NCBI GenBank assembly: GCA_001782235.1 | Contig: MFOC01000007.1 | Coordinates: 86,799 to 150,798, forward strand | Direction of reading: 5' to 3' | DNA length: 64,000 nt | Source of the DNA: Candidatus Levybacteria bacterium RIFCSPHIGHO2_02_FULL_40_18 | GTDB lineage: Bacteria > Patescibacteriota > Microgenomatia > Levybacterales > GWA1-39-11 | Shown here: positions 1-64,000 of the stretch, in pieces | How the letters are laid out: every line of letters starts with the position of its first letter | Numbering within the stretch: the first letter of the stretch is position 1 | Made by a program: the position numbers and the translations under genes | The notes under the pieces: generated by a model | Seen by the model: the letters and a program-made list of their open reading frames with translations, nothing else | Told to the model about the DNA's origin: nothing | The model's database searches: none

Positions 1-1501
1 AAACCATCTTTCGGCCCAATTCTATAACTATCTTCTCCTCTCGCATCCTGCTGGAAAACGCGCTCTCAAATATTTAATAGACGAAAGAAAATTGTCCATT
101 CCTTTGATCAAAACTTTCAATTTAGGATATGCACCCGAAAAAGACGCGCTTGTTAGGTATCTGATCGGTAAAAAGAAATACAAAGAAGACGATTTGCTCG
201 TGTCTGGATTAGCGTATCGCACGGGCCGGAATGCCTCCGGCCCTGGAGGGCCTCCGGCCCGGGGGGTTTCGGATTTCTTCCGCGATCGAATTATCTTCCC
301 AATAATTGATCAGAGAGGGAATATAATAGCCTTCTCCGGTAGGTTGCTCGAACCTACCGGCCCTGAGCTTGTCGAACGGGCAGGTGGGAAATACGTTAAT
401 ACCCGTGAAACCCCGGTTTATATTAAAGGCGACACTGTCTATGGATTGAATTTAGCGCGCGACGGGATAAAAAAAGAAGGAAAAGTAATTATTGTTGAAG
501 GGGAATTTGATGTTATAACTGCGCATAAGCAAGGCATTCCAAATATTGTTGCGGTAAAAGGGACCGCACTGACAGAAAATCAGATTAAGCTTCTTAAAAG
601 ATTTGCTCCCAAATTCGCCCTTTGCTTTGATACAGACCCTGCGGGAACCGAGGCACAGAGAAGATCAATTAAAATGATTGAGCGAGAAGGCATTACGGCA
701 ACTGTTATCAGTCTCCAGGGGACTCGTGGTGAGTCTGTCAAACCAAAAGACCCGGACGAACTACTAAATGAAAATCCGATTGCATTTAAAAAGGCGCTTG
801 TAAACGATATTAATATTTATGATTTTATAATTGATACGGCGCTTGGCGAATCGGACTCAAAAACCGCTGAGGGCAAAAAGAGAATACTTGATAGAACCCT
901 TCCTTATTTATCGAATATAGAAAATGATGTGATAAAAGAACACTATCTTAAGAAACTAGCAAATGCCATTGACGCAACTTTGGAAGCAATAATGAAACAG
1001 GCTGATAAAGCTGTGAGGCCTCGATCCGAGACTCCCAAAGCTTCCCCTCGCACGCAGCTGCCGCGCGAGGAACTCGCAGAGATCTATCTTATTTCTTTGA
1101 TTTTCCAATCGGAAAATCCTAAGCAATCTTTAAATTTTGCAAGAACGCTATTGTCAGGGGTCAAACTTTCAACGCCATCAATAGAGAAGCTTCTTTCTTT
1201 TCTTGACACCTATGCTCAAACAGGTGACTTTAATGCGCAAGATTTCTCAAAGTATTTGCCGCACGAATTGCATCTGCCTTTTGATACTTCTTATCTTGCG
1301 TCTATTCCAGAGTTTTTGGACAAAGACCATTTTTATCGCGAACTTGAAAAAGCGGCAAAACAAGTAAGAATTTTGGCAATTAAAAAAACACTTTCAAAAT
1401 TAACAACGCTTATTTCCCAAGCAGAGCAGGAACAGAATAAGGAAAATCTAAAAACTTATCAGGAAAAATTCTCAGAACTCTCAAAACTCCTAGCATCTTG
1501 A
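1..1501 (+). CDS. dnaG: DNA primase DnaG (5' end runs off window start)
   Basis: The reading frame is open from nt 2 upstream of the listed Met. Motifs ...YLIDERKLSIPLIKTFNLGYAP (DnaG linker motif) and Toprim EGEFDVITAHKQGIPNIVAVKGTAL...CFDTDPAG. It is followed by rpoD, the classic dnaG-rpoD arrangement. Confidence 0.9.
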   Translation, partial: NHLSAQFYNYLLLSHPAGKRALKYLIDERKLSIPLIKTFNLGYAPEKDALVRYLIGKKKYKEDDLLVSGLAYRTGRNASGPGGPPARGVSDFFRDRIIFPIIDQRGNIIAFSGRLLEPTGPELVERAGGKYVNTRETPVYIKGDTVYGLNLARDGIKKEGKVIIVEGEFDVITAHKQGIPNIVAVKGTALTENQIKLLKRFAPKFALCFDTDPAGTEAQRRSIKMIEREGITATVISLQGTRGESVKPKDPDELLNENPIAFKKALVNDINIYDFIIDTALGESDSKTAEGKKRILDRTLPYLSNIENDVIKEHYLKKLANAIDATLEAIMKQADKAVRPRSETPKASPRTQLPREELAEIYLISLIFQSENPKQSLNFARTLLSGVKLSTPSIEKLLSFLDTYAQTGDFNAQDFSKYLPHELHLPFDTSYLASIPEFLDKDHFYRELEKAAKQVRILAIKKTLSKLTTLISQAEQEQNKENLKTYQEKFSELSKLLAS

Positions 1502-1609
1502 AGGGTATCACGGGGTGACGCGAAGCAACTTTCAACGTGCGGAAACTGCGGAGCGGCAGGATCCCATGTGGCTTGCGTTCAGGCAGGCTTGAGAGTAAAA
1601 TAATCTCAC

Positions 1610-2716
1610 ATGATAAAAGTTGTAAAATCTAAAAAAATAAAAGTGGCCGGCTCAAAAACTGAAGAAGTGATTGCGATGGCCAAAAAACGCGGCTATATTT
1701 CTCAGGATGAAATTTTGGCCGCATTTCCAAAACCAGAGGATCACATATTAGAGCTTGATCTTCTTTACGATCAGCTACTAAAAAAGGGTGTTGATATATT
1801 TGAGACGGTTGAGGAGGAGAAGGAATCGCAAAAATCAATTGAAGATTTAGAAAGAGAACTTGAGGCCCTCAATATTATTCAAGGCGGTGCAGTAACAGAT
1901 CCTGTAAGGATGTACCTCAAGGAAATAGGCCGCATTCCGCTATTAACTTTTCCTGAAGAGGTGGATCTTGCAAAAAGAATTGAGAAAGGAGATCAAAAAG
2001 CTCGCAAGAAACTAGTCGAATCTAATCTTCGATTGGTAGTTTCAATCGCCAAAAAATATGTAGGGCGTGGAATGACGCTCCTTGATTTAATTCAAGAAGG
2101 CAACCAAGGATTAATTCGCGCGGTTGAAAAGTATGACTGGAAAAAAGGATTTAAGTTCTCGACCTATGCTACTTGGTGGATTCGCCAGGCTATAACCCGG
2201 GCAATTGCCGATCAAGCCAGAACAATTAGAATTCCTGTTCACATGGTTGAAAACATCAATCGCTTTATGAGAGTTCAAAGAAAACTCATGCAGGAATTGG
2301 GGCGCCAGCCAACGCCTGAGGAGATCTCGGAAATTTTGGAAATCGAACCCGATAAGGCTCGTGAAATTATCAAAATTTCCCAACAGCCGGCATCTTTGGA
2401 TACGCCGGTTGGGGATGAGGAGGACTCATATCTTGGCGATTTTATATACGATATCACGGCGCCAACTTTGTTTGATACTGCCGGCAGAACCATGCTTAAA
2501 GACCAACTACATCAAGTTTTGACGACTTTATCGGATCGTGAGAAAAGGGTGCTTGAAGAAAGGTTTGGTCTCCGCGACGGGAAACCAAAAACACTTGAAG
2601 AAGTAGGCCGCATGTTTGCGGTAACCCGCGAAAGAATCCGCCAAATCGAAGCCAAAGCATTAAGAAAACTCCGCCACCCCTCACGAGGCAACAAACTCCG
2701 CGATTATTTAGAATGA
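1610..2716 (+). CDS. rpoD: RNA polymerase primary sigma factor (sigma-70 family, short form)
   Basis: Region 2 ([40 protein letters not shown]), region 3 and region 4 ([15 protein letters not shown]...[30 protein letters not shown]) are all recognisable. Confidence 0.9.
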
Positions 2717-2943
2717 ACCCTCCCCTTACTCCCTCTGTACGTAACGTCGCAGAAGTATTAAGTGGACTAGAGGGAAAAGAGGGATTAGAGGCAAGTGTAA
2801 ACTACATGATTGATCTCCTAACGCGCAGCGGCTATTTGCTTGATCGTCAGATGAACGCGGTTGAGGAAAAACATAGACGTGAAGGTGGATACAATGAAAA
2901 ATTACTCAAAAAGCGTTTAGATTATAAAAATTCTAGACACTAG
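2713..2943 (+). CDS. small hypothetical protein (start overlaps rpoD stop, ATGA)
   Basis: The ORF is translationally coupled to rpoD. No recognisable domain. Confidence 0.3.
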
Positions 2944-2947
2944 TCGG

Positions 2948-2990
2948 GTTGGGAGCATGATATAACAAATGTGGCTGATTTACAAGCGAA
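2948..2990 (-). promoter_or_regulatory. conserved promoter-like element copy A (TTGTAA-17-TATCAT-GCTCCCAACC)
   Basis: One of three copies of the same 45-bp element (see findings). Read on the minus strand. Confidence 0.4.
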
Positions 2991-3004
2991 GTTTGCTTTC
3001 TGGG

Positions 3005-3628
3005 TTAGTCATTTGTCTTTGCAATTACCCTTACCGGAGCAGCGTCAGCTTGGAATTTTGCAGGAAGAGCTATCACTTCAAACTCCCCGGCATTTAATAA
3101 CTGATCAAGATTTGTTAAGTTTTCAAGAATGGTAATGTTATGTCCCAGCAGGATTTTATGAGTAAGCCAGGGCTTATCATAATCCGGCCCGAGCATATCC
3201 ATTCCAACCATTTTTACTTCTAACTCACCCATTCTCGTTGCAAAATCTTCTTTGAGTTCTGGGTAATCCTTAAAGTAATCGCTTGTTCGGTATTTGCTTC
3301 CAAAGCCTGTGAATAAAAGAACTACTGATCCCTTCTCAATTTCAATACCTTCTAATACTGACTCATCAATATTCATTTTCCCCCTAACATCAATTAGCAC
3401 GCCTTTGCCAAAAAAACGCTCTGGGGATATTTCGTCCATTTTCTTACCGCCTTCAATCATATGCAAAGGTGCGTCCATATGCGTCCCTACGTGCATTACG
3501 GAGGTAATTTTATGGTCGTTAAAGGTATCCTTCTCGATATGTGCGACTTGTTCAAGAGTTGCTTTGGGGTCTCCCGGATAAACCGGCATATCAGATGTGA
3601 ATGTGTGTGTAAGATCAATATACTTCAT
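3005..3628 (-). CDS. cyclase-family protein (kynurenine formamidase-like)
   Basis: The HxGTHxDAPxH metal motif (VMHVGTHMDAPLHM) and overall length fit the arylformamidase/cyclase family. Confidence 0.7.
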   Translation of the reverse strand: MKYIDLTHTFTSDMPVYPGDPKATLEQVAHIEKDTFNDHKITSVMHVGTHMDAPLHMIEGGKKMDEISPERFFGKGVLIDVRGKMNIDESVLEGIEIEKGSVVLLFTGFGSKYRTSDYFKDYPELKEDFATRMGELEVKMVGMDMLGPDYDKPWLTHKILLGHNITILENLTNLDQLLNAGEFEVIALPAKFQADAAPVRVIAKTND

Positions 3629-3662
3629 GGGGTAATTATATCAAAAGCAATTTATTTATAAG

Positions 3663-3971
3663 CTATAAGCTAATTTTCATTTTGCCTTCGGTGTAATTGT
3701 TAATAAGTAAATTTATGAGGGTTTGATATGGAATTTTGTTTCTCGCTGCTTTTGCTTTAAGTCTTATCAAGTCCTTTTTCTTAATTCTCAAAGTTATACT
3801 TTTACTATTTTCGAGATCAATGTGGCGTCTGGCTGCCTCTTCAAACATCTTTTTATTTTCCGCAAAATTCGGATCACTTACAAATTCGCCCCTTTCCAAA
3901 GCGTCTTCTATATCTTGCTCGTACTCATCAAGTACTAAATTTTCGAATGGATCAAATTTTTTCTTTTTCAT
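3663..3971 (-). CDS. brnA: BrnA-like antitoxin (CopG/RHH-type)
   Basis: The C-terminal ...SITLRIKKKDLIRLKAKAARNKIPYQTLINLLI matches the BrnA pattern. It overlaps the upstream BrnT-like gene by 20 nt. Confidence 0.55.
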   Translation of the reverse strand: MKKKKFDPFENLVLDEYEQDIEDALERGEFVSDPNFAENKKMFEEAARRHIDLENSKSITLRIKKKDLIRLKAKAARNKIPYQTLINLLINNYTEGKMKISL

Positions 3972-4257
3972 AAGTTTTTAAATATTTCTTTGTAAGTTTT
4001 CTGCTCGGATAGAGCGTTTTTAAAAATAACACCTGTCTTTTGCGATCGATAATATATGGCACTACGTATAAATATGTTTTTATCTTTACAACAAGCAATT
4101 TTTGCCCGCGATATTTCTTTTGATTTGGATTCTTCTTATCTTCAATTAAATTCCCAGACTTAATTGCTTGTATGATATCTTCAAAATCAACACCTCTTAT
4201 TTGTCTTAAAATTTGATTCTTTTCGACAGAGAAATCAAATTTATACTTCACTGACAT
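3952..4257 (-). CDS. brnT: BrnT-like toxin (DUF497 ribonuclease toxin)
   Basis: About 100 aa. FDFSVEKNQILRQIRGVDFEDI...LLVVKIK...YIIDRKRQ matches the DUF497/BrnT consensus (FEWD..K...HGVSFEEA...LLVV...R..IRIISAR). It is encoded immediately 5' of the antitoxin. Confidence 0.55.
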   Translation of the reverse strand: MSVKYKFDFSVEKNQILRQIRGVDFEDIIQAIKSGNLIEDKKNPNQKKYRGQKLLVVKIKTYLYVVPYIIDRKRQVLFLKTLYPSRKLTKKYLKTYEKEKI

Positions 4258-4295
4258 ATTATACTACTTGTACATACTTTGTCAATACAATTTAG

Positions 4296-4340
4296 GTTGG
4301 GAGCATGATATAACAATTGAGGCTGATTTGCAAGGTTATT
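4296..4340 (-). promoter_or_regulatory. conserved promoter-like element copy B (TTGCAA-17-TATCAT-GCTCCCAACC) upstream of brnT-brnA
   Basis: -35 at 4328-4333, -10 at 4305-4310 (minus sense). Confidence 0.5.
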
Positions 4341-4665
4341 GTTTTTCTGCTTCTTCTTGAGGAACTATTTCTGCTTCATCAAGACCAAATGTCAAAGAAG
4401 GCATACCCTCGGGCAGCGCAAGCCTAAACCATCCAGCAGCGACAGGAGAACTTTGCTCTAGGGCGTCAAGCGCTTCTTTTGTAGGGACAAGATATCCTCC
4501 TCTATTTTGAATTGGCCGACCAGAAACAAAATCAACTTCATTTATCCTAGGTGGCATTTTATAAGCTGAGAACTCTAATCCTACCCATGCATTCCTTACA
4601 TCTTCGGGGGCTGGTCCTTCAGGAGTTTTTGTAATTCTTATTCTAAATTGTTCGGGATTCGCCAT
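4336..4665 (-). CDS. hypothetical protein
   Basis: Clean ORF with a promoter-like element 8 nt upstream of the ATG. No recognisable domain. Confidence 0.5.
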   Translation of the reverse strand: MANPEQFRIRITKTPEGPAPEDVRNAWVGLEFSAYKMPPRINEVDFVSGRPIQNRGGYLVPTKEALDALEQSSPVAAGWFRLALPEGMPSLTFGLDEAEIVPQEEAEKQ

Positions 4666-4708
4666 TTGGGAGCATGATACACCCGCAGTAATTGATTTTC
4701 AAGTCAGA
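4664..4708 (-). promoter_or_regulatory. conserved promoter-like element copy C (TTGAAA-17-TATCAT-GCTCCCAA-ATG) driving ORF 4336..4665 as a leaderless mRNA
   Basis: -35 at 4697-4702, -10 at 4674-4679. The ATG is 8 nt after the -10. Confidence 0.5.
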
Positions 4709-5033
4709 AGAGTTTTCCGCCAATGGGAACGTCTTTTTGGGGGACTACGAGGATTGCTTTCCCGTCCTCATCAGGAAAGCCAAGAGTTAGTGTTTCCGAA
4801 ACTTCCGAGCCCATCCGGAATAGAGGCAAATTAACAACTCCCGCCACTAACCTTCCTTCAAGTTCTTCCTTTTTATAATGTGTAAACTGACCAATTGATT
4901 GTTTAGCGCCAATTTCAGGCCCGAAATCTATTTTCATTTTGTAGGAAGGTTTGCGTGCTTCAGGATAATCCTCAACTTTAAGAATCTTGCCTACCCTGAT
5001 ATCAAGTTTGTGAAAATCATCAATTGTCGCCAT
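4704..5033 (-). CDS. tRNA-binding protein (CsaA/Trbp111, EMAP-type OB fold)
   Basis: About 110 aa. DIRVGKILKVEDYPEARKPSYKMKIDFG...AGVVNLP is typical of the MetRS C-terminal-like tRNA-binding domain. Confidence 0.75.
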   Translation of the reverse strand: MATIDDFHKLDIRVGKILKVEDYPEARKPSYKMKIDFGPEIGAKQSIGQFTHYKKEELEGRLVAGVVNLPLFRMGSEVSETLTLGFPDEDGKAILVVPQKDVPIGGKLF

Positions 5034-5692
5034 TTGGCAATTATAATTGCAAAAGCACTAATATAAACATTAGTGCAAGACCCAAAAAAAATACGCCCAT
5101 TATTCTTAATAACCATACGTAGATTCTTGATCTATATATTGCTAAAACCCATTTCGTAATCACTCCAATGATAGGAAAGTTCCCAAAATATTTTACTTGC
5201 ACTTTTGAGACCTCGACCATATACCCTTGCCAAAATTTAGGTTTTGCTAGGAGGCTTAGACCTAAGGCGGTGAGAATCAGGATATTAATAATAAACGGAA
5301 TATATCTCGTATTAATTGTATTGTATCAAACTCTTTAGGATATTTTTCACGGACAGTTTTAAAAGGCCCCAATTCCCGGAATGTCGAGTGATTTTCCCAT
5401 GTAATGACATTATCTCAAAACTTTTACGGATACGCCGAATTACAAACCGGCTTAACTACTGCTTTTGGGATGTGGCTTGGATTTGTGATGCCGGTCCAGA
5501 CAACAGCAACCATCTTTGGCGATAAAAAATGGGGGTTATTGGGAATTGATACAGGGTATCAACTGGTTTCGTTATTAGTGATGGCCGTTGTTATTGCCCT
5601 TTTGTAACTTGATTGTCGATTATTTCTTGAAGTTTTGGGGGGATAGGCCGACAAGCACATTTTTGGGCATCACATTCTTGCGATGCCACTCT

Positions 5693-6067
5693 TCATTTAT
5701 CTTCATTGATGCGTCGGGATTTTAACAAGCCTACGGCGAGAGGGAGTATAAAAGTCAGACTGTAATAGAGATATATATCGAATTTGTAATATCCGTTTTC
5801 GGGATTAAATGCTTTAACAATAAAAAGATAGTCGCCGATTATAGCAACTAAGGTCCATGTAATTCCTATCAATAAATAATATTTTGGGGACGTGCTTTTA
5901 ATTTTTTTGATCAAAACAAAAAGAGTAATTGCTACGCCGATTGGCGTGACAAACCAGCCTATTTGCGAAGGCGGGACAAGAGTAAAAAGCATTATCCCAA
6001 GGCCGTAGCCGATCAACCAGAGTAAGAAACCCCATCCTAGTAAATCTATAAAGAGTTTTTTATTCAT
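5693..6067 (-). CDS. integral membrane protein (4 predicted TM)
   Basis: Hydrophobic helices throughout. No conserved motif. Confidence 0.5.
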   Translation of the reverse strand: MNKKLFIDLLGWGFLLWLIGYGLGIMLFTLVPPSQIGWFVTPIGVAITLFVLIKKIKSTSPKYYLLIGITWTLVAIIGDYLFIVKAFNPENGYYKFDIYLYYSLTFILPLAVGLLKSRRINEDK

Positions 6068-6078
6068 ATAAGCGCCAA

Positions 6079-6384
6079 CTATCTGACGGCTCCTGAAAAA
6101 AGCAAAACAAGAATAATTGCTGTAATTATAGCGAAAGCAGCTATTGTCTTAAGAGCAAGATCTAGGGCTTGCTTTTTCTTTCCATCAAAATAAAGCTGGA
6201 AAGGTTCATAACCAAAGACATATGCCATCACGGCAGCGGAAAGAGTAAAAAGAGATATAGCGGCAATTGGGCCAATAATGGAATCGACAGGACCGGAAAT
6301 TTTTGTCCCGTAAAACATGACCGACGCAACAACCGCAATATACAATATTGCGCCAATAGCATTCAAAAACGGATTTTTAGTCAC
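6079..6384 (-). CDS. small integral membrane protein
   Basis: Three hydrophobic helices. It ends 4 nt before tRNA-Asn. Confidence 0.5.
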   Translation of the reverse strand: MTKNPFLNAIGAILYIAVVASVMFYGTKISGPVDSIIGPIAAISLFTLSAAVMAYVFGYEPFQLYFDGKKKQALDLALKTIAAFAIITAIILVLLFSGAVR

Positions 6385-6388
6385 GCTG

Positions 6389-6460
6389 CTCCTCCGGGAG
6401 GATTCGAACCTCCGACCAATCGCTTAACAGGCGAGTGCTCTACCACTGAGCTACAGAGGA
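6389..6460 (-). tRNA. tRNA-Asn (anticodon GTT)
   Basis: Folded by hand. Acceptor TCCTCTG/CGGAGGA, D-arm GCTC-AGTGGTA-GAGC, anticodon stem with loop CTGTTAA, T-arm GGAGG-TTCGAAT-CCTCC, discriminator G. Length 72 nt. Confidence 0.85.
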
Positions 6461-6544
6461 ATGTATGTGAATTATATAAAATGAGCCTCTACTTGTAAAC
6501 TCCCCCGCTTGTCCTGAGTCATATCGAAGGACTATAATTGCCTC

Positions 6545-7201
6545 ATGAAGTTGCTTTTGACCTCATCAGGGAAGACGAACAAGTCTATAGAGAATGCGCT
6601 GTTGGAGCTTCTTGGGAAACCTTTTGAGAAGGCGAACTTAACTTTTATTCCGACTGCCGCAAACGTAGATGAGGGAAATAAAGCTTGGTTAGTCGACGAC
6701 ATGAATAACTTTAGGAAATTGAACTTTGCACTTTTCGACAGCATCGATATTTCTGCTGTACCAAAAGGAATTTGGCTTCCAAGTTTTAAAAAAGCAGATG
6801 TTTTGGTTTTTGGAGGAGGAGATACTTATTATCTTTTGAATTGGATAAAGAACTCCGGATTGGCAAAAATTCTTCCTGAATTATTAAAGACAAAAGTTTA
6901 TGTCGGAATAAGCGCAGGAAGCATGGTTACCGCCAAAAACATATCTCTTGCGACAGCTGGTATTTTATATTATGAAAAATATGGAAAATTTAAAGATAGA
7001 AAGGGTCTTTCTTTGGTTGATTTTGAAGTACGACCTCACTTAAACTCGGAATGGTTCCCAAAAGTAAGGCTGCCATATCTTAAAAAACTTGCAGAAAAGA
7101 TCCCATACAGTTTTTATGCCATTGATGACAACACCGCTATAAAAGTCGTGGACAATAAGGTTACAGTAATATCCGAAGGCGAATGGAAAAAGTTTAACTA
7201 G
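6545..7201 (+). CDS. peptidase E / S51-family (type-1 glutamine amidotransferase-like) protein
   Basis: ...ADVLVFGGGDTYYLL...VYVGISAGSMV... matches the S51 catalytic Ser/His region. Confidence 0.7.
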   Translation: MKLLLTSSGKTNKSIENALLELLGKPFEKANLTFIPTAANVDEGNKAWLVDDMNNFRKLNFALFDSIDISAVPKGIWLPSFKKADVLVFGGGDTYYLLNWIKNSGLAKILPELLKTKVYVGISAGSMVTAKNISLATAGILYYEKYGKFKDRKGLSLVDFEVRPHLNSEWFPKVRLPYLKKLAEKIPYSFYAIDDNTAIKVVDNKVTVISEGEWKKFN

Positions 7202-7221
7202 GCCTCTGCTATAATTGCCGC

Positions 7222-7268
7222 TTGACAAAACCTCTATTTCTGTTACAATTTACGCATAGATTGTAACA
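7222..7268 (+). promoter_or_regulatory. promoter TTGACA-16-TACAAT with palindromic operator TGTTACAAT-N10-ATTGTAACA abutting the ATG of the HTH/His-Pro gene
   Basis: Hexamers at 7222-7227 and 7244-7249. The inverted repeat spans 7241-7249 and 7260-7268. The ATG is at 7271. Confidence 0.5.
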
Positions 7269-7270
7269 AT

Positions 7271-7810
7271 ATGGATGCAAAAAGCCTTTTTACCGCACAG
7301 GAGCTTGAAGAGCTTTTGGGGAAAATGTACTTCTACAGACAGCGTATTTACAGAATGGCAGAGGACGGAAAAATATCCCCTTATCAAGTTGATGGCAAGT
7401 TTTATTTTTCAAAAGATGAGCTAATAATGGCAACCCTGAATCGATTATCCGCAAGGATAAGGCTAAGGTTCTCAAGGCTCGCCCCCTTTCTAAGGATAAG
7501 TTTTGATGAAAACAAAAATAAAGCCATAACTGTTTACGGATTCCCGGATAAAAGCATCATTACTGCAAATACTGAAAACGAAACAGAAGAAGAACTTTTA
7601 AAAAAAGTAGAAAACAAGGGGAGGGAGGTGAAAAACATGCCAGACATTCCTGTTGGACCAGGTAATCACGATCACGATCATCCACATCCACCTCACCACC
7701 CGCCACATCATCCGCCTCATGGGCATGATAATCCTCCACACGAAGAGATTTTGGAAGTTTTAAGACGGATAGAAGATAGGTTGGTAAGAATTGAGGAAAA
7801 ATTAGGATAG
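7271..7810 (+). CDS. excisionase-family HTH DNA-binding protein with His/Pro-rich C-terminal repeat
   Basis: N-terminal LFTAQELEELLGKMYFYRQRIYRMAEDGKISPYQVDGKFYF matches the MerR/excisionase-type HTH. C-terminal HDHDHPHPPHHPPHHPPHGHDNPPH. A consensus promoter and palindromic operator sit just upstream. Confidence 0.6.
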   Translation: MDAKSLFTAQELEELLGKMYFYRQRIYRMAEDGKISPYQVDGKFYFSKDELIMATLNRLSARIRLRFSRLAPFLRISFDENKNKAITVYGFPDKSIITANTENETEEELLKKVENKGREVKNMPDIPVGPGNHDHDHPHPPHHPPHHPPHGHDNPPHEEILEVLRRIEDRLVRIEEKLG

Positions 7811-7999
7811 GGTGGAAAATATATAGAATAGCAGTCGAGTCAAAATCGGCTGCTATTCCACGTTGGCTCAGTTTGTACTAGTTTACTCCGTTTTGTCCTA
7901 GTTGACTTTTGAATCCATTTTTACTATTCTATTTTGTTTTCTTCAAAAACTTGAAATTTAGATTTGGGAAGACATAAAAGGGAAAGGGGGTGAAGAGTT

Positions 8000-8233
8000 A
8001 TGACACGCGGTAAGAGTATTACGAATAAGATAAGTTCCTCGCACGTAAGATTCGGAAGACGTACTTATTTCTTTGACGTTAATGAGAAAAACGACAGGAA
8101 ATATTTAAAGATCACTGAATCAAGATTCAACGGAGAAGGAAAAGATCGAACCTACAATTCTTTGGTTCTTTTTCCGGAAGATCTTGAAGGATTCCAACAG
8201 AATCTTTCTGAAGTTGCAGGTTATCTTGCCTAG
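8000..8233 (+). CDS. DUF3276 (bacterial PUR-alpha-like) nucleic-acid-binding protein
   Basis: GRRTYFFDVNEKNDRKYLKITESRF...DRTYNSLVLFPEDLEGFQQNL matches the PurA-like repeat. A strong SD (AAGGGGGTGA) precedes the ATG. Confidence 0.6.
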   Translation: MTRGKSITNKISSSHVRFGRRTYFFDVNEKNDRKYLKITESRFNGEGKDRTYNSLVLFPEDLEGFQQNLSEVAGYLA

Positions 8234-8267
8234 AGTAAGATACGAGATGCCGGGCCCGGCAACAAGA

Positions 8268-8543
8268 TTATCTTCCAAATAGTTTTCTAAGCTCCGCTTT
8301 TGCTTGTTCGAGAGTTTGTTTTCTCTCCCGTTTCAAGTTTTTCCCAGCGCGGTTAATATAAAAGTTAAGCATGGACATTGCCGACTGGAATGGGGCTGCT
8401 TTTCTTCTCGTACTTTCTTCGGCCGACCGCTTAAGACTTTCGGCGATCCTTTTGGGGTCGCGCCATGTGAATACTCCTTCCTCAAGGTCAAGCGCAATAC
8501 TGTGCTTTGTAACCTCCCCCGACCAGTACTTTTTTCTTGTCAC
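8268..8543 (-). CDS. DUF3175-family protein
   Basis: ALDLEEGVFTWRDPKRIAESLKRSAE...SAMSMLNFYINRAGKNL matches the DUF3175 pattern as I recall it. Confidence 0.5.
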   Translation of the reverse strand: MTRKKYWSGEVTKHSIALDLEEGVFTWRDPKRIAESLKRSAEESTRRKAAPFQSAMSMLNFYINRAGKNLKRERKQTLEQAKAELRKLFGR

Positions 8544-8761
8544 TATTTATTTTACTTCATTTTAAAAGTTTTCGAAGGGAACTATTTCAGTAACAATTTT
8601 ATTTTGATAGATATGCTCATCTTCCATTTTGTTTCGAATTTTCTCAGCGGTTTCTTTTTGGGCGGGCGAATGATAAAAAATAACCGTTCGACTCAGTCAA
8701 GCAATACTTGACTTCGGATAGGAGCAGGCTTAATACTTATTTATAAGGGGGTGAGAAAAAC

Positions 8762-8950
8762 TTGAAACAAAATGATTACATAAGAGTAACCGGAATAATA
8801 TTTCTTGTAATCGCGGTTCTTCATGTTTTAAGAATTTTTACAGGGTTTGATGTAGAAATTAATGATTACGAACTTCCGGTCTGGGTAAGCATTGTAGGCG
8901 CAGCTATTGCCGGATACCTAGCTTACAGCTCGCAAAAACTTAAAAAGTAA
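8762..8950 (+). CDS. small membrane protein (2 TM)
   Basis: Short hydrophobic ORF, weakly supported. Confidence 0.3.
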   Translation: MKQNDYIRVTGIIFLVIAVLHVLRIFTGFDVEINDYELPVWVSIVGAAIAGYLAYSSQKLKK

Positions 8951-8961
8951 GTTTCATTAAA

Positions 8962-9999
8962 TTACAGAAGGTTTTGCTGATTTTGTTTTTTCGACAACCT
9001 CGAACCAAGATGTTTATACGCTTCTCCTGTTGCGACGCGGCCGCTTTTTGTCCTTTTGAGAAACCCGATCTGAAGTAGATATGGTTCGACAATCTCTTCA
9101 ATTGTGCCGACGTCTTCTGCTAAAGATGCTGCGATTGTTTCAACTCCAACCGGTCCTCCGCCGTGCTTTTCAATAATGCTTTTAAGATAGCGCTTATCAA
9201 GCGCATCTAATCCTCGCGAATCTACCTCAATTAGCCCAAGTGCTTTTTCGACAAGGTCCAAAGTGATCTCGCCTTTTCCGTGAACCTGCGCATAGTCGCG
9301 GGCGCGTTTTAAAAGTCGAAGAGCGATTCGAGGAGTTCCACGAGCTCTCTTTGCGATTTCAGAAATTGATTTTTTATCGATTTTAACTTTAAGTTTTTTT
9401 GCAGCTTTCACAATAATTTCCTCAAGATCGGAAGGATTATAAAAAACCATCCGATGTACAACACCAAAGCGATCGCGAAGTGGACCTGAGAGCATACCGG
9501 CGCGGGTTGTTGCGCCAACAATCGTGAAGCGTGGCAGATCAAGACGAACAGTCCGAGCTGATGGTCCCTTGCCAAGAACAATATCGAGCGCATATTCTTC
9601 CATCGCTGGATAGAGCGTTTCTTCAACAACTTTATTTAACCTGTGAATTTCGTCTATAAACAGGACGTCTCCGGACTCAAGGTTCGTTAATATAGAAGCA
9701 AGGTCCCCAGCGCGCTCAATTGCGGGGCCTGATGTCACGCGAATATTTGATCCCATTTCTTTTGCAATTAGGTGAGAGAGAGTAGTTTTCCCTAAACCGG
9801 GCGGCCCATATAGTAAAATATGTTCGAGCGCCTCATTTCTTTTTTGAGCAGCATTTATGGCAATTTGAATTGACTTTTTAACAGACTCCTGCCCCACAAA
9901 ATCTCGCCATTCAGAGACCCTAAGAGATGTAAAAATTATTTCTTCTTCAGGTGTTGTTTCTTTCTCAACAATCGAGCCCTTTTGTTTAGATTTGGCCAT
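8962..9999 (-). CDS. ruvB: Holliday junction branch-migration ATPase RuvB
   Basis: Walker [10 protein letters not shown], sensor motifs, and full-length collinearity with RuvB. Confidence 0.95.
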
Positions 10000-10002
10000 A
10001 TT

Positions 10003-10123
10003 TAATAAGATATTAGTTGTTAGAAATTAGAAAATGGTTATGGAAATTAGATGTTGGAAATTGGTTTTGGTTCAACTATTTTCCATTTCCCACTTTCTAT
10101 TACTATTTTCTATTCTCTAGTGG
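10003..10123. repeat. palindromic purine-word/pyrimidine-word intergenic element (family copy 1) between ruvA and ruvB
   Basis: Left arm TAGAAATTAGAAAATGGTTATGGAAATTAG..., right arm ...CTATTTTCCATTTCCCACTTTCTATTACTATTTTCTATTCTC. Confidence 0.6.
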
Positions 10124-10693
10124 CTATTTTCCTAAATATTTAAGTGCTGCCTTTATTTGCTCTTCAACGCTTGTAGCGCGATCAGTATTCCTTATTGCTT
10201 CATTTATTTCTTTTGTAGTAAATCCAAATGCTTTAAGGGCAGATACGAGTTCGTTTCTTTCTCCATTTGAAACTCCTGCCAAATCAAGTTCTCTACCGCC
10301 CACTTTATTTTTAAGTTCGATTATTATTTTTTGTGCATTTTTTGTCCCGAGTCTTGGAATTCCTGAGAAGAAAGTAACGTCAGCATCTATTATTGCCTTA
10401 GTAATTTCATCGCCTGTACCATTTGAAAAAATTGCAATCGCGGTCCTTGGGCCAACTCCCGGAACAGTGATAATTAATTCGAACAATTTAAGATCTGAAT
10501 ATTTTGAAAACCCGTAAAGCTCCAAGACATCCTCTCGAACATGAGTATATATGAATAATTTCAAATTCGAACCAATCGAAATAGAGGAGAGAACATCCGA
10601 GGCCGCATGAGTTTTATATCCAACTCCATTAACATCAATTATTAAATATGGATCATCCCGAATTATTGCAGAACCAGAAAGGTAACCTATCAT
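10124..10693 (-). CDS. ruvA: Holliday junction DNA helicase subunit RuvA
   Basis: MIGYLSGSAI...DVNGVGYKTH N-terminal OB domain, then HhH domains (GVGPRTA...GIPRLGTKNAQ). Confidence 0.9.
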   Translation of the reverse strand: MIGYLSGSAIIRDDPYLIIDVNGVGYKTHAASDVLSSISIGSNLKLFIYTHVREDVLELYGFSKYSDLKLFELIITVPGVGPRTAIAIFSNGTGDEITKAIIDADVTFFSGIPRLGTKNAQKIIIELKNKVGGRELDLAGVSNGERNELVSALKAFGFTTKEINEAIRNTDRATSVEEQIKAALKYLGK

Positions 10694-10729
10694 GAAGCAA
10701 CTCGATTATACCACAGGATTTTTGTATGT

Positions 10730-11215
10730 TTATGCTGAGCGAAGTCGAAGCGAAAATGCGCAGGTAATGGCGCAGGCGAGAGCATCGACTGTATCGTCTG
10801 GTTTTGGTATCGAAGGCAAATTCAAAAGCATTTTTACCATTTTCCCCATCTGATCTTTTTGCGCCCTACCATATCCTGTTATTGCTGTTTTTACCTGGAG
10901 CGGGGTATAGGAAAAAACTTCCAGTCCCAAATCGGCTGCCGTTACTATTACAACTCCTCTTGCTTGCCCAACGATTAATGCTGTCTTTGCGTTCGTATTA
11001 AAAAACAATTCCTCAACCGAAAGCGCTTGAGGTTTGTGTTCTTTGATAATTCGAACAAGCTCCTCGCGAATTATTTGCAAACGACGCTCAATAGGTAAAT
11101 CGGCTCTTGTCTCAATACAACCAAAGCTTTTGGCTGTTAGCTTTTGGCTGTTATCTTTTTCGACGATGCCCCATCCGGTACGGGCAATCCCCGGATCCAC
11201 CCCCAAAATTATCAT
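10730..11215 (-). CDS. ruvC: crossover junction endodeoxyribonuclease RuvC
   Basis: ILGVDPGIARTGWGIVE... RNase-H-like fold with the catalytic Asp pattern. Same strand as ruvA-ruvB. Confidence 0.9.
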   Translation of the reverse strand: MIILGVDPGIARTGWGIVEKDNSQKLTAKSFGCIETRADLPIERRLQIIREELVRIIKEHKPQALSVEELFFNTNAKTALIVGQARGVVIVTAADLGLEVFSYTPLQVKTAITGYGRAQKDQMGKMVKMLLNLPSIPKPDDTVDALACAITCAFSLRLRSA

Positions 11216-11249
11216 ATTGGTTATAAGATTATATACGATTGTAGATTAT

Positions 11250-11714
11250 TTAAAGTGTGTTGATTGTAATTTTTCCGATTTTTTTAGGAAGCCGCCGATC
11301 TAGAGTGATAAAAATGCCCGCACCGGATTCAAGCGCTGAAGCAAGATGAATAGCATCAGGAGTTCGAACACTTGGAAAATTTGCTCTTATCCAGGCGGCT
11401 CGGCGAGCAACGTTTCTGTCAATATCTTTAACCGTGAATAATCCTCCCCCAGTAATAAATTCTTCATAATAACCAATATCTTTTGAAAAATCATCTTTAT
11501 AAAAGTAGACCAAAAATTCCTCAAAAACCAGCGCTGAGATAAAAACCTGGGGGCTTGCCTGCTTAATTTCTTCTAAAATTCTTTGCGCTTTTTCCCCCAG
11601 TGGATTAGGTTTGGTGTATGCGTTGAATGCGGAAATAAATATATTACTATCAAGTGCTAAAATTTGCGAGGGCAAAATTCGATTACTCATCCCATGAACT
11701 TCTTTCTTCTTCAA
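11250..11714 (-). CDS. vapC: PIN-domain toxin VapC
   Basis: LDSNIFISA...(D) and DAIHLASALESGAGIFITLD match PIN acidic residues. The likely true start is the internal Met at about 11690 (MSNRIL), giving an 8-nt overlap with vapB. Confidence 0.7.
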   Translation of the reverse strand: MKKKEVHGMSNRILPSQILALDSNIFISAFNAYTKPNPLGEKAQRILEEIKQASPQVFISALVFEEFLVYFYKDDFSKDIGYYEEFITGGGLFTVKDIDRNVARRAAWIRANFPSVRTPDAIHLASALESGAGIFITLDRRLPKKIGKITINTL

Positions 11715-11964
11715 GATATTTTAGAGGATCTACCCCTTTCCAGGGGTTTTTTAGCTTCTTATAGTAATCCTGGGGCCAGTTGAGTTTTTCTTCAAGGGTA
11801 GGGCGGGTTAATATAATCTGCTCTCCTGCCACGTGAACATTCATCTTCTGGCCGGGTTTAATATTGGCTTTCTTCCGTATCTCTTTTGGAATTACTATTT
11901 GATATTTTGTACTAACAAGTGTTTGATTCATAATCGTATTACATTTTACATAATCGTAAAACAA
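11683..11964 (-). CDS. vapB: AbrB/MazE/SpoVT-family antitoxin VapB
   Basis: STKYQIVIPKEIRKKANIKPGQKMNV matches the swapped-hairpin SpoVT/AbrB domain. The gene sits upstream of the PIN gene and overlaps it. Confidence 0.6.
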   Translation of the reverse strand: MFYDYVKCNTIMNQTLVSTKYQIVIPKEIRKKANIKPGQKMNVHVAGEQIILTRPTLEEKLNWPQDYYKKLKNPWKGVDPLKYLEEERSSWDE

Positions 11965-12261
11965 AAGTCAACCCCAAAAATTATCATGCAGACTATTATC
12001 GCAACTAGTGACTAGACACTAGCTACTAGAATTTCTTACGGCCTAAAACCTTCGCCAATTGGAGCGGAGTGCATGAGAAATGAACGAGCGTAGAGGGGGA
12101 CCCCTCACGAACTTGATGAGGAGGGGGAATGGTATCCCCCGCTAGTGAGTGAAATTTCGAAAGCACGAGTACCACTGGCGAGAGCTTTTGGTTCTTTTGT
12201 CGGCACAAAAGAATAAGAGATAAATTGACACTAAAGTATGCTATTGTATAATACTGTATAA

Positions 12262-13359
12262 ATGGAAAGACCGATACTTACGATAGCTCAGGCAGCAAAA
12301 TTATTGCAAGTTGATCCGAATACTATTTATCGCTGGGCCAGAGCGGGTAAATTTCCGGCGTCAAAGATCGGAAAAGAGTGGCGAGTACTTCGCTCTGACG
12401 TTATCAAGTTTGTAGAAAGTAAAAAATCGCGAGATCAGTTCCTGACAGAAAATCAAGAGGCTGAGCTTATTACAGCCTTAGTAGGAAGACGCGAAATTCC
12501 ATTAAAGTTCGAATATCTAGGAGAAGGGGCAGATAAATATGTTGCCATATCAGCACCAGAAATTGGGGGAGGTTCTGAAACAGAAATAATTTCAAACTAC
12601 AAAGGCCGTTTTTCAGATTTTTTAAAGAGTAAAAAATTTAACTTAGTGGACATTGGTTCAGGAGACGGGAAAAAAGCAGCGTTTGTTATTTCTCATGTTG
12701 CTAAAACCGTTTCCTCATATTCAGGGCTTGATATTTCAAAGCGGATGCTTGATCTTGCAGGGCAAACGATGCAGATTTCACACCCCGACTTAATGTATGA
12801 GAGATTCATTGAGGATTTTGAACATGGTAGTATTTCTAATGCTACCTATTATCTCAATCGGAGATATCAGAATAATAATTTAATTCTATTCTTAGGTAAT
12901 ACTATTGGAAATGTCTCCGATGCGCATCGTATTCTCATTAATCTTAGAGACGGAATGAGCGATCAGGATCTTTTATTGGTTGGGTTAGCATTCTATAACC
13001 CTCGAAATATTCCGCTTTCGACATATAACAGGAAGGTTGTCATCGATATGTTTTGGACTATTCCTGAAAAAATAGGCATAGAACGGGGAGATGCAAAAAT
13101 ATCGTGGATTTATAATGAGCATTTAAGGCAGGTAGAGTGCCAGCTTGAATTTGTACGCGGTTGGAGCAAGATTTTCGGGGGAAATCTGATTCGGTTTGGT
13201 AAAGGACAAAAGATAAGACTCGCCATCTCAAGAAGATTTACTAAAGATAATATTTTTGAACTTTTTGCCAAAGCTGGTTTTAAAATTGAGATCTTTGTTC
13301 ATGATAAAGATAATGCTTTAGTTTTATGCCGACCTCATGACTGGGAGAAAAGAATCTAA
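12262..13359 (+). CDS. fusion: N-terminal excisionase-type HTH + EgtD-like (Methyltransf_33) SAM-dependent histidine-type N-methyltransferase domain
   Basis: HTH: ILTIAQAAKLLQVDPNTIYRWARAGKFPASKIGKEWRV. Methyltransferase motif I LVDIGSGDGKK. EgtD-family signatures FLGNTIGNVSD...LLLVGLAFYNP and C-terminal IEIFVHDKDNALVLCRP. Confidence 0.6.
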   Translation: MERPILTIAQAAKLLQVDPNTIYRWARAGKFPASKIGKEWRVLRSDVIKFVESKKSRDQFLTENQEAELITALVGRREIPLKFEYLGEGADKYVAISAPEIGGGSETEIISNYKGRFSDFLKSKKFNLVDIGSGDGKKAAFVISHVAKTVSSYSGLDISKRMLDLAGQTMQISHPDLMYERFIEDFEHGSISNATYYLNRRYQNNNLILFLGNTIGNVSDAHRILINLRDGMSDQDLLLVGLAFYNPRNIPLSTYNRKVVIDMFWTIPEKIGIERGDAKISWIYNEHLRQVECQLEFVRGWSKIFGGNLIRFGKGQKIRLAISRRFTKDNIFELFAKAGFKIEIFVHDKDNALVLCRPHDWEKRI

Positions 13360-13988
13360 TCTGTTAGTTCGGCGAGGGAGTGGATTGTTTTTATCTTAGG
13401 ATCTGATTCGTCTGATTTCCTATTGATCCAAATAACGTCTACGAATTTTTGAAGAACCTCTACAACATCGTGTTTGTTATCTATGAACGTTGCCTCGCGA
13501 GGCAACAGTTCTATTGCCTCATCCGAAAGTTTTCTTTTGTGTATAAAAATATATTCGGGAGAAAAGTAGTCTCGTAATTCTGCCGCGTCAAGCTTTCTAT
13601 TTTGCAAATCGCGATTTCCCTGAGAAAAAATTCCAAGAATTTTTTCTCCTTTTAGTTTTTCCAGAACTTCCCGAGCCTCAGGGTAGAGTGAATTTTTATA
13701 TATATCGGTATCCTCCCAAAAAACCCGATCAAGAGGCGCCACATCTTTTCCGAATCTATCTGAAAGGTAGGCTGTTATCCCACGCGGATCAAAGTCGGTT
13801 CTTTCTGAAAGTTTCGAATAATAATCCGCATTTGCACTAATTAATTCTTCTTCAGAAATCCCCAAGATTTTTACAAATTTTGTGCGAATTAGCTTGCCGA
13901 ATTTTTCAGGATCAAAAATGACGCCATCTATGTCAAACAAAATTAACCCCGTTACAAGTTCGTTCCTAGAAGCGTAGGAGCTATCCAT
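13356..13988 (-). CDS. HAD-superfamily hydrolase
   Basis: Motif I LILFDIDGVIFD (DxD), later Ser/Thr and Lys/Asp motifs. Confidence 0.65.
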   Translation of the reverse strand: MDSSYASRNELVTGLILFDIDGVIFDPEKFGKLIRTKFVKILGISEEELISANADYYSKLSERTDFDPRGITAYLSDRFGKDVAPLDRVFWEDTDIYKNSLYPEAREVLEKLKGEKILGIFSQGNRDLQNRKLDAAELRDYFSPEYIFIHKRKLSDEAIELLPREATFIDNKHDVVEVLQKFVDVIWINRKSDESDPKIKTIHSLAELTD

Positions 13989-14124
13989 GGCTATATACTA
14001 TTAAAATATATTACAAACAATAAGCATATTTGTAACGGGGTTAAATTATGCATCCGAATTCATTATACTATAAGGGGAGAAGATTGCTTTAAGACGGCAA
14101 ATTATTTATAATAAACACTATAAG

Positions 14125-15102
14125 ATGAAAAGTTCTGTACTTTCCTTTTTTACGCAGAATCAAATATTAACCGCGCTTCTTATTATAGGCATAGGATGGA
14201 TAATTATTGAAATTCGAGGAGTTTTAATAGCTCTCTTTGTTTCATATATTCTTATGGCAGCAATCGCCCCTTATTCTGAGGCTTTAAAGCGTGCGAAAGC
14301 CCCTAGCGCGCTTGCGGTAATTATTCCATATTTTGTAGCCGTTATCTTTCTTATCCTAATTTTGGTTTCTCTTGTTCCGTTCCTTGTTTCGCAAGTTCAG
14401 GTTTTGCTATCGCGCTTTCCATCTTATCTTAACTCTGACGTAAGAGTGCTCGGCGTTCCACTTGGAGCAATAAAATTAGATGAGATTGCTACAAAAGAAT
14501 TTAGCAATATTGGACAAAACGCCATAGCCTTCACAAGCCAGATTCTAGGTGGAATTATATCTGCTATCAGCATATTTGCTGTATCTTTTTATCTTCTCCT
14601 TTATAGAAATACAGTGAGAGAGAATTTTGTTTCACTTTTCTCAAAGTCTTCCCAGAATAAGGTGCGAAAAATTACTTTGCTAATTGAAGAGAGGCTAGGG
14701 GGGTGGCTCCGGGGGCAACTAGTTTTGTCAGGTTTTATTGGTGTTATAACTTGGGTTGTTTTGACAATTCTTGGAATTGAATTTGCATTACCTCTTGCTG
14801 TAATTGCGGGACTACTTGAGATTGTTCCTACAATTGGACCAATAATTGCAGCTATTCCTGCAATAATAGTTGCCTTAAACATCTCTTTTCCAATGGCTAT
14901 TGTCGTTGGCGTTGCTTACTTTTTAATACAGCTTTTAGAGAATAATATTTTGGTCCCAAGAATAATGCAAAGAGCAGTCGGACTTAATCCAATTGTTATA
15001 ATCATAGGAATTATAATTGGAGGAAAACTTCTTGGTATAGCGGGTGCTCTTCTTGCGATTCCCTTTATATCGCTTCTTGTCGTTGTTTATAGAAAAATCT
15101 AA
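14125..15102 (+). CDS. AI-2E family transporter (PerM/UPF0118)
   Basis: 8 TM. The conserved ...GLLEIVPTIGPIIAAIPAIIVAL... segment is typical of PF01594. Confidence 0.75.
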   Translation: MKSSVLSFFTQNQILTALLIIGIGWIIIEIRGVLIALFVSYILMAAIAPYSEALKRAKAPSALAVIIPYFVAVIFLILILVSLVPFLVSQVQVLLSRFPSYLNSDVRVLGVPLGAIKLDEIATKEFSNIGQNAIAFTSQILGGIISAISIFAVSFYLLLYRNTVRENFVSLFSKSSQNKVRKITLLIEERLGGWLRGQLVLSGFIGVITWVVLTILGIEFALPLAVIAGLLEIVPTIGPIIAAIPAIIVALNISFPMAIVVGVAYFLIQLLENNILVPRIMQRAVGLNPIVIIIGIIIGGKLLGIAGALLAIPFISLLVVVYRKI

Positions 15103-17492
15103 CGAGGGGAGTTTGAAATTATAAATAGTAAGAAGATTGCTCCAAAAACAAAAGCCAGGGGCAAGAAAGCAAGACTCCCGGACATTTTTTCCGTTCTAAT
15201 TGTTGGAAAATTTAAAAATTTATCTTTATGAAGAAAAACTCTTGCAAAATAGGACGGGGCGTAGGTCAAAATTCCCAGTAGCAATCCATTTCTGTATCTC
15301 CTCCCTGAAACAAATACCAGAAAATTTATATCTACCAAAACCTTCCCGATCTCTCTTAATCTTTTTGCCAAGTCTATATCTTCACCTAGGGTTAGGGCAG
15401 TATTAAAACCTCCTATTTTTAAAAACGCAGATCTACGAACCGCCATATTAAAACCATTAAGATTCCATCCGCCCGAAAGAATTTTATCCAAAACCCAAAA
15501 TGCTTTAAAGAAGTATCTTCCTGCTGCTCGTGCCGTAACCGGTCCTGAATAGAGATTAGATAATCCACCAAACGCAGTAAGAGATTTATCGCGATCAAAT
15601 TCGGAGACTATTCTTGCAAGCCAATTCTCGGGAACTATTGTGTCTGAATCCGTTGATGCAATAATTTCTCCTTTTGCCTCAAAAAAGCCTGCTTGTCTTG
15701 CCTGTGCTACTCCCTTTTGTTTTTCAAGTATCACACGAGCTCCATATTTTTGTGCAATCTCAGAGGTTTTATCTTGCGAATTATTATCAACAACTATCAG
15801 TTCAAAATTCTTGTATGTTTGATTAACAAGACTCTTAAGAGTTGCGGGAATAAATTGCTCTTCATTGTATGCCGGAATAACAACAGTAACGCGAGGATTT
15901 GAAGGATTTATATGTTTCTGTTCCCTAAGACCTATATAAAATTGGGGAGGAATTTTCTTTTGAAATCTTGTAAATAAATAAGACATAAAGCCAAAAAGGG
16001 CGAGGAGCAATATGAGATTTGGCAGTGACCAATAGTCTTTTATATTAAGGTGCGAAGTGTTAATAAGAGCCCATGCCTCATCTACTATCCACCCAATCCC
16101 TGCTCCTACCAATACTACAGAGGCAAGTCCGATTCTTTTACTTTTAATAAACCCTGAAAGGACGAGGAGGAGGAAAGCAAGAGCAACTTGCGAATGATAA
16201 AACTCAATGCCTCCTATCATAAACTTGGGATAAAGGGATGAAGGGAACAAAAAAATTAAAAGTCTTGTTAAGAGAATGGTTATCAAAAACGACAGAAAAC
16301 CAACATAAAGTTGTTCTCCTCGTTCATTACGGCTCATTATTCTAAAAATGCTCTCCTTGTTATATTTATCTAAAAGACCGTAGTAAATAGACTCAAGTGC
16401 GTCAACGGTTTTGCCTACAGAAAAGCTTTCGGATAATTCTACAGCTTTCTCTGAAAGGCTCTTTCTAAGTTCTTTGTTTTCAAGAATTGATAAAATTTTA
16501 AGAGCAAATTCCCGTTTATCTTTGGGGACTAAAAATCCATTTTCGCCGTTTTTAATACACTCAAAAGCAGGATCATCAATTGCTACTACGGGGACTCCGG
16601 ATGCCAAAGCCTCAGGGACCACCATACCTTGGGTCTCGGTAGTTGAAGAGAATACAAAAACATCAGCGTCTTTATAAACATTTGGCATCTCGTCATTTTT
16701 TACTTCTCCTAAAAAATGTGTTTTTTTAGATACCCCAAGTCTTCTTGAGAGAGACTCCAATTTCCTTTTCTCCGGCCCGTCTCCTATTATGACAAGCTGG
16801 GATGCGCGGTTATCTTTGAGCACAAGCGCGAAGCTTCTGATTATAAAATCAACCGATTTTTCTTTCCCAAGCCTTCCGACAAAAAGAAGAATAGGATCTT
16901 TTTTAATTCCTGTGATCTTTCTTAATAAACCGCTTTTGGCATTGTAGAATTTTTCTACATCAATACCACTTGGAATAACGGTTATTGGTTTTTTAACCCC
17001 ATATGATTTAAGTTCTGCAAGAACTCGCTCTGCCGGAGCAATTAAATGATCAATCCTATTCCCAAATATTTTTGTAGCGCGTTCAATCATTTTGGGCGTG
17101 ACTTTCCCTTTCAAAAAGTAGTGAGTATATCTATTCCAAAGAGTATGATAAGTAACAACAAAGGGAATGCCTTTGAGTCTTGCTGTTTCCCATCCAATGA
17201 GCGTTATCGTTCCTCCTCCATGACCATGGATAATATCAAAGTCCATTCCAAGAACTCTCCTTAAAGATTTGTCAGGAAGATGAAGCGCCATCCGAATTTC
17301 CGGCCGTGAAAGAACTTTGAGCGAAGTGAGTCTAACAACATTGAGATCAGAATCTACATACCCCGGGTATTTTGGCGCAACAATAATAACTTCGTGCCCG
17401 CGCCGCTCAAGTTCTTTTGCTGACTCAAAAACGCTCGTCGCAACACCATTAGGCTGTGGCAAAAATCCGTCAGTAAAGAAGCCAATCCTCAT
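15099..17492 (-). CDS. bifunctional glycosyltransferase: N-terminal GT4 (group 1) + membrane linker (about 4 TM) + C-terminal GT2
   Basis: N-terminal MRIGFFTDGFLPQPNGVATSV...EX7E-like region matches GT4. C-terminal VTVVIPAYNEEQFI...LIVVDNNSQD...DSDTIVPENW matches GT2 (DxD). Confidence 0.8.
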   Translation of the reverse strand: MRIGFFTDGFLPQPNGVATSVFESAKELERRGHEVIIVAPKYPGYVDSDLNVVRLTSLKVLSRPEIRMALHLPDKSLRRVLGMDFDIIHGHGGGTITLIGWETARLKGIPFVVTYHTLWNRYTHYFLKGKVTPKMIERATKIFGNRIDHLIAPAERVLAELKSYGVKKPITVIPSGIDVEKFYNAKSGLLRKITGIKKDPILLFVGRLGKEKSVDFIIRSFALVLKDNRASQLVIIGDGPEKRKLESLSRRLGVSKKTHFLGEVKNDEMPNVYKDADVFVFSSTTETQGMVVPEALASGVPVVAIDDPAFECIKNGENGFLVPKDKREFALKILSILENKELRKSLSEKAVELSESFSVGKTVDALESIYYGLLDKYNKESIFRIMSRNERGEQLYVGFLSFLITILLTRLLIFLFPSSLYPKFMIGGIEFYHSQVALAFLLLVLSGFIKSKRIGLASVVLVGAGIGWIVDEAWALINTSHLNIKDYWSLPNLILLLALFGFMSYLFTRFQKKIPPQFYIGLREQKHINPSNPRVTVVIPAYNEEQFIPATLKSLVNQTYKNFELIVVDNNSQDKTSEIAQKYGARVILEKQKGVAQARQAGFFEAKGEIIASTDSDTIVPENWLARIVSEFDRDKSLTAFGGLSNLYSGPVTARAAGRYFFKAFWVLDKILSGGWNLNGFNMAVRRSAFLKIGGFNTALTLGEDIDLAKRLREIGKVLVDINFLVFVSGRRYRNGLLLGILTYAPSYFARVFLHKDKFLNFPTIRTEKMSGSLAFLPLAFVFGAIFLLFIISNSPR

Positions 17493-17553
17493 ATGATTGT
17501 ATTATAGACAACCTAGTGACTAGTTACTAGCCACTAGTGACTAGTTTGATGTC

Positions 17554-17583
17554 TTGACAAAAAGTTATCCACATCTTTATACT
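17554..17583 (+). promoter_or_regulatory. dnaA promoter (TTGACA-18-TATACT) with consensus DnaA box TTATCCACA in the spacer
   Basis: TTGACA at 17554-17559, TTATCCACA at 17565-17573, TATACT at 17578-17583. About 50 nt upstream of the dnaA ATG. Confidence 0.6.
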
Positions 17584-17631
17584 CAAACCCCGCGAGAATT
17601 ATTTCGCATCTTTGGGGCAACCCTATTTTTT

Positions 17632-18966
17632 ATGGAAAAGCTCTGGAAGCAAGTTTTAGAAGAAATAGAACTCGAAGTATCAAAACCAATATTTCTCACT
17701 TTTTTCAAACCTACCGTTCTTGTTTCGCTTGAAAACTCCGTAGCAACCATTAATTCTCCAACACATATAACAGCGGAGTACATTGAAAAAAGATATTATT
17801 CTTTAATAAAAAAAGCTCTAGATAAAAAAACAGGACAAAATATAAGTATTATCTTTGCTGCAGGCGGATCCTCTCAGATAAATTTTAAAAGCAATAAGGG
17901 AGTAGGCCCTCTTTTTGTTAGCGACATAGAAAAAGATTCTAAAAAAATGCGGCCTGCAAGAATTAGGCCGGATTATACTTTTGAATCTCTGGCAGTATCA
18001 GACAGCAACCAGCTCGCCTATACGGCGGCTATGACTGTTGCCTCGTCTCCTGGAACAAAATACAATCCTCTTTTTCTTTATGGAACTGTCGGAGTGGGTA
18101 AAACTCATCTTATGAATGCTATAGCGAATAAAATTTTTGACGATAAAAAGAGCTTTAAACCCCTCTATTTAACGACGGAGGAATTCACGAACGAGGTTGT
18201 AGAGGCAATAAGAGATAAAACTACGGCAAATTTGAGAAGAAAATTTAGAAATGTTGATATACTTCTTTTGGATGATATCCAGTTTCTTGCCGGAAAAGAA
18301 AAAGTACAGGAAGAACTTTTTCATACATTTAACACTCTTATTGATAAGGGAAATCAAGTAGTTTTATCTTCCGATAGCCCCCCCCAAGAGCTTAAAAAAA
18401 TAGAAAAAAGATTAGCCTCCCGGTTTGAAGGAGGGCTCTTGGTTGACATAGAACCTCCTGACTTTGAGCTAAGATGCGCTATTTTATTAATAAAAAGCAG
18501 AAAATACGGCTTAAACCTAAGTCTTGAAGCTGCAAAAATTATTGCTGAGAAAATTGAGGACACGCGCGCACTCGAGGGGTTTTTGCTAAGACTTTCCTCT
18601 GTTTCTCAAGAAACTGACGATATCGATTTTGACCATGTTCTCTCTATTCTTAAGAAGAATAAAACATCCCCAGTTGTCTTTCATCCAGACACGATTGTTT
18701 CTACCGTCTGTTCTTTTTATAATATAAAACCAACACAGTTAAAAGGGGCAAAAAGAGATTCTTTTTTGGTAAGGCCAAGACATATTTGCATGTATCTTCT
18801 TAAAGAGGAGGCGGGCCTCACTTATGTTGAGATTGGAAATCTTCTTGGGGGTCGCGACCATTCAACCGTAATACATGCTGTGGAAAAGATTGGGAAACTT
18901 GCCTCTTCGTCTGATAAGACCCGTGAGGAAATTATGTTTATAAAAGGAAAAATAAAAGAATTTTAA
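17632..18966 (+). CDS. dnaA: chromosomal replication initiator DnaA
   Basis: AAA+ Walker A GTVGVGKTHL, box VII, and C-terminal DnaA-box-binding domain (ICMYLLKEE...LGGRDHSTVIHA). The ORF track starts at TTG 17554, which is the -35 hexamer. ATG 17632 (MEKLWKQVLEEIE) is the plausible start. Confidence 0.9.
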   Translation: MEKLWKQVLEEIELEVSKPIFLTFFKPTVLVSLENSVATINSPTHITAEYIEKRYYSLIKKALDKKTGQNISIIFAAGGSSQINFKSNKGVGPLFVSDIEKDSKKMRPARIRPDYTFESLAVSDSNQLAYTAAMTVASSPGTKYNPLFLYGTVGVGKTHLMNAIANKIFDDKKSFKPLYLTTEEFTNEVVEAIRDKTTANLRRKFRNVDILLLDDIQFLAGKEKVQEELFHTFNTLIDKGNQVVLSSDSPPQELKKIEKRLASRFEGGLLVDIEPPDFELRCAILLIKSRKYGLNLSLEAAKIIAEKIEDTRALEGFLLRLSSVSQETDDIDFDHVLSILKKNKTSPVVFHPDTIVSTVCSFYNIKPTQLKGAKRDSFLVRPRHICMYLLKEEAGLTYVEIGNLLGGRDHSTVIHAVEKIGKLASSSDKTREEIMFIKGKIKEF

Positions 18967-19151
18967 TTTTATTAACAAAACATGCACATGTTTATCTACA
19001 AAATATGCACAAAAAAATACGCATTGCCTTGTGGTTTTTTCCAGATATCAACACCCCCTACTACTAATACTAATATAATTATATTGCTGCATTGTTCAAT
19101 TGTTTTTATTGTTATACATATATTAATAAAGCCGTATAATAATATAATTTT
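18967..19151. other. candidate oriC / DNA-unwinding region in the dnaA-dnaN spacer
   Basis: 185-nt strongly AT-rich spacer with DnaA-box-like 9-mers (TTATCTACA, TGTGGTTTT). This is the canonical origin position. Confidence 0.45.
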
Positions 19152-20249
19152 ATGAAAGTCGAATTTTTAATAGAAAATATTGAAAAATTTTTACCCCTAG
19201 TTTCTAAAATTATTCCTATTCATTCACAAATTCCTATTCTTTCAAATATTCTTCTTGAGGCAACAAAGCAAGGATTTTATATAAGCGTTACAAACCTAGA
19301 AATAGGAGCAAGAATTAAAATACCGGCAAAAATTGAAGAGATGGGAGCAACAACAGTTCCAGGAAGACAGTTCGTTGAAACACTCTCATCATTACCGAAA
19401 GACAAAGCATTATTGTTTCTAGAAAAAGATGCTTTAAAAATAAAATGCAGAGGCAATAATATTACTTTTCAAACAATTACAAGAGACGAGTTCCCAAATG
19501 TTCTTGATGAGAAGGGAGAAAAAAAACGTACCTTTTCAGAAGAAGAGATGAGGAGTATATTTGAAAAGTTAATAATAGCAGTCTCGCAAGATGACTCAAG
19601 GCCAGAGCTTACGGGAATATTGTTTTCTCAAAGAGATGGAAAAACAGATTTTGTTGCAACTGACGGATTTCGTCTCTCGTTAAAGAAGATGAAGAAAGAG
19701 AAAATGCTTTTAGGTCAGGAGTCAATAATTCTCCCCGCAAGATTAATTCTGGAGGCTATGGGCCTTCCTGGAGAAACATCTTTATATATTTACAAAAAAG
19801 GCAACCAGGTAGTTTTGGAAAACGATGAAACCCTTCTTATCGGGAGACTAATAAATGGCGAGTTCCCAAACTATGAAAGGGTAATTCCAACGTCTTTTAA
19901 AACAAGTATAACTTTAGATGTCCAAGAGCTTTTGCAAAAGTTAAGACTCGCATCCGTTTTTGCAAGAGACGCGGCAAATATTATCAGGTTAATAATATCA
20001 GAGGGTAAAGTGAAAATAACAGCCCGGGCAAGTGGTATAGGTGAGGGCGAGGCAATTATTGAGGGAGAACAGGAAGGAGAAGATAATGAAATAGCCTTTA
20101 ATATAAAGTTTTTAATAGATCTTTTGAAAAACACTCAGGAAAAGACATTGGTGATGGAACTTTCAAGCCCTGTTGAGCCGGCGACATTCAAGATCCCCGA
20201 GGACCCCGACTTTTTGCACATTATAATGCCCGTGCGTGTCCAAGAATAA
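19152..20249 (+). CDS. dnaN: DNA polymerase III beta sliding clamp DnaN
   Basis: Three-domain clamp collinearity, immediately downstream of dnaA. Confidence 0.9.
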   Translation: MKVEFLIENIEKFLPLVSKIIPIHSQIPILSNILLEATKQGFYISVTNLEIGARIKIPAKIEEMGATTVPGRQFVETLSSLPKDKALLFLEKDALKIKCRGNNITFQTITRDEFPNVLDEKGEKKRTFSEEEMRSIFEKLIIAVSQDDSRPELTGILFSQRDGKTDFVATDGFRLSLKKMKKEKMLLGQESIILPARLILEAMGLPGETSLYIYKKGNQVVLENDETLLIGRLINGEFPNYERVIPTSFKTSITLDVQELLQKLRLASVFARDAANIIRLIISEGKVKITARASGIGEGEAIIEGEQEGEDNEIAFNIKFLIDLLKNTQEKTLVMELSSPVEPATFKIPEDPDFLHIIMPVRVQE

Positions 20250-20251
20250 AT

Positions 20252-20755
20252 TTAATAAGTTTCCCCCTCTTCAGCGTCAGGAATAGGGGGGGAAGATGTA
20301 TTAAGCTCATAAATAAATGGAGGATATAGGGCTGATCCTTCTGTTGATTTTGTTTCTTGCGTAACTGTGATTTTTGTCCTTCCTTCCGCCCAAGAGATAG
20401 CAGGGGTGATTATCAATGAGTTTGGAACAGTGCCTTGCCGGACAGATGTTTTAACAAAAGGTTCAACAGTGTACTTTAAGTTTTCTGGGATTACAACACC
20501 ACTAAACAAAAATTCTACTGGTTGAAAAGTTAAGTAGAAAAGATCAGAGGATTGACGAGGTGAAGATCTAATAACTTGAAAAGTTTTTACCTGCGGCCCA
20601 AGTGTTGGGGAAGAGGTTATTTCTCTGGTTGGTTCGGGTGTGGTTTCGGTCCGGGGCACATAGGGTCTCAAAATTAAAGACAAAAGCAGGAAAAAAACGG
20701 GTATTACGATAATAAATAAAACAATGAATAAGTATATGGTTTTTATTTTTTTCAT
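20252..20755 (-). CDS. hypothetical membrane-anchored secreted protein
   Basis: N-terminal TM/signal anchor and a Thr/Pro-rich linker. Last gene of the T4SS-like operon. Confidence 0.5.
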   Translation of the reverse strand: MKKIKTIYLFIVLFIIVIPVFFLLLSLILRPYVPRTETTPEPTREITSSPTLGPQVKTFQVIRSSPRQSSDLFYLTFQPVEFLFSGVVIPENLKYTVEPFVKTSVRQGTVPNSLIITPAISWAEGRTKITVTQETKSTEGSALYPPFIYELNTSSPPIPDAEEGETY

Positions 20756-20764
20756 TTTATAAAT

Positions 20765-22981
20765 TTATAAACAAAAATTTGCCGCAGTATCAATAGGTTT
20801 TCTTCCTCCTGTTCCGAGAGAGGCAAACTCAAAATGAACATGATTACAATTGGGATTGTTTGTACAAATTTTGGCCCCAACATCCCCTGATTTTCCCTCT
20901 GAAGTGCCGCTTCCCTGGTCTACATGATGGAATCTAAGCCAGTAGAGCTTACTGGAAGGGCTTGTTCCTCTATACTCTATTATATAACCGACGCCGCTAT
21001 TAGTCCTATCTTCGGAAAGTAGTATCCAGTCAAGAATCTCCCCATCAATTTTTGGAAAATACACATTTTGCCCAGGAGGGCCGGGTATGTCTTCTGCGTA
21101 GTGTATATCTTCATATATGCATAGTTCGGGCGCAGGATAGTTGAGGCCGCAATGCCCGCATTCGCTTCTTGGTGTGAACTCGCTTCCGCAGGAAACAGTA
21201 GATGCAGTTGCTCCCGGAATCGGGCATGTAGCTGAAAACAATGGCCCTGAGGGTGGTGCAACTTCGATCAGCGCGCCATAAGACCCTGCCGGAACAAGTT
21301 TTTCATACCAAAATCTTATATTCGGAGGGAAGTTTGGATTTTGTGCGAATGTACAAGGCGCATCATGCCCGTCACTGTACCTACACATAAAATCAGCAAA
21401 TCTATCATTTGATAAAAAACCGAAACTAATAAAAACACAAGCGAGGCTTTTATTAATATCATCATTTTGCTGACCCGGTGCGCACCCAAGTGGGTCTGCG
21501 GCAGGCACCCCTTGCGCCCCCGACTCCTCAATCCATAGAGCAAGAAGAAACGCAGGATTCCATCCGTTTGCAACTGCCTGCGACACAATGGTATCCCAAT
21601 TGCCAATCTTTGCATCGGGCCAGTTAGCAGTGATTTGTCCGCGAATATCTTGCGGGATTACGTTTGGGTCACGAAAGGGTATAGAGTAGTTAAGTCCTGC
21701 CGCCTGTTGTCCTCCATCTCCAGGGCCGGTCCCCTGACCCCCTCCTCCCCCGCCTCCAAGACCAAGGCTGGGAGCAAAATTGCCTGGGTTAAATATAATA
21801 ATGAATAATGCAAGAGCAAAAATTACAAGAAGACCAATTCCTGCCCATCCGATAGGCGTGAGTTTTGCGAAAAAGCCAAGCGGCTGTGTTGCTGTTTGTT
21901 CAACTATTCGTCCCGCTGTTTGGACATTGCTTAACAAAGATGGGAGTTTGTTAATCCGATCCACTAAGCCCCTTCCAAGCCTTGATCCCGGAGCGCTTCT
22001 TATAGGCGTAGTGCCTATAGGTTTCTCAAGCGGAATATATAATTTATGGGGAGGGACAGCAGGTTTTATGGCTTCAAGTCTTTTTGTTGCTTCCGAAACC
22101 GATATTTTTGGAGCCTCGCGCTTAGCCTTTTCTACGTACTTTATTTCTTTCCCCGTGCTCTCTTGGAAAGACCGAAGACTTCTTTGAATACTCTCTCTTT
22201 CGACGGTTCTCCGTATATCATTATTGCTTGCTTGGTAAGCGCTAGATTTAGTAGGGTATTGCTTTGCAAACCTATCCCACTCCCGACTCTTGATCTTCTT
22301 TTCAATCTCGTCCCAATTCTCTTCGAGCTTTCCCGCTTCAAAAAGAGCTTTTCTTGCCTTAATGTGCTCGTCTATATTGCTCTTCGCTCGATTAACAGCG
22401 GGATCTTCATCAAGGGTTTTATAAATCTTTTTTGCGCGCTCGTCATAATATGCTGCCCGGCTTTTGTTTTTTTCGCGAAATTGTCTCTCGGCATCGCTAC
22501 GAAGCGTTGGAGCATCTGGGTTGTCCAAATTGCCATAGCGATAATCTAACCATTCGTGGCTCTCAGAGGTCTTCCCGGGATTATTTTTCTGCCACTCTTT
22601 TGCTAAATTCTCCTCTATTTTTTTAAACTTAGGGTCATCCTCCAATAGATCTGGCCGCCGCCGGATAAAGAAAAGAGGAGACGCTAGAAGTCCTGCAAAA
22701 TTTGCAAAACCCCCCTGCCCTCGAGCGGTTTCTTGTGGAGCTTCAGGTTCTTGCGTGGGTATTGTTGAAATAGCCTCAAGGATTTGACTTCCTATCCAAA
22801 TACGTTCTAGTTTGTTTGGATCAACGCTCAGGTCATTTGCGCGAAGATATGCCGCCAGTTCTGCGCGAGTTTTAAAAGGAGGTACGCGGTTTTCTTTTAG
22901 ATACTCATTTGTTTCTATTGCATAGCTTTGAGCGCGCTCACGGTTATTCTTTATAAATTTTGAAATATTGTCCATTGGCAA
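20765..22981 (-). CDS. membrane-anchored cell-wall hydrolase (SLT-like + M23-like motifs), VirB1-analogue candidate
   Basis: About 360-aa cytoplasmic charged N-terminal region, one TM (GWAGIGLLVIFALALFIIIF), a Gly-rich linker, then NGWNPAFLLALWIEESGAQG (lytic-transglycosylase-like E-S), then ...LRFHHVDQGSG...NCNHVHFEFAS (M23 HxxxD / HxH-like). Confidence 0.5.
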   Translation of the reverse strand: MPMDNISKFIKNNRERAQSYAIETNEYLKENRVPPFKTRAELAAYLRANDLSVDPNKLERIWIGSQILEAISTIPTQEPEAPQETARGQGGFANFAGLLASPLFFIRRRPDLLEDDPKFKKIEENLAKEWQKNNPGKTSESHEWLDYRYGNLDNPDAPTLRSDAERQFREKNKSRAAYYDERAKKIYKTLDEDPAVNRAKSNIDEHIKARKALFEAGKLEENWDEIEKKIKSREWDRFAKQYPTKSSAYQASNNDIRRTVERESIQRSLRSFQESTGKEIKYVEKAKREAPKISVSEATKRLEAIKPAVPPHKLYIPLEKPIGTTPIRSAPGSRLGRGLVDRINKLPSLLSNVQTAGRIVEQTATQPLGFFAKLTPIGWAGIGLLVIFALALFIIIFNPGNFAPSLGLGGGGGGGQGTGPGDGGQQAAGLNYSIPFRDPNVIPQDIRGQITANWPDAKIGNWDTIVSQAVANGWNPAFLLALWIEESGAQGVPAADPLGCAPGQQNDDINKSLACVFISFGFLSNDRFADFMCRYSDGHDAPCTFAQNPNFPPNIRFWYEKLVPAGSYGALIEVAPPSGPLFSATCPIPGATASTVSCGSEFTPRSECGHCGLNYPAPELCIYEDIHYAEDIPGPPGQNVYFPKIDGEILDWILLSEDRTNSGVGYIIEYRGTSPSSKLYWLRFHHVDQGSGTSEGKSGDVGAKICTNNPNCNHVHFEFASLGTGGRKPIDTAANFCL

Positions 22982-22991
22982 GACAAGCTAT

Positions 22992-25049
22992 CTATGAAGA
23001 AACTATTTTTATTCCTTGAGAGCTTTCATCTAGGTTGGCTTGCGAAATTTTTTCTTGCTCTTGAACGGGAGACGTGTTAGCAGGGGGGGCTGTCATATCT
23101 TGCGCCTGTGTCTCTGGTTGCTCTCCGGGAGCGGATTGAGCGTCAGCGATGGAGGCATCCTCGCTGACAGGCGTGGGCGACGTAGCGGTGGCTGCCTCTT
23201 CTTCATGGGCAAGAATATCTTGAGGTTTTGAGGTGATCAGATCATATTCATATTGTGACGCTATGAACTGCGCGGTTACATGGTTTTGTCCTGCAAAAAG
23301 AAGTCCTTCCCCAACCTGGGCGGTTACTAAAAATTGTTTCTCTCCTTCTGATAAAAATAACGTTTTTGCCAAAACTTCAACTTCTGACGAGTTCTGTTTC
23401 AAGAGAATTTGGACTGAGGAGTTTGAAAGAATAGACTTTCCATAGTCGCTTGACAGGAAATCTTCAATATCCTGAGTAAGGGTTGTCACGCCAAGAAAAT
23501 ATTTTCTTGCGCGCTTTGCTATCCCTTGCAAAAAGGAGGCAGAATCAGGATGCTTCATAAGATACCATGCCTCATCAACCACCAAAATTCTTTTCTTAAG
23601 TTTTGTTCTGACGCGATTCCAAATAAAATCTAAAACCACGTGCATTGCAATTGGACGCAAAACATCCTCGAGCTGTTTAAGAGAAAAGACGGTTAATTGA
23701 TTTTTTATGTTGTAATTCGTCTGCTGATTAAATAGCCCAGAGAATCCACCTTTTACATATTTTTCAAGACGGAAAGAGAGATCCCTTGCCTCCGGCTCCT
23801 CCATATTAAGTAAGGTTTTATAAAGGTCCTCCAAGATCGGCGGCTCGTTTTTGTAGGTTGCAGGATCCGGCGTTATTCCCTTTTGCTTGTAACAAAGAAC
23901 AATCGCTCTATCTAAAATTGCCTCTTGTGTTGGAGACATCTCCCCAAGCATTGTTTTTAGGAGTCCGTGAAGAGATAATATTTTTATTCCAAGCTGGGCA
24001 TCTGTCATGTCTTCTTGGAGAAGGGCAAACGGGTTAATTTTTACCTCAGAACTTTTTGAGAAGTTTATATATTCGCCATCCAAAGCATGACATAAGGTTT
24101 TGTATTCATCTTCGGGATCTATTATTAAAATCTCGGCGTCAAACATCATTTGCCGCAAAATTTCAAGCTTTACCAAAAAAGATTTTCCGGCGCCCGATTT
24201 TCCAAAGACCACTTCATTTGCATTCTCAAAAGAAAAGCGGTCAACAATCGCAAGCGAATTATTTATGGTATTCACGCCATATAGAATTCCGTTTGGATGG
24301 GAAATTTCATAAGACGTAAATGGAAAAGTTGAAGCCAAAGACGTTGTGTCCATATTGCGGGTTATAAATAGCTTGTCGATTCCTGCTGGAAGACAGGTTT
24401 TGAATCCGTCTTCCATCTGAAGCGTTGCGGGTTTTACAACCAAAAGGTTTGAGGAAAGCAAAGACTGAAGTTCTTTGGTTTTTATATCTAAATTCTCAAC
24501 TGAATCTGCTGCCAGGGTTATATATAGACCAAATTGGAAAAACCGTTCAAGACCTCGCGCTAGCTCTTCTCGGAGCGCTATAGCATCTTCAAGCCCCGCC
24601 TGAATTTTAGGATCCGGCTCAAGCCCCTGTTCCGCATCTGACTGAAGTGTTGCCTCCATCTCGGAGATTTTCCTTCGCAGGTTTCCCAAAACATCCTTGC
24701 TTTCAACCGGATATACAAACATTGATATGTTCATTGTTTCTTTATAGTCAATAAGAATTGAGAGCCAGTTTGGAGAAACCTGACGAGGGTAATCTACAAC
24801 AAAAAACGTTCTGAAAAACTTATCGCCAACTCTTATATTTTTAAAATCTACCTCAACTGAGGAGGGGGATATAAGGTCAACAACAGAAACCGAGCCTGAC
24901 TTGAGAGCATTATATCCTTGCGAGGAGGCGCGTTTTTGAGCAGGCCCCGCACCGTCCCGGTGCGGGGCAGGGACTTTCTGGATCTGAGCGTTAGCGGCGG
25001 TTGGATCCGATATAGCCTGTGTCTGTTGTTTTTTATCTTCATCAAACAT
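22992..25049 (-). CDS. VirB4/TrbE/CagE-family type IV secretion ATPase (ATPase body)
   Basis: Walker A FGKSGAGKSF, Walker B ILVVDEAWYLM, and N-terminal FFVVDYPRQVSPNWLSIL CagE_TrbE_VirB-like segment. Confidence 0.75.
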   Translation of the reverse strand: MFDEDKKQQTQAISDPTAANAQIQKVPAPHRDGAGPAQKRASSQGYNALKSGSVSVVDLISPSSVEVDFKNIRVGDKFFRTFFVVDYPRQVSPNWLSILIDYKETMNISMFVYPVESKDVLGNLRRKISEMEATLQSDAEQGLEPDPKIQAGLEDAIALREELARGLERFFQFGLYITLAADSVENLDIKTKELQSLLSSNLLVVKPATLQMEDGFKTCLPAGIDKLFITRNMDTTSLASTFPFTSYEISHPNGILYGVNTINNSLAIVDRFSFENANEVVFGKSGAGKSFLVKLEILRQMMFDAEILIIDPEDEYKTLCHALDGEYINFSKSSEVKINPFALLQEDMTDAQLGIKILSLHGLLKTMLGEMSPTQEAILDRAIVLCYKQKGITPDPATYKNEPPILEDLYKTLLNMEEPEARDLSFRLEKYVKGGFSGLFNQQTNYNIKNQLTVFSLKQLEDVLRPIAMHVVLDFIWNRVRTKLKKRILVVDEAWYLMKHPDSASFLQGIAKRARKYFLGVTTLTQDIEDFLSSDYGKSILSNSSVQILLKQNSSEVEVLAKTLFLSEGEKQFLVTAQVGEGLLFAGQNHVTAQFIASQYEYDLITSKPQDILAHEEEAATATSPTPVSEDASIADAQSAPGEQPETQAQDMTAPPANTSPVQEQEKISQANLDESSQGIKIVSS

Positions 25050-25170
25050 AATTTATTTAATTCAAAACTCAAAAGTCAAAAGTTAAAAATTAAAGTTAAA
25101 ATTTAAAAGTGTTTTTAATACTTTTTACTTTTGAATTGCAATTTTGAATTTTGCATTTTGACTTTTAACT

Positions 25171-25845
25171 TTACAATATTACATTCTTAATATCATTCGA
25201 ATCAAAATCCAAAGTAATAAACTCCTGATTGAATAGTTCATAGTAAAGCTTTATAAGCTCATTAGTTGAAAGTGGTCGAGCAGAGAGTCCCATTCTCTCA
25301 ACTTGCGTAGTAACATTGTTTCTTTTTGAAATAAGCGCTGATTTTACCCTCTCATTTAATGCCAGGTTTTTTTTGTCCGTTGTTTTCGCTTGTGCAGCAG
25401 AGGCTACCCCAAGCTCCAGTTGAGAAAACGGGATTACAATATAAATCTTTTTGTCTAAAAGTCCCTCACCCTTTATCAGATCTTTTATAAAATCTCTATA
25501 TAATGTTAATTGTTCCTTGACCTTAGGGTTTTGGATTCCTGCTATTTTATCCTCGATTAGTTTTATGTAACTGACAAGATCTACGCGCCGTGAGACAATC
25601 AATATTTGAATAGATGAAGAGAGAGAATTAAGAAGAGACATGTAGCCATAGATTCTTGCGTTTTGTTCATCTTGTGAGAGAAGGAAAAAATTAACGGACG
25701 AAACTTCCATAATCATACAAGCATTGCCGCCTTTTAAGAAGACAATATCGTCCTGGATGTCAACAATCTCAGTAAAATCTTGCGTGCTTGAGTGAATCTT
25801 TGACTTAGCCATAATCGATATAGAAATTGGTTGTAGGATTTCCAT
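25171..25845 (-). CDS. VirB4 N-terminal-domain protein (separate ORF)
   Basis: LKGGNACMIMEVSSVNFFLLSQDEQNARIYGYMSLLNSL..IQILIVSRRVD aligns with the VirB4 N-terminal region (LEDGSIMSIARIDGVAFELEE..NARCRAFNTLLRNIAD.HVSIYAHLVRH). It is out of frame with the downstream ATPase ORF. Confidence 0.5.
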   Translation of the reverse strand: MEILQPISISIMAKSKIHSSTQDFTEIVDIQDDIVFLKGGNACMIMEVSSVNFFLLSQDEQNARIYGYMSLLNSLSSSIQILIVSRRVDLVSYIKLIEDKIAGIQNPKVKEQLTLYRDFIKDLIKGEGLLDKKIYIVIPFSQLELGVASAAQAKTTDKKNLALNERVKSALISKRNNVTTQVERMGLSARPLSTNELIKLYYELFNQEFITLDFDSNDIKNVIL

Positions 25846-25880
25846 TACTAATTTCCATTTTCCAATAACTATTTTCTAGT

Positions 25881-26954
25881 CTATGCTGTTGCTTGGACTC
25901 CGCCGAATAGTTCGCGTCTTAGTTTCTCACGTGCGTCGATTGACGTAGTTTCTAGTGGATTAAAAATCTCGCCGTTCAAAGTAATTTCCGTTGCTTCAAA
26001 TTCATGATTTTTCTGTGGGTCCTCAAAATAGATTTTATAGGTGCCGTTTTGAAGCTGAGTAGCAGAGGCAAATTGTCCAAGAGCATTTGTTTTAAAGGCC
26101 CTAACCGGAATGCCGTTTGAGTCAATTACCTCAACTAAAATATTAGGCAAGGTTTTACCTCGTGCATCACGGATAATTCCAAGCACTACATTGGGGACAT
26201 CGGGTAGAGTTGGAAAGCCTCCGGTAAGGCTTGGATTTGCACGCACAGGGGTTGGCTGTGGCAGAGTTGTTTCTTTTGGAATTTCATGCCGAGTTTCCTT
26301 CATTGAAAATTCAGCGTCCCCAGCCTCTTTTTTGGGGACAGGCGGGGGGCGTTGAGCTTCCTTTGCGATTTCATCAAGTCTTTTTTTGTTCAGCTCCGAA
26401 GCCGTGTTTTCTTGATTTACCACCATAGGACTTCCTAAAACCGGCGGAGTAGAGACCGCACTTGATCCGTTTGTAAAATAGCTATTGATGGTGTCCAATA
26501 TGCGAGTTTCTGATTGATCCGGACGGAAAGGAGAATTTCTGAGTCTGCTTAATAAAACTGCTCTTTTTTCATCTTGTGGATTCGCAACCTTTGCTATCCC
26601 GCCTTGGCGGGGGGCACCTTGCTTTTTGGGAAGCTCGCCAAACACTTGAAACGTTGCCAGATTTGCACCCCTTTTTCTATATAGATAGCGATTTTCAGAA
26701 GGAATTGCTTTTGCAAAGTTGACGAGCATTACATCCATTGGTCTTCCTTCAATTGGAACAAATGCAAGAGCAACTCCTACAAGCGCAAAAGCCGCCATAG
26801 TTGGAGCTTTAATTAAAATATTGATTGGAAGTACAAAAGCAACAGTTGTTAAAATTCCAAATCCGAGAAGATATAAAAATTGCTTTACAGTAATGCTTCC
26901 AATGAGTTTAAACTTGAAACCCGTAACATCTTGCGGAATAGGGTGATTTTCCAT
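25881..26954 (-). CDS. VirB3/PrgI-like membrane protein with Pro-rich linker and C-terminal Ig-/transthyretin-like domain
   Basis: Two N-terminal TM helices immediately upstream of VirB4, which is the VirB3 position. The C-terminal domain (TLPNILVEVIDSNGIPVRAFKTNALGQFA..) looks CarboxypepD_reg-like. Confidence 0.4.
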   Translation of the reverse strand: MENHPIPQDVTGFKFKLIGSITVKQFLYLLGFGILTTVAFVLPINILIKAPTMAAFALVGVALAFVPIEGRPMDVMLVNFAKAIPSENRYLYRKRGANLATFQVFGELPKKQGAPRQGGIAKVANPQDEKRAVLLSRLRNSPFRPDQSETRILDTINSYFTNGSSAVSTPPVLGSPMVVNQENTASELNKKRLDEIAKEAQRPPPVPKKEAGDAEFSMKETRHEIPKETTLPQPTPVRANPSLTGGFPTLPDVPNVVLGIIRDARGKTLPNILVEVIDSNGIPVRAFKTNALGQFASATQLQNGTYKIYFEDPQKNHEFEATEITLNGEIFNPLETTSIDAREKLRRELFGGVQATA

Positions 26955-27134
26955 AATAACGATTTTCGCTGATTTTTTAGCTGATTTACGCCGATCTGCG
27001 GCAATCCGCCATTAATCCGCGAGAATCCTATAGCTGATAGATCAAAATGACCAATAGGTCTATCTATTAGTTATTAAGACTCTTCCGTATAAACAGGTTA
27101 CTATGTGAAAATTCTGAATGCAAGATTATCAAAA

Positions 27135-27170
27135 TATGTCAGAACCGCGTCAGACGCGGTCAGACTAGAG
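27135..27170 (-). terminator. intrinsic terminator after ORF 27196..28539
   Basis: Minus-sense hairpin GACCGCGTCTGACGCGGTTC followed by a U-rich tract. Confidence 0.4.
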
Positions 27171-27195
27171 GAAAATTAAAGCTTTCTCGTGAAAA

Positions 27196-28539
27196 CTATT
27201 TCTGAGAGGCCATGTCCATACCCATATCCGCCACAGCCATAAGAAGAAACAGAAGACCTAGCAGTCCTATCCCGCCAATTGTTTTTGCCTTTTTGATGGC
27301 GGCTTCTCTCTTTAATTTTTTTTCAGCTTTTTGTTCCGGAGAATCTTTAGGATCATCCTGCAATTCATGAAAAATAGCATTTACAGCTGTTTCAAGATTA
27401 CCGCTTTTTAATGCATTTTTTACTTCTCTTGCGGTTTTAGTGTCTACTTGTGCAGTGCGGACCTTTTCAAGATAAATTTGCATGCCCTGGTCCTGCCTTA
27501 GGTAGTCTGAAGCTTTTTCATAAAAAGATACATATTCTCTTTCCAATGCAAGCTCTCGTTCTAACTGTTTTCTCGTTTCTCCATCAAGATTTCCACTATT
27601 TAAGCTCTTCTGAATTTCTTGTACTCTACTTGAAGCTCTTGTAGAGAGCGTATCAAGATCCAAGTTCTGCATAATTTTTGCAGCGGTTTCTGGGTCAAGC
27701 AAATTTCTACCTGCGAGCGAATCTAAAAACTCTTGTTTTTGAGCTGGATCTTCAATAGTGCGTTCAGCAAACCCCCGCATGTCTTCTGTGGTTATAATTT
27801 CTGTTTCATCCGCAGCTTTTTTGCTGAGAGCATTTATATTATTTGAGTCTTTTCCTTCAAGCGCTTGTTCTCCTCCTTGGAGCACATCTATATGCAACTG
27901 GAGTAGCTCCCTTTGCCCGGGGGGCATGCGTGCCATTATTACAGAAGCAGCATCCGGGTTAGAAGTTAAAATTGATTGTTGGATTTGCTCTCGCGTTAAA
28001 GTTTCTGGGACTTGTACATTTTCATTTTCAGGATCCTGCAAGAAACAGGAAAATTTTCCATCTGCAGTTACCTCAAGGCTTTTTACAGTCATTACCTTAC
28101 CGTCTTTTGTATATTTCAAAGGGTCACTGGATTTAAATGTTAGTGCCTCACCTGTATGAGTGCCATCGCTCAAGGTTTCTATTTGCCACATTCCAAAGAG
28201 TAGATTTTTACCCTTATCAGTTTCGAGCAAATTGATTCTTTCCTGCTCTGTCAAGCCCTCGACTTCTTGAGCTGCTTGCCTCATTTCCCTGTAGACCGAG
28301 CGGCTTCCCACAGTCCCTATCTCTCTTATTTGAGTTTGCCTGGAGACTTCTCTTTCTGAAGTTCTTGATTCCTCTTGTTCAAGAGATGAGTCCTGGCGAG
28401 AAGGAGTATCTCGCTGCACTGGTGGCGGCACTACAGCTGTTGCTTCAGGGGTCGCACCTTCTATTGCGTCTGGTCCCATAAACTTATCATACTTGAAAAA
28501 ACAAGCTGCTTCAAGTAATAATAGTGATATATGGTTCAA
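27196..28539 (-). CDS. hypothetical charged/coiled-coil protein with C-terminal TM anchor
   Basis: Glu/Gln-rich, C-terminal IGGIGLLGLLFLLMAV. A hairpin terminator follows at about 27135-27165. Confidence 0.5.
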   Translation of the reverse strand: MNHISLLLLEAACFFKYDKFMGPDAIEGATPEATAVVPPPVQRDTPSRQDSSLEQEESRTSEREVSRQTQIREIGTVGSRSVYREMRQAAQEVEGLTEQERINLLETDKGKNLLFGMWQIETLSDGTHTGEALTFKSSDPLKYTKDGKVMTVKSLEVTADGKFSCFLQDPENENVQVPETLTREQIQQSILTSNPDAASVIMARMPPGQRELLQLHIDVLQGGEQALEGKDSNNINALSKKAADETEIITTEDMRGFAERTIEDPAQKQEFLDSLAGRNLLDPETAAKIMQNLDLDTLSTRASSRVQEIQKSLNSGNLDGETRKQLERELALEREYVSFYEKASDYLRQDQGMQIYLEKVRTAQVDTKTAREVKNALKSGNLETAVNAIFHELQDDPKDSPEQKAEKKLKREAAIKKAKTIGGIGLLGLLFLLMAVADMGMDMASQK

Positions 28540-31500
28540 TTCAATTCACATGAATTGGCAGTAGCAGGTCCTGCCACAAGACAACCGCGACAAGGGCGGA
28601 AAGAAGAGCAAGCACCCCCAGGATCGGAAACTGTTTTAAAAGTTCGGAAAAGCGCATTCTTAAGAGAAGAAACATCAGGTACTCGTGTAAGAAGCATTAG
28701 AGGACGAGAACGCGGAATCCAGTCAGAGTGGGTTTCTTTAGATGAACATATAAAAGAAGAGTATCGAATTTTTCTAAAAGACCATGCTGAAGGTTTATTA
28801 AGGCTTTACAACAACCACCAAGAAATCCTCCAAAGCGAACCTCACAGACACGATGAGGAATTATTCAACATGTTTACATCTGAGAGAAGAAACGCAGACG
28901 GTACCATTAAGAAAATAATAGATGAACAAAAAATTGAGGGCTTCTTAAAAAAACCGGAAGGATGGATGGTAACAACGCAATTACTTGAGCATCAAACCGC
29001 AATGCAATTGTTTGCGTTAGGGTTGCACGCAGCTGCTAATCCTCAGGGAGAAAGAAATGCTTTGGGTGGTAAGGTAACTATTCCACTTGGAATAGATCAG
29101 GGTATTTTAAACAGGCTTGGGAGGGAAGTGGTAGAAGGTTTAAGACTTAATGAGTTTGCTGCTACCTTTGGAGGAAGAAGAGGGGAGGCAAGAATTTTGG
29201 GCTTAATTAGGGCTCCCTGGGCAGATAATTTAAGGCGATGGCATGTAGCAGGAATAACGGGCGGTGCATCCGCTTTGGGAATAGCAGGCACCGCAATGCT
29301 TGGACCGGAGGCAATGATTGGAGCAGGTATTGCCCCATGGGCATTTCAATGGCTCCAAGCCTCAATTGGCACTGGTGTTCAGGTTGACATGAGGCAGTGT
29401 AGCGCAGCTTTTCAGGCAATAAGAACGAATCCCACAGAGGTTGAATATGTAAAAGAAGTTTTTGGAGTAGATATGCGAGATTTTGTCGATCTTGGCTATA
29501 ATCAAATCGGCCTAGCACCACATAGAGCGGTGGGAGGCAATCTTGAAACCTATACAGACGTAAACAATCTGAGAAATAATGCCGTAGGAAATATAATTAC
29601 GCGCATGGAATTCTACACCAAAATTGGTGTTCCGCTTGAGAAGCTTGATGCCTTACCCGAGCAATTTCTATATTTATATACTAACCAACAGGAGCAAACC
29701 GGAACCGAATGGCAGAGAAGAATTCAAGAAGTCTTCCTTCCGAATGCCGGAGGCATCAGAGACATAAATGGTAATAACATTGAAACTGCTCCCGGAGTTC
29801 CCAATCCGGCTTTTGACGCCAACAATTTGGATTTTGCCGGAAACATCTCAAGATACATGGATGCAAGAAGACAGATAATGGTAGGAATGGTACGGGATAT
29901 GATTCAAGAAGAAAGAAGTGCGGCGGCTTCTTTAGATCAATCAAAGCAAGCAATTACCCAAATGATAACAGAGAGAAGATCTGAAGGTTATAGACAAAGA
30001 AGAACAGAAAGACTGGGTCAAGAAAGAACAAGACTCGAAGCCTATAGAAATATTTTAGATGGGCAGACAGGTGCATTCACTATATATAACCAAACAATAA
30101 CGGAGCTTAATGAAGAGAGAACAAATCTTGCGACCGAACTTTCAAGGACTTTTGCAGGAGCATTTGGAGGAGATGTTGATGCTGCTTTAACCTCGGCCAG
30201 AAGTATTTTATCGACGCCTGGAACTACCATAACTATTAATGGAAATGTAATTGCTTCTACTCGTCAGAGATTTACAGATCTTGATGCCTGGAGGTCAACA
30301 GAGATAGCCGATATAAAAAATCACAGACCAGCACATTTAGACCCGACAGACGATGAGTATCCAGTATGGGTTCAATCAGAGAGAGAAAGAATACTTAGCG
30401 ATTATCAGAACCAGAAAGCTGATATTCAAGCAGATGTAAATATAATCAACCAGCAGATTGAAAATCTTGAGGGGTTTAGAACTAGAGTTACAGTAGCTGA
30501 AAGGCGGCTTGAGAACAACGAAGAGGGACAGCCATCAAGGATTCTCATTCAACAACTCGAGGGTTGGGAGAGGGATCGCGCTCAAATTACTGGTTGGGGC
30601 ACGCCTGCTAATGTTTTGGATAATGCGTTTTTAGCTAGCGGCGATATAGATGCGATTATGGCAAGAATTAACACTGCTAATGCTGCTACTCCCGCAAACG
30701 GTTGGCCGGAGGCAAGAAATAATGATCCGGCTTATAGAACTCGAGTTTTTCAAGCAGTTCTTGAGTCAAGAGCTCAAGTAGCAGAAGCAGCTGACACAAC
30801 AAGAGCAGCAAGACTTCCTGATTATGTCATTATAACTAACCCTGCAGTATGGAATATTAGTCAGAATGAGTTAAGACACATGACTCCTGCCGATTTAACA
30901 GCCGCACTAACAGCAAGGGCCCCGGCATTAGGGGGAATACCAATTCCAAATCCAGCTCAAATTGAAAACGCTATTCGTGAAGCACAAAATAGAATTCAAG
31001 TTAGATTAGGAGCTATCACAGAGCAAACAAGAATTACTGACGAAGCGATAGAAAACAGAAGGTTCCAAATAGAAGGCGTTAACTTTGATGATGAGATCAG
31101 ACAACTTGAAACAGCATTAACTTTGCTTAATCGACAGCCGGATATTATTGCAGGACGCCCGACTCGTGAGAATCGTGCTACATTTACCGACAGGACTGTT
31201 ATGGCAGGAGATACAACATATTCACAATCTGAAAGAGACGTAGGTTCTGTCAGGGGCTATTATGAATTTATGAATCTCCTCTTTAATTATAGAGAAAGAG
31301 GCGTAGTTGAGGGAGTGGACCGCGACGAATATTTTAGAAGAATTTCTCAAGTTTTACCACCAGCAAGATTAGGGCAATTACTAAATGAAGCTTTGGGATT
31401 GGGAGGTTCCGGAATAAATCTCAATACTGTCTTAGCAAGACTTGATGCAAGACTTGCCTCAGGACAAATAAACGACAGAGATATGGTAAGGGTTTTATTC

Positions 31501-31545
31501 AATGTAATAGAAAGAAATAGACTTGAGGCTCTTGCCCTAAGTTAA
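28531..31545 (+). CDS. giant hypothetical protein (1004 aa), island-specific
   Basis: One central hydrophobic Gly/Ala-rich stretch (AGITGGASALGIAGTAMLGPEAMIGAGIAPWAF) and extensive coiled-coil-like Gln/Asn/Arg-rich regions. No recognisable catalytic motif. Confidence 0.6.
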   Translation: MVQFNSHELAVAGPATRQPRQGRKEEQAPPGSETVLKVRKSAFLREETSGTRVRSIRGRERGIQSEWVSLDEHIKEEYRIFLKDHAEGLLRLYNNHQEILQSEPHRHDEELFNMFTSERRNADGTIKKIIDEQKIEGFLKKPEGWMVTTQLLEHQTAMQLFALGLHAAANPQGERNALGGKVTIPLGIDQGILNRLGREVVEGLRLNEFAATFGGRRGEARILGLIRAPWADNLRRWHVAGITGGASALGIAGTAMLGPEAMIGAGIAPWAFQWLQASIGTGVQVDMRQCSAAFQAIRTNPTEVEYVKEVFGVDMRDFVDLGYNQIGLAPHRAVGGNLETYTDVNNLRNNAVGNIITRMEFYTKIGVPLEKLDALPEQFLYLYTNQQEQTGTEWQRRIQEVFLPNAGGIRDINGNNIETAPGVPNPAFDANNLDFAGNISRYMDARRQIMVGMVRDMIQEERSAAASLDQSKQAITQMITERRSEGYRQRRTERLGQERTRLEAYRNILDGQTGAFTIYNQTITELNEERTNLATELSRTFAGAFGGDVDAALTSARSILSTPGTTITINGNVIASTRQRFTDLDAWRSTEIADIKNHRPAHLDPTDDEYPVWVQSERERILSDYQNQKADIQADVNIINQQIENLEGFRTRVTVAERRLENNEEGQPSRILIQQLEGWERDRAQITGWGTPANVLDNAFLASGDIDAIMARINTANAATPANGWPEARNNDPAYRTRVFQAVLESRAQVAEAADTTRAARLPDYVIITNPAVWNISQNELRHMTPADLTAALTARAPALGGIPIPNPAQIENAIREAQNRIQVRLGAITEQTRITDEAIENRRFQIEGVNFDDEIRQLETALTLLNRQPDIIAGRPTRENRATFTDRTVMAGDTTYSQSERDVGSVRGYYEFMNLLFNYRERGVVEGVDRDEYFRRISQVLPPARLGQLLNEALGLGGSGINLNTVLARLDARLASGQINDRDMVRVLFNVIERNRLEALALS

Positions 31546-31553
31546 AGTATTAT

Positions 31554-31901
31554 ATGAGTCTACAGACTAAAGATTTAATAAAAATATTACCCTTTGACGA
31601 GGCTTTTAAGAAAGAGCTTGGTGATTCCTTCGATAGCTTAGACACTGACAAAAGAAATAGTATTGAAAAGCTGCTTTGGGGAACATATTTTGCTCTTTAT
31701 GACTTTAAATTAAATGAGAACCTTTCAATTGCTCTTGCGGAAGCAAAAAAAAACAGAGAAAAGCTAGATGAGAATTTTTATTGGAGAGTGAAAGAATTGA
31801 CGGATCGGGAGATAGAACATGTAAGCGCTGAAGATATAAAAACAGCCGATTTAGAAGAAGCAAGAGATAAACTCGCAGAAATTGTAAGCCCTGATAAATG
31901 A
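31554..31901 (+). CDS. hypothetical acidic protein
   Basis: Tightly follows the giant ORF. No motif. Confidence 0.45.
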   Translation: MSLQTKDLIKILPFDEAFKKELGDSFDSLDTDKRNSIEKLLWGTYFALYDFKLNENLSIALAEAKKNREKLDENFYWRVKELTDREIEHVSAEDIKTADLEEARDKLAEIVSPDK

Positions 31902-32210
31902 CTATCTTGGGGCGAGCTGCCCTACGCCCGTGATTTGGGATATGGCGTTAAGGAAGAAAAATGAGAGAAAGATAAATATCAGACCAGCAAGCGCATAGAC
32001 TAAAGTTTTCCTAGCGCTTGATATCTTTTCAGGATCCCCTTCTGACATAACATATTTATATCCTGCATAAATTATCATAAAAACCGATACAATACCCGCA
32101 ATTACAATAAGGGCATTGATGATATTTTGAAGAACCACAGGGATACACGAAAGAGTTGCGACGCCCTCAGGGCTAACACAACTTCCCCAATCAGAAATAA
32201 TATCAAACAT
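31902..32210 (-). CDS. T4SS pilin-like protein (VirB2/TrbC-like, paralog 1)
   Basis: Two hydrophobic helices flanking the conserved YAGYKYVMSEGDPEKISSARKTLVYALAGL motif shared by four paralogs. Confidence 0.55.
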   Translation of the reverse strand: MFDIISDWGSCVSPEGVATLSCIPVVLQNIINALIVIAGIVSVFMIIYAGYKYVMSEGDPEKISSARKTLVYALAGLIFIFLSFFFLNAISQITGVGQLAPR

Positions 32211-32260
32211 ATATATATTTTATAGATAACCTAATCTTAAAATCAATAAAGAAGGTTTTG

Positions 32261-32659
32261 TTATTTGAATTCAGGGAGGGTGAGGATCTTGAGATTTCTT
32301 AGGTCTCCAAGTCCAAGAGCCTGAAGCACAACATTTATAATGACAAAAGAAAGAGCTATTATAATAAGACCTATTACTGCGGCAATTATATGATTTCTTG
32401 CATCTGCAACTTTTTGTTTGTCTCCGCCTGATGTGATCCACTGAAATGCCCCAATGACTATAAAAAGAAGTGCCGCCAAAAAGGCTATAACTATTATAAA
32501 GGCAACCAAAAACCCTACCACTTGGCCAATGGTTGTTTCAGGAGGAATAACAGTTGCGCCCGCGGGAGTTTTGACTCCGGCATCTATCGCGGCAAAAGCA
32601 GGTGCGGCAAGTGAGGAATAAGAAATTAGAGCGAAGGCACCTGATAATATCTTTCTCAT
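32261..32659 (-). CDS. T4SS pilin-like protein (paralog 2, with signal peptide)
   Basis: Signal peptide ...AAPAFAA, then ...GAFQWITSGGDKQKVADARNHIIAAVIGLIII. Confidence 0.55.
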   Translation of the reverse strand: MRKILSGAFALISYSSLAAPAFAAIDAGVKTPAGATVIPPETTIGQVVGFLVAFIIVIAFLAALLFIVIGAFQWITSGGDKQKVADARNHIIAAVIGLIIIALSFVIINVVLQALGLGDLRNLKILTLPEFK

Positions 32660-32698
32660 AAATTAATTAGAGCATGTTTCAAACCCTTTGTCAATAGT

Positions 32699-33034
32699 CT
32701 ATGGATTAACAACTGTTTTAACACCAAACGCGCCTGCTACGAGATTTACAAAGACAAGCGCCAATGACATAACTATTAATCCAAATATCGCATAGATAAC
32801 TATTCTTCTTGCTTTATCCCATTTTTGCTTGTCCCCGGACGCTTGTAGCCAATAAAAACCCCCATAAACAATATAGAATAGAGAAAGAAAAATTCCAATA
32901 ATTAGCGCTAGTTGAATGAAAAAAGATGCAATATTGCCTATTGTAAATTGAGGTCCGGTAGGAATACCGGGAGGCGCCTCAATATCAACTTGGCCTCCGC
33001 CTGAACCCGGTACTTTTAATGATAAATATCTCAT
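32699..33034 (-). CDS. T4SS pilin-like protein (paralog 3)
   Basis: ...YGGFYWLQASGDKQKWDKARRIVIYAIFGLIVM. Confidence 0.55.
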   Translation of the reverse strand: MRYLSLKVPGSGGGQVDIEAPPGIPTGPQFTIGNIASFFIQLALIIGIFLSLFYIVYGGFYWLQASGDKQKWDKARRIVIYAIFGLIVMSLALVFVNLVAGAFGVKTVVNP

Positions 33035-33171
33035 ATTAGAAATTGGTTATTAATAATTAGAAAATAGTTCAGAAATTAGAAATTAGAAATTGGTTCTTGA
33101 TTTTTAACTATTTTCTATTCTCTATTTTCCATTACCATTTTCCATTCTCCTATAACTATTTTCTAATATAT
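33035..33171. repeat. palindromic intergenic element (family copy 2)
   Basis: TAGAAATTGGTTCTTGATTTTTAACTATTTTCTATTCTCTATTTTCCATTACCATTTTCC is nearly the exact reverse complement of copy 3. Confidence 0.65.
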
Positions 33172-34569
33172 TTAGCGGGTGATTCCTGGTATTTTCAAAA
33201 TATCAACTCCTATTATCTCAAGTATAACAATTGAGAAAATGATGAACAACAATCCTACGACTGCAGAAGTTATCGTTTCCCTTGCTCCTGCGATTTTCTC
33301 TTTATCCCCTCCTGACGTTATTAATATATAGCCTGAGTAGATTATTATTATGATTGCCCCAAATCCCGCAATTGTTAATATAAATCTAAAAATTGTCTCA
33401 ATGAATCCTTTTGGAGTGACATTAATTGGTCCGATTGCCGAATTTATGGTTTTACAGTCACCAGGGCGAAGATTAATATCACCTTCCCCACTTCCACAAG
33501 GCAGTATTGCACCGGGAGCAACCTTATTTAACGCCGCAAGGTCTTTAAGAAAGGTACGATACTCCTCGCCTTTGGGATCTTGTCTATAATGCAGGGGATC
33601 ATCACATGTTCCACCTTCCTTATTATTAGCTGATGTGATTATGCATGTTGCTTCATAATATGTAAATCCACCTTTACAACCAGGTGGGTTTGGAACTGAA
33701 GGAAATACGCTGACGCTTACCCAAGCCCATGCGGTTGGGTTATCATCATCAACCTGTTCTCTTACAGTTATTGTGTATTTTCCAGCGGAAAGTTTTTGAA
33801 ACTCAATTCTTTTTCCACTCTCATTCTCGCTCGTAAAGGCAAGACATCCTCCCTGTCGGTAACCATTGTTTCCAATCATCAAAATTTGGTAGTTATTCCT
33901 TCTCCACCCTCCAGGCCTGAACGAATTATTAATGGCATTGCCTAGATTTACGGTGATTGTTGCGCCAGGTCTCAAGTCTGTACCAGGATAGATTGATAGA
34001 GAAGGATAAGTTCTATGAACATAAAAACCTCCTATTTTAATTGGTTTGTAATAGGCATCTTTTATTAGGGTTCCGATACTCAGCGCATAGACATTCCCAC
34101 CATGAAAATAGACAGTGCCACCACAGTCAGTTTTGACCTTGCTACTTCCTGCTCCGCATACCCCCTTAACAGTTACATTGCCTTTGCTATCTGATTTTAG
34201 CCCTAAGATAAAATTGTCCAATATATCTGGGCCGTTTATCCCAGGTACAAATCCTTCTTCTCTAAGACATGCGCTGTCTCCCGTACAAATTATATAACCA
34301 GACTTATCACTCTCAAGTCCATAAAAAGTAATATCAATTATTTTATCTGCTTCATCAAGACATTCAGGTCGCTCGCTTGTTGAAAATTCAACGTCTGTTC
34401 CCTCAAGAATTGTCTCAGTGGGAGAAGGACTTGTCTGACATGGATCAAGCTGGGCAAAAGCAGGAGTTTTGAAAAGTAAAAATATCGCGGCGAAGAGGAA
34501 GGACGCGGTTAATATAAGAAGCTTCTTCATATATTTATGATAGGCAGAAGGAGTAGGGGAAGTCAACAT
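33172..34569 (-). CDS. extended pilin: secreted Cys-rich ectodomain (about 380 aa) fused to C-terminal pilin-like domain (paralog 4)
   Basis: Signal peptide, more than 20 Cys in the ectodomain, C-terminal ...YSGYILITSGGDKEKIAGARETITSAVVGLLFII. Flanked by near-identical inverted repeats. Confidence 0.6.
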   Translation of the reverse strand: MLTSPTPSAYHKYMKKLLILTASFLFAAIFLLFKTPAFAQLDPCQTSPSPTETILEGTDVEFSTSERPECLDEADKIIDITFYGLESDKSGYIICTGDSACLREEGFVPGINGPDILDNFILGLKSDSKGNVTVKGVCGAGSSKVKTDCGGTVYFHGGNVYALSIGTLIKDAYYKPIKIGGFYVHRTYPSLSIYPGTDLRPGATITVNLGNAINNSFRPGGWRRNNYQILMIGNNGYRQGGCLAFTSENESGKRIEFQKLSAGKYTITVREQVDDDNPTAWAWVSVSVFPSVPNPPGCKGGFTYYEATCIITSANNKEGGTCDDPLHYRQDPKGEEYRTFLKDLAALNKVAPGAILPCGSGEGDINLRPGDCKTINSAIGPINVTPKGFIETIFRFILTIAGFGAIIIIIYSGYILITSGGDKEKIAGARETITSAVVGLLFIIFSIVILEIIGVDILKIPGITR

Positions 34570-34572
34570 CCG

Positions 34573-34723
34573 CTAGAAATTAGTTATTAATAATTAGAAA
34601 ATAGTTGTTGGAAAATGGAAATTAGTAATGGAAAATAGAGAATAGAAAATAGTTAAAAATCAAGAACCAATTTCTAGTTTCTAATTTCCGAACCATTCTC
34701 TAATTTCCCATAACTACTTTCTG
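34573..34723. repeat. palindromic intergenic element (family copy 3)
   Basis: GGAAAATGGAAATTAGTAATGGAAAATAGAGAATAGAAAATAGTTAAAAATCAAGAACCAATTTCTA, inverted relative to copy 2. Confidence 0.65.
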
Positions 34724-36040
34724 CTACTCTGTGAGTTTGTAGCCGCGGCCTTTTATGGTTTGGATAGAATTAGGATTATTGGGATCATCTTCTATTTTCT
34801 TTCGTAAGCGATAAATTATTTGATCAAGGGCTTGGTCTGTTACACCTTCTTGAGTTTTAGTGTCTTTCCAGACATTTGAGATTATTTCGTCTTTTTCACA
34901 TACCCGCCCTTGGTTTTGAAGCAAAAATCTAAGTAGTCTAAACTCCTGCGGAGAAAGAATTTCGGTTAAGTTTTGATCTCCCTTGAGGATCTCATTGCGC
35001 TCCTGATCATAAGACAATCTTGGGGAGGTGGGGGTTAAAGTTTTTAGGTATGTGTCGAACAATGGAATAACGAGTTTGCCATCACGGGTTAGTCCTGCCT
35101 TTTCTAAAAATTCATTTTTATTATTTGCTTTTATATCCTTCTTTTCTTCCGGTGTCAGGAAATTCCATATCTCTGAAAGCGCGCTCCTAACCTGTGGTTT
35201 TAACAGTAAGACTTCGGATAATCGGCTGTTGGCTGTTGGCTGTTGGCTATTGGCCAGGGTAGCTTCATAACAAATTCGTGCGAGTTTTCCGTGGCCGCCG
35301 GTCAGTTTTATAATTTCACTTTTAATTCTTTCATCAGCCGACTTTCCCGAAATTTCTTCAAGATGCTTGAATCGAAATTCTAGTCCCACCTTATCATAAA
35401 GCGAAAGATATACTATGTTACCGATTAAAAACTCAGAGAATTCGGCATAAATAGAAGATTCTAAAACCTCCTCGATTGGACGCGTTATGCCAAAAACAGC
35501 AGTAAATCTATACTTTGCGCGGTTTCGAAGAATCTTTAAGTTAAGAAAAAAGGAAGAGTCAATATTTTGTACATATTCCTCAAAACGGTCCAGCAGAAAA
35601 ACAATATTTAATTCGCATTCATTTGCAAGATAGTCTATAGCTTTTTTTAAGTTTTGAGAAAAGACCATCTCATCGGAGAATTTAAGAGCGTCTGAGAGAA
35701 ATTTATTAACAACCGACTCTTCTTCTTTTAATCTTCTTTCGCCAAAAGAGGAAGCAATAGAGATTAAGATAAATTTTAATATGTCGGAAAGGGACCTTTT
35801 GGCTACTTCTGAGAAGTCCATATAAACAAAATGATAAGAAGATTCCCTTTTACCTAAGTGGAGCTCCCGGACCGTTCTATTATAAGGAAGTAAACGAAGC
35901 GCGTTGCTTTTCCCTGTGCCCGGTAGCCCAATTACCTGACAGGATTTGCCCGATGATACGAATTCGATAATTTTGGCGATCTCAGCCTTTCTTGTTTCTT
36001 TTGGGTATAGGCTCTCAAAATGAGAAGGCTCGATAATCAT
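34724..36040 (-). CDS. AAA-type ATPase fused to C-terminal OmpR/PhoB-type winged-helix DNA-binding domain (candidate island regulator)
   Basis: Walker A GLPGTGKSNAL near the N-terminus. The C-terminal LSPQEFRLLRFLLQNQGRVCEKDEIISNVW...ALDQIIYRLRKKIEDDPNNPNSIQTIKGRGYKL matches trans_reg_C. Confidence 0.6.
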   Translation of the reverse strand: MIIEPSHFESLYPKETRKAEIAKIIEFVSSGKSCQVIGLPGTGKSNALRLLPYNRTVRELHLGKRESSYHFVYMDFSEVAKRSLSDILKFILISIASSFGERRLKEEESVVNKFLSDALKFSDEMVFSQNLKKAIDYLANECELNIVFLLDRFEEYVQNIDSSFFLNLKILRNRAKYRFTAVFGITRPIEEVLESSIYAEFSEFLIGNIVYLSLYDKVGLEFRFKHLEEISGKSADERIKSEIIKLTGGHGKLARICYEATLANSQQPTANSRLSEVLLLKPQVRSALSEIWNFLTPEEKKDIKANNKNEFLEKAGLTRDGKLVIPLFDTYLKTLTPTSPRLSYDQERNEILKGDQNLTEILSPQEFRLLRFLLQNQGRVCEKDEIISNVWKDTKTQEGVTDQALDQIIYRLRKKIEDDPNNPNSIQTIKGRGYKLTE

Positions 36041-36103
36041 AGAAAATAGAAAATAGTTATTAGAAAATAGACAATGGTTCGGAAATTAGAAAATAGAAAT
36101 TGG
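36041..36103. repeat. purine-word half-element (family copy 4, left arm)
   Basis: AGAAAATAGAAAATAGTTATTAGAAAATAGACAATGGTTCGGAAATTAGAAAATAGAAATTGG. Confidence 0.55.
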
Positions 36104-36532
36104 TTAACGATCATGGTAATTCTTCCAAGATTTCTTAAGATTCGTTAGTTGCTTACAGGAGATTATATATAAATTTATGACTTCGTTGCAAAGTTTAGGA
36201 TCGACGTATTTACTATAAACATCTATGCATACTGATAAATGATTTATCATTTCGTAACATTCACCTATCGTATCATCTATATATTTACTCCATGCTTTTT
36301 TCTGATATCTTTTGGCAAACCCCTCAGCAAGTATGGCTGGTCCTGCTTTGCAACTACGTCTCATTTGATCAACAAGATCAAACTTCTCTTCCTTCGGTAG
36401 ATTAGTAATTATTTCCTTCAATACTGTGACCATTGCCTTATATAAATTTTGGTACACCTCAAGATCTTGAAAAGTTCTGATTGGCTTTTTCTTTCTATTT
36501 TCCATTTTCAAATATCTATTACCATTTTCCAC
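36104..36532 (-). CDS. four-helix-bundle protein (23S rRNA intervening-sequence protein family)
   Basis: FQDLEVYQNLYKAMVTVLKEIITNLPKEEKFDLVDQMRRSCKAGPAILAEGFAKR matches the TIGR02436-type pattern. The first about 12 codons are read from repeat-element sequence, so the true start is probably internal. Confidence 0.55.
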   Translation of the reverse strand: MENGNRYLKMENRKKKPIRTFQDLEVYQNLYKAMVTVLKEIITNLPKEEKFDLVDQMRRSCKAGPAILAEGFAKRYQKKAWSKYIDDTIGECYEMINHLSVCIDVYSKYVDPKLCNEVINLYIISCKQLTNLKKSWKNYHDR

Positions 36533-36560
36533 TTTCCTACAACCATTTACAATTATCAGA
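36485..36560. repeat. pyrimidine-word half-element (family copy 5, right arm)
   Basis: TTTCTTTCTATTTTCCATTTTCAAATATCTATTACCATTTTCCACTTTCC, the inverted partner of copy 4 across the four-helix-bundle gene. Confidence 0.55.
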
Positions 36561-36627
36561 CTTCTGTTACGCTGCTGTTAGGTTAATATCAAGTATCCTA
36601 AGCTATATTCTTGTAAACTTGCGCCAT

Positions 36628-39600
36628 ATGACACACGAAAATTTGACACCAAGAGACGCTATCAACTATTCTATAAATAGAATGCCAGAACCCATAATAG
36701 ATGGCCTACGAGGCGGCTCTGCCTCAAGTCGTTCAGTTCCGGGATATGATTCTTCCAGAACCGTAGATGAAATACAGGCTCAAAGAATTGTTGATGAGGT
36801 CAAATCCAAATCTTATTCTGCTAAAAGCAAATGGAGCAAAGAACAGGTTGATAAAAATGCCGGGCTTTCTGATGAGGAACGTCTTAGTCAAGCAGCTAAA
36901 ATTTTAAATCGGGAGCTTTCTCAAGAACAAAAAGACGCAGTCATTGGAACACATAAAATTAGCGAAGGCGAGATGGGAAAAGATGATAAACCTGTCAAAA
37001 TAGGAGAATACACACAGGCTCAAATTAAAAGAAAAGCCAATTCATTGAAAAAAGCAGGGTTTAATCTTGAAGAAAGGCGTGCTTTGCTTGAAAGCGGCAT
37101 TGCCGGCCTTCCTCTGGAAAGATTCGCCGCTATTAATCCTGACACATATACAGATCCTGAGATTAAAAATAAAACGGGGTTTGTAAAAACTATGGGGACA
37201 GAAGGAAACGCTGATTCGGAATTCTTACAGAATCAACTCTTTGAACTCAACTCTAGAATCGATAGGGGAACTGGGGACCTCAGAGAAGCAAGAACATTTC
37301 GGGATCAAATACAAGATCTTTTGACAGAGGCTCGTAGGCAAGAAACTGCAGAATTAGAAGAGAGAAGGCGTGCCGCGGAGGCAAGGTCTCCTACAGAGAG
37401 AAGGGGAGGCTATGAGCATCTTGAACGAACAGAGGAACAATTAAGAGCTATGACTCCTGAGGAACGTCAGAATTGGAGGGATCAAATTAAGCAGGCAATC
37501 AGAGAAGCGCCAGCCATCGATGCCTCTCGCTTCCCTGAACAACTTTTAGTAATAGCATTGAGCGATAAGGAACTTCGTGAGATGCTTCTCAATAGAATTC
37601 TTTTTAAACCCTATGAAGATACAACTGAGGCAAATATGTATAGGCTTAACTTTTACGCTGAGGGGAATCGCGACGATATTCTTGGGAAATTAGCCGAAAT
37701 AACTGATGGGAAATATGATTATTTTAAAAAACTTCAGACCGCGGTAGAGTTATTTCATGCAATGAATGTATCAACTGTCTCAGGAGACATAGAGCATTTA
37801 CTTGACTATGCTCGGCGAATAAATTTTGAACATTTTTCCTTAATGCAAGAGCTTCCAGGTCTCCCAGATGTCATGAGGCTTTATGAAGAGAAATACCAGG
37901 AGATTTTAGCAAGAGAAGGTAGAATAGCAACAGAGGGTTACAAAACATTAAAAAAAGAAGTAGAGAGAGCCTTCAATGAGATGAATGAAAAAGGGATTGT
38001 CAGAAGCGAATATGAAACGGAAAGGACTGGTGACAGGCCATGGATAATGGAAGACTGGGAAAGAACTAGGGCTATTAATGCGGGAAGAGCATTTTTTAAT
38101 ATTACCATTCGCGCAGCAGAACATATAGCAAATGGACAACTTGAGTCTGGAGGTAGAAAATGGACAGGATTTCCTCAGGAAGACGCTGTAAGACTTATGA
38201 ACTGGCCAAAATGGCTCGTTGAGAGATTTGAGGTTGCTATCCCTCGTGGAGGGCGTGCGTTTCTTGACAGAACAAGTAGAAACTACTTTGAATTTCTTGT
38301 TGAGCGCAAGCGAAAACTGGGGATAAATAGAATAGCCCAGCTTGGAGGAATGAGGGTTGATGAGCTTGAACTTGGGGCAATGTTTGGCGTAAGCGGAGTT
38401 TATAGCTCCTGGAGACTTGAGGCAATGCTATTTCCAAAGATCAAACTTGCCAATGGCCAGACACTTAGAGACTGGCTTGATGAGGAAGTCGGATATATAT
38501 CGCCGGACGGCAAGACAATTATGGCAAGAGGGAAAGACAGGCAGAGTCACTGGGTTGATAAAGGTATCTCCTTGCAGAAGCGGGCTGACTGGTTAGACCA
38601 GATTCAAGGAGATATTAAAAGCCAAGACCAGTTGCTCAAGTTTTTATCTCCTGTCATAGAAAATACAGACATTGCACTTGGTGTATTACTTAAGCAAGGT
38701 CTTACCTCAGGAGAGGTAGGATATAAGGTGAGAGAGAGAATTTGGCAAAGAGTTGCTGAAACAAATCTGCCTCTGATGATAAATTATCTTTCAAGCATTA
38801 GTGAAATGGATGATCCAATAGAGGTTGGTATAGGAGAACCTTTAAAAGGCGCACCAAAAGCTCAAAATCGCATAAGGCCAGATGACTGGACGTGCGGCGA
38901 AGAAGGGAGCGAGGAACGAAAGGAGGGAGATAGGAAGTGGAATGAGTTTAAAGAAAATGTTTTACTGCATCATGCCTGGGAAGTTAAACGCGCGGCGGGA
39001 GCAAATGTGTCAGAGGAGTCGCCTGTCCGTGATTATATTCGTGATCACCAAGATTTGATAGATAAAATTAAGCAAGAGGGGAGAGCACTTGCACCGCAAC
39101 TTGCAGATATTGTTTTTCCTTACGTTCCTTTTATGAATGACGTGCCATTTGAACTTATCGATTATGCAGGCCCGGGAGAAACATTCTACAAGAGGAGATT
39201 AGGCTCTGACCTTCCGAGCTTTAGCGCTGCAGAGCGCGCGTTTACAACCATTGTTAATAATCCGGGTGGGATAGGAGCAGAGAATGCACTTAAGGCATTT
39301 GATGAGATTGTAAAAGGAATTGAGAGTCCACAAGGGACACCGGATGCGCAGGAAAGGGTCTATCCAATGCTTTCTGCCTGGGGAGAATTTGTCCTGGCGC
39401 GTCCCGGGCATAGACAGATGATAATAAAGGCAGTTACAGAGATACTAAGAAAACCCACTTCCATTGCTCAGGAGTTTGCAGGAATGGATGCGGAATCTCT
39501 CGATGAAAATCAAATGCTGGCTGTTTTAGGAAATGCTACGAAAGCTGGAATTATAAGCCATGACCTTTACAATGAGATGAAGAAAAAAAAGCATCTGGGC

Positions 39601-39702
39601 ATTCTTTTTATCTTGTGGGCGCTTTTCCGTGATATTATTATAATGGCTCCGGCAATCGCAGCTTGGGAGATGGGTAAAGATACGATGAAGAAAGCGGCAT
39701 GA
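36628..39702 (+). CDS. giant hypothetical protein (about 1024 aa) with C-terminal TM anchor, island-specific
   Basis: The ORF track begins at 36481 inside the repeat element. The first ATG is 36628 (MTHENLTPRD). C-terminal hydrophobic HLGILFILWALFRDIIIMAPAIAAW. No known catalytic motif. Confidence 0.55.
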   Translation: MTHENLTPRDAINYSINRMPEPIIDGLRGGSASSRSVPGYDSSRTVDEIQAQRIVDEVKSKSYSAKSKWSKEQVDKNAGLSDEERLSQAAKILNRELSQEQKDAVIGTHKISEGEMGKDDKPVKIGEYTQAQIKRKANSLKKAGFNLEERRALLESGIAGLPLERFAAINPDTYTDPEIKNKTGFVKTMGTEGNADSEFLQNQLFELNSRIDRGTGDLREARTFRDQIQDLLTEARRQETAELEERRRAAEARSPTERRGGYEHLERTEEQLRAMTPEERQNWRDQIKQAIREAPAIDASRFPEQLLVIALSDKELREMLLNRILFKPYEDTTEANMYRLNFYAEGNRDDILGKLAEITDGKYDYFKKLQTAVELFHAMNVSTVSGDIEHLLDYARRINFEHFSLMQELPGLPDVMRLYEEKYQEILAREGRIATEGYKTLKKEVERAFNEMNEKGIVRSEYETERTGDRPWIMEDWERTRAINAGRAFFNITIRAAEHIANGQLESGGRKWTGFPQEDAVRLMNWPKWLVERFEVAIPRGGRAFLDRTSRNYFEFLVERKRKLGINRIAQLGGMRVDELELGAMFGVSGVYSSWRLEAMLFPKIKLANGQTLRDWLDEEVGYISPDGKTIMARGKDRQSHWVDKGISLQKRADWLDQIQGDIKSQDQLLKFLSPVIENTDIALGVLLKQGLTSGEVGYKVRERIWQRVAETNLPLMINYLSSISEMDDPIEVGIGEPLKGAPKAQNRIRPDDWTCGEEGSEERKEGDRKWNEFKENVLLHHAWEVKRAAGANVSEESPVRDYIRDHQDLIDKIKQEGRALAPQLADIVFPYVPFMNDVPFELIDYAGPGETFYKRRLGSDLPSFSAAERAFTTIVNNPGGIGAENALKAFDEIVKGIESPQGTPDAQERVYPMLSAWGEFVLARPGHRQMIIKAVTEILRKPTSIAQEFAGMDAESLDENQMLAVLGNATKAGIISHDLYNEMKKKKHLGILFILWALFRDIIIMAPAIAAWEMGKDTMKKAA

Positions 39703-39721
39703 AGCTTTTCTTGCTGTTCTT

Positions 39722-41335
39722 TTATCTAAAGACCCGTCTGAGAACAGCAGTAAGCCCTTTCTCACCCGCCAGTGGCATAGCGCCTTTTAGAGCTGCAAAA
39801 CCACCTCCAGCAGTTCCCCTAACAGTTCCTGTTATGACACCCAGTCCTCCTGCAACCGATCTTCCTATTGCTGCGGTGTACTTAAATTCGGGCGCTTTTA
39901 GAGCGTCCCTGACAATATTGACAACTTCAGGGGTCAAGAGAATTATTCCAAGACCAATTATTGACGCAAAGTTTGCTGGATCCAAAAAGTCTCCGGTAAG
40001 TGGTGGAACAAAAGGCGTTGTGCTTGGATCTTGTTTAGTAAAGCCACTCATAAAAGCCTTTCCAAAAAGAAACATGGCAATTGTTACCGGAAATACCGAG
40101 AGGTTTGATAATATTGATCTTATCCACGTTCCAAAACCAGATCTTCCCGGGATTAGCCCCGAGGCAATATAAAAGGGGGCAAGGACTACATTTATGAGGA
40201 CGTAGATATAGGATTTAATAAGTTGAAACCAAAGACGCAGGAGCGCTGCAAAAATTGCGATTATTATAATAAGGTACGTAACTGCACCTGCAAAAAATCC
40301 CAGAATTCTATTTCCAGACAGTTCATTCACCCCAAAACCTATTGCAAAACCTGCTACCGCCCCAGGGATCCCTCCGAAACTGCCAGCAGCCTTAGCTACT
40401 TTACCTAGCACTGAAGGTAGTCCACCTCCTGCGCCGCCCAACACGGTTCCAAAGATTCCGCCGACAATTCCTGCTAAAACATTCCCAAGAGTACCATCAA
40501 ATATAGATCGCACAATCCCTGAGATACTTTTAGCAACGCCTTCTGCAATTCCAGATATCCCCATGTCCTTTCCGGTGAGCGGGGCGCTGCCAAATCCTCC
40601 GGCTGCCGCAAAGGGGTTACTTGCCAACATACTTGTTGGGTCAATTCCTTGCTCGGCGAATATTGTCATAATTAAGTAGATTGAGACATACATAAGGTCC
40701 ACTAAAAACCCTGCGATTGCATAAGAGAAGGTAATCAAAACTAGAGCAATCACAATTTTTGGAATTTGATTTTGCATTGTCATAACGGTTCTGGGGTCAA
40801 TTTTTATTCTAAACATTATTCCAAGACCCACAATTATAAAAACAATTACAAAGAGAAGATAAGTCAAATTTCTAAAAGCCTGCCAGAGCTTAAGAGTGGG
40901 CGTAAGGGAATTAAAACCTAGGCTTCCCTCAGGTCCTTGCGCATATGTTTTTTTAACTATGCCAAAATTTGAAGCAACATAGCTTCCGTAATCATGAGTT
41001 GAGACAGGAATGTAAAAAGTTGCCGACATAAGATTTCCCAACATTCCAAGCGCTCCGCCTCCTCCCTCAACAAATCCTATTTTTCCAGTATTTGGATCTA
41101 TTCCAAGACACTTATTACCAGGATTGGCGGGATCAATTCCTGAGAGTTGACAAGAAGTTGCGGCGATAATTTCAATAAAGACGCTTTGGGTGTATGTATG
41201 GAAATTCTGCGGGACGTCCGGATTTGTGTTGAGGTAATTTGCATTAGGGTTTGGGAATTGAGCATTCGCGTTTGGTACAAAAATAAGGAACAATGAATAA
41301 AGAATAACGAATAAAGAGAGCAGTTTAAATATCAT
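39722..41335 (-). CDS. polytopic Gly-rich membrane protein, VirB6/TrbL-like candidate
   Basis: Signal/TM N-terminus, more than 6 TM helices, and Gly-rich loops (GGGGLPSVLGKVAKAAGSFGGIPGAVAGFAIGFG) as in TrbL/VirB6-type pore components. Assigned by topology only. Confidence 0.4.
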   Translation of the reverse strand: MIFKLLSLFVILYSLFLIFVPNANAQFPNPNANYLNTNPDVPQNFHTYTQSVFIEIIAATSCQLSGIDPANPGNKCLGIDPNTGKIGFVEGGGGALGMLGNLMSATFYIPVSTHDYGSYVASNFGIVKKTYAQGPEGSLGFNSLTPTLKLWQAFRNLTYLLFVIVFIIVGLGIMFRIKIDPRTVMTMQNQIPKIVIALVLITFSYAIAGFLVDLMYVSIYLIMTIFAEQGIDPTSMLASNPFAAAGGFGSAPLTGKDMGISGIAEGVAKSISGIVRSIFDGTLGNVLAGIVGGIFGTVLGGAGGGLPSVLGKVAKAAGSFGGIPGAVAGFAIGFGVNELSGNRILGFFAGAVTYLIIIIAIFAALLRLWFQLIKSYIYVLINVVLAPFYIASGLIPGRSGFGTWIRSILSNLSVFPVTIAMFLFGKAFMSGFTKQDPSTTPFVPPLTGDFLDPANFASIIGLGIILLTPEVVNIVRDALKAPEFKYTAAIGRSVAGGLGVITGTVRGTAGGGFAALKGAMPLAGEKGLTAVLRRVFR

Positions 41336-41344
41336 AATTGATTT

Positions 41345-41495
41345 TAGTATTTAGAAATTGGTTTTTGGACAATAGAAATTAGTAATAGAAAATAGAGAAT
41401 AGAAAATAGAAACAAATACTATTCTCCAAGTTCAAATTTCCATAACCATTTTCCAATTTCTTACAACTATTTTCTAATAAGTCTATTTTTAGTAT
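41345..41495. repeat. palindromic intergenic element (family copy 6)
   Basis: AGAAATTAGTAATAGAAAATAGAGAATAGAAAATAG is near-identical to the copy 3 core. Right arm ...CCATAACCATTTTCCAATTTCTTACAACTATTTTCTAAT. Confidence 0.6.
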
Positions 41496-41719
41496 GGGCT
41501 AAAAATATCGTAAATGTCAAATAGTTGGCTTGACCCCGCTAATCTTACCGTTCGCCTTTTTCCCGCCGATATTTTTCGGTCGGGATCCCGCACGAATGTA
41601 ATTCGTCGGGACAGTACTATTCGTACACGGCTCACGGAGCGATTTTAGAGGTGTCTTCTGTCGCTACGCTTCTTGACAATTGGTGTGGTTGGGGTTATTA
41701 TTATCAAAATCTTCATTAA

Positions 41720-42334
41720 ATGAAAAAAGTTGTCTTGGGATTACTGCTCCTGGCCCTCTTTTATTTAAGTACTCCTTCAAAAACACTTGCCCAAACTAAG
41801 CCTATACTTTCTCCTTCGCCCACGGAAGCCCTCATGTCAGAAGATAAACAAATGGAGAAAGAAAAAGAAGCCACGCAAAGTTCGCAGCCTGAGATAGATG
41901 AGTACCCGTTGCCCTATCCTGGAATCTTACCTGACAATCCGTTGCATTTTCTAAAGGCTCTCCGAGACAGGATAATTTTAATGCTAATGTCAGATCCTGT
42001 AAAAGAAGCGGAGTTTAATCTTTTAACATCGGACAAAAGAATTTATGCGGCACAACTTTTAGCAGACAAGGGAAAAGGACAACTTTCAATTTCAACTCTT
42101 TCAAAAAGCAATAACTATTTCCATAATGCAGTATCAAGCGCCGGGGAAGCCAAAAAGATGGGGAAAGATATTGATACAGTTTTACATAATATGAAAAAGT
42201 CTATTGTTAAACACCAACTGGTGCTGCCTATGATGGAGAATGTGCTCTCAAAAGACTTTGCAAGCCAGCTTCGGGCAGAGGGTGCGAGAATGGTAGAATT
42301 TGAAAGATCCGTAGATAGCCTTATCCTGCAGTAA
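41720..42334 (+). CDS. hypothetical secreted protein
   Basis: Signal peptide MKKVVLGLLLLALFYLSTPSKTLAQ. A consensus promoter TTGACA-17-TATTAT lies about 35 nt upstream. Confidence 0.5.
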   Translation: MKKVVLGLLLLALFYLSTPSKTLAQTKPILSPSPTEALMSEDKQMEKEKEATQSSQPEIDEYPLPYPGILPDNPLHFLKALRDRIILMLMSDPVKEAEFNLLTSDKRIYAAQLLADKGKGQLSISTLSKSNNYFHNAVSSAGEAKKMGKDIDTVLHNMKKSIVKHQLVLPMMENVLSKDFASQLRAEGARMVEFERSVDSLILQ

Positions 42335-42483
42335 CAATCTAATTCCCTAGTTAGATCATTTTTTTTACACACAAAAACAAAGTGCCCAACTAATTTTTTC
42401 GTCCCATCCGCCAACCGGCGGACTATTACCGCAAAACGAGGCTAAAACATCGATTGCCATAGTTTGATATACAACTTGATAGT

Positions 42484-42535
42484 TGACACGGCTGATATAG
42501 TGTTCTACTATTTTAGTTGACACTATATCTAGTAG
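42484..42535 (+). promoter_or_regulatory. nrdR-nrdJ promoter (TTGACA-17-TACTAT) with NrdR-box-like palindromes
   Basis: ACACTATATCTAGTAG (42520-42535) matches the NrdR box consensus acaCwAtATaTwGtgt. A half-box ...GATATAGTGT lies at 42494-42503. The repeat TAGTTGACAC appears twice. Confidence 0.45.
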
Positions 42536-42565
42536 TTTGCACCTTGAACAACCAGCCCAATTAAG

Positions 42566-42700
42566 CAGAAAATAGTTAATAGATAATAGAAAATAGTAAT
42601 GGAAGTTGGAAAATAGAAAATAGATTAAATACCAATTTCTAATATCTAATTTCCATAACTAATATCTAATTTCTAACAACTAATTTCTGTAATTTAGAAT
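42566..42700. repeat. palindromic intergenic element (family copy 7) forming the nrdR 5' leader
   Basis: GAAAATAGTTAATAGATAATAGAAAATAGTAATGGAAGTTGGAAAATAGAAAATAG ... CCAATTTCTAATATCTAATTTCCATAACTAATATCTAATTTCTAACAACTAATTTC. Confidence 0.6.
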
Positions 42701-42706
42701 TTAATT

Positions 42707-43156
42707 ATGCAGTGTCCTTATTGTAAAAGTGAAGATTCTGAAGTTGTTGAAACAAGGGTCTCGGATGATGGAACAAATATAAGGCGCAGAAGAAATTGCC
42801 TTTCATGCGGCAAGCGTTATACAACTTACGAGCGGATAGAAAACATCACTCTTATTGTCAAGAAAAAGGACGGAAGGCGCGAGCAATTTGATCGAGAGAA
42901 ACTTCGGCAAGGACTCATGAAAGCCTGCGAGAAGACAACGGTGTCACTTGATGCGATTAATAATATAGTAGACGAGGTTGAAAGAGAGTTAATATCTGGC
43001 GAGTCGGTTGAAATAGAAGCAAAGAAAATTGGTCAGATGGTTGCTCAAAAACTTAAGAAGCTTGACAAAGTAGCATACATAAGGTTTTCAAGCGTCTTCA
43101 AGAGATTCGTAGATCTTGAGGACTTTGAGAAAGAATTAAAAAAACTTATCAAATAA
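42707..43156 (+). CDS. nrdR: transcriptional repressor NrdR
   Basis: MQCPYCKSEDSEVVETRVSDDGTNIRRRRNCLSCGKRYTTYE zinc ribbon plus ATP-cone. Confidence 0.9.
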   Translation: MQCPYCKSEDSEVVETRVSDDGTNIRRRRNCLSCGKRYTTYERIENITLIVKKKDGRREQFDREKLRQGLMKACEKTTVSLDAINNIVDEVERELISGESVEIEAKKIGQMVAQKLKKLDKVAYIRFSSVFKRFVDLEDFEKELKKLIK

Positions 43157-43168
43157 CCAAATTCTATT

Positions 43169-45673
43169 ATGAAATTACAAGGACTTTCGCAAAAAGTATT
43201 TTTGGATCGCTATTCTTTAAAAGATAAGAAGGGGAAGGCTCTCGAAAAAACCCCTGACCGCATGTGGAGGAGAGTGGCCGCGGCTGTTGCCGGTGTTGAG
43301 ACAACTTCCCAAAATAAGAAGCGCTGGGAAAAGGAATTTTATTCTGCGATGCAGGATTTTAAATATGTTCCCGGAGGAAGAATTTTGGCAGGCGCTGGGA
43401 CCGGTTTTGAAGTTACCTACTATAATTGCTTTGTAATTCCATCCCCCAAAGACTCACGTGAAGGGATTCTTGAAACCCTCAAGCAAATGGTAGAGATTAT
43501 GGCTCGCGGTGGGGGAGTCGGAATAAATCTTTCTTCCTTGCGACCGCGCGGGTTTCGCGTTGAAAAAGTAAACGGCTTCTCTTCAGGTCCCTGCAATTGG
43601 GCAGAACTTTTCTCCGTTGCAACAAAAGACATTATTCAACAGGGAGGTAGTCGCCGAGGGGCATTAATGCTTATGCTCTGGGATTGGCATCCTGATATTG
43701 AAGAATTTATTACTGTTAAACAAGATCTTTCCCGTATAAATGGCGCAAACCTTTCTGTCTGTGTTTCAGATTCTTTCATGGAGCAGGTTGAGCGCGATGG
43801 AGATTGGGACCTTGTCTTTCCGGACAGAAGAGATCCCGAGTATGATACAAAATGGGACGGAGATATATACACATGGCGTGCAATGGGCAAAAAGGTTGTA
43901 AAACATAAGACTATCAAAGCGCGCTACATGTGGGATCTAATTGCCGAGGCCGCCTGGAGATCTGCAGAGCCGGGAGTTGTCTTCATGGAACGATACAATA
44001 AACTGCACAATAATTGGTATTGGAACCGAATTAACTGCGTAAATCCATGCGGAGAGGAGGGCTTGCCGCCGTGGGGAGTTTGCAATCTTGGATCAATTAA
44101 TCTTTCAGCTCTTGTTCACGGCGATAATATTGACAAGAAGGGAAAGTTTGATTTTTCTCTACTTAAGAAAGTCACTCGGGCCGCTGTCCGATTTCAAGAC
44201 AATGTTATTGAAATGGATCCTTATATTTTTGATGGGATCAAAAAGACCCAATATGAAGGAGAAAGAAGAATAGGTCTTGGGACAATGGGTCTTGGAGATG
44301 CTTTGATTAAGCTTCATTTAAGATATGGGTCACCTGAATCCCTTCAGTTTATCGATCGCGTTTATAGAATTATAAGAGACGAGGCGTATAGGACCTCAGT
44401 TGAAATTGGCGCTGAGAAAGGATCTTTTGGAAAGTTTGACAAAAAACTTTATCCTCAGGGCAAGTTCATACAACTGTTGCCTGCTGATATTCAGAATGGA
44501 ATTAAGAAAAAAGGCATTAGAAATTCCATACTTCTTATGCAAGCGCCAACCGGGTCAACATCTCTTCTTGTTAATACAACCTCTGGAATTGAGCCGGTTT
44601 TTGAATTCGAATTTGTGAGGCGCGATAGAATAGGCGAGCATGTTGTCCGCCACTACTTATATGAACAATGGTATAAAAAACACGGCAAGGATATTGAGGC
44701 AGGCAAAATTGAGCGGCCCGATTTCTTTGTGTCGGCGAATGATCTGACGCCAGAAGATCATGTCAGGGCTCAGGCAATAATTCAAAAATATGTTGATGCA
44801 TCTATTTCAAAAACAGTTAATGCGCCTAATGCCCACACAGTTGAAGAAGTAAAAAAGCTTTACAACATGGCATACAAACTTGGTTGCAAAGGCGTTACAT
44901 ATATGAGAGAAGGATCCCGCGCAGGGGTCTTGGAACGCATAGATGATAAGAAGAAGGAAGAAGCTCCAAAGGTTGAAGTAAAAGCCCCACCGGTTACAAA
45001 GAGGCCGCCTGTTATGTATGGCTTGACTTACAAAACCCAAACGCCACTTGGAGACGCATTCATTACTATCAATAAAGATGAAGGAGGAAATCCCTTTGAA
45101 GCCTTTATAACCATTGGCAAATCAGGTTCTGATGTTGCTGCCATGACTGATGCTTTGGGCCGAATGATTTCCCTGACTCTTCGCCTTCAGAGTCCTATAC
45201 CGGCACGAGAACGCGTCAGACAGATTGTCGCACAGCTTTCGGGAATCGGCGGCATGAGAACAATCGGATTTGGAGAAAACAGGGTTCGGTCTGTGCCTGA
45301 TGCTGTAGCAAAAGTTTTAGCAGAGGAATTTGGATTTTCAGTCAACGGGATAGTTCGTGATCTAAAGACTTCGGAAAATACCGTAACAAACGGCCAGGTA
45401 GTTTCGGTATCGAATGGCGCAAACGGAAACGGAATTGTGGCAAAAACAAATGGCATCGTCACAAGTGCCAATGGTATAGCAAGTCCTGCGACTGCGCTAA
45501 ATGAATCGCAAAGCGAGGCGGCAGAGCAGACAGTTGTTATGGAACAATTAAGTATTGGGAGTGAGACCTCGACGCATAGCGCATTTGATTTTTGTCCCTC
45601 ATGCGGAGCAGCAACGCTCGCGCATGAAGAGGGATGCAAAAAATGCTATAGCTGCGGCTATAGTGAATGTTAA
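43169..45673 (+). CDS. nrdJ: class II (adenosylcobalamin-dependent) ribonucleotide reductase NrdJ
   Basis: About 830 aa, N-terminal KVFLDRYSLKD..., active-site Cys/Asn/Glu region (NPCGEEGLPPWGVCNLGSINL), and C-terminal Zn ribbon CPSCGA...CKKCYSCG. It follows nrdR. Confidence 0.9.
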   Translation: MKLQGLSQKVFLDRYSLKDKKGKALEKTPDRMWRRVAAAVAGVETTSQNKKRWEKEFYSAMQDFKYVPGGRILAGAGTGFEVTYYNCFVIPSPKDSREGILETLKQMVEIMARGGGVGINLSSLRPRGFRVEKVNGFSSGPCNWAELFSVATKDIIQQGGSRRGALMLMLWDWHPDIEEFITVKQDLSRINGANLSVCVSDSFMEQVERDGDWDLVFPDRRDPEYDTKWDGDIYTWRAMGKKVVKHKTIKARYMWDLIAEAAWRSAEPGVVFMERYNKLHNNWYWNRINCVNPCGEEGLPPWGVCNLGSINLSALVHGDNIDKKGKFDFSLLKKVTRAAVRFQDNVIEMDPYIFDGIKKTQYEGERRIGLGTMGLGDALIKLHLRYGSPESLQFIDRVYRIIRDEAYRTSVEIGAEKGSFGKFDKKLYPQGKFIQLLPADIQNGIKKKGIRNSILLMQAPTGSTSLLVNTTSGIEPVFEFEFVRRDRIGEHVVRHYLYEQWYKKHGKDIEAGKIERPDFFVSANDLTPEDHVRAQAIIQKYVDASISKTVNAPNAHTVEEVKKLYNMAYKLGCKGVTYMREGSRAGVLERIDDKKKEEAPKVEVKAPPVTKRPPVMYGLTYKTQTPLGDAFITINKDEGGNPFEAFITIGKSGSDVAAMTDALGRMISLTLRLQSPIPARERVRQIVAQLSGIGGMRTIGFGENRVRSVPDAVAKVLAEEFGFSVNGIVRDLKTSENTVTNGQVVSVSNGANGNGIVAKTNGIVTSANGIASPATALNESQSEAAEQTVVMEQLSIGSETSTHSAFDFCPSCGAATLAHEEGCKKCYSCGYSEC

Positions 45674-45689
45674 GTTAGCAATTAGCAAT

Positions 45690-45840
45690 TAGTTTCAAAT
45701 AAGAGTATATATTTGGTAATCGCCGTGAAAGTCGGCGGAACTGCCGGTACTGTAATATCCAGAAAACAATATATACTTTCATCCCCGAGCAGGGTTAAGC
45801 GAAGAAGAATTCCTCTCGGGTTATCGAGAGGTTTTTTTGT
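45690..45840 (+). promoter_or_regulatory. cobalamin-riboswitch-like leader plus intrinsic terminator upstream of the PduO adenosyltransferase gene
   Basis: GGTAATCGCCGTGAAAGTCGGCGGAACTGCCGGTACTGTAAT resembles the AdoCbl aptamer core (GGGAAGCCGGTGAAAATCCGGCGCGGTCCCGCCACTGTAA, from memory). It is followed by the hairpin CCTCTCGGGTTATCGAGAGG plus T7. Confidence 0.45.
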
Positions 45841-45856
45841 GAGCAATAGTTGAACT

Positions 45857-46408
45857 ATGCCTATATATACAAAGACAGGGGATCGCGGAAAAACATCGCT
45901 CTTTTCAGGAAAAAGAGTCTGGAAGCATGATCTCCGTGTCGAAGCATACGGAACCGTTGACGAGCTAAATACTATTTTGGGGCTAGCGCTTGCAGCGCTT
46001 CCTCACAAGAAAAATAAACAAATAGCATATCTTCGTGACTTAATTTTAGAGGTCCAAAAATCCCTTTTTTACATTGGTTCTTATTTTGCCGACCTTCCTG
46101 ACACTCTCGAAGAGATAGATTTGATAGGTAAAACTAATCGGTTCGAAAAAGAAATCGATCTAATGACGAACAAGATGCCAAAGCTTGCGAACTTTATTTT
46201 TCTTGATGGCGGATTGGCCGGGAGTTTTCTCCAGAATGCCCGGGCAATTGCCAGACGGGCAGAAAGGCAAATTGTGAAACTTTCTAAAAAAGAGAAGATA
46301 GATGTGAGACTACTTAAATATATAAACAGGCTCTCCGATTTGTTTTTCACTATGGCGCGTTACGCAAATCATATTGAAGGGAAAAAAGAAAGGATTTGGG
46401 AAAGATAA
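45857..46408 (+). CDS. PduO-type ATP:cob(I)alamin adenosyltransferase
   Basis: MPIYTKTGDRGKTSLFSGKRVWKHDLRVEAYGTVDELN matches the canonical PduO N-terminus. Confidence 0.85.
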   Translation: MPIYTKTGDRGKTSLFSGKRVWKHDLRVEAYGTVDELNTILGLALAALPHKKNKQIAYLRDLILEVQKSLFYIGSYFADLPDTLEEIDLIGKTNRFEKEIDLMTNKMPKLANFIFLDGGLAGSFLQNARAIARRAERQIVKLSKKEKIDVRLLKYINRLSDLFFTMARYANHIEGKKERIWER

Positions 46409-47471
46409 TATGCCAGCAGTTGCCGAAAGAGAAAGGTACGAAATAGTTGGATCTAATGCTTTTAATTTAGAGTACCAAGAAGGTTTACATTCAGAGTCCT
46501 CGATTAAAGAAGATATAATTTCATACTTAGGTGAATATCGTTTTGAAATTCCTAAATACGAATATAGCTTGTTTTTCTCAAGGAATCATAGTGGGACTTC
46601 AATCTTCACCTCTGATGGCGAGACGATGCTTGAAAAATCTCGCAGGGCAATAGCAAAGAAAAAATTACGGCAAGACCCAACGCATCGGGAAGAAAACGAA
46701 ACATTAGGATTAGTAAACCTTGAGAGTCAATTAAAACAGGCAAAAGAAGGCGATACTATTTTCTGGGGGAGTCCGCCTGGGCCAGAAGATGAGGGATATG
46801 GAAACTATGGATTTATTTATAAAGGAAGAATACAGAGTGGGAAAATTCTGATGGCGGCATTGAGAGTCGATAATCCAACAATAGAACAATATAATCGGGC
46901 AATGACCACTTTGACCGGAGCAAGATTTGATCTTCAACATGCCGATGATTTTTTAAGATCCCCGCGCGTTGTAAATAGAGAAGTCTCTGATTCATATATA
47001 GAGCACGTTCTAAAGCAAGGGTTCTCTTATTCTCCAAATCCTGAAAAACAGAAGGATTTTGAGGGGGCCATAAGAATACTTGGGCCTCTTATTGATCGTA
47101 CTATTTTTGCAATACAAAATGGAACCCGCGAAGAAAAACAAAGAACTTTTTATGCTCTTGAAAATTCTGCAATAGAGCTTTGCAACAGTGGTCATGGAAC
47201 TCTTCTTCGCGGGGGATTAGATTATATTATTTTAACACGCAGTTTCGAGCCACCAGTAGCCCGGGGTAGCTGCGGTTCAACCGCAAGTAACATGCTCTTT
47301 TCAGGAGAATCGAGTATAAACGGTATATTAATGCCTGATAAATATGGAGATCGCGAGTTTGAATGTCCTAATTGTCACCAGATAAATGTTCGTCCTATGG
47401 ATCAGCTTCTTGAAAAGTGCCAGCATTGTGGGAGCAGCGCAGTTAGCTGTGAGAGCGATGAATCTTCTTGA
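46374..47471 (+). CDS. hypothetical protein with C-terminal CxxC...CxxC zinc ribbon
   Basis: The likely start is ATG 46410 (MPAVAERERYEIV). C-terminal FECPNCHQINV...KCQHCGSS. No family recognised. Confidence 0.5.
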   Translation: MKGKKKGFGKDNMPAVAERERYEIVGSNAFNLEYQEGLHSESSIKEDIISYLGEYRFEIPKYEYSLFFSRNHSGTSIFTSDGETMLEKSRRAIAKKKLRQDPTHREENETLGLVNLESQLKQAKEGDTIFWGSPPGPEDEGYGNYGFIYKGRIQSGKILMAALRVDNPTIEQYNRAMTTLTGARFDLQHADDFLRSPRVVNREVSDSYIEHVLKQGFSYSPNPEKQKDFEGAIRILGPLIDRTIFAIQNGTREEKQRTFYALENSAIELCNSGHGTLLRGGLDYIILTRSFEPPVARGSCGSTASNMLFSGESSINGILMPDKYGDREFECPNCHQINVRPMDQLLEKCQHCGSSAVSCESDESS

Positions 47472-48141
47472 TATTCTTTTTCCTAAGAAATGTATAAATT
47501 GTAAAAAATTTGGGGATTTTTTGTGTGCGGACTGTTTTGCCAAGATTAAATACAATGAATCATTTGAGCCAGTTTCAGGCGAATTAGATGGTGTGATATC
47601 GGCAGTTATTTATAATTCGATAATTCGAAAGTTAATCCGCCAATTCAAGTATAAACCGTACGTCTCAAAGCTTGCAGAAATAATTTCCGAGATTATGAAT
47701 GAGGGACTAGCACAAAATGAAGCTTTTTATAATTTCATCGAACAATTCGAGTCGGTTATTATCCCGATTCCATTAAGCCCAAGGCGCCTGCGCGAGCGCG
47801 GGTATAATCATGCGGAAATCCTAGCATCTTTTGTCGCAAAGTATTTCGATTTAAAAATAGAGCCTAAGATTTTAGTTCGCATTAAAGAAACAAAACCTCA
47901 GTTTAGATTAAATAAAGAGGAACGGAAGAAAAACGTCGAAGATGCGTTCTCGGTTCGCAAAGATCCTAAAACCCCCCTTCTGGGCCAGAGGCCCACCGGT
48001 CCGGCGGCAAACATCCCTAAAGCCGTAGTAATCATAGACGATCTTGCAACAAGTCTTGCGACTCTCAAAGAAGCCGCAAAAGTATTAAAAAGCGCAGGGG
48101 CAAAAAAAGTCCTCGGTGTCACCTTCGCGAGAGAGGTTTAA
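47458..48141 (+). CDS. comFC: ComF family protein (ComFC, phosphoribosyltransferase-like competence protein)
   Basis: N-terminal CINCKKFGDFLCADC zinc finger and PRTase motif VVIIDDLATSLATLKEAAKVLK. The ORF track start 47386 overlaps the upstream gene. ATG 47458 (MNLLDILFPKKC) is preferred. Confidence 0.75.
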   Translation: MNLLDILFPKKCINCKKFGDFLCADCFAKIKYNESFEPVSGELDGVISAVIYNSIIRKLIRQFKYKPYVSKLAEIISEIMNEGLAQNEAFYNFIEQFESVIIPIPLSPRRLRERGYNHAEILASFVAKYFDLKIEPKILVRIKETKPQFRLNKEERKKNVEDAFSVRKDPKTPLLGQRPTGPAANIPKAVVIIDDLATSLATLKEAAKVLKSAGAKKVLGVTFAREV

Positions 48142-48461
48142 AGCATCGATAATGTCCTTTTTAAAGCTTCTTTAAATTGTCTTCTTCCAAAGCCGCTTTT
48201 GAGAAATTCTTCGCGGGCTTTAGCATCCTCTTCATTTATAAAATATTCGTAATAAATGAGCTTTACAGGTAGCCTGAATTTTGTAGCTTTAATTTCTCCT
48301 CTTGCATGTTTTGTTAATCTATTCTTTAGACTTGTCGTAAAGCCAATATATAAACCTTTATCTTTAAGGCTATGGAGGATATATACGTAGTATCTTTTTG
48401 AAACGTCAAACGTTTCTGACATAAAAATATATCTTTTGAGTGTCGCGTCCAACGCGATCAC
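48138..48461 (-). CDS. GIY-YIG nuclease-family protein (UPF0213-like)
   Basis: YYVYILHSLKDKGLYIGFTTSLKNRLTKH matches GIY-YIG. It sits immediately 3' of the tmRNA gene. Confidence 0.7.
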   Translation of the reverse strand: MIALDATLKRYIFMSETFDVSKRYYVYILHSLKDKGLYIGFTTSLKNRLTKHARGEIKATKFRLPVKLIYYEYFINEEDAKAREEFLKSGFGRRQFKEALKRTLSML

Positions 48462-48499
48462 CTTACAAACGCTGCTTCGTGCGAAGCCGCGTTTGACGC

Positions 48500-48854
48500 G
48501 GTGGAGATGGGGGGCTTTGAGCCCCCGTCCAAAAAAGCATCTATAAAAACATCTACAAGCTTATTCAATTATTTATTGTCATCATGCAAACTCCAATTGA
48601 AAGGATTGAACATGACTAAGATTTAAATTGTTCGAACAAAATCTAAATCGGAACTTTGTCTATATCCAAACTTTGTTTATGCCCATATCTGATCGTTTGG
48701 AAAAATCTAGATATGAACACCAGTTTAAGCTACTGCGTAGCTGTAGGCCGGACTAACATTTCTGTTAGCATTTATTTTTGATACATTTTTACGATTAGTA
48801 TCATTATCGGCTTGCAGTTTTTAAAGAGCAATTCTGTCGATGCAATGCATCCCC
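48500..48854 (-). ncRNA. ssrA: tmRNA (ssrA)
   Basis: Minus-strand 5' GGGGATG... pairs with 3' ...CATCTCC-A-CC (tRNA-like acceptor, one G·U). T-arm GGGGG-CTCAAAG-CCCCC. Internal tag ORF with resume codon GCT: A-NRNVSPAYSYAVA-stop(TAA). Located directly downstream of smpB on the same strand. Confidence 0.75.
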
Positions 48855-48874
48855 AATGAGGCTATTATAGCACA

Positions 48875-49315
48875 CTAGAGGATGGTTTTCAACTCGCGCT
48901 CCTGTTCGCGCTCGATGGCCTCTCGACGCTTGTCGCGGCGCTTCTCGCGCTTGTTTTTGCTCTCAACTAAGGCCAGTTCAAGCTTAAAATTGCCGTCCTT
49001 AAGATATATTGACAAAGGAACAATCGTGAATTTTCCCTGGTCGAGCTTTGATTTTAAGGCCAGAATTTCCTTTTTGTGAAGCAAAAGTTTTCGTGTTCGG
49101 TCTTCTTGATAACCTTCAATCCGAGAAAATTCATAAGGGAAAATTTTTGCATTGATTAAGTTTGCTTCGCTTCCTGAAATTCGAACATAAGCCCCAGTGA
49201 TGTCGGCATGGCTAGCGCGAAGTGCTTTTACTTCGCTCCCGAGCAAAACAATCCCAGCCTCAATCTTTTCAAGAGGTTTATATGATTTTATAAAACGATT
49301 AACAATTCTCATCAA
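48875..49315 (-). CDS. smpB: SsrA-binding protein SmpB
   Basis: Full-length SmpB collinearity (IEAGIVLLGSEVKALR...GKFTIVPLSIY) with a basic C-terminal tail. Confidence 0.9.
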   Translation of the reverse strand: MMRIVNRFIKSYKPLEKIEAGIVLLGSEVKALRASHADITGAYVRISGSEANLINAKIFPYEFSRIEGYQEDRTRKLLLHKKEILALKSKLDQGKFTIVPLSIYLKDGNFKLELALVESKNKREKRRDKRREAIEREQERELKTIL

Positions 49316-49525
49316 TCCATTATATCATCGGGTCCTGCCGCTTCGTGATTTTCGCACGTTGAAAGTGACGCTCAGCTTCCTTTAGTTGAAATATTCCATA
49401 TCGTTATCTCGTTCTTCGCTATGTGAACGCAAGTATATGTAAGTTTTATGTAGTTCGAAAATATATTTAAACTTGCATTCGAATCACTTTCAAGTGAAAA
49501 ATCACTTCGCGTCACCCAATGGAGT

Positions 49526-51295
49526 TTATAAATCGAAGGAGTAAAGCTTGTTTCCGGTCACGACGTAGGCTGTTTCGCTCTCCTCATCAATTGCAAGAGA
49601 GGAGGCTTTCGACAGATCTTTCCATGAATACTGATTTTTGAGTTCGCCAGTCTTTGAAATAGAAATAATTCTTGCGTTTGTGCGATCCAGAATATAAATA
49701 TTGTCATAATCAACGTCTGTAAAGATCAGCGAATCGGACGATAGATTTTTTGCCAGGCCCGAAATTGTAAACGTGTCTTCCTTTCCTCTTGTGAACTTTC
49801 TTACCTTGCCGCCATCGATAATCCAAATAGAAGCATCAATACTCATGCTTGCGGGATTGCTAAGCGTTATGTCTTCGGTAAAATAATCCGATCTTGCAAA
49901 AGAGGACCCGGAATATTTATCTACAGTTTTGTTAGATGTGCTAAGCCCATACAGGCTTGATCCAAATGTATCAAGGGCAACTGTTGTATCAGGATCTTCT
50001 ACAATTGTTTGAGTTTGTCCCGAGCTTTTTGTTGTTCTTGTAATGCCTTCTGTCCCAAGCAAAAATACAGAATCTTTATTGGCGGCAATTGCCTTAACAT
50101 CTTTATTCTCAGAGTCGATTTCTTTCTCCGATTCCCCATCTTTTGAAAGAAGAGCAATTTTGCCATCTTCGCGAGTTGCAACAAGAGCGCCATCGCGAAC
50201 TATTACCAAATCAACATTTTCAAAAACTACTTTCTGATTAGCAATTGTTGCGCCCGCTCCTAGTTCGCCTATTTTACTTTCTACCTTTCCTATAAACTCA
50301 TCAAGTTTCTTTCTCTCAGAAGTGTTGGACGCAAATTTGTCCCGCGATTCTTCTAGAGTGGTTTTTAATGTGTCAAATTCTTCAAGCGCAAGCCCTTTAT
50401 TTAAACTGATTAGAGCCTCTGCTTCGTCAAATTTTTCTTGCGCGGGTGTCAAAATCTCGGCTAGAAGCTCTCGCCGGCTTGCACTTTCTTGCCTTTGTCT
50501 TTCAAACAAAACGCTTACTATCAACAACAAGCTTAGGAGAATTATTCCCAGTATTATTAATCTTTTTTTACCCACATTGAAAAGATCCAAGCTTATTGTT
50601 GGAATTTTGATTTGGGGAAGCCTGATTTTCCCGCCTTCGCGTTCATGTCCAAGTTCTTCAATGGATTCGTCTTCTTGCGGCGCAGGACCCTGCGTTTCGC
50701 GAGAGGCAGGTTCCTCAATGCCTTTGTACGTAAGAACAATTGCCGCTTCTGACCCTTCCGATTTTTCATGAATTAGGGGGGCCAGGTGTTCTGAGATTTC
50801 CGAGACTTCCCGGTCATCCAAAATACCTGATAATTTGTTAAGAGGGACCTTTTTTGAAAATCCTCCTGTCTCAAGCACAACAATATCATCAGATTTTATA
50901 TTCCCAGAGTAGGCTACAATATTGTCCGCATCACCCCTTGCGATCACGCCAATTTTCCCGTCTCTTTTAAGAATTATCTCTCCCTCGTTTGCAATAACAA
51001 GATAAAGAACATTATCCTTCACTGTTGCAAGGACAATAGAGATAGAATTTTTGTTAATACCTTCAAGTGATTTGTCTAATGCCCCTTTTATATTTGTGAT
51101 GTTTTTGTCATCAAGCGAGAAATATTCTCGCTGAATTTTTTCAAGCAATTCTTTACCTGACGTTACTATGCCAGCCTCGGCATCTTCGGACCTTATGGAA
51201 AGAACTATGTAGAGATTTAAGGTGGAATAAGCCTGAGCCCATGTTGTATCAGTAGGATTTGCAACGACTTTTGATAAGAGAATATTTTGATCCAT
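49526..51295 (-). CDS. hypothetical membrane protein (N-terminal cytoplasmic domain, 1 TM, C-terminal repeat-rich ectodomain)
   Basis: The N-terminal region has a weak PP2C-fold-like pattern (VLATVKDNVLYLVIANEGEIIL) but lacks the metal-binding motifs. Central TM LIILGIILLSLLLIVSVLF. Confidence 0.45.
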   Translation of the reverse strand: MDQNILLSKVVANPTDTTWAQAYSTLNLYIVLSIRSEDAEAGIVTSGKELLEKIQREYFSLDDKNITNIKGALDKSLEGINKNSISIVLATVKDNVLYLVIANEGEIILKRDGKIGVIARGDADNIVAYSGNIKSDDIVVLETGGFSKKVPLNKLSGILDDREVSEISEHLAPLIHEKSEGSEAAIVLTYKGIEEPASRETQGPAPQEDESIEELGHEREGGKIRLPQIKIPTISLDLFNVGKKRLIILGIILLSLLLIVSVLFERQRQESASRRELLAEILTPAQEKFDEAEALISLNKGLALEEFDTLKTTLEESRDKFASNTSERKKLDEFIGKVESKIGELGAGATIANQKVVFENVDLVIVRDGALVATREDGKIALLSKDGESEKEIDSENKDVKAIAANKDSVFLLGTEGITRTTKSSGQTQTIVEDPDTTVALDTFGSSLYGLSTSNKTVDKYSGSSFARSDYFTEDITLSNPASMSIDASIWIIDGGKVRKFTRGKEDTFTISGLAKNLSSDSLIFTDVDYDNIYILDRTNARIISISKTGELKNQYSWKDLSKASSLAIDEESETAYVVTGNKLYSFDL

Positions 51296-51298
51296 GCT

Positions 51299-51535
51299 CT
51301 ATAAGAATAGCACCGCAAAGAATAATAACGCAACTGTTGCCAGAAGATGTACGAGCGTAAAAACAATAAAGATGGGTGAGAATGTTATTTGATTTATAAT
51401 TCTGTTTAAATTCCTAATCTGTAAAAAAAGAATTAGTGCAAAAAGGCCGTATATAGAGATCAATATAATCAGAATGATTCTGAAAAGAGCATCCTGATTG
51501 GAAAAGATCTTAAGAAAAAAATTAAATATTTCCAT
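51299..51535 (-). CDS. small membrane protein
   Basis: Two hydrophobic helices, weak. Confidence 0.3.
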   Translation of the reverse strand: MEIFNFFLKIFSNQDALFRIILIILISIYGLFALILFLQIRNLNRIINQITFSPIFIVFTLVHLLATVALLFFAVLFL

Positions 51536-51581
51536 AAATTAGAGATCCCGATTTTCATCGGGGTGATCTCATTTCGCCCGG

Positions 51582-52217
51582 TTACTTTAGTGGCTTTCTT
51601 CCTATCATCTCGGCAATAATTTGAACAATTCTGGCCGGTTCCGGCGCGCGGTCAAACTCAAAGTTTGCTTGAGTCGCCGCGGTTTGTACTAACACGTCCC
51701 CATAATTAAATACTGATCTTACAGCTCCGACTTGTGAGTAAGAAACGTCCTCGATAAGATTAATTTTTGTTTCACTGGCGTGCTTAAAAAGAATACCTGA
51801 AACATCAAGATCAATGATTCTTTTGTTAGTTACAAGACCTACATTAAAATACCAAATAGTAAACTCAACCAAAATGAATCCGGCCACAACAAGATAATAA
51901 AAAAGGACCGAAACTACTTGAGTTTGTATGGCAATCTGGAAAAAGGGAGAAAACAAATCGTTGAAAAGAAAAAGGAGCGGAGGAATAAAGATTAATATCA
52001 GAGCGGTAAGAATCCAAGGGACATTGGTTATGAGATCTCGTCTTACGAGAAGCATTATTTCTTCATCTCCCTCCTGATTTTCAAACACTACATTATCGGG
52101 ATTGATTCCAAGCGAGGAATAAAAGTGGACGGATTTTTTGTGGGAAGGTTCTGGTGTACCTTGCGGTATCCGTTCTGAAATAACGAATTCACCACTAAGA
52201 CCATTTTCCCCTGGCAT
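51582..52217 (-). CDS. bacterial PH-domain (bPH_2/YdbT-like) membrane protein
   Basis: Two TM helices, then ...VGLVTNKRIIDLDVSGILFKH... matches the bPH_2 signature. Confidence 0.6.
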   Translation of the reverse strand: MPGENGLSGEFVISERIPQGTPEPSHKKSVHFYSSLGINPDNVVFENQEGDEEIMLLVRRDLITNVPWILTALILIFIPPLLFLFNDLFSPFFQIAIQTQVVSVLFYYLVVAGFILVEFTIWYFNVGLVTNKRIIDLDVSGILFKHASETKINLIEDVSYSQVGAVRSVFNYGDVLVQTAATQANFEFDRAPEPARIVQIIAEMIGRKPLK

Positions 52218-52328
52218 AATGAGATTATTATATCAGAAATAGAATAGCTAAATGGCTATAATGGTTAAAATAGTTCTGGCTCGAAAAACTATTCTAGCTT
52301 ATTCTAACTATTCAACTATTTGATCTTT

Positions 52329-54053
52329 TTATTGGCGTTCTACATTGAATAGTGGACCGACGATTTGAATATTTGCCGGGGCTCTGAGATTAAACCAGTT
52401 TTTAAATTCATCACCTGAAAAACTTTGTGATCCGCCGTCCCCCAAGATACCTACAGAAGTTGTTCGGCCAGCCGAAAAATCTGCTCCAATAGAAACGTCT
52501 GAGATATTTGAAAAAGGAGTTACTCCTCGATTTGAGAGCTCTTGCCGAACGCGAGCTTCATCCCATGTATCGGTACCCGCAGGATTTGGCTTATCAGTTT
52601 GATAAAGATGCTCTCCAGCGGATGAGTCAGCTTTTGCAAGCAAGATCACATTCATAATGTCTGCTACTTCAGAAGATTTAAGCCAGGCGGTTTTATTATA
52701 CTCTGATCGAGACCCCCAATCGCAATAAAACCACGGAGATTCGCGATCATAGGCATTTGAAAAAAGATCAGAGAATCCCGAGGCCGCGCCTGTTGTTGTA
52801 TCTATTGCATGTTTTGTCCAAGAGGTCGCGCTCCAGCCTGGAAGTTCTGACGTCGATAAAATATATCCGCCGTGAGTTGAAGAGTACCAAGCCTTAATTG
52901 GCGATCCGCCCTGAACCATGACCCAGCCGCGCGTGCTGTTCACTGCCTCTTCCCATGCGCCGCCTTTAGGTTCGGGTTTAAAGACCTGACAGGATTGAGT
53001 GGTGCAAATAGATCCCGCTCCATTGTTTGTATAAGAAAGAGCATAGGAGCGAGCGGCCACAGCCTGAGCTTTTAAGGCTTCCATTGCAAATGATGAAGGC
53101 ATTTCATAAATTCTTTTTACGTACTCCTCGATATTATAAGAGCCGTATCCCTCAACATTAATATTTATATCTTGGGAGTAATCTTTTTTCAGTTCGTAAT
53201 TTACATAATATGCTTCAAGGATTTGTTCTGCAGACTGTCCGGCGCGGGCTCTTCCGTCCGCTCCATATTGATTAAGACCGGTTCTGTTTGGGACGCCGTA
53301 GGTGAAGAAGGCGATTCTGGGAGAAAATCCCGGATCGCGGGTTCTATCATCAACACAGGCAGGAGCCGCGGTCGCGGCAGATCTTGGAATGTTTAATGCG
53401 GCAAGCCTTTGACCTAAAATTTCTTTTTGGCGGGCAGATAACTTTGCAATTTCACTTGACAATGTTGCTTGATATGCTTTTGCGCCCTTTACAACTTTTT
53501 CGATTTCTCCCTTTTCCTGTGCAAGCCTTTCTTTAATGCTCGCAAATTTTATTTCTTCCTCTTCAAGTTTTGCTTTTCGCGTTTCAAGATCAACAATCTT
53601 TAATGCAATGGAGGTTATCGTTTCTTTATCGCGGTCAGCATCTCTTTTTTGATAAATAATGATTCGAGTCATTTCAGCAGCATCTGCCTGGGAAATAAAG
53701 ACGAGAAGAGGGGAGAGAAAATAGCTTTTTATGTAGTAGTCGCGGACGGTTTTATTAAAAATAATTTTACTCTCTTCAAGCTCTTGATAGCCTTGTTCAA
53801 TGAATTTCTTCTTTTCTGCCAAATCGCGCTCAATTGCGGCAACCTGATTTTCTATACCTGTAAGTTGTTTTTGCAAGCTATTAAGTTGTGATTCAAGGGG
53901 TGCCGTTGCTTTTTGAGAGGCAGAAAGCGCTGCCTGAAGTTCGGTCAGTTTTTTATTGATATCGTCAAGCTCATCAGAGAAAACTTGAGGAACAACAAAA
54001 AGTTTGAACGCGAACAAAATACCCACAAGGAGGAGCAAGAAAAATCTTCCCAT
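52329..54053 (-). CDS. SpoIID/LytB-domain protein with N-terminal coiled-coil (EnvC-like) region
   Basis: Signal/TM N-terminus and a long Gln/Glu/Leu coiled coil. The C-terminal ...AWYSSTHGGYILSTSE... resembles the SpoIID YHSxxGG motif. Confidence 0.5.
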   Translation of the reverse strand: MGRFFLLLLVGILFAFKLFVVPQVFSDELDDINKKLTELQAALSASQKATAPLESQLNSLQKQLTGIENQVAAIERDLAEKKKFIEQGYQELEESKIIFNKTVRDYYIKSYFLSPLLVFISQADAAEMTRIIIYQKRDADRDKETITSIALKIVDLETRKAKLEEEEIKFASIKERLAQEKGEIEKVVKGAKAYQATLSSEIAKLSARQKEILGQRLAALNIPRSAATAAPACVDDRTRDPGFSPRIAFFTYGVPNRTGLNQYGADGRARAGQSAEQILEAYYVNYELKKDYSQDININVEGYGSYNIEEYVKRIYEMPSSFAMEALKAQAVAARSYALSYTNNGAGSICTTQSCQVFKPEPKGGAWEEAVNSTRGWVMVQGGSPIKAWYSSTHGGYILSTSELPGWSATSWTKHAIDTTTGAASGFSDLFSNAYDRESPWFYCDWGSRSEYNKTAWLKSSEVADIMNVILLAKADSSAGEHLYQTDKPNPAGTDTWDEARVRQELSNRGVTPFSNISDVSIGADFSAGRTTSVGILGDGGSQSFSGDEFKNWFNLRAPANIQIVGPLFNVERQ

Positions 54054-54198
54054 CGGAAATTCTATTATAGCAGATGTTATAGGTGCGAGAGAATTATGGG
54101 TGCGCTTGGATTCGAACCCCGTACAAAACTTACTTGTTCCCGAGGCTTACAGCCTCGCGTCACAAGAGCGTTTCTACGGGGCAAGCCAAAGACATCTG

Positions 54199-54269
54199 TA
54201 GGCCCGGAAGGAGTCGGACCTTCGTGTCGACTTTATAAGAGTCGTGTCCTACCGTTGAACGACGGGCCT
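54199..54269 (-). tRNA. probable tRNA-Ile (anticodon TAT); atypical T-loop TCCGACT (C55)
   Basis: Hand fold. Acceptor AGGCCCG/CGGGCCT (7/7), D-arm GTTC-AACGGTA-GGAC, anticodon stem CGACT/AGTCG with loop CTTATAA, variable ACAC, T-arm GAAGG-TCCGACT-CCTTC, discriminator A. Length 71 nt. Confidence 0.5.
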
Positions 54270-54371
54270 AAAAATTTCTAAAACGCTTGCTTATTATACC
54301 AATACTGGGGTTAAACTTGAAGCCGACAAGTGGTTATACCTTAATACTTTATACTTGATACTGAATACTTA

Positions 54372-56789
54372 CTAAATGGAGCCGCCAGGTCCGAGCCTTC
54401 CTTCTGGGCCTTTGTCAACGCTTGATTGAATATCGCCAAGCACTTCGTATAATCGCGATCTCTTAGCAATTTCTGCCTCAACCAATTCTTTTTGTTTTCC
54501 GTATTTGAGTCTTGATAATTCTCTAATTAATTCTGCGACTCTTGGATTTTCAAGCTTTTTCTCGGCAACCAAATCTCGAGTTAAGTCCAATGAAAATGGC
54601 GTGGTAGGCTCAGAATTAATCAGAGTTTTTACGTATGCATGGAATCTTTCAACATTAATTAAATCCGCTTCGTTAAACACCGGTTGAAATTCATGTTGCA
54701 GGTAATTTGCATCAGAAACTCCTACCCGAAATGAAATTAATGTTCCGACATTTCCAAAGATTGCGTTTTTAACATCCTCCTCAATTTGACCGATAAACTG
54801 GTTCGCAACCGTTAGGTTTAATCTATATTTTCGGGCCTCTGACAAAATTTGTCCAAAATCGGGAGTCGCAAAATTCTGAAACTCATCAACGTAAAGATAG
54901 AAATCCCTACGTTGGTCTTGCGGCACATCTTGCCTTGACATTGCTGCGGCAAGAATTTTTGGAACCAAAATTAAACCCAAGAAGGAGGAATTATCTTCTC
55001 CAATTTTTCCTTTGGCAAGAGAGATAAGTAAAATCTTTCCCTGGTCCATAACTTCTCGCAGTGAAAATGCGCTTTTTGATTGCCCTATGATATTTCTCAT
55101 CATGCGGTTTGTGACAAAGCGGCCGAATTTTGAAACTATATAATCCAACACCTCAGACTTATGAAAATCTGAGGTTTGCGCAATCTGATCAGTCCAGTAG
55201 CGGCGAACAATTGGATCTTGAACTTTCGGCAAGAGCTCCTGCACAAAGGAAGAATCGGTTAGGACTCGGACAACCTCAACAAAAGTATTCCCCGGCTCTG
55301 ACATAACAGTGTACATGGCATTTCTTATAGCATGCTCAAAACGCGGTCCAATAATGCCAGTTTTATTAGGATCATATAATTTGTACATAAGTCCTATTAT
55401 TGACGTAATTATTAGGTCTTTTTGCTCTTCGGTTTGAACGTCCAACATGTTTAGTCCCATTGGGCGTTCCGTGTCTCCCGGATCAAAAAGAATTACGTCT
55501 TCTGCGCGCTCCGGAGGAATGAGAGGCAAGAGCATATCGATTGTGTCATGAGGATCAATAAAACAAACTCCATATCCAGCGCGAATGTCTTGTAAGATCA
55601 TGTCTTTTAAAAATTCTGATTTTCCTACGCCTGTCTTACCTATAATATACATATGACGGCGTCTGTCATCCTCCCCGATATAAACAGGCCGCGAGATCCC
55701 GCGATAAATGCTTTTCCCAGTGTATAATCCGGCGGAAGGAATATTTGCGGGTGCAGGCGCGACTCGGGCACCTAGCCAATGGATAGCAGGTGTCTCAACC
55801 GTTTTATTTGGAAAATGAAAAATTGTTGCAAGTTCATCTGTTGTTAAAACTCCGGGGTTGTTTGGCACAAGCGGAAGTTGACGATAGATAAAATCAATCA
55901 TTGCCATTCCCTTAAACAATCTATGCTTCACTTTTTCAAAGGAGTTAAAAGAAGAGAACTGTGAGAATGAGCCCACAATATTTGTAAGATGTGCTTCTGC
56001 GGATTCCTTTGTTGAAGAAGCAGTAAGGATTCTAACATGCGTTTCAAATCCGGGCTTTGTAATCTTTTGCTCAATTGCCTCAAGTTCTTTTTGATCAACC
56101 GAGTATTTTGCAGTTTCAGGATTCGCCTCTCTCTTTTTAGTGGTTGTAATGTATGATCGGCCGCTTTTTTTCCAAGCGTCGCCGGTAAGGGTTATCAAAA
56201 TTTGTAAAGCCGCAGCTTCTCCTTCCTGCATTTTTCCTAATGTGCTTGTAATTGATGAAAGAGGATCAACCGGAAGATCCTTATAGGTTTTTATTGGAAG
56301 ATAATGAGCTTTTGAGAGCTTTAGTTGTGCGTAGGCGATTTTACCTGGATTTTCAAAAAGATTATATTCTTCAACCTGAAGAATCTGCGCGTCTGGATAG
56401 CTTCCATGAATCTGCTTTTCAACCATGTCGCGAAGCCTATTTGGCACGCCAACATAAAATCTTATATCTTGAGGTTTTGCGACTATTTCAAAAGATATAA
56501 TGTCGGGAACTTTAAGAAATCCAAAAATTCCCTTAGTTCCTGCGATTGAAGTAAGACCTGAGAATAATTGATCTGCAGCGTCTATTTTTATCTCGTTTTC
56601 GCGTGGGAGTGATACCTCAAGAAGAGATGAGTCAAGAGCCTTCTCGTGTCTTTCTTGGGATTTTCGCCAAAACCCTAATGCCAAAAAAATCCCTAACAGG
56701 CACGCAATAACTACGGATGCCATTAAAAAGGCTAGGAGAAAAACAAAGACTAGATTAATAATGGCTTGCGAAAAAGCATCAAGCTGCAC
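54372..56789 (-). CDS. VirD4/TraG/TraD-like type IV coupling protein (FtsK/HerA-fold ATPase)
   Basis: N-terminal TM helices, Walker A MYIIGKTGVGKSEF and Walker B FYLYVDEFQNFATP. About 800 aa, typical of T4CPs. Confidence 0.65.
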   Translation of the reverse strand: MQLDAFSQAIINLVFVFLLAFLMASVVIACLLGIFLALGFWRKSQERHEKALDSSLLEVSLPRENEIKIDAADQLFSGLTSIAGTKGIFGFLKVPDIISFEIVAKPQDIRFYVGVPNRLRDMVEKQIHGSYPDAQILQVEEYNLFENPGKIAYAQLKLSKAHYLPIKTYKDLPVDPLSSITSTLGKMQEGEAAALQILITLTGDAWKKSGRSYITTTKKREANPETAKYSVDQKELEAIEQKITKPGFETHVRILTASSTKESAEAHLTNIVGSFSQFSSFNSFEKVKHRLFKGMAMIDFIYRQLPLVPNNPGVLTTDELATIFHFPNKTVETPAIHWLGARVAPAPANIPSAGLYTGKSIYRGISRPVYIGEDDRRRHMYIIGKTGVGKSEFLKDMILQDIRAGYGVCFIDPHDTIDMLLPLIPPERAEDVILFDPGDTERPMGLNMLDVQTEEQKDLIITSIIGLMYKLYDPNKTGIIGPRFEHAIRNAMYTVMSEPGNTFVEVVRVLTDSSFVQELLPKVQDPIVRRYWTDQIAQTSDFHKSEVLDYIVSKFGRFVTNRMMRNIIGQSKSAFSLREVMDQGKILLISLAKGKIGEDNSSFLGLILVPKILAAAMSRQDVPQDQRRDFYLYVDEFQNFATPDFGQILSEARKYRLNLTVANQFIGQIEEDVKNAIFGNVGTLISFRVGVSDANYLQHEFQPVFNEADLINVERFHAYVKTLINSEPTTPFSLDLTRDLVAEKKLENPRVAELIRELSRLKYGKQKELVEAEIAKRSRLYEVLGDIQSSVDKGPEGRLGPGGSI

Positions 56790-57114
56790 GTTCTCTCCTT
56801 TCCTGTTGTTTTCTCATAAATATTGAGCCCCAAAAAGAAGGATCATCAAATTTCCCAGGTCCCTGTGCTCTAGGGGGTTTAACTGTAGCCTCTGATTTTA
56901 TTTCGAACTGTGAGGAATCAAGAGCTTGAGGCTCTGTTGAAACTTGCGTAAGTTCTCCCCTTGTCTCCACACCGTGCGATGAAAGCTCTGAATGAATTCT
57001 TGCTAAATGTTCCATATCGCTTACTGTTTCGACATGAGGCGAAACTTCAGGAGGAACAAAAGGCGTAACCGCTTCAGCGCTTGGTTTTACAATTTCTTTT
57101 GTGCTGTCTGGCAT
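56779..57114 (-). CDS. hypothetical protein
   Basis: The ORF as listed (start 57222) would overlap tRNA-Ser. The internal Met at 57114 (MPDSTKEIVKP) avoids this. Confidence 0.35.
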   Translation of the reverse strand: MPDSTKEIVKPSAEAVTPFVPPEVSPHVETVSDMEHLARIHSELSSHGVETRGELTQVSTEPQALDSSQFEIKSEATVKPPRAQGPGKFDDPSFWGSIFMRKQQERRERAA

Positions 57115-57197
57115 GGATACATGATAGCACAAGAGCCGTTCGGCGGCAACCAAACCAGCCTCATAAAAAGGTAACAAAAAGGCAACAAAAATGAGGG

Positions 57198-57281
57198 CGG
57201 AGGGTGTGGGAGTCGAACCCACTAGCCCCTTGCGGGGCGTGGTTTAGCAAACCACTCTCGTGACCGTCTGAGTCACCCTCC
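57198..57281 (-). tRNA. tRNA-Ser (anticodon GCT)
   Basis: Acceptor GGAGGGT/ACCCTCC, anticodon stem GTGGT/ACCAC with loop TTGCTAA, long variable arm GCCCCGCAAGGGGCT, T-arm GTGGG-TTCGACT-CCCAC. Length 84 nt. Confidence 0.85.
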
Positions 57282-57300
57282 AAAACTAGAACGGAGTGTG

Positions 57301-57385
57301 CGGAGGGTACAGGATTCGAACCTGTGAAGGGATTGCTCCCTCGAGTTTTCAAGACTCGCGCAATTGGCCTCTATGCGAACCCTCC
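57301..57385 (-). tRNA. tRNA-Ser (anticodon TGA)
   Basis: Acceptor GGAGGGT/ACCCTCC, anticodon stem CGAGT/ACTCG with loop CTTGAAA, long variable arm AGGGAGCAATCCCTT, T-arm ACAGG-TTCGAAT-CCTGT. Length 85 nt. Confidence 0.85.
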
Positions 57386-57473
57386 ATTTGACCTCAATAT
57401 TATATCCGATTACGCTCTACCGAACAAGCTCGCGGGGCTTGACCAAGAATTAATATATTGATACGATGACTTT

Positions 57474-57956
57474 ATGGACGTATTCGGTTTTCTTTTAAGT
57501 AAGCCTGTTTTAATAGGTCTTCATCTTGGGTTTGCGATTGTTGGAATTGATGCATTTTTATGGCTTTTTGGTGAGCTGAAAAACAGAACTTGGAACACAA
57601 GACACATTCGCATAACCGCAGTTATCGGCGTTGTGGGATTTGTTTTAAGTTGGATCTTTGGAGGATACTACTATGTGGCATATTACGGCTCTTTGGTTAA
57701 GCCTGTGATTAAAAGCGGTCTTGCGCCTTGGGCACACAACATCATTATGGAAACAAAAGAGCATATCTTCCTCTTCATCGTACCCCTTGCTATAACTGCT
57801 ATTACAATTGCTTTTCTTAATCAGGATGAATTTCAAAAGTTAAATATTCGTCGTTCAACATTCTTATTGGTAGGTTTTGTTGCCGTTTTGGGACTTACAG
57901 TCGGTCTTATGGGCTTTATTATCTCATCGGCCGCACGCTGGGGAGCGCTGCAATAA
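57474..57956 (+). CDS. integral membrane protein (4 TM)
   Basis: Hydrophobic profile only. Confidence 0.45.
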   Translation: MDVFGFLLSKPVLIGLHLGFAIVGIDAFLWLFGELKNRTWNTRHIRITAVIGVVGFVLSWIFGGYYYVAYYGSLVKPVIKSGLAPWAHNIIMETKEHIFLFIVPLAITAITIAFLNQDEFQKLNIRRSTFLLVGFVAVLGLTVGLMGFIISSAARWGALQ

Positions 57957-57958
57957 AA

Positions 57959-58279
57959 ATGAAAAAATCTCGTGTTATTTATGCTTCATCAATTGCTGCT
58001 TTTATAAATGCTGTTTTTGTGACGGCAATTACCATATCTGCAGAGCTTAGCGTGGCATTTAAGAGTTGGCTACAAGAGATATCGGGCCATCACTGGGTCT
58101 CAAAAAGCATACTCGCGATGGCGCTTTACACAATAATATTGCTTCTCGTATATACGATTTCCCAAGATGTAAGTTCAAAAAAAGTAAGAAATGCAGTATA
58201 TTTTGCTACCTGGTCAGCCTTCGCCGGGGCAATTGTGATTTTTGCCTTCTTCGCTGGTCATCACCTCAAGTTGTATTAA
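57959..58279 (+). CDS. integral membrane protein (3 TM)
   Basis: Tightly follows the previous gene. Hydrophobic profile only. Confidence 0.45.
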   Translation: MKKSRVIYASSIAAFINAVFVTAITISAELSVAFKSWLQEISGHHWVSKSILAMALYTIILLLVYTISQDVSSKKVRNAVYFATWSAFAGAIVIFAFFAGHHLKLY

Positions 58280-58290
58280 AAATATTACGG

Positions 58291-58851
58291 TTAGAGTTTT
58301 ATGAATCGAGAGGCCAGGAGTACAAGAATTACACCTGAGACATTTAGAATAAATGAAAGAAGTAAAAAGGTTCTGGTCTTCATTTTTGAGATTCCCATGA
58401 GCGTCACGCCCACCTCATCGGGAAGTGGCGATGCAATCACTATTGCCCCAAAAACCGGAAACATCCAGCGGAAATGTTTTGTATGAAGAAGTTTTATTAA
58501 GTGGTGGTTGTGATCCATGCTGTCATAAATAGGTTTTATTTCAGTGACGAGCCTATCCTTAACAAATCGAAATAGCATAAAATCTCCAAAAACTCCACCG
58601 GCGCCTGCAATTATTCCTATCAGTGGAAGACTCAATTTTTCTGCTAAAATCAAAAGAGTTACGACACCCGTAGAAAAACCAAAAGTTGACACAAAGAGCA
58701 TTCCGGCAAAGAAGGCTCCTGCATATCCGTAATTGCCTAGATTTAGGAGAAGTTGATGGAACGGTTCAAATCTTCCTAAGAAAAAGGCAAAGGTTAGAGA
58801 AACAAAAAGAAAAGTAAGGTTTTTATATTTCCAGGATTGCCAAAAGCTCAT
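58291..58851 (-). CDS. DedA/TVP38-like membrane protein
   Basis: About 185 aa, 4-5 TM, ...GYAGAFFAGML... and ...GVFGDFMLFRFVKDRL... resemble DedA-family re-entrant motifs. Confidence 0.4.
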   Translation of the reverse strand: MSFWQSWKYKNLTFLFVSLTFAFFLGRFEPFHQLLLNLGNYGYAGAFFAGMLFVSTFGFSTGVVTLLILAEKLSLPLIGIIAGAGGVFGDFMLFRFVKDRLVTEIKPIYDSMDHNHHLIKLLHTKHFRWMFPVFGAIVIASPLPDEVGVTLMGISKMKTRTFLLLSFILNVSGVILVLLASRFIKL

Positions 58852-59152
58852 TTTATTCTTAAGTATAACAAAAAGGAAGTATAGTCAATTTGTCTTTCGA
58901 CAAATTAACCAAACGAAGACGATTACAGGATGGCCGGAATTCTTATAGATGCAAGCGTATTTGCGAGCACTAGCGCTATTATGACCGCTACGGTAAATGC
59001 AATTAATACATTTATTTCAAGCGCTCTTTTTAAAAATCGAGGCATGCTAAATCCCAGCCTGTAATTTGCGCTGTATATCCTAAAAGAATAGAGAACATTA
59101 AACATTACCAAGAATACGGCAGTCGCAAAAAACAGAGAATACACGATAAGTT

Positions 59153-59938
59153 TCACAAATTCCAAATTGTTTCACCTCCCTCCGGGCCAGAGGTCCTCAA
59201 GGGCGGGTGGCTTTTCTGTCCGTTAAAACCCTGATTCTTAATTTCTTCTACGTATTTCCATTTCCCCTCTTGATCCTTATCTTTTAAATACCAAGCATTA
59301 GCATCTTTTACCTGGCTATTTACATAAGGGTTAGTGGGGCTCAAAGTTCTATGTAGATGGGATTCTATTTTTTTGGGATTGGGAATAGAGGTAAAGACGA
59401 ATTCCACTTGGTGGGTGGGTCTATCGAAAGTTATTATTACGTCTCCAACGTCCAATAACTCATTAATAATCCCCTCAATCCTCGTATCAATTTCCGTGCA
59501 TCTGACTTGGTCAAGAAGGACCTCATTAACATGGCGAGCCGAAAGAGGCCTGTAGGCTACCTCGGTGATTTTTCTGTTTGTTACAATATACAAATTGAAG
59601 TACCAATCTACTATGGATTTGAGCACCATGGTGAATGTAAATATGAATATCAATGAGAACGCGATGATAATAAGCGGCAGAAGACTTGGGAAAAAGGGAT
59701 ATAGAACAAGGAATATAATGAAGGAAAGAAGTACAATAGCAACTGCGAATAGGGAGGGGAATACAAATATTGACCAATGCTTTCTCTGGACAAGAATGAG
59801 TTCTTCTCCTGGGAGGGTAAGGAATTTTGATTTAATCGCTCTGGCAGCGCGAATTTCTTTTTCAGGCATATCTTTCCTCCTTTCTTTCGAAATGCCTATT
59901 CTAGTTGTTATCCTCCGTCCATAAGTTTGAAAAAGCAC
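59153..59938 (-). CDS. bacterial PH-domain (bPH_2) membrane protein, paralog of 51582..52217
   Basis: Two TM helices, then LYIVTNRKITEVAYRPLSARHVNEVLLDQVR. Confidence 0.55.
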   Translation of the reverse strand: MLFQTYGRRITTRIGISKERRKDMPEKEIRAARAIKSKFLTLPGEELILVQRKHWSIFVFPSLFAVAIVLLSFIIFLVLYPFFPSLLPLIIIAFSLIFIFTFTMVLKSIVDWYFNLYIVTNRKITEVAYRPLSARHVNEVLLDQVRCTEIDTRIEGIINELLDVGDVIITFDRPTHQVEFVFTSIPNPKKIESHLHRTLSPTNPYVNSQVKDANAWYLKDKDQEGKWKYVEEIKNQGFNGQKSHPPLRTSGPEGGETIWNL

Positions 59939-60034
59939 CTTGTTTATACTCTATGAAAAATATTCATTCAGTAAACAACATTACCCATAAATTGTAATCT
60001 TACTTACATTTTAGGCATGTGATATAATTGCTTT

Positions 60035-60688
60035 ATGGAAGAAGGGGAACAAAAGCTTTTAAAGTTTTTTTCAAAATTTCGGAAGCTCGATTATAAAAAA
60101 CATGAGGTTATTATTCGCGCAGACGAAATCCCACAAGGAGTTTACTATCTTAAAAAAGGATATGTAAGATTATACTCTATATCAGAAGCTGGCCAAGAAT
60201 TAACCCTCATCATATTTAAACCTAATGATGTGTTCCCAATAAGATGGGCGATAACAGACGCCTCTCCATACTATTTTGATACTTTGACGCCCATTGAGGT
60301 GATGAGAGCTCCAAGAGAACAATTTTTAGAGTTCCTTCAGCAAGATCCTGAGGTGCTATATAAAGTGTTAAGTAATATTTTAATAAGACTTGGAGGTCTT
60401 CTTGAGCGAATGGAGTATCTTATTTTTGGGGATGCGCATCAGAAAGTTGCCTCAATTCTTGTAATATGCGCAGAAAGATTTGGCATAACAAGCATTAGAG
60501 GAATTATTATTAGAGTCCCTCTAACTCATAAAGACATAGCAAATCTGATAGGACTAACGCGGGAGACTACAAGCATTGAAATTAAGAAGCTTGAGAAACT
60601 CAGGGTTCTTAAGAAAGAAAGCGGAAGATTTTTGATTAAAAATGTCACGAAATTAAAACAAGAGGCAAACTGGTACAAATTCGGATAA
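60035..60688 (+). CDS. Crp/Fnr-family transcriptional regulator
   Basis: cNMP-binding-like beta-barrel, then C-terminal HTH VPLTHKDIANLIGLTRETTSIEIKKLEKLRVL. Confidence 0.8.
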   Translation: MEEGEQKLLKFFSKFRKLDYKKHEVIIRADEIPQGVYYLKKGYVRLYSISEAGQELTLIIFKPNDVFPIRWAITDASPYYFDTLTPIEVMRAPREQFLEFLQQDPEVLYKVLSNILIRLGGLLERMEYLIFGDAHQKVASILVICAERFGITSIRGIIIRVPLTHKDIANLIGLTRETTSIEIKKLEKLRVLKKESGRFLIKNVTKLKQEANWYKFG

Positions 60689-60750
60689 GTTATTGACAAA
60701 CATCAAGTCGCCTGCTAGTATTACCTTGCTTCTGCCCGAACAATAATCAT

Positions 60751-62283
60751 ATGTCGTTCCGAGGCATTGAAGGAGATCCGCGACAAAGAGGAGCACAGGA
60801 ACCCCAACGCCCCCAGATTGGCACTGAGTTTGATTTCGGAGGCGTAAAAGAGAGCGTTGTTACACGTGATGATTTTCCCCTCGAACAGGCAAGACAGGTT
60901 TTAGGGAAGGAAACGATAGCAGTTGTTGGCTATGGAGTACAGGGGCCGGCCCAAAGCTTAAATCTCCGCGATAATGGTTTCAATGTTATAATTGGACAAA
61001 GGGAAGGTAGGACATATGACAAGGCGCTAGAAGACGGATGGATCCCTGGAGTTAGTCTTTTTTCGATTGAAGAAGCAATAAAACGGTCTACGCAACCGGA
61101 AAGGCCGTTAAAACCCGGACAGATACAGTATTTACTTTCAGATGCTGGACAAAAAGACCAATGGCCAAATATAAGAGACCTACTTTCATCTGGTGCTAGC
61201 CTTTATTTTTCTCACGGATTTGGATTCACTTTTCGAGAACAAACAGGGATTAACCCTCCGGAAGAAATTGACGTTATACTAGTTGCTCCAAAAGGAGCAG
61301 GGAGAAGTGTCCGCGAACATTTCCAAGCAGGGCGCGGAATAAATTCAAGCTATGCCGTTGGGCAAGACGCAACAGGCAGGGCACTTGAGAGAACTCTTGC
61401 AACGGGAATGGCAATCGGCTCTGGATTTTTATTCGAGACGACTTTTGAAGATGAAGTATTTTCTGACTTAACAGGAGAACGGGGGGTATTACTCGGAGCT
61501 GTCTATGGGCTTTGGCAGGGCGCCTACAATGTTTTGCGCCAAAACAATTTATCACCTCACGATGCAGTGCTTCATACGGTCGAGATTTCTACTCAAACAA
61601 TATCGAAAATTATCGGAGAAAAAGGCGGAGACGGTTTATTAAAAGATTTGCCGCCCAATTTAGTTCCTTACTTTTTAGGCGGGCTTAGAAGTGCGTTTGA
61701 AAGAAGCAGGTCGGTCTTTGAAGATCTATATGGAAAAGTCGCGACAGGAGTTGAGGTAACAAGAGTGCTTGAAGCAAACAGCAAGCCTGATTACCGTGAG
61801 ACATTAAATAGAGAGCTTGCCGAAATAGCCGGCTCAGAATTCGGACGCGCTGCAACAAACATAAGAGAAAGAAGAAAGGATGGCCCTACTGTTGCGGAGA
61901 AAATTGAAAACAGATTCGACGCGGTTATGGCAGGAGCACTTATTGGAATAATGCACGCGCAGTATGACCTTTTTAGGGAAAAAGGTCATAAACCAAGCGA
62001 AGCATTTAATGAGACGGTTGAAGAGGCAACGCAAAGTTTGTACCCTTTGGTTGACAGAAACGGAATTGACTGGATGTATGCGAACTGCTCAACTACAGCG
62101 CAACGAGGCGCGCTTGACTGGAACGGCCGCTTTAGAAGTGTTCTTGAGAGAGGATTTGTTGATGCATATCAAGAGCGCGTTGTATCTCAAAGTCTTCTGG
62201 ATTATATTATGGATTCTGAAATGTGGAAGGCCGGAGAAACCGTCCGCTATCTTAGGCCTGAGAACCAGAGACTTGTTCGTTGA
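60751..62283 (+). CDS. ilvC: ketol-acid reductoisomerase (class II, long form) IlvC
   Basis: Rossmann motif IAVVGYGVQGPAQSLNLRDNGFNVIIGQREG and about 500-aa length with a duplicated knotted domain. Confidence 0.75.
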   Translation: MSFRGIEGDPRQRGAQEPQRPQIGTEFDFGGVKESVVTRDDFPLEQARQVLGKETIAVVGYGVQGPAQSLNLRDNGFNVIIGQREGRTYDKALEDGWIPGVSLFSIEEAIKRSTQPERPLKPGQIQYLLSDAGQKDQWPNIRDLLSSGASLYFSHGFGFTFREQTGINPPEEIDVILVAPKGAGRSVREHFQAGRGINSSYAVGQDATGRALERTLATGMAIGSGFLFETTFEDEVFSDLTGERGVLLGAVYGLWQGAYNVLRQNNLSPHDAVLHTVEISTQTISKIIGEKGGDGLLKDLPPNLVPYFLGGLRSAFERSRSVFEDLYGKVATGVEVTRVLEANSKPDYRETLNRELAEIAGSEFGRAATNIRERRKDGPTVAEKIENRFDAVMAGALIGIMHAQYDLFREKGHKPSEAFNETVEEATQSLYPLVDRNGIDWMYANCSTTAQRGALDWNGRFRSVLERGFVDAYQERVVSQSLLDYIMDSEMWKAGETVRYLRPENQRLVR

Positions 62284-62683
62284 CCTCTTCGATTTCGTCG
62301 TATCCTGTAAAGCCGGGAATCATTCTTGATGTTAAAAACAAAGGTCTCAAGCCATGATTTTTGATACCAAAAACTTCATAAGGCTCGATTGTAATAGTTA
62401 AAAGTTCGTTTAAAATCCTCTGCGAATTATTCGCTCGTAAAATTTCAAAATCTCCTGGTTCTTGAAAATTTATTTGTTCCCGCCATTCGGGTTCTCTCTT
62501 GTGGAGGTGTCTTGGAATTTGAGAATTCGGATTTACTTTTAACGCAAAGACGGAGAAAAAGGGCATATCAGGGTTTTCTGGATTAATTTCCTCAGCCAGC
62601 TTAAAAAGAAAAACTCCCGGGTATGGAGTTTCCTTCCAGTCAAGTTCCTCCCAATCAGGCACCCCAACCGCTTCCTGTTTCAT
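62252..62683 (-). CDS. hypothetical protein (possible cupin-like)
   Basis: H-x-H...E pattern (IPRHLHKREPEW). Weak. Confidence 0.35.
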   Translation of the reverse strand: MKQEAVGVPDWEELDWKETPYPGVFLFKLAEEINPENPDMPFFSVFALKVNPNSQIPRHLHKREPEWREQINFQEPGDFEILRANNSQRILNELLTITIEPYEVFGIKNHGLRPLFLTSRMIPGFTGYDEIEEVNEQVSGSQA

Positions 62684-62822
62684 ACACCGCGAGTATACTA
62701 CTTCCTCGCCACAATCACAATATTACTCCCTCTTCCACCTAAGCTTTTGCTATACTGGAAATATAGAACCAACAACTCGAGAAAATATAACAAGCACACC
62801 TTCTTCTGAGATTCAGTCTCAA

Positions 62823-63512
62823 ATGCCACCTCAGCCCGAAAAGCCAGCTTTTAATAAGCGAATAGTTGTTGTCTCTATAGCAGTTATCGCGCTTGTCATA
62901 ATCGCCGGAATTATAGGTTATATTTTCAAGGATTATCTTTTGGGAAATGCAGAACGAGAGAATCCGACCACAACAGTAGTTAACTTAGCTACGCCAACAC
63001 CAACCCCAGCGGATAATTTACCTAAGTCGACATTGTACAAAAATGAACAATTTCAATATGAATTGGAATATCCCACAAACTGGGAGGTTACTGAGGCTAA
63101 ACCGAGAATAGGAAATAAAGTAGAATGGGCAGGGGATATTCTTCTAGAGGGAGAGTTGCAAAAAGTAACATTTACAGAGGAGGAGAAAAAAGATTGGCCA
63201 GGAGAATTTCAAATTAGAGTTATGGAAAATTCCAATAATGACACAGTTGAAACCTGGATCGAAAATAATAAACCAAAGGCGGCTGGTGGGGCCAATTTAT
63301 TAAGAGGTACAGTTGATACGGTTTTAGACAACTCGGAAGCGAAAAGGCTGTCTATTTTTGGATTCGATAGGGAGATTACTGAACTAGTGGCTCTAAAAAA
63401 TGGCTACATTTATAAATTGATTTTTGATGGAGAGAATCCAAATGATCCTGATCGCGAGAAACATCAGAAGATTTATGAAAAAATGGTATCAAGCTTTAAA
63501 TTTACAAAATAG
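62823..63512 (+). CDS. hypothetical membrane-anchored secreted protein
   Basis: N-terminal TM VVVSIAVIALVIIAGIIGYIF, Thr/Pro linker, globular C-terminal domain. Confidence 0.5.
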   Translation: MPPQPEKPAFNKRIVVVSIAVIALVIIAGIIGYIFKDYLLGNAERENPTTTVVNLATPTPTPADNLPKSTLYKNEQFQYELEYPTNWEVTEAKPRIGNKVEWAGDILLEGELQKVTFTEEEKKDWPGEFQIRVMENSNNDTVETWIENNKPKAAGGANLLRGTVDTVLDNSEAKRLSIFGFDREITELVALKNGYIYKLIFDGENPNDPDREKHQKIYEKMVSSFKFTK

Positions 63513-63514
63513 AC

Positions 63515-64000
63515 CTAGGCTTTCACAGCCTTAATCACGATGTTGTTTGGCTTCCACCTTCCTCCCCACAACAAAGATATCACCCTTTTTATTCGATAGA
63601 AATTTTTAAATGCAAAAAAACATCTCTTTTCAAGCACTCTGAATCCTGAAAGTTTAAGTTCTGTAAAGACTATCGACTCAGTATATTCTCGTACATGTGA
63701 ACTCGGATTTTCTTTCATAAATTTTAGCCCCTCATTTAAAGGAGTAGATAAAATGAATATACCAGTTGGTTTTAAGAGGCTTCGAATATCTTTATAAAGT
63801 TTAAAAATCTTTCGAGGAGATATGTGTTCAATTAATTCTATTGCAACAACTGCATCGAAATAATTTTTTTTATAATAATTTCTAATTTGTAAAACGTTAC
63901 CTATATTAAATTTGCCCCTGATCCTTTTCTTTAATCGGGCGATCGATCTCTTCGATACGTCTATTCCATAAAGTTCATAATTTTTCCCAAGTTCTTGTAA
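63515..64000 (-). CDS. class I SAM-dependent methyltransferase (N-terminus beyond window end)
   Basis: The minus-strand frame is open from 64000 down to the stop at 63515. The track's 67-aa ORF is only its tail. Motifs YELYGIDVS, FDAVVAIELIEH, LKPTGIFILSTP. Confidence 0.65.
   Translation of the reverse strand, partial: LQELGKNYELYGIDVSKRSIARLKKRIRGKFNIGNVLQIRNYYKKNYFDAVVAIELIEHISPRKIFKLYKDIRSLLKPTGIFILSTPLNEGLKFMKENPSSHVREYTESIVFTELKLSGFRVLEKRCFFAFKNFYRIKRVISLLWGGRWKPNNIVIKAVKA

Follow-up and report, generated by a model that had tools for sequence, protein, structure and literature searches.

An OmpR-type winged-helix protein with a STAND/ORC-like ATPase module as a candidate regulator of the T4SS-like locus of Levybacteria

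A gene lying next to a pilin gene block in a Levybacteria genome encodes an uncharacterised protein in which an ATPase of the nucleotide-switch (STAND/ORC-like) type is joined to an OmpR-type DNA-binding domain. Its place beside the pilin genes in dozens of ultrasmall Levybacteria makes it the strongest candidate for control of the neighbouring T4SS-like system. T4SS-like systems are widespread in Patescibacteria, and published work on them names no regulator (PMC12102498). In the sole genetically tractable Patescibacterium, epibiotic growth requires the T4SS-like system together with its pilin array (PMC10633639). In the following, the window denotes the whole 64,000-nt stretch of DNA that was analysed.

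Gene and domain architecture

34724–36040, minus strand: gene for the STAND/ORC-like NTPase with an OmpR-type winged helix (wHTH), supported by the ORF list, Pfam, homologs and a structure model
35036–36040, minus strand: N-terminal nucleotide-binding module, residues 1–335
34727–35023, minus strand: C-terminal OmpR/PhoB-type winged-helix DNA-binding domain, residues 340–438

The gene starts with ATG, encodes 438 aa and has exactly the boundaries of the original prediction. It is no chance ORF, since its product has more than 1000 homologs, one of which, from Candidatus Levybacteria RIFCSPHIGHO2_02_FULL, is 100% identical. Pfam and an AlphaFold model (pLDDT 91.5, pTM 0.77) bear out the initial proposal of a P-loop ATPase that lacks a receiver and carries an OmpR-type wHTH at its C-terminus. 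Trans_reg_C (PF00486) matches residues 362–436 with 80.5 bits (E 9.5e-23), above the curated Pfam gathering cut-off of 26.2 bits and over essentially the whole length of the model; the C-terminus, whose recognition helix is GVTDQALDQIIYRLRKKIE, also matches many solved OmpR/PhoB-family DNA-binding domains (e.g. 1p2f, E 7e-11). Pfam and NCBIfam searches detected no receiver domain and no Response_reg match: the NCBIfam response-regulator models align to residues ~340–438 only, far under their cut-offs, and the modelled N-terminus adopts a P-loop fold rather than that of a CheY-like receiver.

The N-terminal module has an FExLYP..R..E motif at its N-terminus, an α/β core with the P-loop, a lid of helices and a further small subdomain, also helical. 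Of the HMMs suggested at the outset, Trans_reg_C was matched, while AAA_16 (14.8 bits) and AAA_22 (15.2 bits) stayed below threshold on the window protein, as did NPHP3_N (18.9 bits), which counts against our preferred explanation. The ATPase assignment is established by the high-confidence AlphaFold model together with transitive homology to relatives that match AAA_16, nSTAND1 and NACHT. In a search of the PDB for ATPase relatives with the profile of alignment A2, the best 60 matches were wHTH domains only. Neither Pfam nor the model revealed a repeat-type sensor domain (TPR, WD40, LRR), and the gap between lid and wHTH measures about 70 residues. A PADLOC search for membership in a defence system was negative, returning only a non-significant mad8 match (E 0.004) without a qualifying stretch.

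Conserved motifs of the ATPase module

35906–35929, minus strand: Walker A GLPGTGKS, residues 38–45 (within VIGLPGTGKS, residues 36–45), read from the sequence
35576–35602, minus strand: Walker B strand VFLLDRFEE, residues 147–155, from conservation and model
35477–35491, minus strand: sensor-1-like GITRP (R187-P188) at the end of strand β4, from conservation and model
35282–35302, minus strand: TGGHGKL, residues 247–253, in the lid domain, from conservation

The Walker B and sensor residues, on whose presence the idea of an active ATPase depended, are in place. Walker B coincides with the modelled strand E145–151; D151 and F153 are invariant, R152 is nearly so, and position 154 is Asp or Glu in 112/117 pattern-matched sequences. 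Directly after modelled strand E179–185 comes a GITRP motif, with conservation of at least 90% at R187 and P188, that resembles the hhhTxR(P) motif of STAND proteins; judged by position, R187-P188 would be equivalent to sensor 1. With a Walker A of the form GxxxxGK[ST], a Walker B with a second acidic residue and a sensor-1 arginine, the protein displays three STAND hallmarks. The GxP/sensor-2 position of STAND and ORC ATPases is occupied by TGGHGKL, in which G249 is invariant and conservation reaches at least 90% at T247, H250, G251, K252 and L253. The exact heptapeptide occurs in 67/120 homologs, and in the wide family G248 and G249 hardly vary. The proline of the STAND GxP is missing from this lid (GGHGK), and no MHD-like His was identified in the small helical subdomain that follows (residues 266–335).

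Walker A itself is more variable. While P40, G41 and G43 are invariant (alignment A1), about a third of the close homologs (42/118) lack a canonical GK[ST]: the Lys is replaced by Arg in 31/118 and the Ser/Thr by Gly, Asn or Ala in 13/118, with both changes together in two. Each of the two substitutions counts against the explanation we prefer, and their frequency suggests that fast ATP hydrolysis may be unneeded; on sequence grounds, hydrolysis and perhaps nucleotide switching too may be dispensable for this family. The P-loop could then be a degenerate pseudo-ATPase serving constitutive oligomerisation or as a scaffold, making the protein a signal-independent DNA-binding regulator or autoregulator. 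Besides the non-canonical forms, this reading draws on the missing sensor domain, on the replaced GxP proline and on the neighbour-joining tree of close homologs, where K and R states are interleaved and the Walker A position therefore drifts between the two. Yet Walker A and B of the window protein are canonical, GKS or GKT prevails among relatives outside the CPR, a positive charge (K/R) is always retained, and even family-wide the conservation of G43 and D151 does not fall below 90%; the retention of K/R, G43 and D151 fits with preserved phosphate binding. A pseudo-ATPase is a minority reading, unlikely but deserving some weight, beside that of a nucleotide-switched regulator.

A divergent member of a wider family

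Relatives of the N-terminal module number 610 at the 50%-identity cluster level. Among 86 that were sampled, Trans_reg_C was found in 75, AAA_16 in 55 and nSTAND1 in 53, with Pfam ATPase_2 matched by only two. Full-length close homologs all stem from the Levybacteria lineage. Non-CPR bacteria encode uncharacterised nSTAND1/AAA_16 plus Trans_reg_C proteins with the same two domains, ~440–470 aa in length and 22–30% identical to the window protein; they differ from the Levybacteria proteins in having mostly canonical GK[ST] motifs and in their gene contexts, which are unrelated, e.g. pstA-pstB-phoU or GAF kinases (loci L057 and L090, respectively), and show no linkage to T4SS genes. The Levybacteria protein is thus a divergent member of a wider nSTAND1/AAA_16 plus Trans_reg_C family. 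We know of no characterised protein of this kind, and a literature search on nSTAND1, AAA_16 plus Trans_reg_C and STAND-OmpR regulators retrieved SARP/AfsR work only, in which the present architecture is absent.

Genomic linkage to T4SS-like genes

33172–34569, minus strand: gene of a 465-aa protein, T4SS_pilin-like at its C-terminus, next downstream of the regulator
31902–33034, minus strand: three T4SS_pilin (VirB2-like) genes (32699–33034, 32261–32659 and 31902–32210)
22992–26954, minus strand: PrgI-like (25881–26954), TraC-like (25171–25845) and VirB4-like ATPase (22992–25049) genes
36628–39702, plus strand: divergent gene of 1024 aa with a C-terminal hydrophobic tail (ORF; 1024 aa in ENA)

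The three-gene pilin array matches PF18895 at 33.3, 36.7 and 41.2 bits. The T4SS_pilin score of the 465-aa protein (24.7 bits) is slightly under the cut-off of 26.6, and the gene is a conserved neighbour in orthologous loci. Pfam identifies the T4SS-like system genes as PrgI, P-loop_TraG and CagE_TrbE_VirB, the TraC-like label being taken from orthologs; the 1024-aa protein has no Pfam match.

The proposal that the protein regulates the T4SS-like locus has gained strength from synteny and from distant relatives. Among Levybacteria, 38 species loci extend at least 1 kb downstream of the ortholog, and in 38/38 the ortholog adjoins the pilin-domain gene. It lies upstream on the same strand in all of these except L042, where it is inverted, and the pilin array follows in nearly all 38, with gene calls in agreement. 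Even relatives with only 32–36% identity in the N-terminal module still adjoin four to five T4SS_pilin genes, twice in a divergent arrangement. One might argue that this adjacency is frozen synteny in a narrow lineage and that the protein is a general or global transcription factor without a specific T4SS tie: close full-length homologs are confined to Levybacteria, synteny there extends over the entire stretch between RNR and VirB4, and the window holds a single copy of the candidate operator described below. Against this, adjacency to the pilin array persists at 32–36% identity and through divergent rearrangement, outlasts the local gene inversion in L042, and is joined in one subclade by a weaker second copy of that element preceding the PrgI-VirB4 operon. 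We regard frozen synteny as clearly improbable, and a regulator acting on the T4SS-like locus as the better reading.

The neighbourhood is not the island that the original prediction took it to be: the locus adjoins dnaA-dnaN, and the same housekeeping genes, NrdR and RNR, flank it in other Levybacteria. Its position near dnaA invites another interpretation, namely non-transcriptional DNA handling, with the protein acting as an ATP-dependent recognition or loading factor that replaces relaxase or coupling functions, or as an ORC/DnaA-like origin factor. The fold does resemble Cdc6/Orc1, MuB and TnsC, which form ATP-dependent DNA-bound oligomers, and a relaxase is mostly missing from patescibacterial T4SS clusters (PMC12102498). 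However, the window encodes a TraG/VirD4-like candidate (54372–56789) and a normal DnaA (17554–18966), and with this dnaA only 16 kb away the protein is unlikely to be a replication initiator. Its DNA-binding domain belongs to the OmpR/PhoB class, known to us almost only from transcription factors, and non-CPR relatives of the same architecture lack a T4SS context. Taken at its full breadth, DNA handling appears very improbable compared with transcriptional control.

A conserved cis-element as candidate operator

36563–36595, minus strand: promoter/candidate operator TACTTGATATTAACCTAACAGCAGCGTAACAGA (position-weight-matrix match)

This element comprises a CTTGATA followed by two half-sites 11 nt apart, CTAACAG (36575–36581) and GTAACAG (36564–36570). 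With a score of 31.4, it is the sole position-weight-matrix match of at least 12 in the 64-kb window. Its consensus, CTTGATA-N4-CCTnACAa-N3-cCTnACAA, occurs once per ~21-kb locus in 35/41 loci; counted over 39 distinct loci, the element always lies 30–33 nt from the ATG of a divergent gene of ~1000 aa (32 nt for the 1024-aa gene of the window). Half-site self-identity is 63% at an offset of 11, compared to 25–29% at offsets of 8–10, and 11 nt is the half-site spacing used by OmpR/PhoB-family proteins. Some loci contain three repeats (L029, L032, L036), and L087 carries a perfect 10-nt direct repeat, TCCTTATAAA, whose copies are 11 nt apart. Across the alignment of 38 orthologs, most residues of the recognition helix do not vary, as would fit a DNA target that is conserved too. 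In one subclade, the weaker second copy mentioned above sits ~175 nt upstream of the PrgI-VirB4 operon.

Several observations have to be set against these. Neither the position-weight matrix nor a pattern scan found a second copy before the pilin or PrgI genes of the window, and a window scan for CTAACAGN5TAACAG with up to two mismatches gave one site, a count no more than chance for a short pattern. One can also read the element as an ordinary sigma-70 promoter, TTGATA-N18-TACAAT, so that part of its conservation needs no regulator. Furthermore, it tracks the ~1000-aa gene and not the regulator gene: L042 and L086–L088 have the regulator gene in inverted orientation but keep the element beside the 1000-aa gene. 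Like the missing second copy, the sigma-70 fit and this tracking count against our preferred explanation. A generic promoter and terminator scan of 31500–37000 yielded counts not above those of shuffled sequences. On balance, it is plausible that the conserved element is the operator of the regulator; we infer that the protein binds it and that binding depends on ATP, with an effect that would be positive or negative in sign.

Palindromic elements and the IVP gene

36104–36505, minus strand: gene of the 23S_rRNA_IVP family (four-helix bundle; Pfam PF05635, 56.8 bits)
36048–36105, no strand: proximal arm of the IVP-carrying palindromic element (inverted repeat I1)
36488–36548, no strand: distal arm of the IVP-carrying palindromic element (inverted repeats I2, I3, I5, I12, I17)
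34599–34722, no strand: intact (‘empty’) heptad-repeat palindromic element between the regulator and pilin-domain genes

The IVP gene is inserted between the conserved promoter/operator and the ATG of the regulator gene, and is missing from the corresponding position in most orthologous loci. Its mechanical ORF reaches a GTG at 36532, the NCBI call being 133 aa. The proximal arm (36048–36105) is 90% complementary over 58 nt to 34665–34722, 1325 nt away, and the regulator gene is therefore bracketed by the two. The distal arm pairs with 34599–34659 (61 nt, 77%) and locally with 36041–36101. The empty element matches the heptad motif and has a predicted RNA fold of -39 kcal/mol (z = -5.57).

Given this arrangement, the original prediction held that the protein might control the palindromic elements, and one could extend this to regulating or mobilising both the flanking heptad repeats and the IVP genes. 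In addition to the bracketing repeat, IVP-family genes are enriched beside orthologs, with 9/13 tblastn matches in the loci directly adjacent. But the regulator is conserved in 48 orthologous loci whose best ungapped inverted-repeat scores are 7–10, no better than those of shuffled controls, as compared to 40 in the window, which discounts the repeats as a family feature and largely refutes such control. The repeats flank the gene only in the source genome, palindromic elements also lie far from it in the window (e.g. 10010–10125), and the heptad repeats bear no relation to the conserved cis-element. The elements are thus specific to the source genome and not the target of the regulator, leaving this idea with next to no probability.

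In other genomes, the regulator gene is found in the opposite orientation, either alone (L042) or with the IVP gene (L087), and these two inversions match the inner and outer repeat pairs of the window. Contigs encoding the identical protein displayed no orientation polymorphism, with the same gene order in 24/24 contigs read, a check that is insensitive because assemblies report the majority orientation.

A proposed mechanism

Building on the domain architecture, fold class, motif conservation, conserved neighbourhood and conserved cis-element documented above, we consider it reasonably probable that the protein is a cytoplasmic one-component transcription factor, switched by nucleotide and acting on the element of the T4SS-like locus. 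Its output would be the OmpR/PhoB-type winged helix and its input a minimal STAND/ORC-like P-loop switch in place of a receiver. In the ATP-bound state, the N-terminal module would self-associate, so that at least two wHTH domains would dock head-to-tail on the CCTnACAA half-sites, which are repeated in tandem 11 bp apart, whereas the ADP-bound or empty protein would be inactive. These half-sites would lie in a compact bidirectional promoter region that separates the regulator's own operon (in the source genome the IVP gene, the regulator, the pilin-domain gene and three VirB2-like pilins, in this order) from the divergent ~1000-aa gene. Binding would then govern how the pilin array, and the genes associated with it, are expressed in this chromosomal, ori-proximal T4SS-like system of Levybacteria. 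As the protein has no ligand-sensing repeat domain, it would respond either to its own nucleotide state or to a partner protein.

Comparison with known systems

STAND-driven transcription factors such as MalT and AfsR are well known, and the protein belongs among them, so that it represents neither a new principle nor a new kind of protein. Members of the MalT/LAL family possess a large arm and a sensor (SUPR) domain after the NOD as well as a C-terminal LuxR-type HTH; the protein described here has no sensor domain, carries an OmpR-type wHTH instead and is about half the size. Closer in composition are AfsR and the large SARPs of Streptomyces, whose single chain likewise unites an OmpR-type wHTH with a STAND NOD. 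AfsR has its wHTH at the N-terminus, with a BTAD behind it, and TPR repeats after the NOD, whereas in the Levybacteria protein the order is reversed, the wHTH being C-terminal, and both BTAD (no Pfam match) and TPR are absent. AfsR and large SARPs are reported to recognise direct repeats spaced by about one turn of the helix, close to the -35 region (PMC10936776).

Response regulators of the OmpR/PhoB family, e.g. PhoB and VirG, share the C-terminal DNA-binding domain, and the candidate site is pho-box-like in having 7–8-bp direct repeats with 11-bp periodicity. VirG activates the virB T4SS operon of Agrobacterium, a precedent for T4SS control by an OmpR-type factor. Unlike these proteins, the Levybacteria protein has no receiver or phospho-acceptor; with a P-loop NTPase as input, it would constitute a one-component system without a cognate kinase. 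The archaeal Walker-type ATPases PABY2304/SSO1545 (PF01637), to our knowledge without known function, and Orc1/Cdc6 share only 13–15% identity with it, and their C-terminal winged helix belongs to another family.

Implications

A bolder version of this model would see the protein as a sensor-less, ATP/ADP-gated master switch that couples nucleotide supply to pilin/T4SS deployment, with the regulator located in an invertible cassette. The cassette idea draws on the 58-nt, 90% complementary repeats that bracket the gene and on the opposite orientations in L042 and L087. We deem this bolder version quite improbable. If true, an epibiont unable to make nucleotides would tie nucleotide supply directly to its VirB2-like pilin array and T4SS-like machine, and flipping of the cassette would switch how regulator and pilins are expressed according to orientation.

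At the level of the family, the combination of a NOD with a C-terminal OmpR wHTH constitutes a sizeable, unstudied group of one-component regulators, comprising about 600 clusters at 50% identity. It raises the question as to whether a STAND module that lacks a sensor, and often the Walker A lysine, still switches on nucleotide. For the Microgenomatia/Levybacteria, one large class, the analysis provides a named candidate regulator and a precise candidate operator for the T4SS-like locus.

Domain architecture of the regulator

The regulator gene (34724..36040, minus strand), originally predicted to encode an ATPase joined to a C-terminal OmpR-type winged helix (wHTH) with no receiver, is present in the window's ORF list as an ATG-initiated frame of 438 aa in which GLPGTGKS forms residues 38-45. 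Its product matches a hypothetical protein from Candidatus Levybacteria RIFCSPHIGHO2_02_FULL at 100% identity, and more than 1000 homologs were found; the gene is real and conserved, and its source is a bacterium of the Candidate Phyla Radiation (CPR; Patescibacteria). The C-terminal domain passes the Pfam Trans_reg_C model with 80.5 bits over residues 362-436 (curated cut-off, 26.2), and these residues align with many solved OmpR/PhoB-family DNA-binding domains. Pfam and NCBIfam searches detected no receiver domain, as predicted: NCBIfam response-regulator models align only with the last ~100 residues, scoring far under their cut-offs. The output domain is thus common to the regulator and response regulators, whereas the receiver is missing.

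On the window protein, all Pfam ATPase models stay below threshold (NPHP3_N, 18.9 bits; AAA_22, 15.2; AAA_16, 14.8), and structure and transitive homology were therefore used. An AlphaFold model based on an alignment of 38 homologs is confident (pLDDT 91.5, pTM 0.77); in it, the wHTH is preceded by an α/β P-loop core, by a lid made of helices and by a small helical subdomain at ~residues 266-335. Structure comparison matched the Pyrococcus Walker-type ATPase PABY2304 (2qen; score 18.3), NB-ARC (15.7), MuB (15.0), Cdc6/Orc1 (14.9), TnsC (14.2), CED-4 (14.0), BrxC (13.9) and MalT (12.1). When residues 1-335 were searched with phmmer in a set of 1.84 billion cluster representatives, 610 clusters matched at E ≤ 1e-3, of which 172 reached E ≤ 1e-10, mostly 430-470 aa in length; sampled relatives matched Trans_reg_C (75/86), AAA_16 (55/86), nSTAND1 (53/86), AAA_22 (35/86) and NACHT (12/86). 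Since structure and transitive homology agree, the predicted STAND/ORC-like character of the N-terminal domain is correct. A nucleotide-binding STAND module (NOD) followed by an OmpR wHTH marks a sizeable family, not confined to this genome, for which literature searches found no characterisation, and the regulator is a divergent CPR branch of the wider nSTAND1/AAA_16 + Trans_reg_C family. MalT and AfsR likewise combine a DNA-binding domain with a NOD, but the regulator has neither the LuxR HTH nor the sensor or arm domain of MalT, and neither the N-terminal wHTH-BTAD nor the TPR of AfsR/SARP proteins.

The reading with the best support, which we think fairly probable, makes the regulator a STAND-type transcription factor that works as a one-component system. 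Whether its N-terminal module self-associates would depend on the bound nucleotide, self-association would govern cooperative head-to-tail binding of the wHTH to tandem half-sites, and binding would determine expression within a T4SS-like system, either of the pilin operon, of the divergent ~1000-aa gene or of both. Architecture, fold, motifs, gene neighbourhood and cis-element are shown by the analysis, while we infer DNA binding, its dependence on nucleotide and the direction of regulation. A rival reading is that the protein handles DNA in some non-transcriptional capacity.

Nucleotide-binding motifs

The Walker B and sensor residues expected of an ATPase are present: besides Walker A (GLPGTGKS, window 35906-35929), the window protein has Walker B as VFLLDRFEE, with D151 invariant and position 154 acidic, and an R187-P188 motif after strand β4, presumably where STAND proteins have their sensor-1 arginine. 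The lid contains a conserved TGGHGKL, which we take to lie where STAND proteins have GxP and Orc/Cdc6 proteins sensor 2. By sequence, then, the ATPase of the window protein is intact.

Among 118 close homologs, 42 depart from GK[ST], which leaves room for a rival in which the module is a pseudo-ATPase acting solely as a scaffold. The Walker A lysine is replaced by arginine in 31/118, and the following Ser/Thr by Gly, Asn or Ala in 13/118. The lysine-to-arginine change has occurred repeatedly, because both forms are intermixed on a neighbour-joining tree, and such recurrent loss is unusual for a P-loop protein presumed active. Positive charge is nevertheless kept in all 118, and conservation of G43 and D151 stays at 90% or above even in the wide family. 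Our reading is that selection acts on phosphate binding and not on rapid hydrolysis, a pattern that fits a slow nucleotide switch. Homologs with an altered Walker A (within P0001-P0120, the close homolog set) are still 50-60% identical over the remaining protein.

Genomic setting of the locus

The surroundings of the gene are as follows, starting with the element in minus-strand order.

36563-36595 (-), conserved promoter element
36104-36505 (-), 23S_rRNA_IVP-family (IVP) gene, between element and regulator
34724-36040 (-), regulator gene
33172-34569 (-), 465-aa protein with pilin-like C-terminus
31902-33034 (-), three T4SS_pilin genes
22992-26954, PrgI-like, TraC-like and VirB4-like genes, beyond the pilin genes
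19152-20249, dnaN, directly adjoining the T4SS-like locus, which starts at ~20252
17554-18966, dnaA, directly adjoining the same locus
36628-39702 (+), divergent 1024-aa gene, no assigned function, on the other side of the regulator
39722-41335 (-), 537-aa polytopic membrane protein, no Pfam match
beyond the membrane protein, DUF5667, NrdR and ribonucleotide reductase genes

This placement agrees with the published ori-proximal position of Patescibacterial T4SS genes, which, especially in Microgenomatia, sit close to dnaA/dnaN and have no relaxase (PMC12102498). Given the adjoining dnaA/dnaN and an unremarkable G+C content, the region is a conserved chromosomal locus close to the origin and not the island that had been proposed.

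Further window genes include dnaG (92-1501), rpoD (1610-2716) and ruvB (8962-9999). The divergent gene, a conserved partner of the regulator, has no Pfam domain and ends in a hydrophobic tail; its product ranges in length from 770 to 1490 aa among species, diverges fast (22-58% identity) and may be a T4SS-associated component or substrate. The 537-aa membrane protein is conserved beside the locus in all Levybacteria loci and is a candidate for a highly divergent VirB6-like channel subunit, which the literature describes as scarce in Microgenomatia. An 805-aa protein (54372-56789, minus strand) ~13 kb from the locus, with weak matches to TraG-D_C, TrwB_AAD_bind and DUF87, might be a coupling ATPase of the VirD4-like type. 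Three genes of 447 aa (-), 1004 aa (+) and 115 aa (+) separate the PrgI-like gene from the pilin array (27196-31901), found at the same position in a few related genomes (L006, L022) and missing from most; the second of these (28531-31545, plus strand) encodes another ~1000-aa protein without a Pfam domain.

Linkage to pilin genes across genomes

Screening one genome for each GTDB species yielded ~55 loci (L handles) with full-length or near-full-length orthologs at 44-62% identity, essentially all from Levybacteria. When window proteins were compared with these loci by tblastn, a pilin-domain gene adjoined the ortholog in all 38 distinct species loci whose sequence runs 1 kb or more downstream, in line with the co-occurrence with T4SS loci that had been put forward as a check, and the pilin array then followed in nearly all. 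On long-enough contigs, PrgI-like, TraC-like and VirB4-like genes come after the array, and a membrane protein, DUF5667, NrdR and RNR lie upstream.

In Levybacteria, such linkage could by itself be frozen synteny, as expected if the protein were a general regulator merely held in position, and more distant relatives were therefore checked. L089, whose N-terminal module is 32% identical, is arranged in the same way, and in L087 and L088 (34%) the regulator is divergent from five T4SS_pilin genes. The pilin association thus outlasts both sequence divergence and rearrangement within CPR, which argues against a synteny-held general regulator and is the strongest argument available for a functional link. 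The predicted role of the protein as a candidate regulator is strengthened for a T4SS-like locus, though not for an island. Outside CPR, neighbours are unrelated to the T4SS locus: GAF kinases in L090 and pstA-pstB-phoU in L057 (Anaerolineales, 26% identity). The L057 gene (3184-4284), directly downstream of pstA-pstB-phoU, encodes a 366-aa protein of NOD + OmpR-wHTH architecture, which hints that some wider-family members may serve in phosphate regulation, replacing PhoB.

A candidate operator

Alignment of the regions upstream of orthologs gave the consensus (A/T)nCTTGATA-N4-CCTnACAa-N3-cCTnACAA, with half-sites CCT[T/C]ACA[A/G] and [C/G]CT[T/A]ACAA. Its position-weight matrix has a single match in the 64-kb window (36552-36595, minus strand; score 31.4) and exactly one per ~21-kb locus in 35/41 loci scanned. 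Bases C3, T5, G6 and A7 of CTTGATA are invariant over 39 distinct sites, and half-site identity is 63% at an 11-nt offset versus 25-29% at offsets 8-10. Three repeats occur in L029, L032 and L036, while in L087 a 10-nt direct repeat, TCCTTATAAA, is perfect, with copies 11 nt apart. OmpR/PhoB proteins classically bind sites laid out as direct repeats at a spacing of one helical turn. Most residues of the recognition helix, GVTDQALDQIIYRLRKKIE, are invariant among 38 aligned orthologs, in agreement with a conserved DNA target.

The element's TTGATA-N18-TACAAT is also a good sigma-70 promoter, whose -10 box may coincide with the second half-site. The distance to the ATG of the divergent gene is fixed at 30-33 nt in 35/39 sites; in the other four, the contig end is too close or the nearest suitable ATG is only 6 or 22 nt away. 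The element stays by the divergent gene where the regulator gene is inverted (L042, L086-L088), and the most apt description of it is as one component of a compact promoter that works in both directions. One subclade (L005/L053, L017, L024, L026, L028, L060) has a weaker second copy, TTGACA-N7-TAACAG-N5-CTACAA, ~175 nt upstream of PrgI, where the window has none.

Palindromic elements and inversions

Heptad units [A/G]GA[A/G]AAT number 28 in the window against 3.07 expected and are clustered, forming ~120-nt imperfect hairpins at 34599-34722, 10010-10125 and 33040-33171 (z-scores -3.2 to -5.6), with further intergenic heptad palindromes at 41367-41407 and 42581-42621. Such elements also lie between cistrons of the pilin operon. 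One palindrome (arms 36048-36105 and 36488-36548) carries an IVP-family ORF in its loop, resembling intervening sequences of rRNA genes; because it stands upstream of the regulator, a 58-nt inverted repeat, 90% complementary, flanks the regulator gene on both sides. The protein had also been proposed to control the palindromic elements, but this bracketing is specific to this genome and the regulator is therefore not dedicated to them.

IVP-family genes are strongly enriched beside the regulator, where 9/13 tblastn matches over ~735 kb of loci fall. Such genes occur in L007, L010, L018, L019, L022, L025, L041 and L042 at locus coordinates ~9500-11600, in L087 at 6577-6930 and in L088 at 2031-2420. 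They usually lie between element and regulator ATG in the same orientation, occupying this gap in L007, L018, L022, L025 and L041; the copies (four-helix-bundle, Avd-like) are highly divergent among themselves. Relative to the element and pilin array, the regulator is inverted in L042 (10001-11746), L086, L087 (5193-7075) and L088 (5512-6880); in L042 the regulator gene alone is inverted, in place, and in L087 the IVP gene and regulator together. As these two layouts correspond to the window's inner and outer nested repeat pairs, they suggest past repeat-mediated inversions; the 24 assemblies of the window's species show no orientation polymorphism.

Significance

The T4SS-like system is essential in cultivated Patescibacteria (PMC10633639), and the literature on it describes no regulator (PMC12102498), which is why a candidate is worth naming. 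What is gained is a testable candidate regulator, together with a candidate operator, for this system.

Follow-up and report, generated by a model that had tools for sequence, protein, structure and literature searches.

Genomic context of the nrdJ-pduO region

Genome-reduced CPR bacteria such as the Levybacteria and their relatives cannot make vitamin B12, yet they rely on a B12-requiring ribonucleotide reductase for their DNA precursors. The locus described here, in which the gene for this reductase (nrdJ) is followed across a gap by a pduO-type adenosyltransferase gene, raises the question of whether the gap holds a cobalamin riboswitch, as an earlier note on this DNA had proposed, and, if so, which genes it would switch and in which direction. 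The window (the whole 64,000-nt stretch of Levybacteria DNA that was analyzed, with a GC content of 40%) contains the following genes around the gap, and the profile matches agree with the identities the earlier note had given to the three named genes:

42707-43156, plus strand, nrdR, repressor of ribonucleotide reductase transcription (TIGR00244, 188 bits; PF22811, PF03477), the first gene of the presumed operon
43169-45673, plus strand, nrdJ, adenosylcobalamin-dependent class II ribonucleotide reductase (TIGR02504, 560 bits, cutoff 400; PF02867, PF00317, PF12637 TSCPD)
45857-46408, plus strand, pduO-type ATP:cob(I)alamin adenosyltransferase (TIGR00636, 158.9 bits; PF01923, 174.6 bits), the putative first regulated gene
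46410-47471, plus strand, gene for a 353-aa protein, starting 1 nt past the pduO stop, the putative second regulated gene

Downstream of the 46410-47471 gene lie a ComF-like gene and, on the opposite strand, a GIY-YIG gene and a tmRNA gene. The closest named relatives of the PduO protein are from Levybacteria, and relatives with a PduO 60-84% identical to that of the window keep the entire row, comprising a DUF5667 gene, nrdR, nrdJ, the gap, pduO, a 46410-47471-type gene, a ComF-like gene, and SmpB/tmRNA. The nrdR-nrdJ-pduO order also occurs in the loci L081-L083, L087, and L090. Two loci with Levybacteria-type gene order and riboswitch (L002 and L005) were deposited as 'uncultured Gammaproteobacteria bacterium' MAGs, a label that is probably a taxonomic mislabel or the result of a mis-binned contig.

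The tmRNA of the window lies at 48499-48854 on the minus strand, and tmRNA (with SmpB in the relatives) is found within 2-3 kb of pduO in Levybacteria loci. A tmRNA also directly follows pduO in several Ignavibacteria/Bacteroidota loci (tmRNA proximity was seen in L008, L009, L014, and L022). This proximity of the two genes may be coincidental.

A class II cobalamin aptamer between nrdJ and pduO

A cmscan search of the whole window at the curated Rfam thresholds returned five matches, namely one tmRNA, three tRNAs, and the AdoCbl-II family RF01689, previously named 'AdoCbl variant'. The last of these lies at 45704-45777 on the plus strand, between nrdJ and pduO, and covers the full model (positions 1-81 of 81; E = 5.3e-06 for 64 kb) with 39.8 bits against a gathering cutoff of 36.5, a margin of 3.3 bits only. 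A sensitive local scan of 701 nt recovered the same match at E = 5.8e-08 and nothing else credible. The covariance-model search that the earlier note had called for thus returns a significant match, and to the class II model; as the scan reports only the best member of clan CL00101, here RF01689, overlapping RF00174 scores are suppressed. The elements of the aptamer and of the hairpin that follows it are:

45704-45777, plus strand, class II cobalamin aptamer (RF01689)
45704-45715 with 45767-45777, plus strand, P1/P3 helix (11 bp, U45714 bulged)
45721-45725 with 45733-45737, plus strand, P4 helix
45740-45741 with 45747-45748, plus strand, P5 helix, closing loop L5 (UGCCG, 45742-45746)
45750-45752 with 45760-45762, plus strand, P6 helix (3 bp and a 7-nt loop)
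45783-45794, plus strand, P13 hairpin (CCC 45783-45785 with GGG 45792-45794), closing loop L13 (CGAGCA, 45786-45791)
U45742-A45791, G45743-C45790, C45744-G45789, and C45745-G45787, plus strand, proposed L5-L13 kissing loop (A45788 bulged)

P1, P4, and P6 are recovered in the minimum free energy (MFE) fold, the whole leader has a z-score of -4.27, and the segment GGTAATCGCCGTGAAAGTCGGCGGAACTGCCGGTACTGTAAT sits at 45715-45756. The RNA has the layout of class II, being devoid of both the large P6 extension (P7-P11) and the P2 loop-stem-loop, with P1 running straight into P3 and with UGCC in L5 complementary to G(A)GCA in L13. Class I (RF00174) does not fit, as the 45750-45766 stretch between P6 and J6/3 leaves no room for a P7-P11 extension. 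The element is an ordinary class II (AdoCbl-II, RF01689) aptamer without a P6 extension. The substitutions relative to the AdoCbl consensus to which the earlier note drew attention are indeed present, but they belong to a regular RF01689 member and do not mark a divergent form of the classical aptamer.

With env8HyCbl (PDB 4FRN; RF01689), the window RNA shares the P3-P6 four-way junction, the T-loop-like L4 (GUGAAAGUC), the short P6 without P7-P11, and an L5-L13 kissing loop in which one L13 nucleotide bulges out, the last being known from env8 (PMC10327014). We regard the element, for which corrinoid binding is predicted, as a regular member of the class II cobalamin riboswitches, and its mechanism has good precedents.

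Copies in related genomes

A first set of relatives, obtained through an alignment-based PduO search of genome contigs, comprised 80 mostly non-CPR loci. In six of these, RF01689 lies directly upstream of pduO (L002, 53 bits; L090, 50.9; L081, 47.9; L005, 43.5; L086, 42.3; L082, 39.4), and in L004 (46.1 bits) it lies 1.3 kb upstream, ahead of two membrane/surface protein genes. Visibly homologous aptamers below the Rfam threshold occur in other relatives, with insertions in P4 (L083) or P6 (L001, ~55 nt). No Rfam cobalamin match was found near pduO in 18 non-CPR loci, and a custom covariance model found the element in all Levybacteria-type loci and in 0 of ~70 non-CPR pduO loci; the pairing of the riboswitch with pduO is therefore lineage-specific, not general.

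A second set came from a pattern scan of a metagenome collection with GCCG..ACTGT, CAGAAAAC, and CGAGC held fixed. It gave 119 contig stretches, of which ~16 GC-rich chance matches were dropped, leaving ~100 distinct copies from Levybacteria and other CPR metagenome contigs. Neither a second riboswitch nor uptake genes were found in the 64-kb window itself (pattern, tblastn, and custom model searches). Some relatives carry a further riboswitch of this family downstream of pduO, ahead of the next gene (L001 4534-4642, L003 4538-4628, L006 4539-4652); L001 and L006 carry two switches per gene row, while L003 has the downstream copy only, with none between nrdJ and pduO.

We also noted a sister group of CPR class II riboswitches (5' GGUUGUGUUUAAGGAA...; L092, L097, L125, L182, L185, L193, L195, L199, L200, L206, and others), in which P1/P3 has an internal loop like that of Cbl-IIa and the ribosome-binding site lies in P13. 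These directly head stand-alone copies of the gene family represented in the window at 46410-47471, and CPR genomes may use two aptamer subtypes for different B12 genes.

Ligand

The J1/3 segment is missing from the window RNA, RF01689 model positions 10-15 being deleted in its alignment, and P1 continues into P3 as a helix of 11 bp from which one U bulges. Within class II, the HyCbl/MeCbl-selective Cbl-IIa type is defined by a J1/3 bulge, and pairing or mismatches at this place define Cbl-IIb, described as specific for AdoCbl (PMC7367189). The window RNA has no bulged J1/3 T-loop to pack against the ligand, in which it differs from Cbl-IIa and from the bulged, ligand-contacting J1/3 of env8HyCbl; a short paired/mismatched segment, as in Cbl-IIb, takes its place. 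Because the continuous P1-P3 resembles Cbl-IIb, the ligand is probably AdoCbl. The AdoCbl riboswitch of the Enterococcus faecalis eut locus, a Cbl-IIb member, has in common with the window the class II core, the paired/mismatched segment in place of J1/3, and the link to both a pathway that depends on AdoCbl and a gene for an adenosyltransferase (PMC7367189, PMC6158498). It differs in that Cbl-IIb is described with a short P6 hairpin extension, whereas the P6 of the window is a plain stem-loop, and the Cbl-IIb assignment is by resemblance only. Sensing of AdoCbl would provide sensible product feedback on the adenosyltransferase; our confidence in AdoCbl as the ligand is moderate.

Secondary structure is an unreliable guide to ligand selectivity in this clan, where selectivity is reported to form a continuum (PMC7367189), and the same mechanism could instead respond to aquo/hydroxocobalamin, methylcobalamin, or corrinoids generally, as in Cbl-IIa, so that the RNA would report total imported corrinoid and not the product of PduO. 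We regard this as possible but on balance doubtful. RF01689 does include the HyCbl/MeCbl-selective env8 type, the P6 of the window (a 3-bp stem with a 7-nt loop) is as described for Cbl-IIa (PMC7367189), and riboswitches of this type also control uptake genes (DUF4430, DUF6580; see below), for which sensing of any corrinoid would be adequate. However, the absent J1/3 bulge is the part of Cbl-IIa that contacts the ligand and fills the adenosyl space, class II members without J1/3 include the AdoCbl-responsive E. faecalis element (PMC6158498), and an adenosyltransferase repressed by its own substrate would be counter-productive.

Probable placement within the nrdJ operon

In the window, the aptamer starts 30 nt past the nrdJ stop codon. 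The corresponding gap is no longer than 24 nt in 21 of 42 loci and no longer than 9 nt in 9, and in 2 loci the aptamer overlaps the end of the open reading frame. Such gaps are too short for a promoter, and transcription of the RNA would therefore either come with the nrdJ message or begin within the nrdJ gene. Since many relatives have the aptamer directly against the nrdJ stop codon, the terminator hairpin downstream of it (described in the next section) is most likely the conditional 3' end of nrdJ and the expression platform of the riboswitch at once. On the simplest reading, the riboswitch looks like an element within the operon, co-transcribed with nrdJ; in the presence of B12 the operon transcript would end after nrdJ, and in its absence polymerase would continue into pduO and the following gene. 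The earlier note had held that a hairpin serving simply as the nrdJ terminator would speak against a riboswitch. The hairpin is likely to be the nrdJ 3' end, but this does not exclude a riboswitch, and the alternative was a false one.

A different placement would make the riboswitch, though real, the 5' leader of a separate pduO transcript, with a promoter of its own in or just after the 3' end of nrdJ. The 30-nt AT-rich spacer at 45674-45703 has room for a -10 element, nrdJ and the aptamer are 150-300 nt apart in some relatives (L083, L086, L127, L169), and riboswitches of this type are also found ahead of stand-alone genes that lack an upstream nrdJ. We nevertheless consider a separate transcript unlikely, given that the short and overlapping gaps counted above would force its start into nrdJ at least, that a consensus scan found no sigma-70-like site on the plus strand across 42969-46490 (CPR promoters may differ from the consensus), and that a terminator scan of the window found no terminator between nrdJ and the aptamer.

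In three relatives (L083 3601-3800, L086 2530-2750, L087 3700-3800), the stretch separating nrdJ from the riboswitch holds 2-4 degenerate repeats, in tandem, of the final ~25 nt of nrdJ (...CGYSEC-stop).

At the other end of the presumed operon, upstream of nrdR (42483-42540, plus strand), we noted two TTGACA-type promoter-like sites and one NrdR-box-like palindrome. The latter (ACACTATATCTAGTAG, 42520-42535) has 3 mismatches to the consensus, and 11 of 100 shuffles do as well. The 3-mismatch search gave one further, chance match inside the riboswitch P1 and a total not above expectation; a possible second, poorer box near 42486-42503 is not significant alone. The layered B12/dNTP-responsive module envisaged by the earlier note is plausible, but its NrdR boxes are poorly supported.

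Expression platform

Two mutually competing structures can be drawn downstream of the aptamer:

45784-45820, plus strand, antiterminator, the predicted ligand-free alternative (CCCGAG 45784-45789 with CUCGGG 45815-45820; AGGG 45791-45794 with UCCU 45811-45814)
45812-45838, plus strand, intrinsic terminator (8-bp stem 45812-45819/45824-45831, loop GUUA, U7 45832-45838)

The terminator scan placed the hairpin CCTCTCGG/GTTA/TCGAGAGG at 45812-45831, followed by seven T at 45832-45838; this is the strong terminator that the earlier note had recognized shortly before the pduO ATG (45857), which lies 18 nt past the T run and 25 nt past the hairpin 3' arm. With an 8-bp stem containing 5 G-C pairs, a 4-nt loop, and the U7 tail, it has the form of an intrinsic terminator, whose activity in the CPR host is predicted. 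The terminator hairpin has a folding energy of -12.3 kcal/mol, P13 alone -2.9, and both together -15.2. For the nascent transcript up to 45823, the MFE structure is the 10-bp antiterminator (-14.1 kcal/mol), the terminator 5' arm being paired with the two halves of P13. The duplex between the P13 segment and the terminator 5' arm reaches -16.0 kcal/mol versus -7.0 for shuffles, and 0 of 300 shuffles are as good.

This complementarity is kept in the relatives. Of the related copies, 38 are of the terminator type, having a terminator no more than 45 nt from P13. In these, the mean folding energy of the terminator hairpins is -13.0 kcal/mol, and the duplex between P13 and the terminator 5' arm averages -15.4 kcal/mol versus -6.4 with shuffled P13 (mean z = -3.7), with no more than 5 of 300 shuffles matching it in 31 of the 38. 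Contiguous complementarity of at least 6 nt between P13 and the terminator arm is seen in 71% of loci versus 2-7% of controls, and compensatory variants of the two segments occur, such as CUCGAG/CUCGAG (L087, L191) and CUUCGAG/CUUGAAG (L107, L130). The terminator of the attenuating layout suggested by the earlier note is tied to the aptamer by a P13/antiterminator arrangement that is conserved and covarying.

A precedent is the repressing corrinoid riboswitch of Priestia megaterium metE, for which P13/antiterminator/terminator logic was shown by compensatory mutagenesis (Kennedy et al. 2023, PMC10327014): the kissing loop keeps P13 closed and the terminator forms, whereas otherwise the free P13 nucleotides sequester the terminator 5' arm (PMC10327014). 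[quoted passage not shown] They differ in that the metE aptamer belongs to class I and sits in the 5' leader of a gene for a B12-independent isozyme, whereas that of the window is class II and lies between two genes, and in that the metE P13 is longer, with an internal loop, and only its 3' side is used, whereas both halves of the 3-bp P13 of the window pair with the terminator arm. As the P13/antiterminator/terminator arrangement of the window matches the metE model, it is best read as a repressing, transcription-terminating switch. The opposite, ON-switch reading was rejected because P13 and the terminator can coexist while P13 and the antiterminator exclude each other.

Under this repressing reading, corrinoid bound to the four-way-junction aptamer would allow L5 (UGCC) to pair with L13 (G-A-GCA), which would lock P13 shut, so that the terminator hairpin forms and transcription stops after nrdJ. 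At low corrinoid levels, P13, a weak stem of 3 bp, would open and its two halves would form the 10-bp antiterminator with the terminator 5' arm, and RNA polymerase would continue into pduO and the next gene, the products of which would supply adenosylcobalamin for NrdJ. We consider it highly probable that this class II corrinoid riboswitch acts as a ligand-dependent transcription terminator (an OFF switch) within an nrdR-nrdJ-pduO-next-gene operon, where we infer co-transcription, the OFF direction, and the ligand.

Control could also be mainly translational, through occlusion of the ribosome-binding site, with the hairpin and U run incidental. Many relatives have the terminator 3' arm (GAGAAGGA) 7-10 nt ahead of the ATG, where it would mask the ribosome-binding site, and ~25 other copies of the family have the classical class II translational design, with an AGGAG site as the P13 3' arm and the ATG 5-8 nt downstream; env8HyCbl likewise differs from the window in its translational control, its P13 holding the ribosome-binding site, whereas the P13 of the window is coupled to an intrinsic terminator. 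For the window, mainly translational control seems improbable, as the hairpin 3' arm ends well before the pduO ATG (the 25 nt given above), contains no Shine-Dalgarno sequence, and is followed by a canonical U7 tail.

Covariation

The earlier note had asked for covariation in orthologous loci, and this we found in P1, P4, P5, P13, and one kissing-loop pair. In a MAFFT alignment of 98 copies onto which the structure of the window was transferred, standard pairs fill 90.1% of cells, versus 72.5% in column shuffles and 28-43% (maximum 42.8%) with the partners slid by 1-3 columns. The covariation score is 0.465 versus 0.147, a value that 0 of 500 shuffles reached, although the sequences are related and the shuffle control is accordingly not a probability. 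P1/P3, P4, P5, and P13 each have pairs changed on both sides across the 98 sequences.

All three pairs of the P13 stem covary (UA/CG/UG; CG/UA; CG/UA/AU), and the hairpin is kept in ~100 copies. P6 and three of the four kissing-loop pairs are invariant because the search pattern fixes them, and they are therefore uninformative. The sole variable kissing-loop pair, which joins the L5 base preceding GCC to the L13 base following GAGC, is UA in 69 copies, UG in 12, AU in 7, and other in 10, and an A in L5 is met by a T in L13 in 9 of 9 copies.

That the resemblance arose by chance and the hairpin is only a constitutive nrdJ terminator is very hard to credit: the score of the window is near the Rfam threshold (39.8 versus 36.5 bits), but homologous elements at the equivalent position reach 53 bits, compensatory variation is extensive in four helices and the kissing loop, and the complementarity between P13 and the terminator is conserved.

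Proposed regulon

Regarded purely as a riboswitch, the element adds little, given that its family, the kissing-loop mechanism, and the P13/antiterminator/terminator logic have been described already and a standard Rfam scan finds it. Of note are its position between nrdJ and pduO, how widely it occurs in CPR genomes, and the protein family of the 46410-47471 gene among those it would regulate. In the literature searched, we found no report of cobalamin riboswitches in CPR/Patescibacteria, and on pduO, nrdJ, and a riboswitch together we found only general reviews.

For the regulon, we clustered the genes downstream of all copies and counted family members among the first three genes after the riboswitch. 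PduO is found 59 times among these and directly follows the riboswitch in 44 related copies; the family of the 46410-47471 protein follows with 57 loci, in 22 of which it is the first gene. DUF4430 proteins were counted 37 times, DUF6580 proteins 22 times, and secreted prenyltransferase/SQHop-like proteins 7 times. CPR bacteria appear, on these gene neighborhoods, to regulate B12 uptake and activation by class II riboswitches, often inside the nrdJ operon.

In some relatives, genes for a DUF4430 protein (transcobalamin beta domain-like) and a DUF6580 protein (like the substrate-binding (S) component of ECF transporters) lie between the riboswitch and pduO (L004 2700-4000; L100, L108, L113, L115, L150, L187, L191). 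The two are likely a corrinoid uptake pair; the 64-kb window contains no homologue of either.

We tentatively propose, while thinking it more speculative than the switch itself, a CPR-specific minimal corrinoid-salvage regulon in which DUF4430 would be a surface binder, DUF6580 a membrane protein, and PduO the adenosyltransferase, with the ~360-aa cytoplasmic protein of the 46410-47471 type as a new partner of PduO in corrinoid processing (for instance a reductase, a protein that strips the beta ligand, or an AdoCbl chaperone to NrdJ), and in which the 3' end of the nrdJ mRNA would be ligand-dependent. If true, a switch between nrdJ and pduO would make the 3' end of the B12-dependent enzyme's own mRNA depend on the ligand.

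The protein encoded after pduO

The gene at 46410-47471 belongs to the family that is, second to PduO, the commonest under this riboswitch type. Its 353-aa product is 100% identical to a hypothetical protein of Candidatus Levybacteria bacterium RIFCSPHIGHO2_02_FULL, in keeping with a CPR/Patescibacteria origin of the window. Apart from a weak C-terminal zinc ribbon, the product matched no Pfam or NCBIfam family and no sequence relative in the PDB. The AlphaFold model is confident (pLDDT of 89.1, pTM of 0.77), and it gave no significant fold match in the PDB. The family is small (145 representatives at E <= 1e-30 among 1.84 billion) and, where the source names an organism, always from CPR.

Membership of the regulon points to an unstudied, CPR-restricted family as a likely B12-handling factor and provides a concrete lead, the 353-aa protein being a reasonable candidate for a corrinoid-handling partner of PduO. 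Three motifs are invariant in the family, namely W-x-SPPGP, GSCG (which contains Cys288), and CPxC..CxxC, and the homologue P0136 is fused to PduO without a break.

Follow-up and report, generated by a model that had tools for sequence, protein, structure and literature searches.

The locus considered here raises the question of what, if anything, is encoded by a tRNA-like element on the minus strand at 54197..54097 of a 64-kb window (the whole stretch of DNA that was analysed) from the genome of a Candidatus Levybacteria bacterium, which belongs to the CPR/Patescibacteria. An earlier note had described a degenerate tRNA at this site, and each of the parts that it named is present in the minus-strand sequence. 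The segment CCCCGTA (54181..54175) pairs with TACGGGG (54123..54117) to form a helix, the arm CGAGG-CTGTAAG-CCTCG occupies 54157..54141, and the T-loop sequence GGTTCGAATCC (54118..54108) is followed by the 3′ acceptor strand CGCACCC-A (54104..54097). A live tRNA-Ile(UAU) gene is located 8 nt upstream of the element. We consider it probable that the element is a tRNA pseudogene left by the xenologous replacement of a tRNA-Ile(UAU) gene. Such a relic is ordinary in kind, and the locus that holds it is one with notable tRNA turnover.

The element is not a tRNA. A sensitive search of positions 53950-54400 with the model RF00005 returned no match to it at E<=10, and ARAGORN made no call down to 80% thresholds, whether or not introns were allowed. 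Its T-loop (UUCGAAU) is intact, its T-stem 5′ strand CGGGG is unpaired with CCAAG at two of five positions, and four of the seven acceptor-stem pairs are non-standard in an alignment to the clade covariance model described below. The 5′ partner expected for the acceptor strand, GGGTGCG, is absent locally and from any tRNA context within the window. The description of a tRNA-like element that lacks its 5′ acceptor half is therefore sustained, and a search for the missing half elsewhere in the window found GGGTGCG only at chance level (three times in 64 kb versus 2.5 expected), with one occurrence being the complement of the element itself and the others (21481 and 42280) lying in contexts that are not tRNA-like. 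No second copy of the hairpin or its arm was found in the window or in 169 loci of relatives, and nine exact matches in IMG/VR all fall within unrelated and largely coding sequence, none of it a tRNA. Consensus scans for a terminator or a promoter in the element were likewise negative.

The genes around the element are arranged in an order that is shared with relatives. A gene for a SpoIID/LytB-domain protein, identified by Pfam (52329..54053, minus strand), served as the anchor for locating orthologous loci. It is preceded on the same strand by the tRNA-Ile(UAU) region, by a T4CP-like gene with DUF8128, TraG-D_C and TrwB_AAD_bind domains (54372..56789) and by a pair of tRNA-Ser genes (57198..57385) that is kept in relatives. 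The pair comprises tRNA-Ser(UGA) at 57385..57301 and tRNA-Ser(GCU) at 57281..57198, the latter a genuine gene (39.1 bits in a sensitive search) that was overlooked by ARAGORN and by the default Rfam filters. The order tRNA-Ser pair, T4CP-like gene (DUF8128), tRNA-Ile(UAU) and SpoIID is conserved among relatives whose SpoIID proteins are 55-86% identical to that of the window, and in 20 of 20 non-identical related genomes one tRNA-Ile(UAU) gene occupies the interval that separates the T4CP-like gene from SpoIID. A tRNA of this kind, which had been described as rare, is thus not rare in this clade. Three of these syntenic relatives (L085, L086 and L088) were inspected in detail. The closest, L085 (SpoIID 86% identical), carries a single canonical tRNA-Ile(UAU) gene with the 3′ end ...AGATGTCCTTGGTTCGAATCCAAGCATGCCCA. 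Four further contigs (L001-L004) are from the same species and are 100% identical to the window across 13.7 kb, and therefore are uninformative with regard to constraint.

There is no GC shift across the region, no integrase, recombinase or relaxase domain was detected by Pfam in nine ORFs between 49.5 and 60 kb, and no integrase is present among the called genes of L001-L004. Lineage-specific DNA is limited to approximately 165 nt around the live tRNA, and the T4CP-like gene and its neighbours are kept in relatives. The T4CP-like gene is thus part of the conserved core synteny and is not island cargo. Because AUA accounts for 25% of the isoleucine codons in six neighbouring genes, an AUA decoder is needed, and no other candidate for this role was found within the 64-kb window.

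The live tRNA-Ile(UAU) gene (54199..54269, minus strand) is, as had been proposed, a real and well-folding tRNA of 71 nt. It was called by ARAGORN (54198-54269, anticodon tat) and scores 57.7 bits with RF00005 against a threshold of 29; it has an A1-U72 pair and a 4-nt variable loop, and its cloverleaf is present in the minimum free energy fold of a 203-nt precursor. Its T-loop reads UCCGACU, and therefore position 55 is a C. The presence of this unusual nucleotide was correctly recognized before, but it is not unique, as C55 also occurs in L086, in L027 and in approximately 20 viral tRNAs. A covariance model (R1) built from 17 tRNA-Ile alleles of the clade gives the live gene 61.6 bits, versus 80-90 bits for native alleles, and only 43-51 of its 71 positions are shared with any clade allele (61-72% identity). 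It is thus an outlier allele, unlike that of every relative examined.

Transcription of the live gene appears to depend on the promoter that serves this cassette in relatives. The resident promoter (CTTCAAGTTTAACCCCAGTATTGGTATAAT, 54293..54322, minus strand) is orthologous to the one upstream of tRNA-Ile(UAU) in related genomes, and it aligns with L085 and L086 as far as TATAATAAG, beyond which the sequences diverge. Because a generic sigma-70 scan does not call this promoter, its assignment rests on conservation and on an extended -10 motif. Between the promoter and the live tRNA lies a leader (AAGCAAGCGTTTTAGAAATTTTT, 54270..54292, minus strand) that is absent from relatives. This leader is predicted to pair with the sequence immediately 3′ of the tRNA through the helices GCAAGC/GCUUGC, AGA/UCU and AUUU/AGAU.

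In searches that were seeded with sequence words and confined to a viral collection, the live tRNA was matched best by tRNA-Ile(UAU) genes that belong to tRNA arrays of phages. The 25 nt located 5′ of the live anticodon arm agree at 22 of 26 aligned positions with the tRNA-Ile(UAU) of the phage arrays L205-L220, and this match in the region of the D-arm and anticodon arm extends beyond the search seed. Moreover, a 17-mer in the T-arm is identical in approximately 20 viral tRNAs. As a control, words taken from native alleles also match viral DNA, but there the flanking sequences are unlike the native alleles. One of the matching contigs, L206, is a genuine tailed-phage contig; neither the live tRNA nor a large ORF of L206 has a match among the phages of INPHARED. 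From these similarities we infer that the live tRNA-Ile(UAU) is probably a xenologous allele of foreign, phage-like type.

The relic can be matched to the native gene that is expected at this position. When the element and its trailer are compared with the tRNA and trailer of L085, the alignment has a z-score of 8.3 and is not equalled by any of 300 shuffled sequences. The 3′-terminal 22 nt of the relic agree with the 3′ end of the L085 gene at 19 positions, and a 15-mer, GGTTCGAATCCAAGC, recurs unchanged in both L085 and L087. At the other side, the 5′ part of the element aligns locally with the leader and tRNA start of L088 (z=4.9; two of 500 shuffles as good). Model R1 aligns 54156..54097 to its positions 1-72 with broken pairs; at 8.9 bits (a rough E of ~0.04 in 601 nt), this match is weak when taken alone. 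The relic is orthologous, by both position and sequence, to the tRNA-Ile(UAU) genes of relatives. Thus, the view that the stretch records a past rearrangement of a tRNA gene is borne out, as a relic of tRNA-Ile(UAU) in which the T-loop and 3′ acceptor strand survive. The tyrosine ancestry suggested for it is not, given that the relic is of the same isotype as its neighbour and that the supposed anticodon arm corresponds by homology to leader and acceptor sequence of a tRNA-Ile gene.

On this basis, the stretch can be divided into a spacer that corresponds to the old leader (CAGATGTCTTTGGCTTGCCCCGTAGAAACGCTCTTGTGACGC, 54157..54198, minus strand), which shares homology with the L088 sequence that precedes tRNA-Ile as its leader, and a pseudo-tRNA-Ile(UAU) at 54097..54156 (GAGGCTGTA, 21 nt and TTGTACGGGGTTCGAATCCAAGCGCACCCA), which is delimited by model R1 and the L085 alignment. 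The pseudo-tRNA keeps the T-loop, the 3′ strands of the T-stem and acceptor stem and the discriminator A; it is without the acceptor 5′ strand, the D-arm, the anticodon arm and the T-stem 5′ strand. Its alignment with the L085 locus continues into a trailer (54054..54096) that is common to both genomes and that includes the SpoIID promoter TGCTATAAT (54072..54064), located 10 nt upstream of the ATG; the -10 element and start codon of SpoIID are conserved in relatives. Also within the trailer, AATTCTCTCGCACCTA (54095..54080) matches the tRNA 3′ end of L031 at 13 of 16 positions as judged by eye, and may tentatively be read as what is left of an earlier tRNA 3′ end.

Spacer and pseudo-tRNA together are predicted to form a long imperfect hairpin (54117..54181), the tip of which is the tyrosine-like arm. 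At -35.2 for 54186..54117 (z -5.3), the predicted folding energy is far more stable than expected by chance, and a 108-nt stretch around the hairpin has a z-score of -4.2. The decay of the relic is uneven, in that the 3′ 22 nt are well matched and the 5′ half is unrecognizable, and the middle 21-40 nt are assigned to tRNA positions without confidence. This unevenness and the excess stability of the hairpin could reflect selection or a template-switch event instead of neutral decay. Three partly conflicting decompositions fit the relic, namely colinear decay, an insertion of 66-69 nt at G53/T54 of a remnant of the ‘type A’ allele, and nested remnants; the first 12 nt of the spacer match positions 41-53 of that allele at 11 of 12 positions.

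The order of events that would best account for these observations begins with a tRNA-Ile(UAU) gene and its leader, formerly the AUA reader of this Levybacteria lineage. A foreign, phage-like tRNA-Ile(UAU) would then have arrived between the resident promoter and the old gene, immediately after the former. Since the two tandem genes would both have decoded AUA, the second of them would have been redundant, freed from selection and left to decay; its loss would have been tolerated because an intact gene of the same function lies 8 nt upstream. The D-arm and anticodon region of the old copy may have been deleted or replaced, whereas substitutions would have abolished pairing in its acceptor and T-stem. 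The decayed body would have been complementary to the old leader by chance or have become so since, creating a long hairpin whose tip mimics a tyrosine anticodon arm. No genome in which both genes are intact in tandem was found, and in all likelihood the relic itself is without function.

Comparison among relatives reveals that this slot has been remodelled repeatedly. In L087, a live type-A gene is followed by a decayed gene of type B. Half-copies of the tRNA are present in L026, L029, L032, L036 and L043, and in L026, L032, L036 and L043 a complete tRNA is enclosed by pieces of itself, a 5′ fragment on one side and a 3′ half on the other. The tRNA-Ile cassette is found in either orientation, and the distribution of its alleles disagrees with SpoIID similarity. 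For example, L089 and L342 have SpoIID proteins that are 92% identical, yet their alleles and orientations differ, whereas L012 and L088 share only 64% SpoIID identity, yet their tRNAs are identical. In this comparison, the pairwise tRNA identities of a few pairs (such as L001 versus L089 and L341) are unreliable as a consequence of end-gap-free alignment. The tRNA-Ile genes of relatives are flanked by leader–trailer helices with compensatory changes. Between tRNA-Ile and SpoIID, L005 carries a 3-kb insert that was considered as a candidate intact element, but it has no Pfam or PHROG match and its far end bears no trace of a tRNA. Global alignments aimed at vestiges of the phage-like tRNA in the leaders of L012, L009, L031 and L341 are too noisy for interpretation. 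Separately, the junction of GGCCGTCG and ATG in L088 is suggestive of such a vestige.

Several other explanations deserve consideration, one of which concerns the route of replacement and not the identity of the relic. On this account, which we regard as doubtful, an integrative element or temperate phage entered the resident tRNA-Ile(UAU) while carrying its own tRNA-Ile(UAU), integrated without rebuilding the gene and thereby left the relic as a scar; it later was lost, except for the tRNA that had by then become indispensable. The phage-like live tRNA does adjoin a broken host tRNA of the same isotype, and the apparent breakpoints fall just 3′ of the anticodon arm (~40/41) and at G53/T54. 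Both of these positions are reportedly classic integrase sublocations within tRNA genes. The full tRNAs enclosed by fragments in four relatives, the two cassette orientations and the discordant alleles are also as expected from such events, and the mechanism is documented in mycobacteriophages (PMC10865867). Nevertheless, neither the window nor any of the 20 relatives examined shows an integrase gene, other prophage genes or a direct repeat of att type at the locus, a common core of attP and attB cannot be identified at the junction, and the L005 insert offers neither a recognizable element gene nor a far-end remnant. Use of the resident promoter and a distance of only 8-41 nt to the relic mean that loss of the element would have had to be near-complete and precise. 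An att-site remnant had been suspected, and within the window no repeat of the tRNA segment exceeds 11 nt; matches of that length are the T-loops of other tRNAs. The insertion decomposition, wherein a palindrome of 66-69 nt interrupts the T-loop of a truncated type-A remnant (AGATGTCTTTGG, insert, TTCGAATCCAAGCGCACCCA) at G53/T54, seems unlikely. The supposed insert is colinear with the leader and tRNA start of L088 (the alignment with z 4.9), its 3′ part is aligned by the covariance model as tRNA body, the L085 alignment runs on upstream of the T-loop via TAAGTT..TTGTACGGGG, and no other copy of the palindrome was found anywhere searched. In its favour are the agreement of AGATGTCTTTGG with type-A positions 41-53 (11/12), its retained pairing with CCAAG and the occurrence of the junction ...TTGG/CTTGCCC... 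in L088 as well.

The conspicuous stability of the hairpin might instead indicate a functional RNA, such as a trailer for processing, termination or stability, or a tRNA-like decoy. Its fold is much more stable than those of shuffled sequences (z -5.3 and -4.4), the T-loop and 3′ strand are better kept than the remainder, and the helices around the tRNA-Ile genes of relatives show compensatory changes. However, we judge this decidedly unlikely, since the hairpin has no homologue in 169 related loci, there is neither a U-tract nor a terminator call, and all available copies are 100% identical and from one species and therefore provide no evidence of conservation. It is very improbable that an integrated mobile element with a VirD4/T4CP-like cargo is bounded by the relic on one side and the tRNA-Ser pair on the other, as the earlier note had envisaged. 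The T4CP-like gene is indeed flanked by tRNA genes and a tRNA 3′ fragment is present, but the idea is contradicted by a gene order that includes the DUF8128 gene and is conserved in relatives down to 55% SpoIID identity (range 55-86%), by the even composition and by the lack of integrase or relaxase domains in neighbouring ORFs; furthermore, the fragment derives from tRNA-Ile, not tRNA-Ser, and is not repeated near the tRNA-Ser genes. Finally, a genuine non-canonical tRNA-Tyr, or a split or permuted tRNA, is scarcely credible despite the perfect 5-bp arm with its CUGUAAG loop, the canonical T-loop and the discriminator A: the window supplies no acceptor 5′ strand, the T-stem is mismatched (CGGGG versus CCAAG), both tRNA search methods are silent, and the ‘anticodon arm’ finds its homologue in tRNA-Ile leader and acceptor sequence.

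Retaining the pseudogene interpretation, a broader proposal can be made for the slot as a whole, which we put forward as speculative and doubtful. Phages or integrative elements may repeatedly have targeted the single AUA-decoding tRNA-Ile(UAU) gene of Levybacteria; they would break the resident gene and leave their own tRNA-Ile(UAU) behind in the manner of a replacement ratchet. If true, this process would be the reason for the unrelated alleles and orientations, the nested half-copies and tandem fragments around the gene, and the present dependence of this genome on a phage-type C55 tRNA beside a decaying relic of its own. In a variant of the same proposal, the turnover would represent an arms race with tRNA-targeting nucleases.

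For annotation purposes, the stretch should be recorded as a tRNA-Ile pseudogene and not as a tRNA-Tyr, an att site or an island boundary, and the T4CP-like gene as a conserved Levybacteria gene. Beyond this, the relic would date a recent swap in which the reduced genome of this CPR bacterium exchanged an essential and probably single-copy decoder for a phage-like allele of foreign origin, and the comparison set indicates that this intergenic slot turns over unusually fast. If the turnover is the work of phages that put the host tRNA out of action and supply one of their own, then tRNA-dependent lysogeny would reach beyond the actinobacteriophages, and the locus would show a route by which phage tRNAs become domesticated.

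The arrangement resembles several known systems, each with differences. Like the tRNA pseudogenes and 3′-end remnants of bacteria, it features a partial, non-folding copy beside an intact gene of the same isotype, with the T-loop and 3′ acceptor strand surviving. However, the relic is more than a displaced 3′ end at the flank of an island, as the old leader and a decayed body are kept; it and the live gene are only 8 nt apart, no element separates them, and the live gene is a divergent allele rather than a rebuilt hybrid. In tRNA-dependent lysogeny, a phage-type tRNA takes over from an inactivated host tRNA of its own isotype and so becomes indispensable, with known cases in actinobacteriophages that integrate at tRNA-Lys and other tRNAs (Guerrero-Bustamante & Hatfull 2024, PMC10865867). 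A disrupted host tRNA and a phage-like live tRNA of the same isotype are likewise present here, and the live tRNA may have come from an element, but the locus shows neither a prophage nor an integrase nor a recognizable short common core, and only the tRNA would have survived, driven by a host promoter. In Mycoplasma mobile, which is without TilS, AUA is decoded by an unmodified tRNA-Ile(UAU) (Taniguchi et al. 2013, PMC3575796). The UAU anticodon is similarly present in the live gene and in the alleles of all relatives, and AUA is frequent, although the phylum is different and a C55 T-loop is not described for that system. Phage-encoded tRNA arrays, for their part, include phage tRNAs that evade tRNA-targeting defences (PMC10264068). 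Unlike the members of such arrays, the live gene is chromosomal, solitary and placed within a conserved host locus, and it is nonetheless these arrays that its D-arm, anticodon arm and T-arm match.

Beginning 8 nt past the end of the live tRNA-Ile(UAU) gene (position 54199, minus strand), the sequence TTTGGCTTGCCCCGTAGAAACGCTCTTGTGACGCGAGGCTGTAAGCCTCGGGAACAAGTAAGTTTTGTACGGGGTTCGAATCCAAGCGCACCCA spans positions 54190 to 54097. All of the features listed in the earlier note are present there, namely the CCCCGTA/TACGGGG helix, the CGAGG-CTGTAAG-CCTCG arm, GGTTCGAATCC and the CGCACCC-A end, and the acceptor indeed lacks its partner, as GGGTGCG occurs in the window at chance frequency and never in a tRNA-like context. 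The element folds as a long hairpin whose stability is far above that of shuffled sequence (70-nt core: dG -35.2, z -5.3; 108-nt stretch: z -4.2). As a tRNA it was rejected, because it gave no Rfam match at E<=10 and no ARAGORN call with thresholds lowered to 80%, with or without introns.

The gene immediately downstream codes for a SpoIID/LytB-domain protein (54053..52329) that is identical on contigs of Candidatus Levybacteria (for example, GCA_001782345.1), which are members of the CPR/Patescibacteria group. With this protein as the anchor, 80 loci each were collected from GTDB genomes and from metagenomes, and several further loci were added through exact protein look-up. In 24 loci, of which 20 are non-identical, SpoIID is immediately preceded by a T4CP-like gene (DUF8128/TraG-D_C); the SpoIID proteins of these loci are 55-86% identical to that of the window, and many of the loci have a tRNA-Ser pair approximately 3 kb upstream. 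The T4CP-SpoIID gap carries exactly one called tRNA-Ile(UAU) in every such locus, oriented as in the window in 12 of the non-identical loci and inverted in the other 8. Given that relatives maintain the same gene order, the T4CP-like gene is part of a conserved arrangement rather than the cargo of a recent island. This conclusion agrees with a GC content that is flat across the region, with the lack of any integrase-type domain between 49.5 and 60 kb of the window, and with the lack of a direct repeat of the tRNA fragment elsewhere in the window. The tRNA-like element was also rejected as an att site for an island with the T4CP-like gene in it.

Several other features of the window were recorded. 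The second tRNA-Ser gene (anticodon GCU; 57198-57281, minus strand), which has G in place of U at position 8, was missed by ARAGORN and by a default Rfam run, and was recovered at 39.1 bits (threshold 29) in a sensitive search; the Ser(UGA)/Ser(GCU) pair is also found in relatives. An extended -10 box, TGCTATAAT (54051-54072, minus strand), precedes the SpoIID-like gene; it is kept in relatives as TTGTTATAATAGAATCTCCGATG and ends 10 nt before the ATG, implying that the 5' UTR is very short or absent. AT-rich repeats of the AGAAAATAG type (41339-42709) make up inverted arms of 57 nt that are 75% complementary and enclose some 1.1 kb; direct copies are spaced at 1.2 kb. A tmRNA gene (48499-48854, minus strand; 130 bits) adjoins smpB. 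An AdoCbl-II riboswitch (45704-45777, plus strand) is close, in position and irrespective of strand, to a gene whose Cob_adeno_trans assignment is a Pfam tag on same-species copies of the locus (L001-L004).

The gap of the closest relative (L085, SpoIID 86% identical) contains one canonical gene, GGGCATGTAGCTCAGCGGTAGTAGCGCTAACCTTATAAGTTAGATGTCCTTGGTTCGAATCCAAGCATGCCCA, and this 'type A' allele is also present at loci L086, L087, L027, L041, L099 and L145. The element shares GGTTCGAATCCAAGC with type A, and local alignment of the element and its downstream sequence with the L085 tRNA and trailer (z=8.3, 0/300 shuffles as good) starts at TAAGTT, a remnant of the anticodon loop, takes in the T-loop and 3' strand, and continues into a shared trailer and the SpoIID promoter. 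The element's 5' part (54197..54148) aligns with the tRNA-Ile leader and first bases of L088, a relative with SpoIID 82% identical (z=4.9, 2/500 shuffles as good). With R1, a covariance model built from 17 clade alleles, native alleles reach 80-90 bits and the live gene 61.6 bits, and the model aligns 54156..54097 over its full length as GAGGCUGUA, 21 nt and UUGUACGGGGUUCGAAUCCAAGCGCACCCA, with acceptor and T-stem pairs broken (8.9 bits; rough E ~0.04 in 601 nt). Judged by homology, the element appears to be an old leader or spacer (54198..54157) followed by the decayed body of a resident tRNA-Ile(UAU) gene (54156..54097), and its behaviour in these comparisons is that of such a relic. The earlier reading of a truncated tRNA thus stands in so far as the element is degenerate, whereas the supposed Tyr anticodon arm does not, as it probably corresponds to the leader end and the acceptor/U8-A9 region. 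That arm is no more than the apex of the hairpin in which the old leader pairs with the decayed body.

The assignment of the central 20-40 nt of the element is insecure, with three rival readings. Of the 12 nt that come first after the live tRNA (AGATGTCTTTGG), 11 agree with type-A positions 41-53, and the segment still pairs with CCAAG, so it is possible that a type-A remnant was split between G53 and T54 by an insert of 66-69 nt. The junction between TTGG and CTTGCCC also exists in L088, which speaks against a private insertion and favours a shared, older, layered structure. The middle 21 nt are closer to the reverse complement of the leader (~77%) than the tRNA interior is, and therefore a template switch could have sharpened the hairpin. 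The assignment as a pseudogene is the same under all three.

The live gene (54269..54199, minus strand; AGGCCCGTCGTTCAACGGTAGGACACGACTCTTATAAAGTCGACACGAAGGTCCGACTCCTTCCGGGCCTA) is a well-formed tRNA-Ile(UAU) called by ARAGORN and scored at 57.7 bits with Rfam, and its T-loop, UCCGACU, places C at position 55 just as the earlier note stated. It lacks the GTAGCTCAG D-arm found in all clade alleles, with which it has only 43-51 of 71 positions in common, and it sits behind a resident promoter whose alignment to the L085 and L086 promoters extends as far as TATAATAAG. Exact-word scans of the viral collection IMG/VR matched its T-arm 17-mer in 25 contigs, mostly inside tRNAs of large tRNA arrays and including tRNA-Ile(UAU) genes in L175, L182 and L193, and its anticodon-arm 17-mer in 17 contigs. 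In seven of these 17 (L205, L206, L208, L212, L215, L216 and L220) the tRNA-Ile(UAU) also matches 22/26 positions 5' of the seed; one of them, L206, is a genuine contig of a tailed phage, encoding ribonucleotide reductase and tail-fibre PHROGs. Control words from native alleles gave 0, 4, 14 and 9 viral matches, some in viral tRNA-Ile genes and none with flanks resembling native alleles; the live gene had no match in INPHARED. On the strength of these word matches and controls, the live allele belongs to a sequence family represented in the tRNA arrays of phages, and it may itself be of phage origin.

C55 is not unique to this gene, in that native alleles of L086 and L027 read GGTCCGAATCC (GGTCCGA...), and it recurs in approximately 20 phage-array tRNAs of several isotypes that have the T-arm GAAGGTCCGACTCCTTC in common (viral loci L170-L194). 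In one 137-kb IMG/VR contig (L182), tRNA-Ile(UAU), tRNA-Ser(GCU) and tRNA-Ser(UGA) are adjacent to one another; the window's locus has these three isoacceptors too, and the contig's Ile T-arm is the same as that of the live gene.

The tRNA-Ile(UAU) slot turns over quickly, and the window's relic is one instance of this pattern. Relatives with SpoIID proteins 73-86% identical hold at least four unrelated alleles (types A, B, D and that of L005). The SpoIID proteins of L089 and L342 are 92% identical, yet their alleles differ and lie in opposite orientations, whereas those of L012 and L088 are 64% identical, yet the tRNAs are identical. In L087, a live type-A gene is followed by a decayed type-B gene, and at five loci (L026, L029, L032, L036 and L043) a complete gene has a 5' fragment on one side and 3' half-copies on the other.

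At these five loci the intergenic gene upstream of SpoIID is inverted; in its own orientation, its first 17-18 nt are copied upstream and 1-3 copies of its 3' half (positions 33/37-75) lie downstream, those of L036 being in tandem and each preceded by the same trailer. A long leader-trailer helix surrounds the full gene, with compensatory changes between genomes. L145 has three tandem 37-nt repeats upstream of its tRNA-Ile(UAU) (2350-2470), each comprising tRNA positions 1-9 (GGGCATGTA) and leader sequence. The whole cassette of promoter and tRNA-Ile is inverted between L007 and L009, between L089 and L342, and in L090/L091, where SpoIID proteins are 90-92% identical, which suggests that the cassette was recently inverted or re-inserted. 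The leaders of type-B tRNA-Ile genes (L088 2839-2849, also L012, L009 and L031) and the window's spacer (54187-54178) contain a mini-hairpin, GGGCTTGCCC or GGGTTTACCC. Its C-G to T-A change parallels the way in which acceptor stems differ between allele types, and the clade model fits it to the acceptor stem by deleting the entire interior. In L005 (SpoIID 81% identical), tRNA-Ile(UAU) and SpoIID are separated by 3 kb (220-3180) that contain three ORFs of 125, 239 and 497 aa, none with a Pfam or PHROG match.

In the best-supported history, a foreign tRNA-Ile(UAU) gene settled downstream of the resident promoter and ahead of the old leader and gene, and the resident copy, made redundant, would then have decayed. 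The L088 leader, TATAATAT-GGCCGTCG-ATGCTTTTTTGGGCTTGCCC, may be suggestive of a tandem stage: at 2821-2832, GGCCGTCG, followed by ATGC, resembles the first 8-9 nt of the phage-like tRNA (GGCCCGTCG) joined at GATG to the spacer, as though a deletion had removed the reciprocal copy at this point. The foreign gene could have arrived through recombination between cassettes with a conserved promoter in common, or it could be left over from an element that disrupted the host tRNA and brought one itself, a route documented in actinobacteriophages as tRNA-dependent lysogeny (PMC10865867). We consider it unlikely that phages have repeatedly driven replacement of the AUA decoder.

Remnants of this kind belong to the well-known class of tRNA pseudogenes and tRNA 3'-end remnants. 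Of the Ile codons in six neighbouring genes, 25% are AUA, and therefore a decoder for this codon must be kept. Use of tRNA-Ile(UAU) as the AUA decoder is documented in a few bacteria that lack TilS (PMC3575796); here it is the rule throughout one clade of the CPR.
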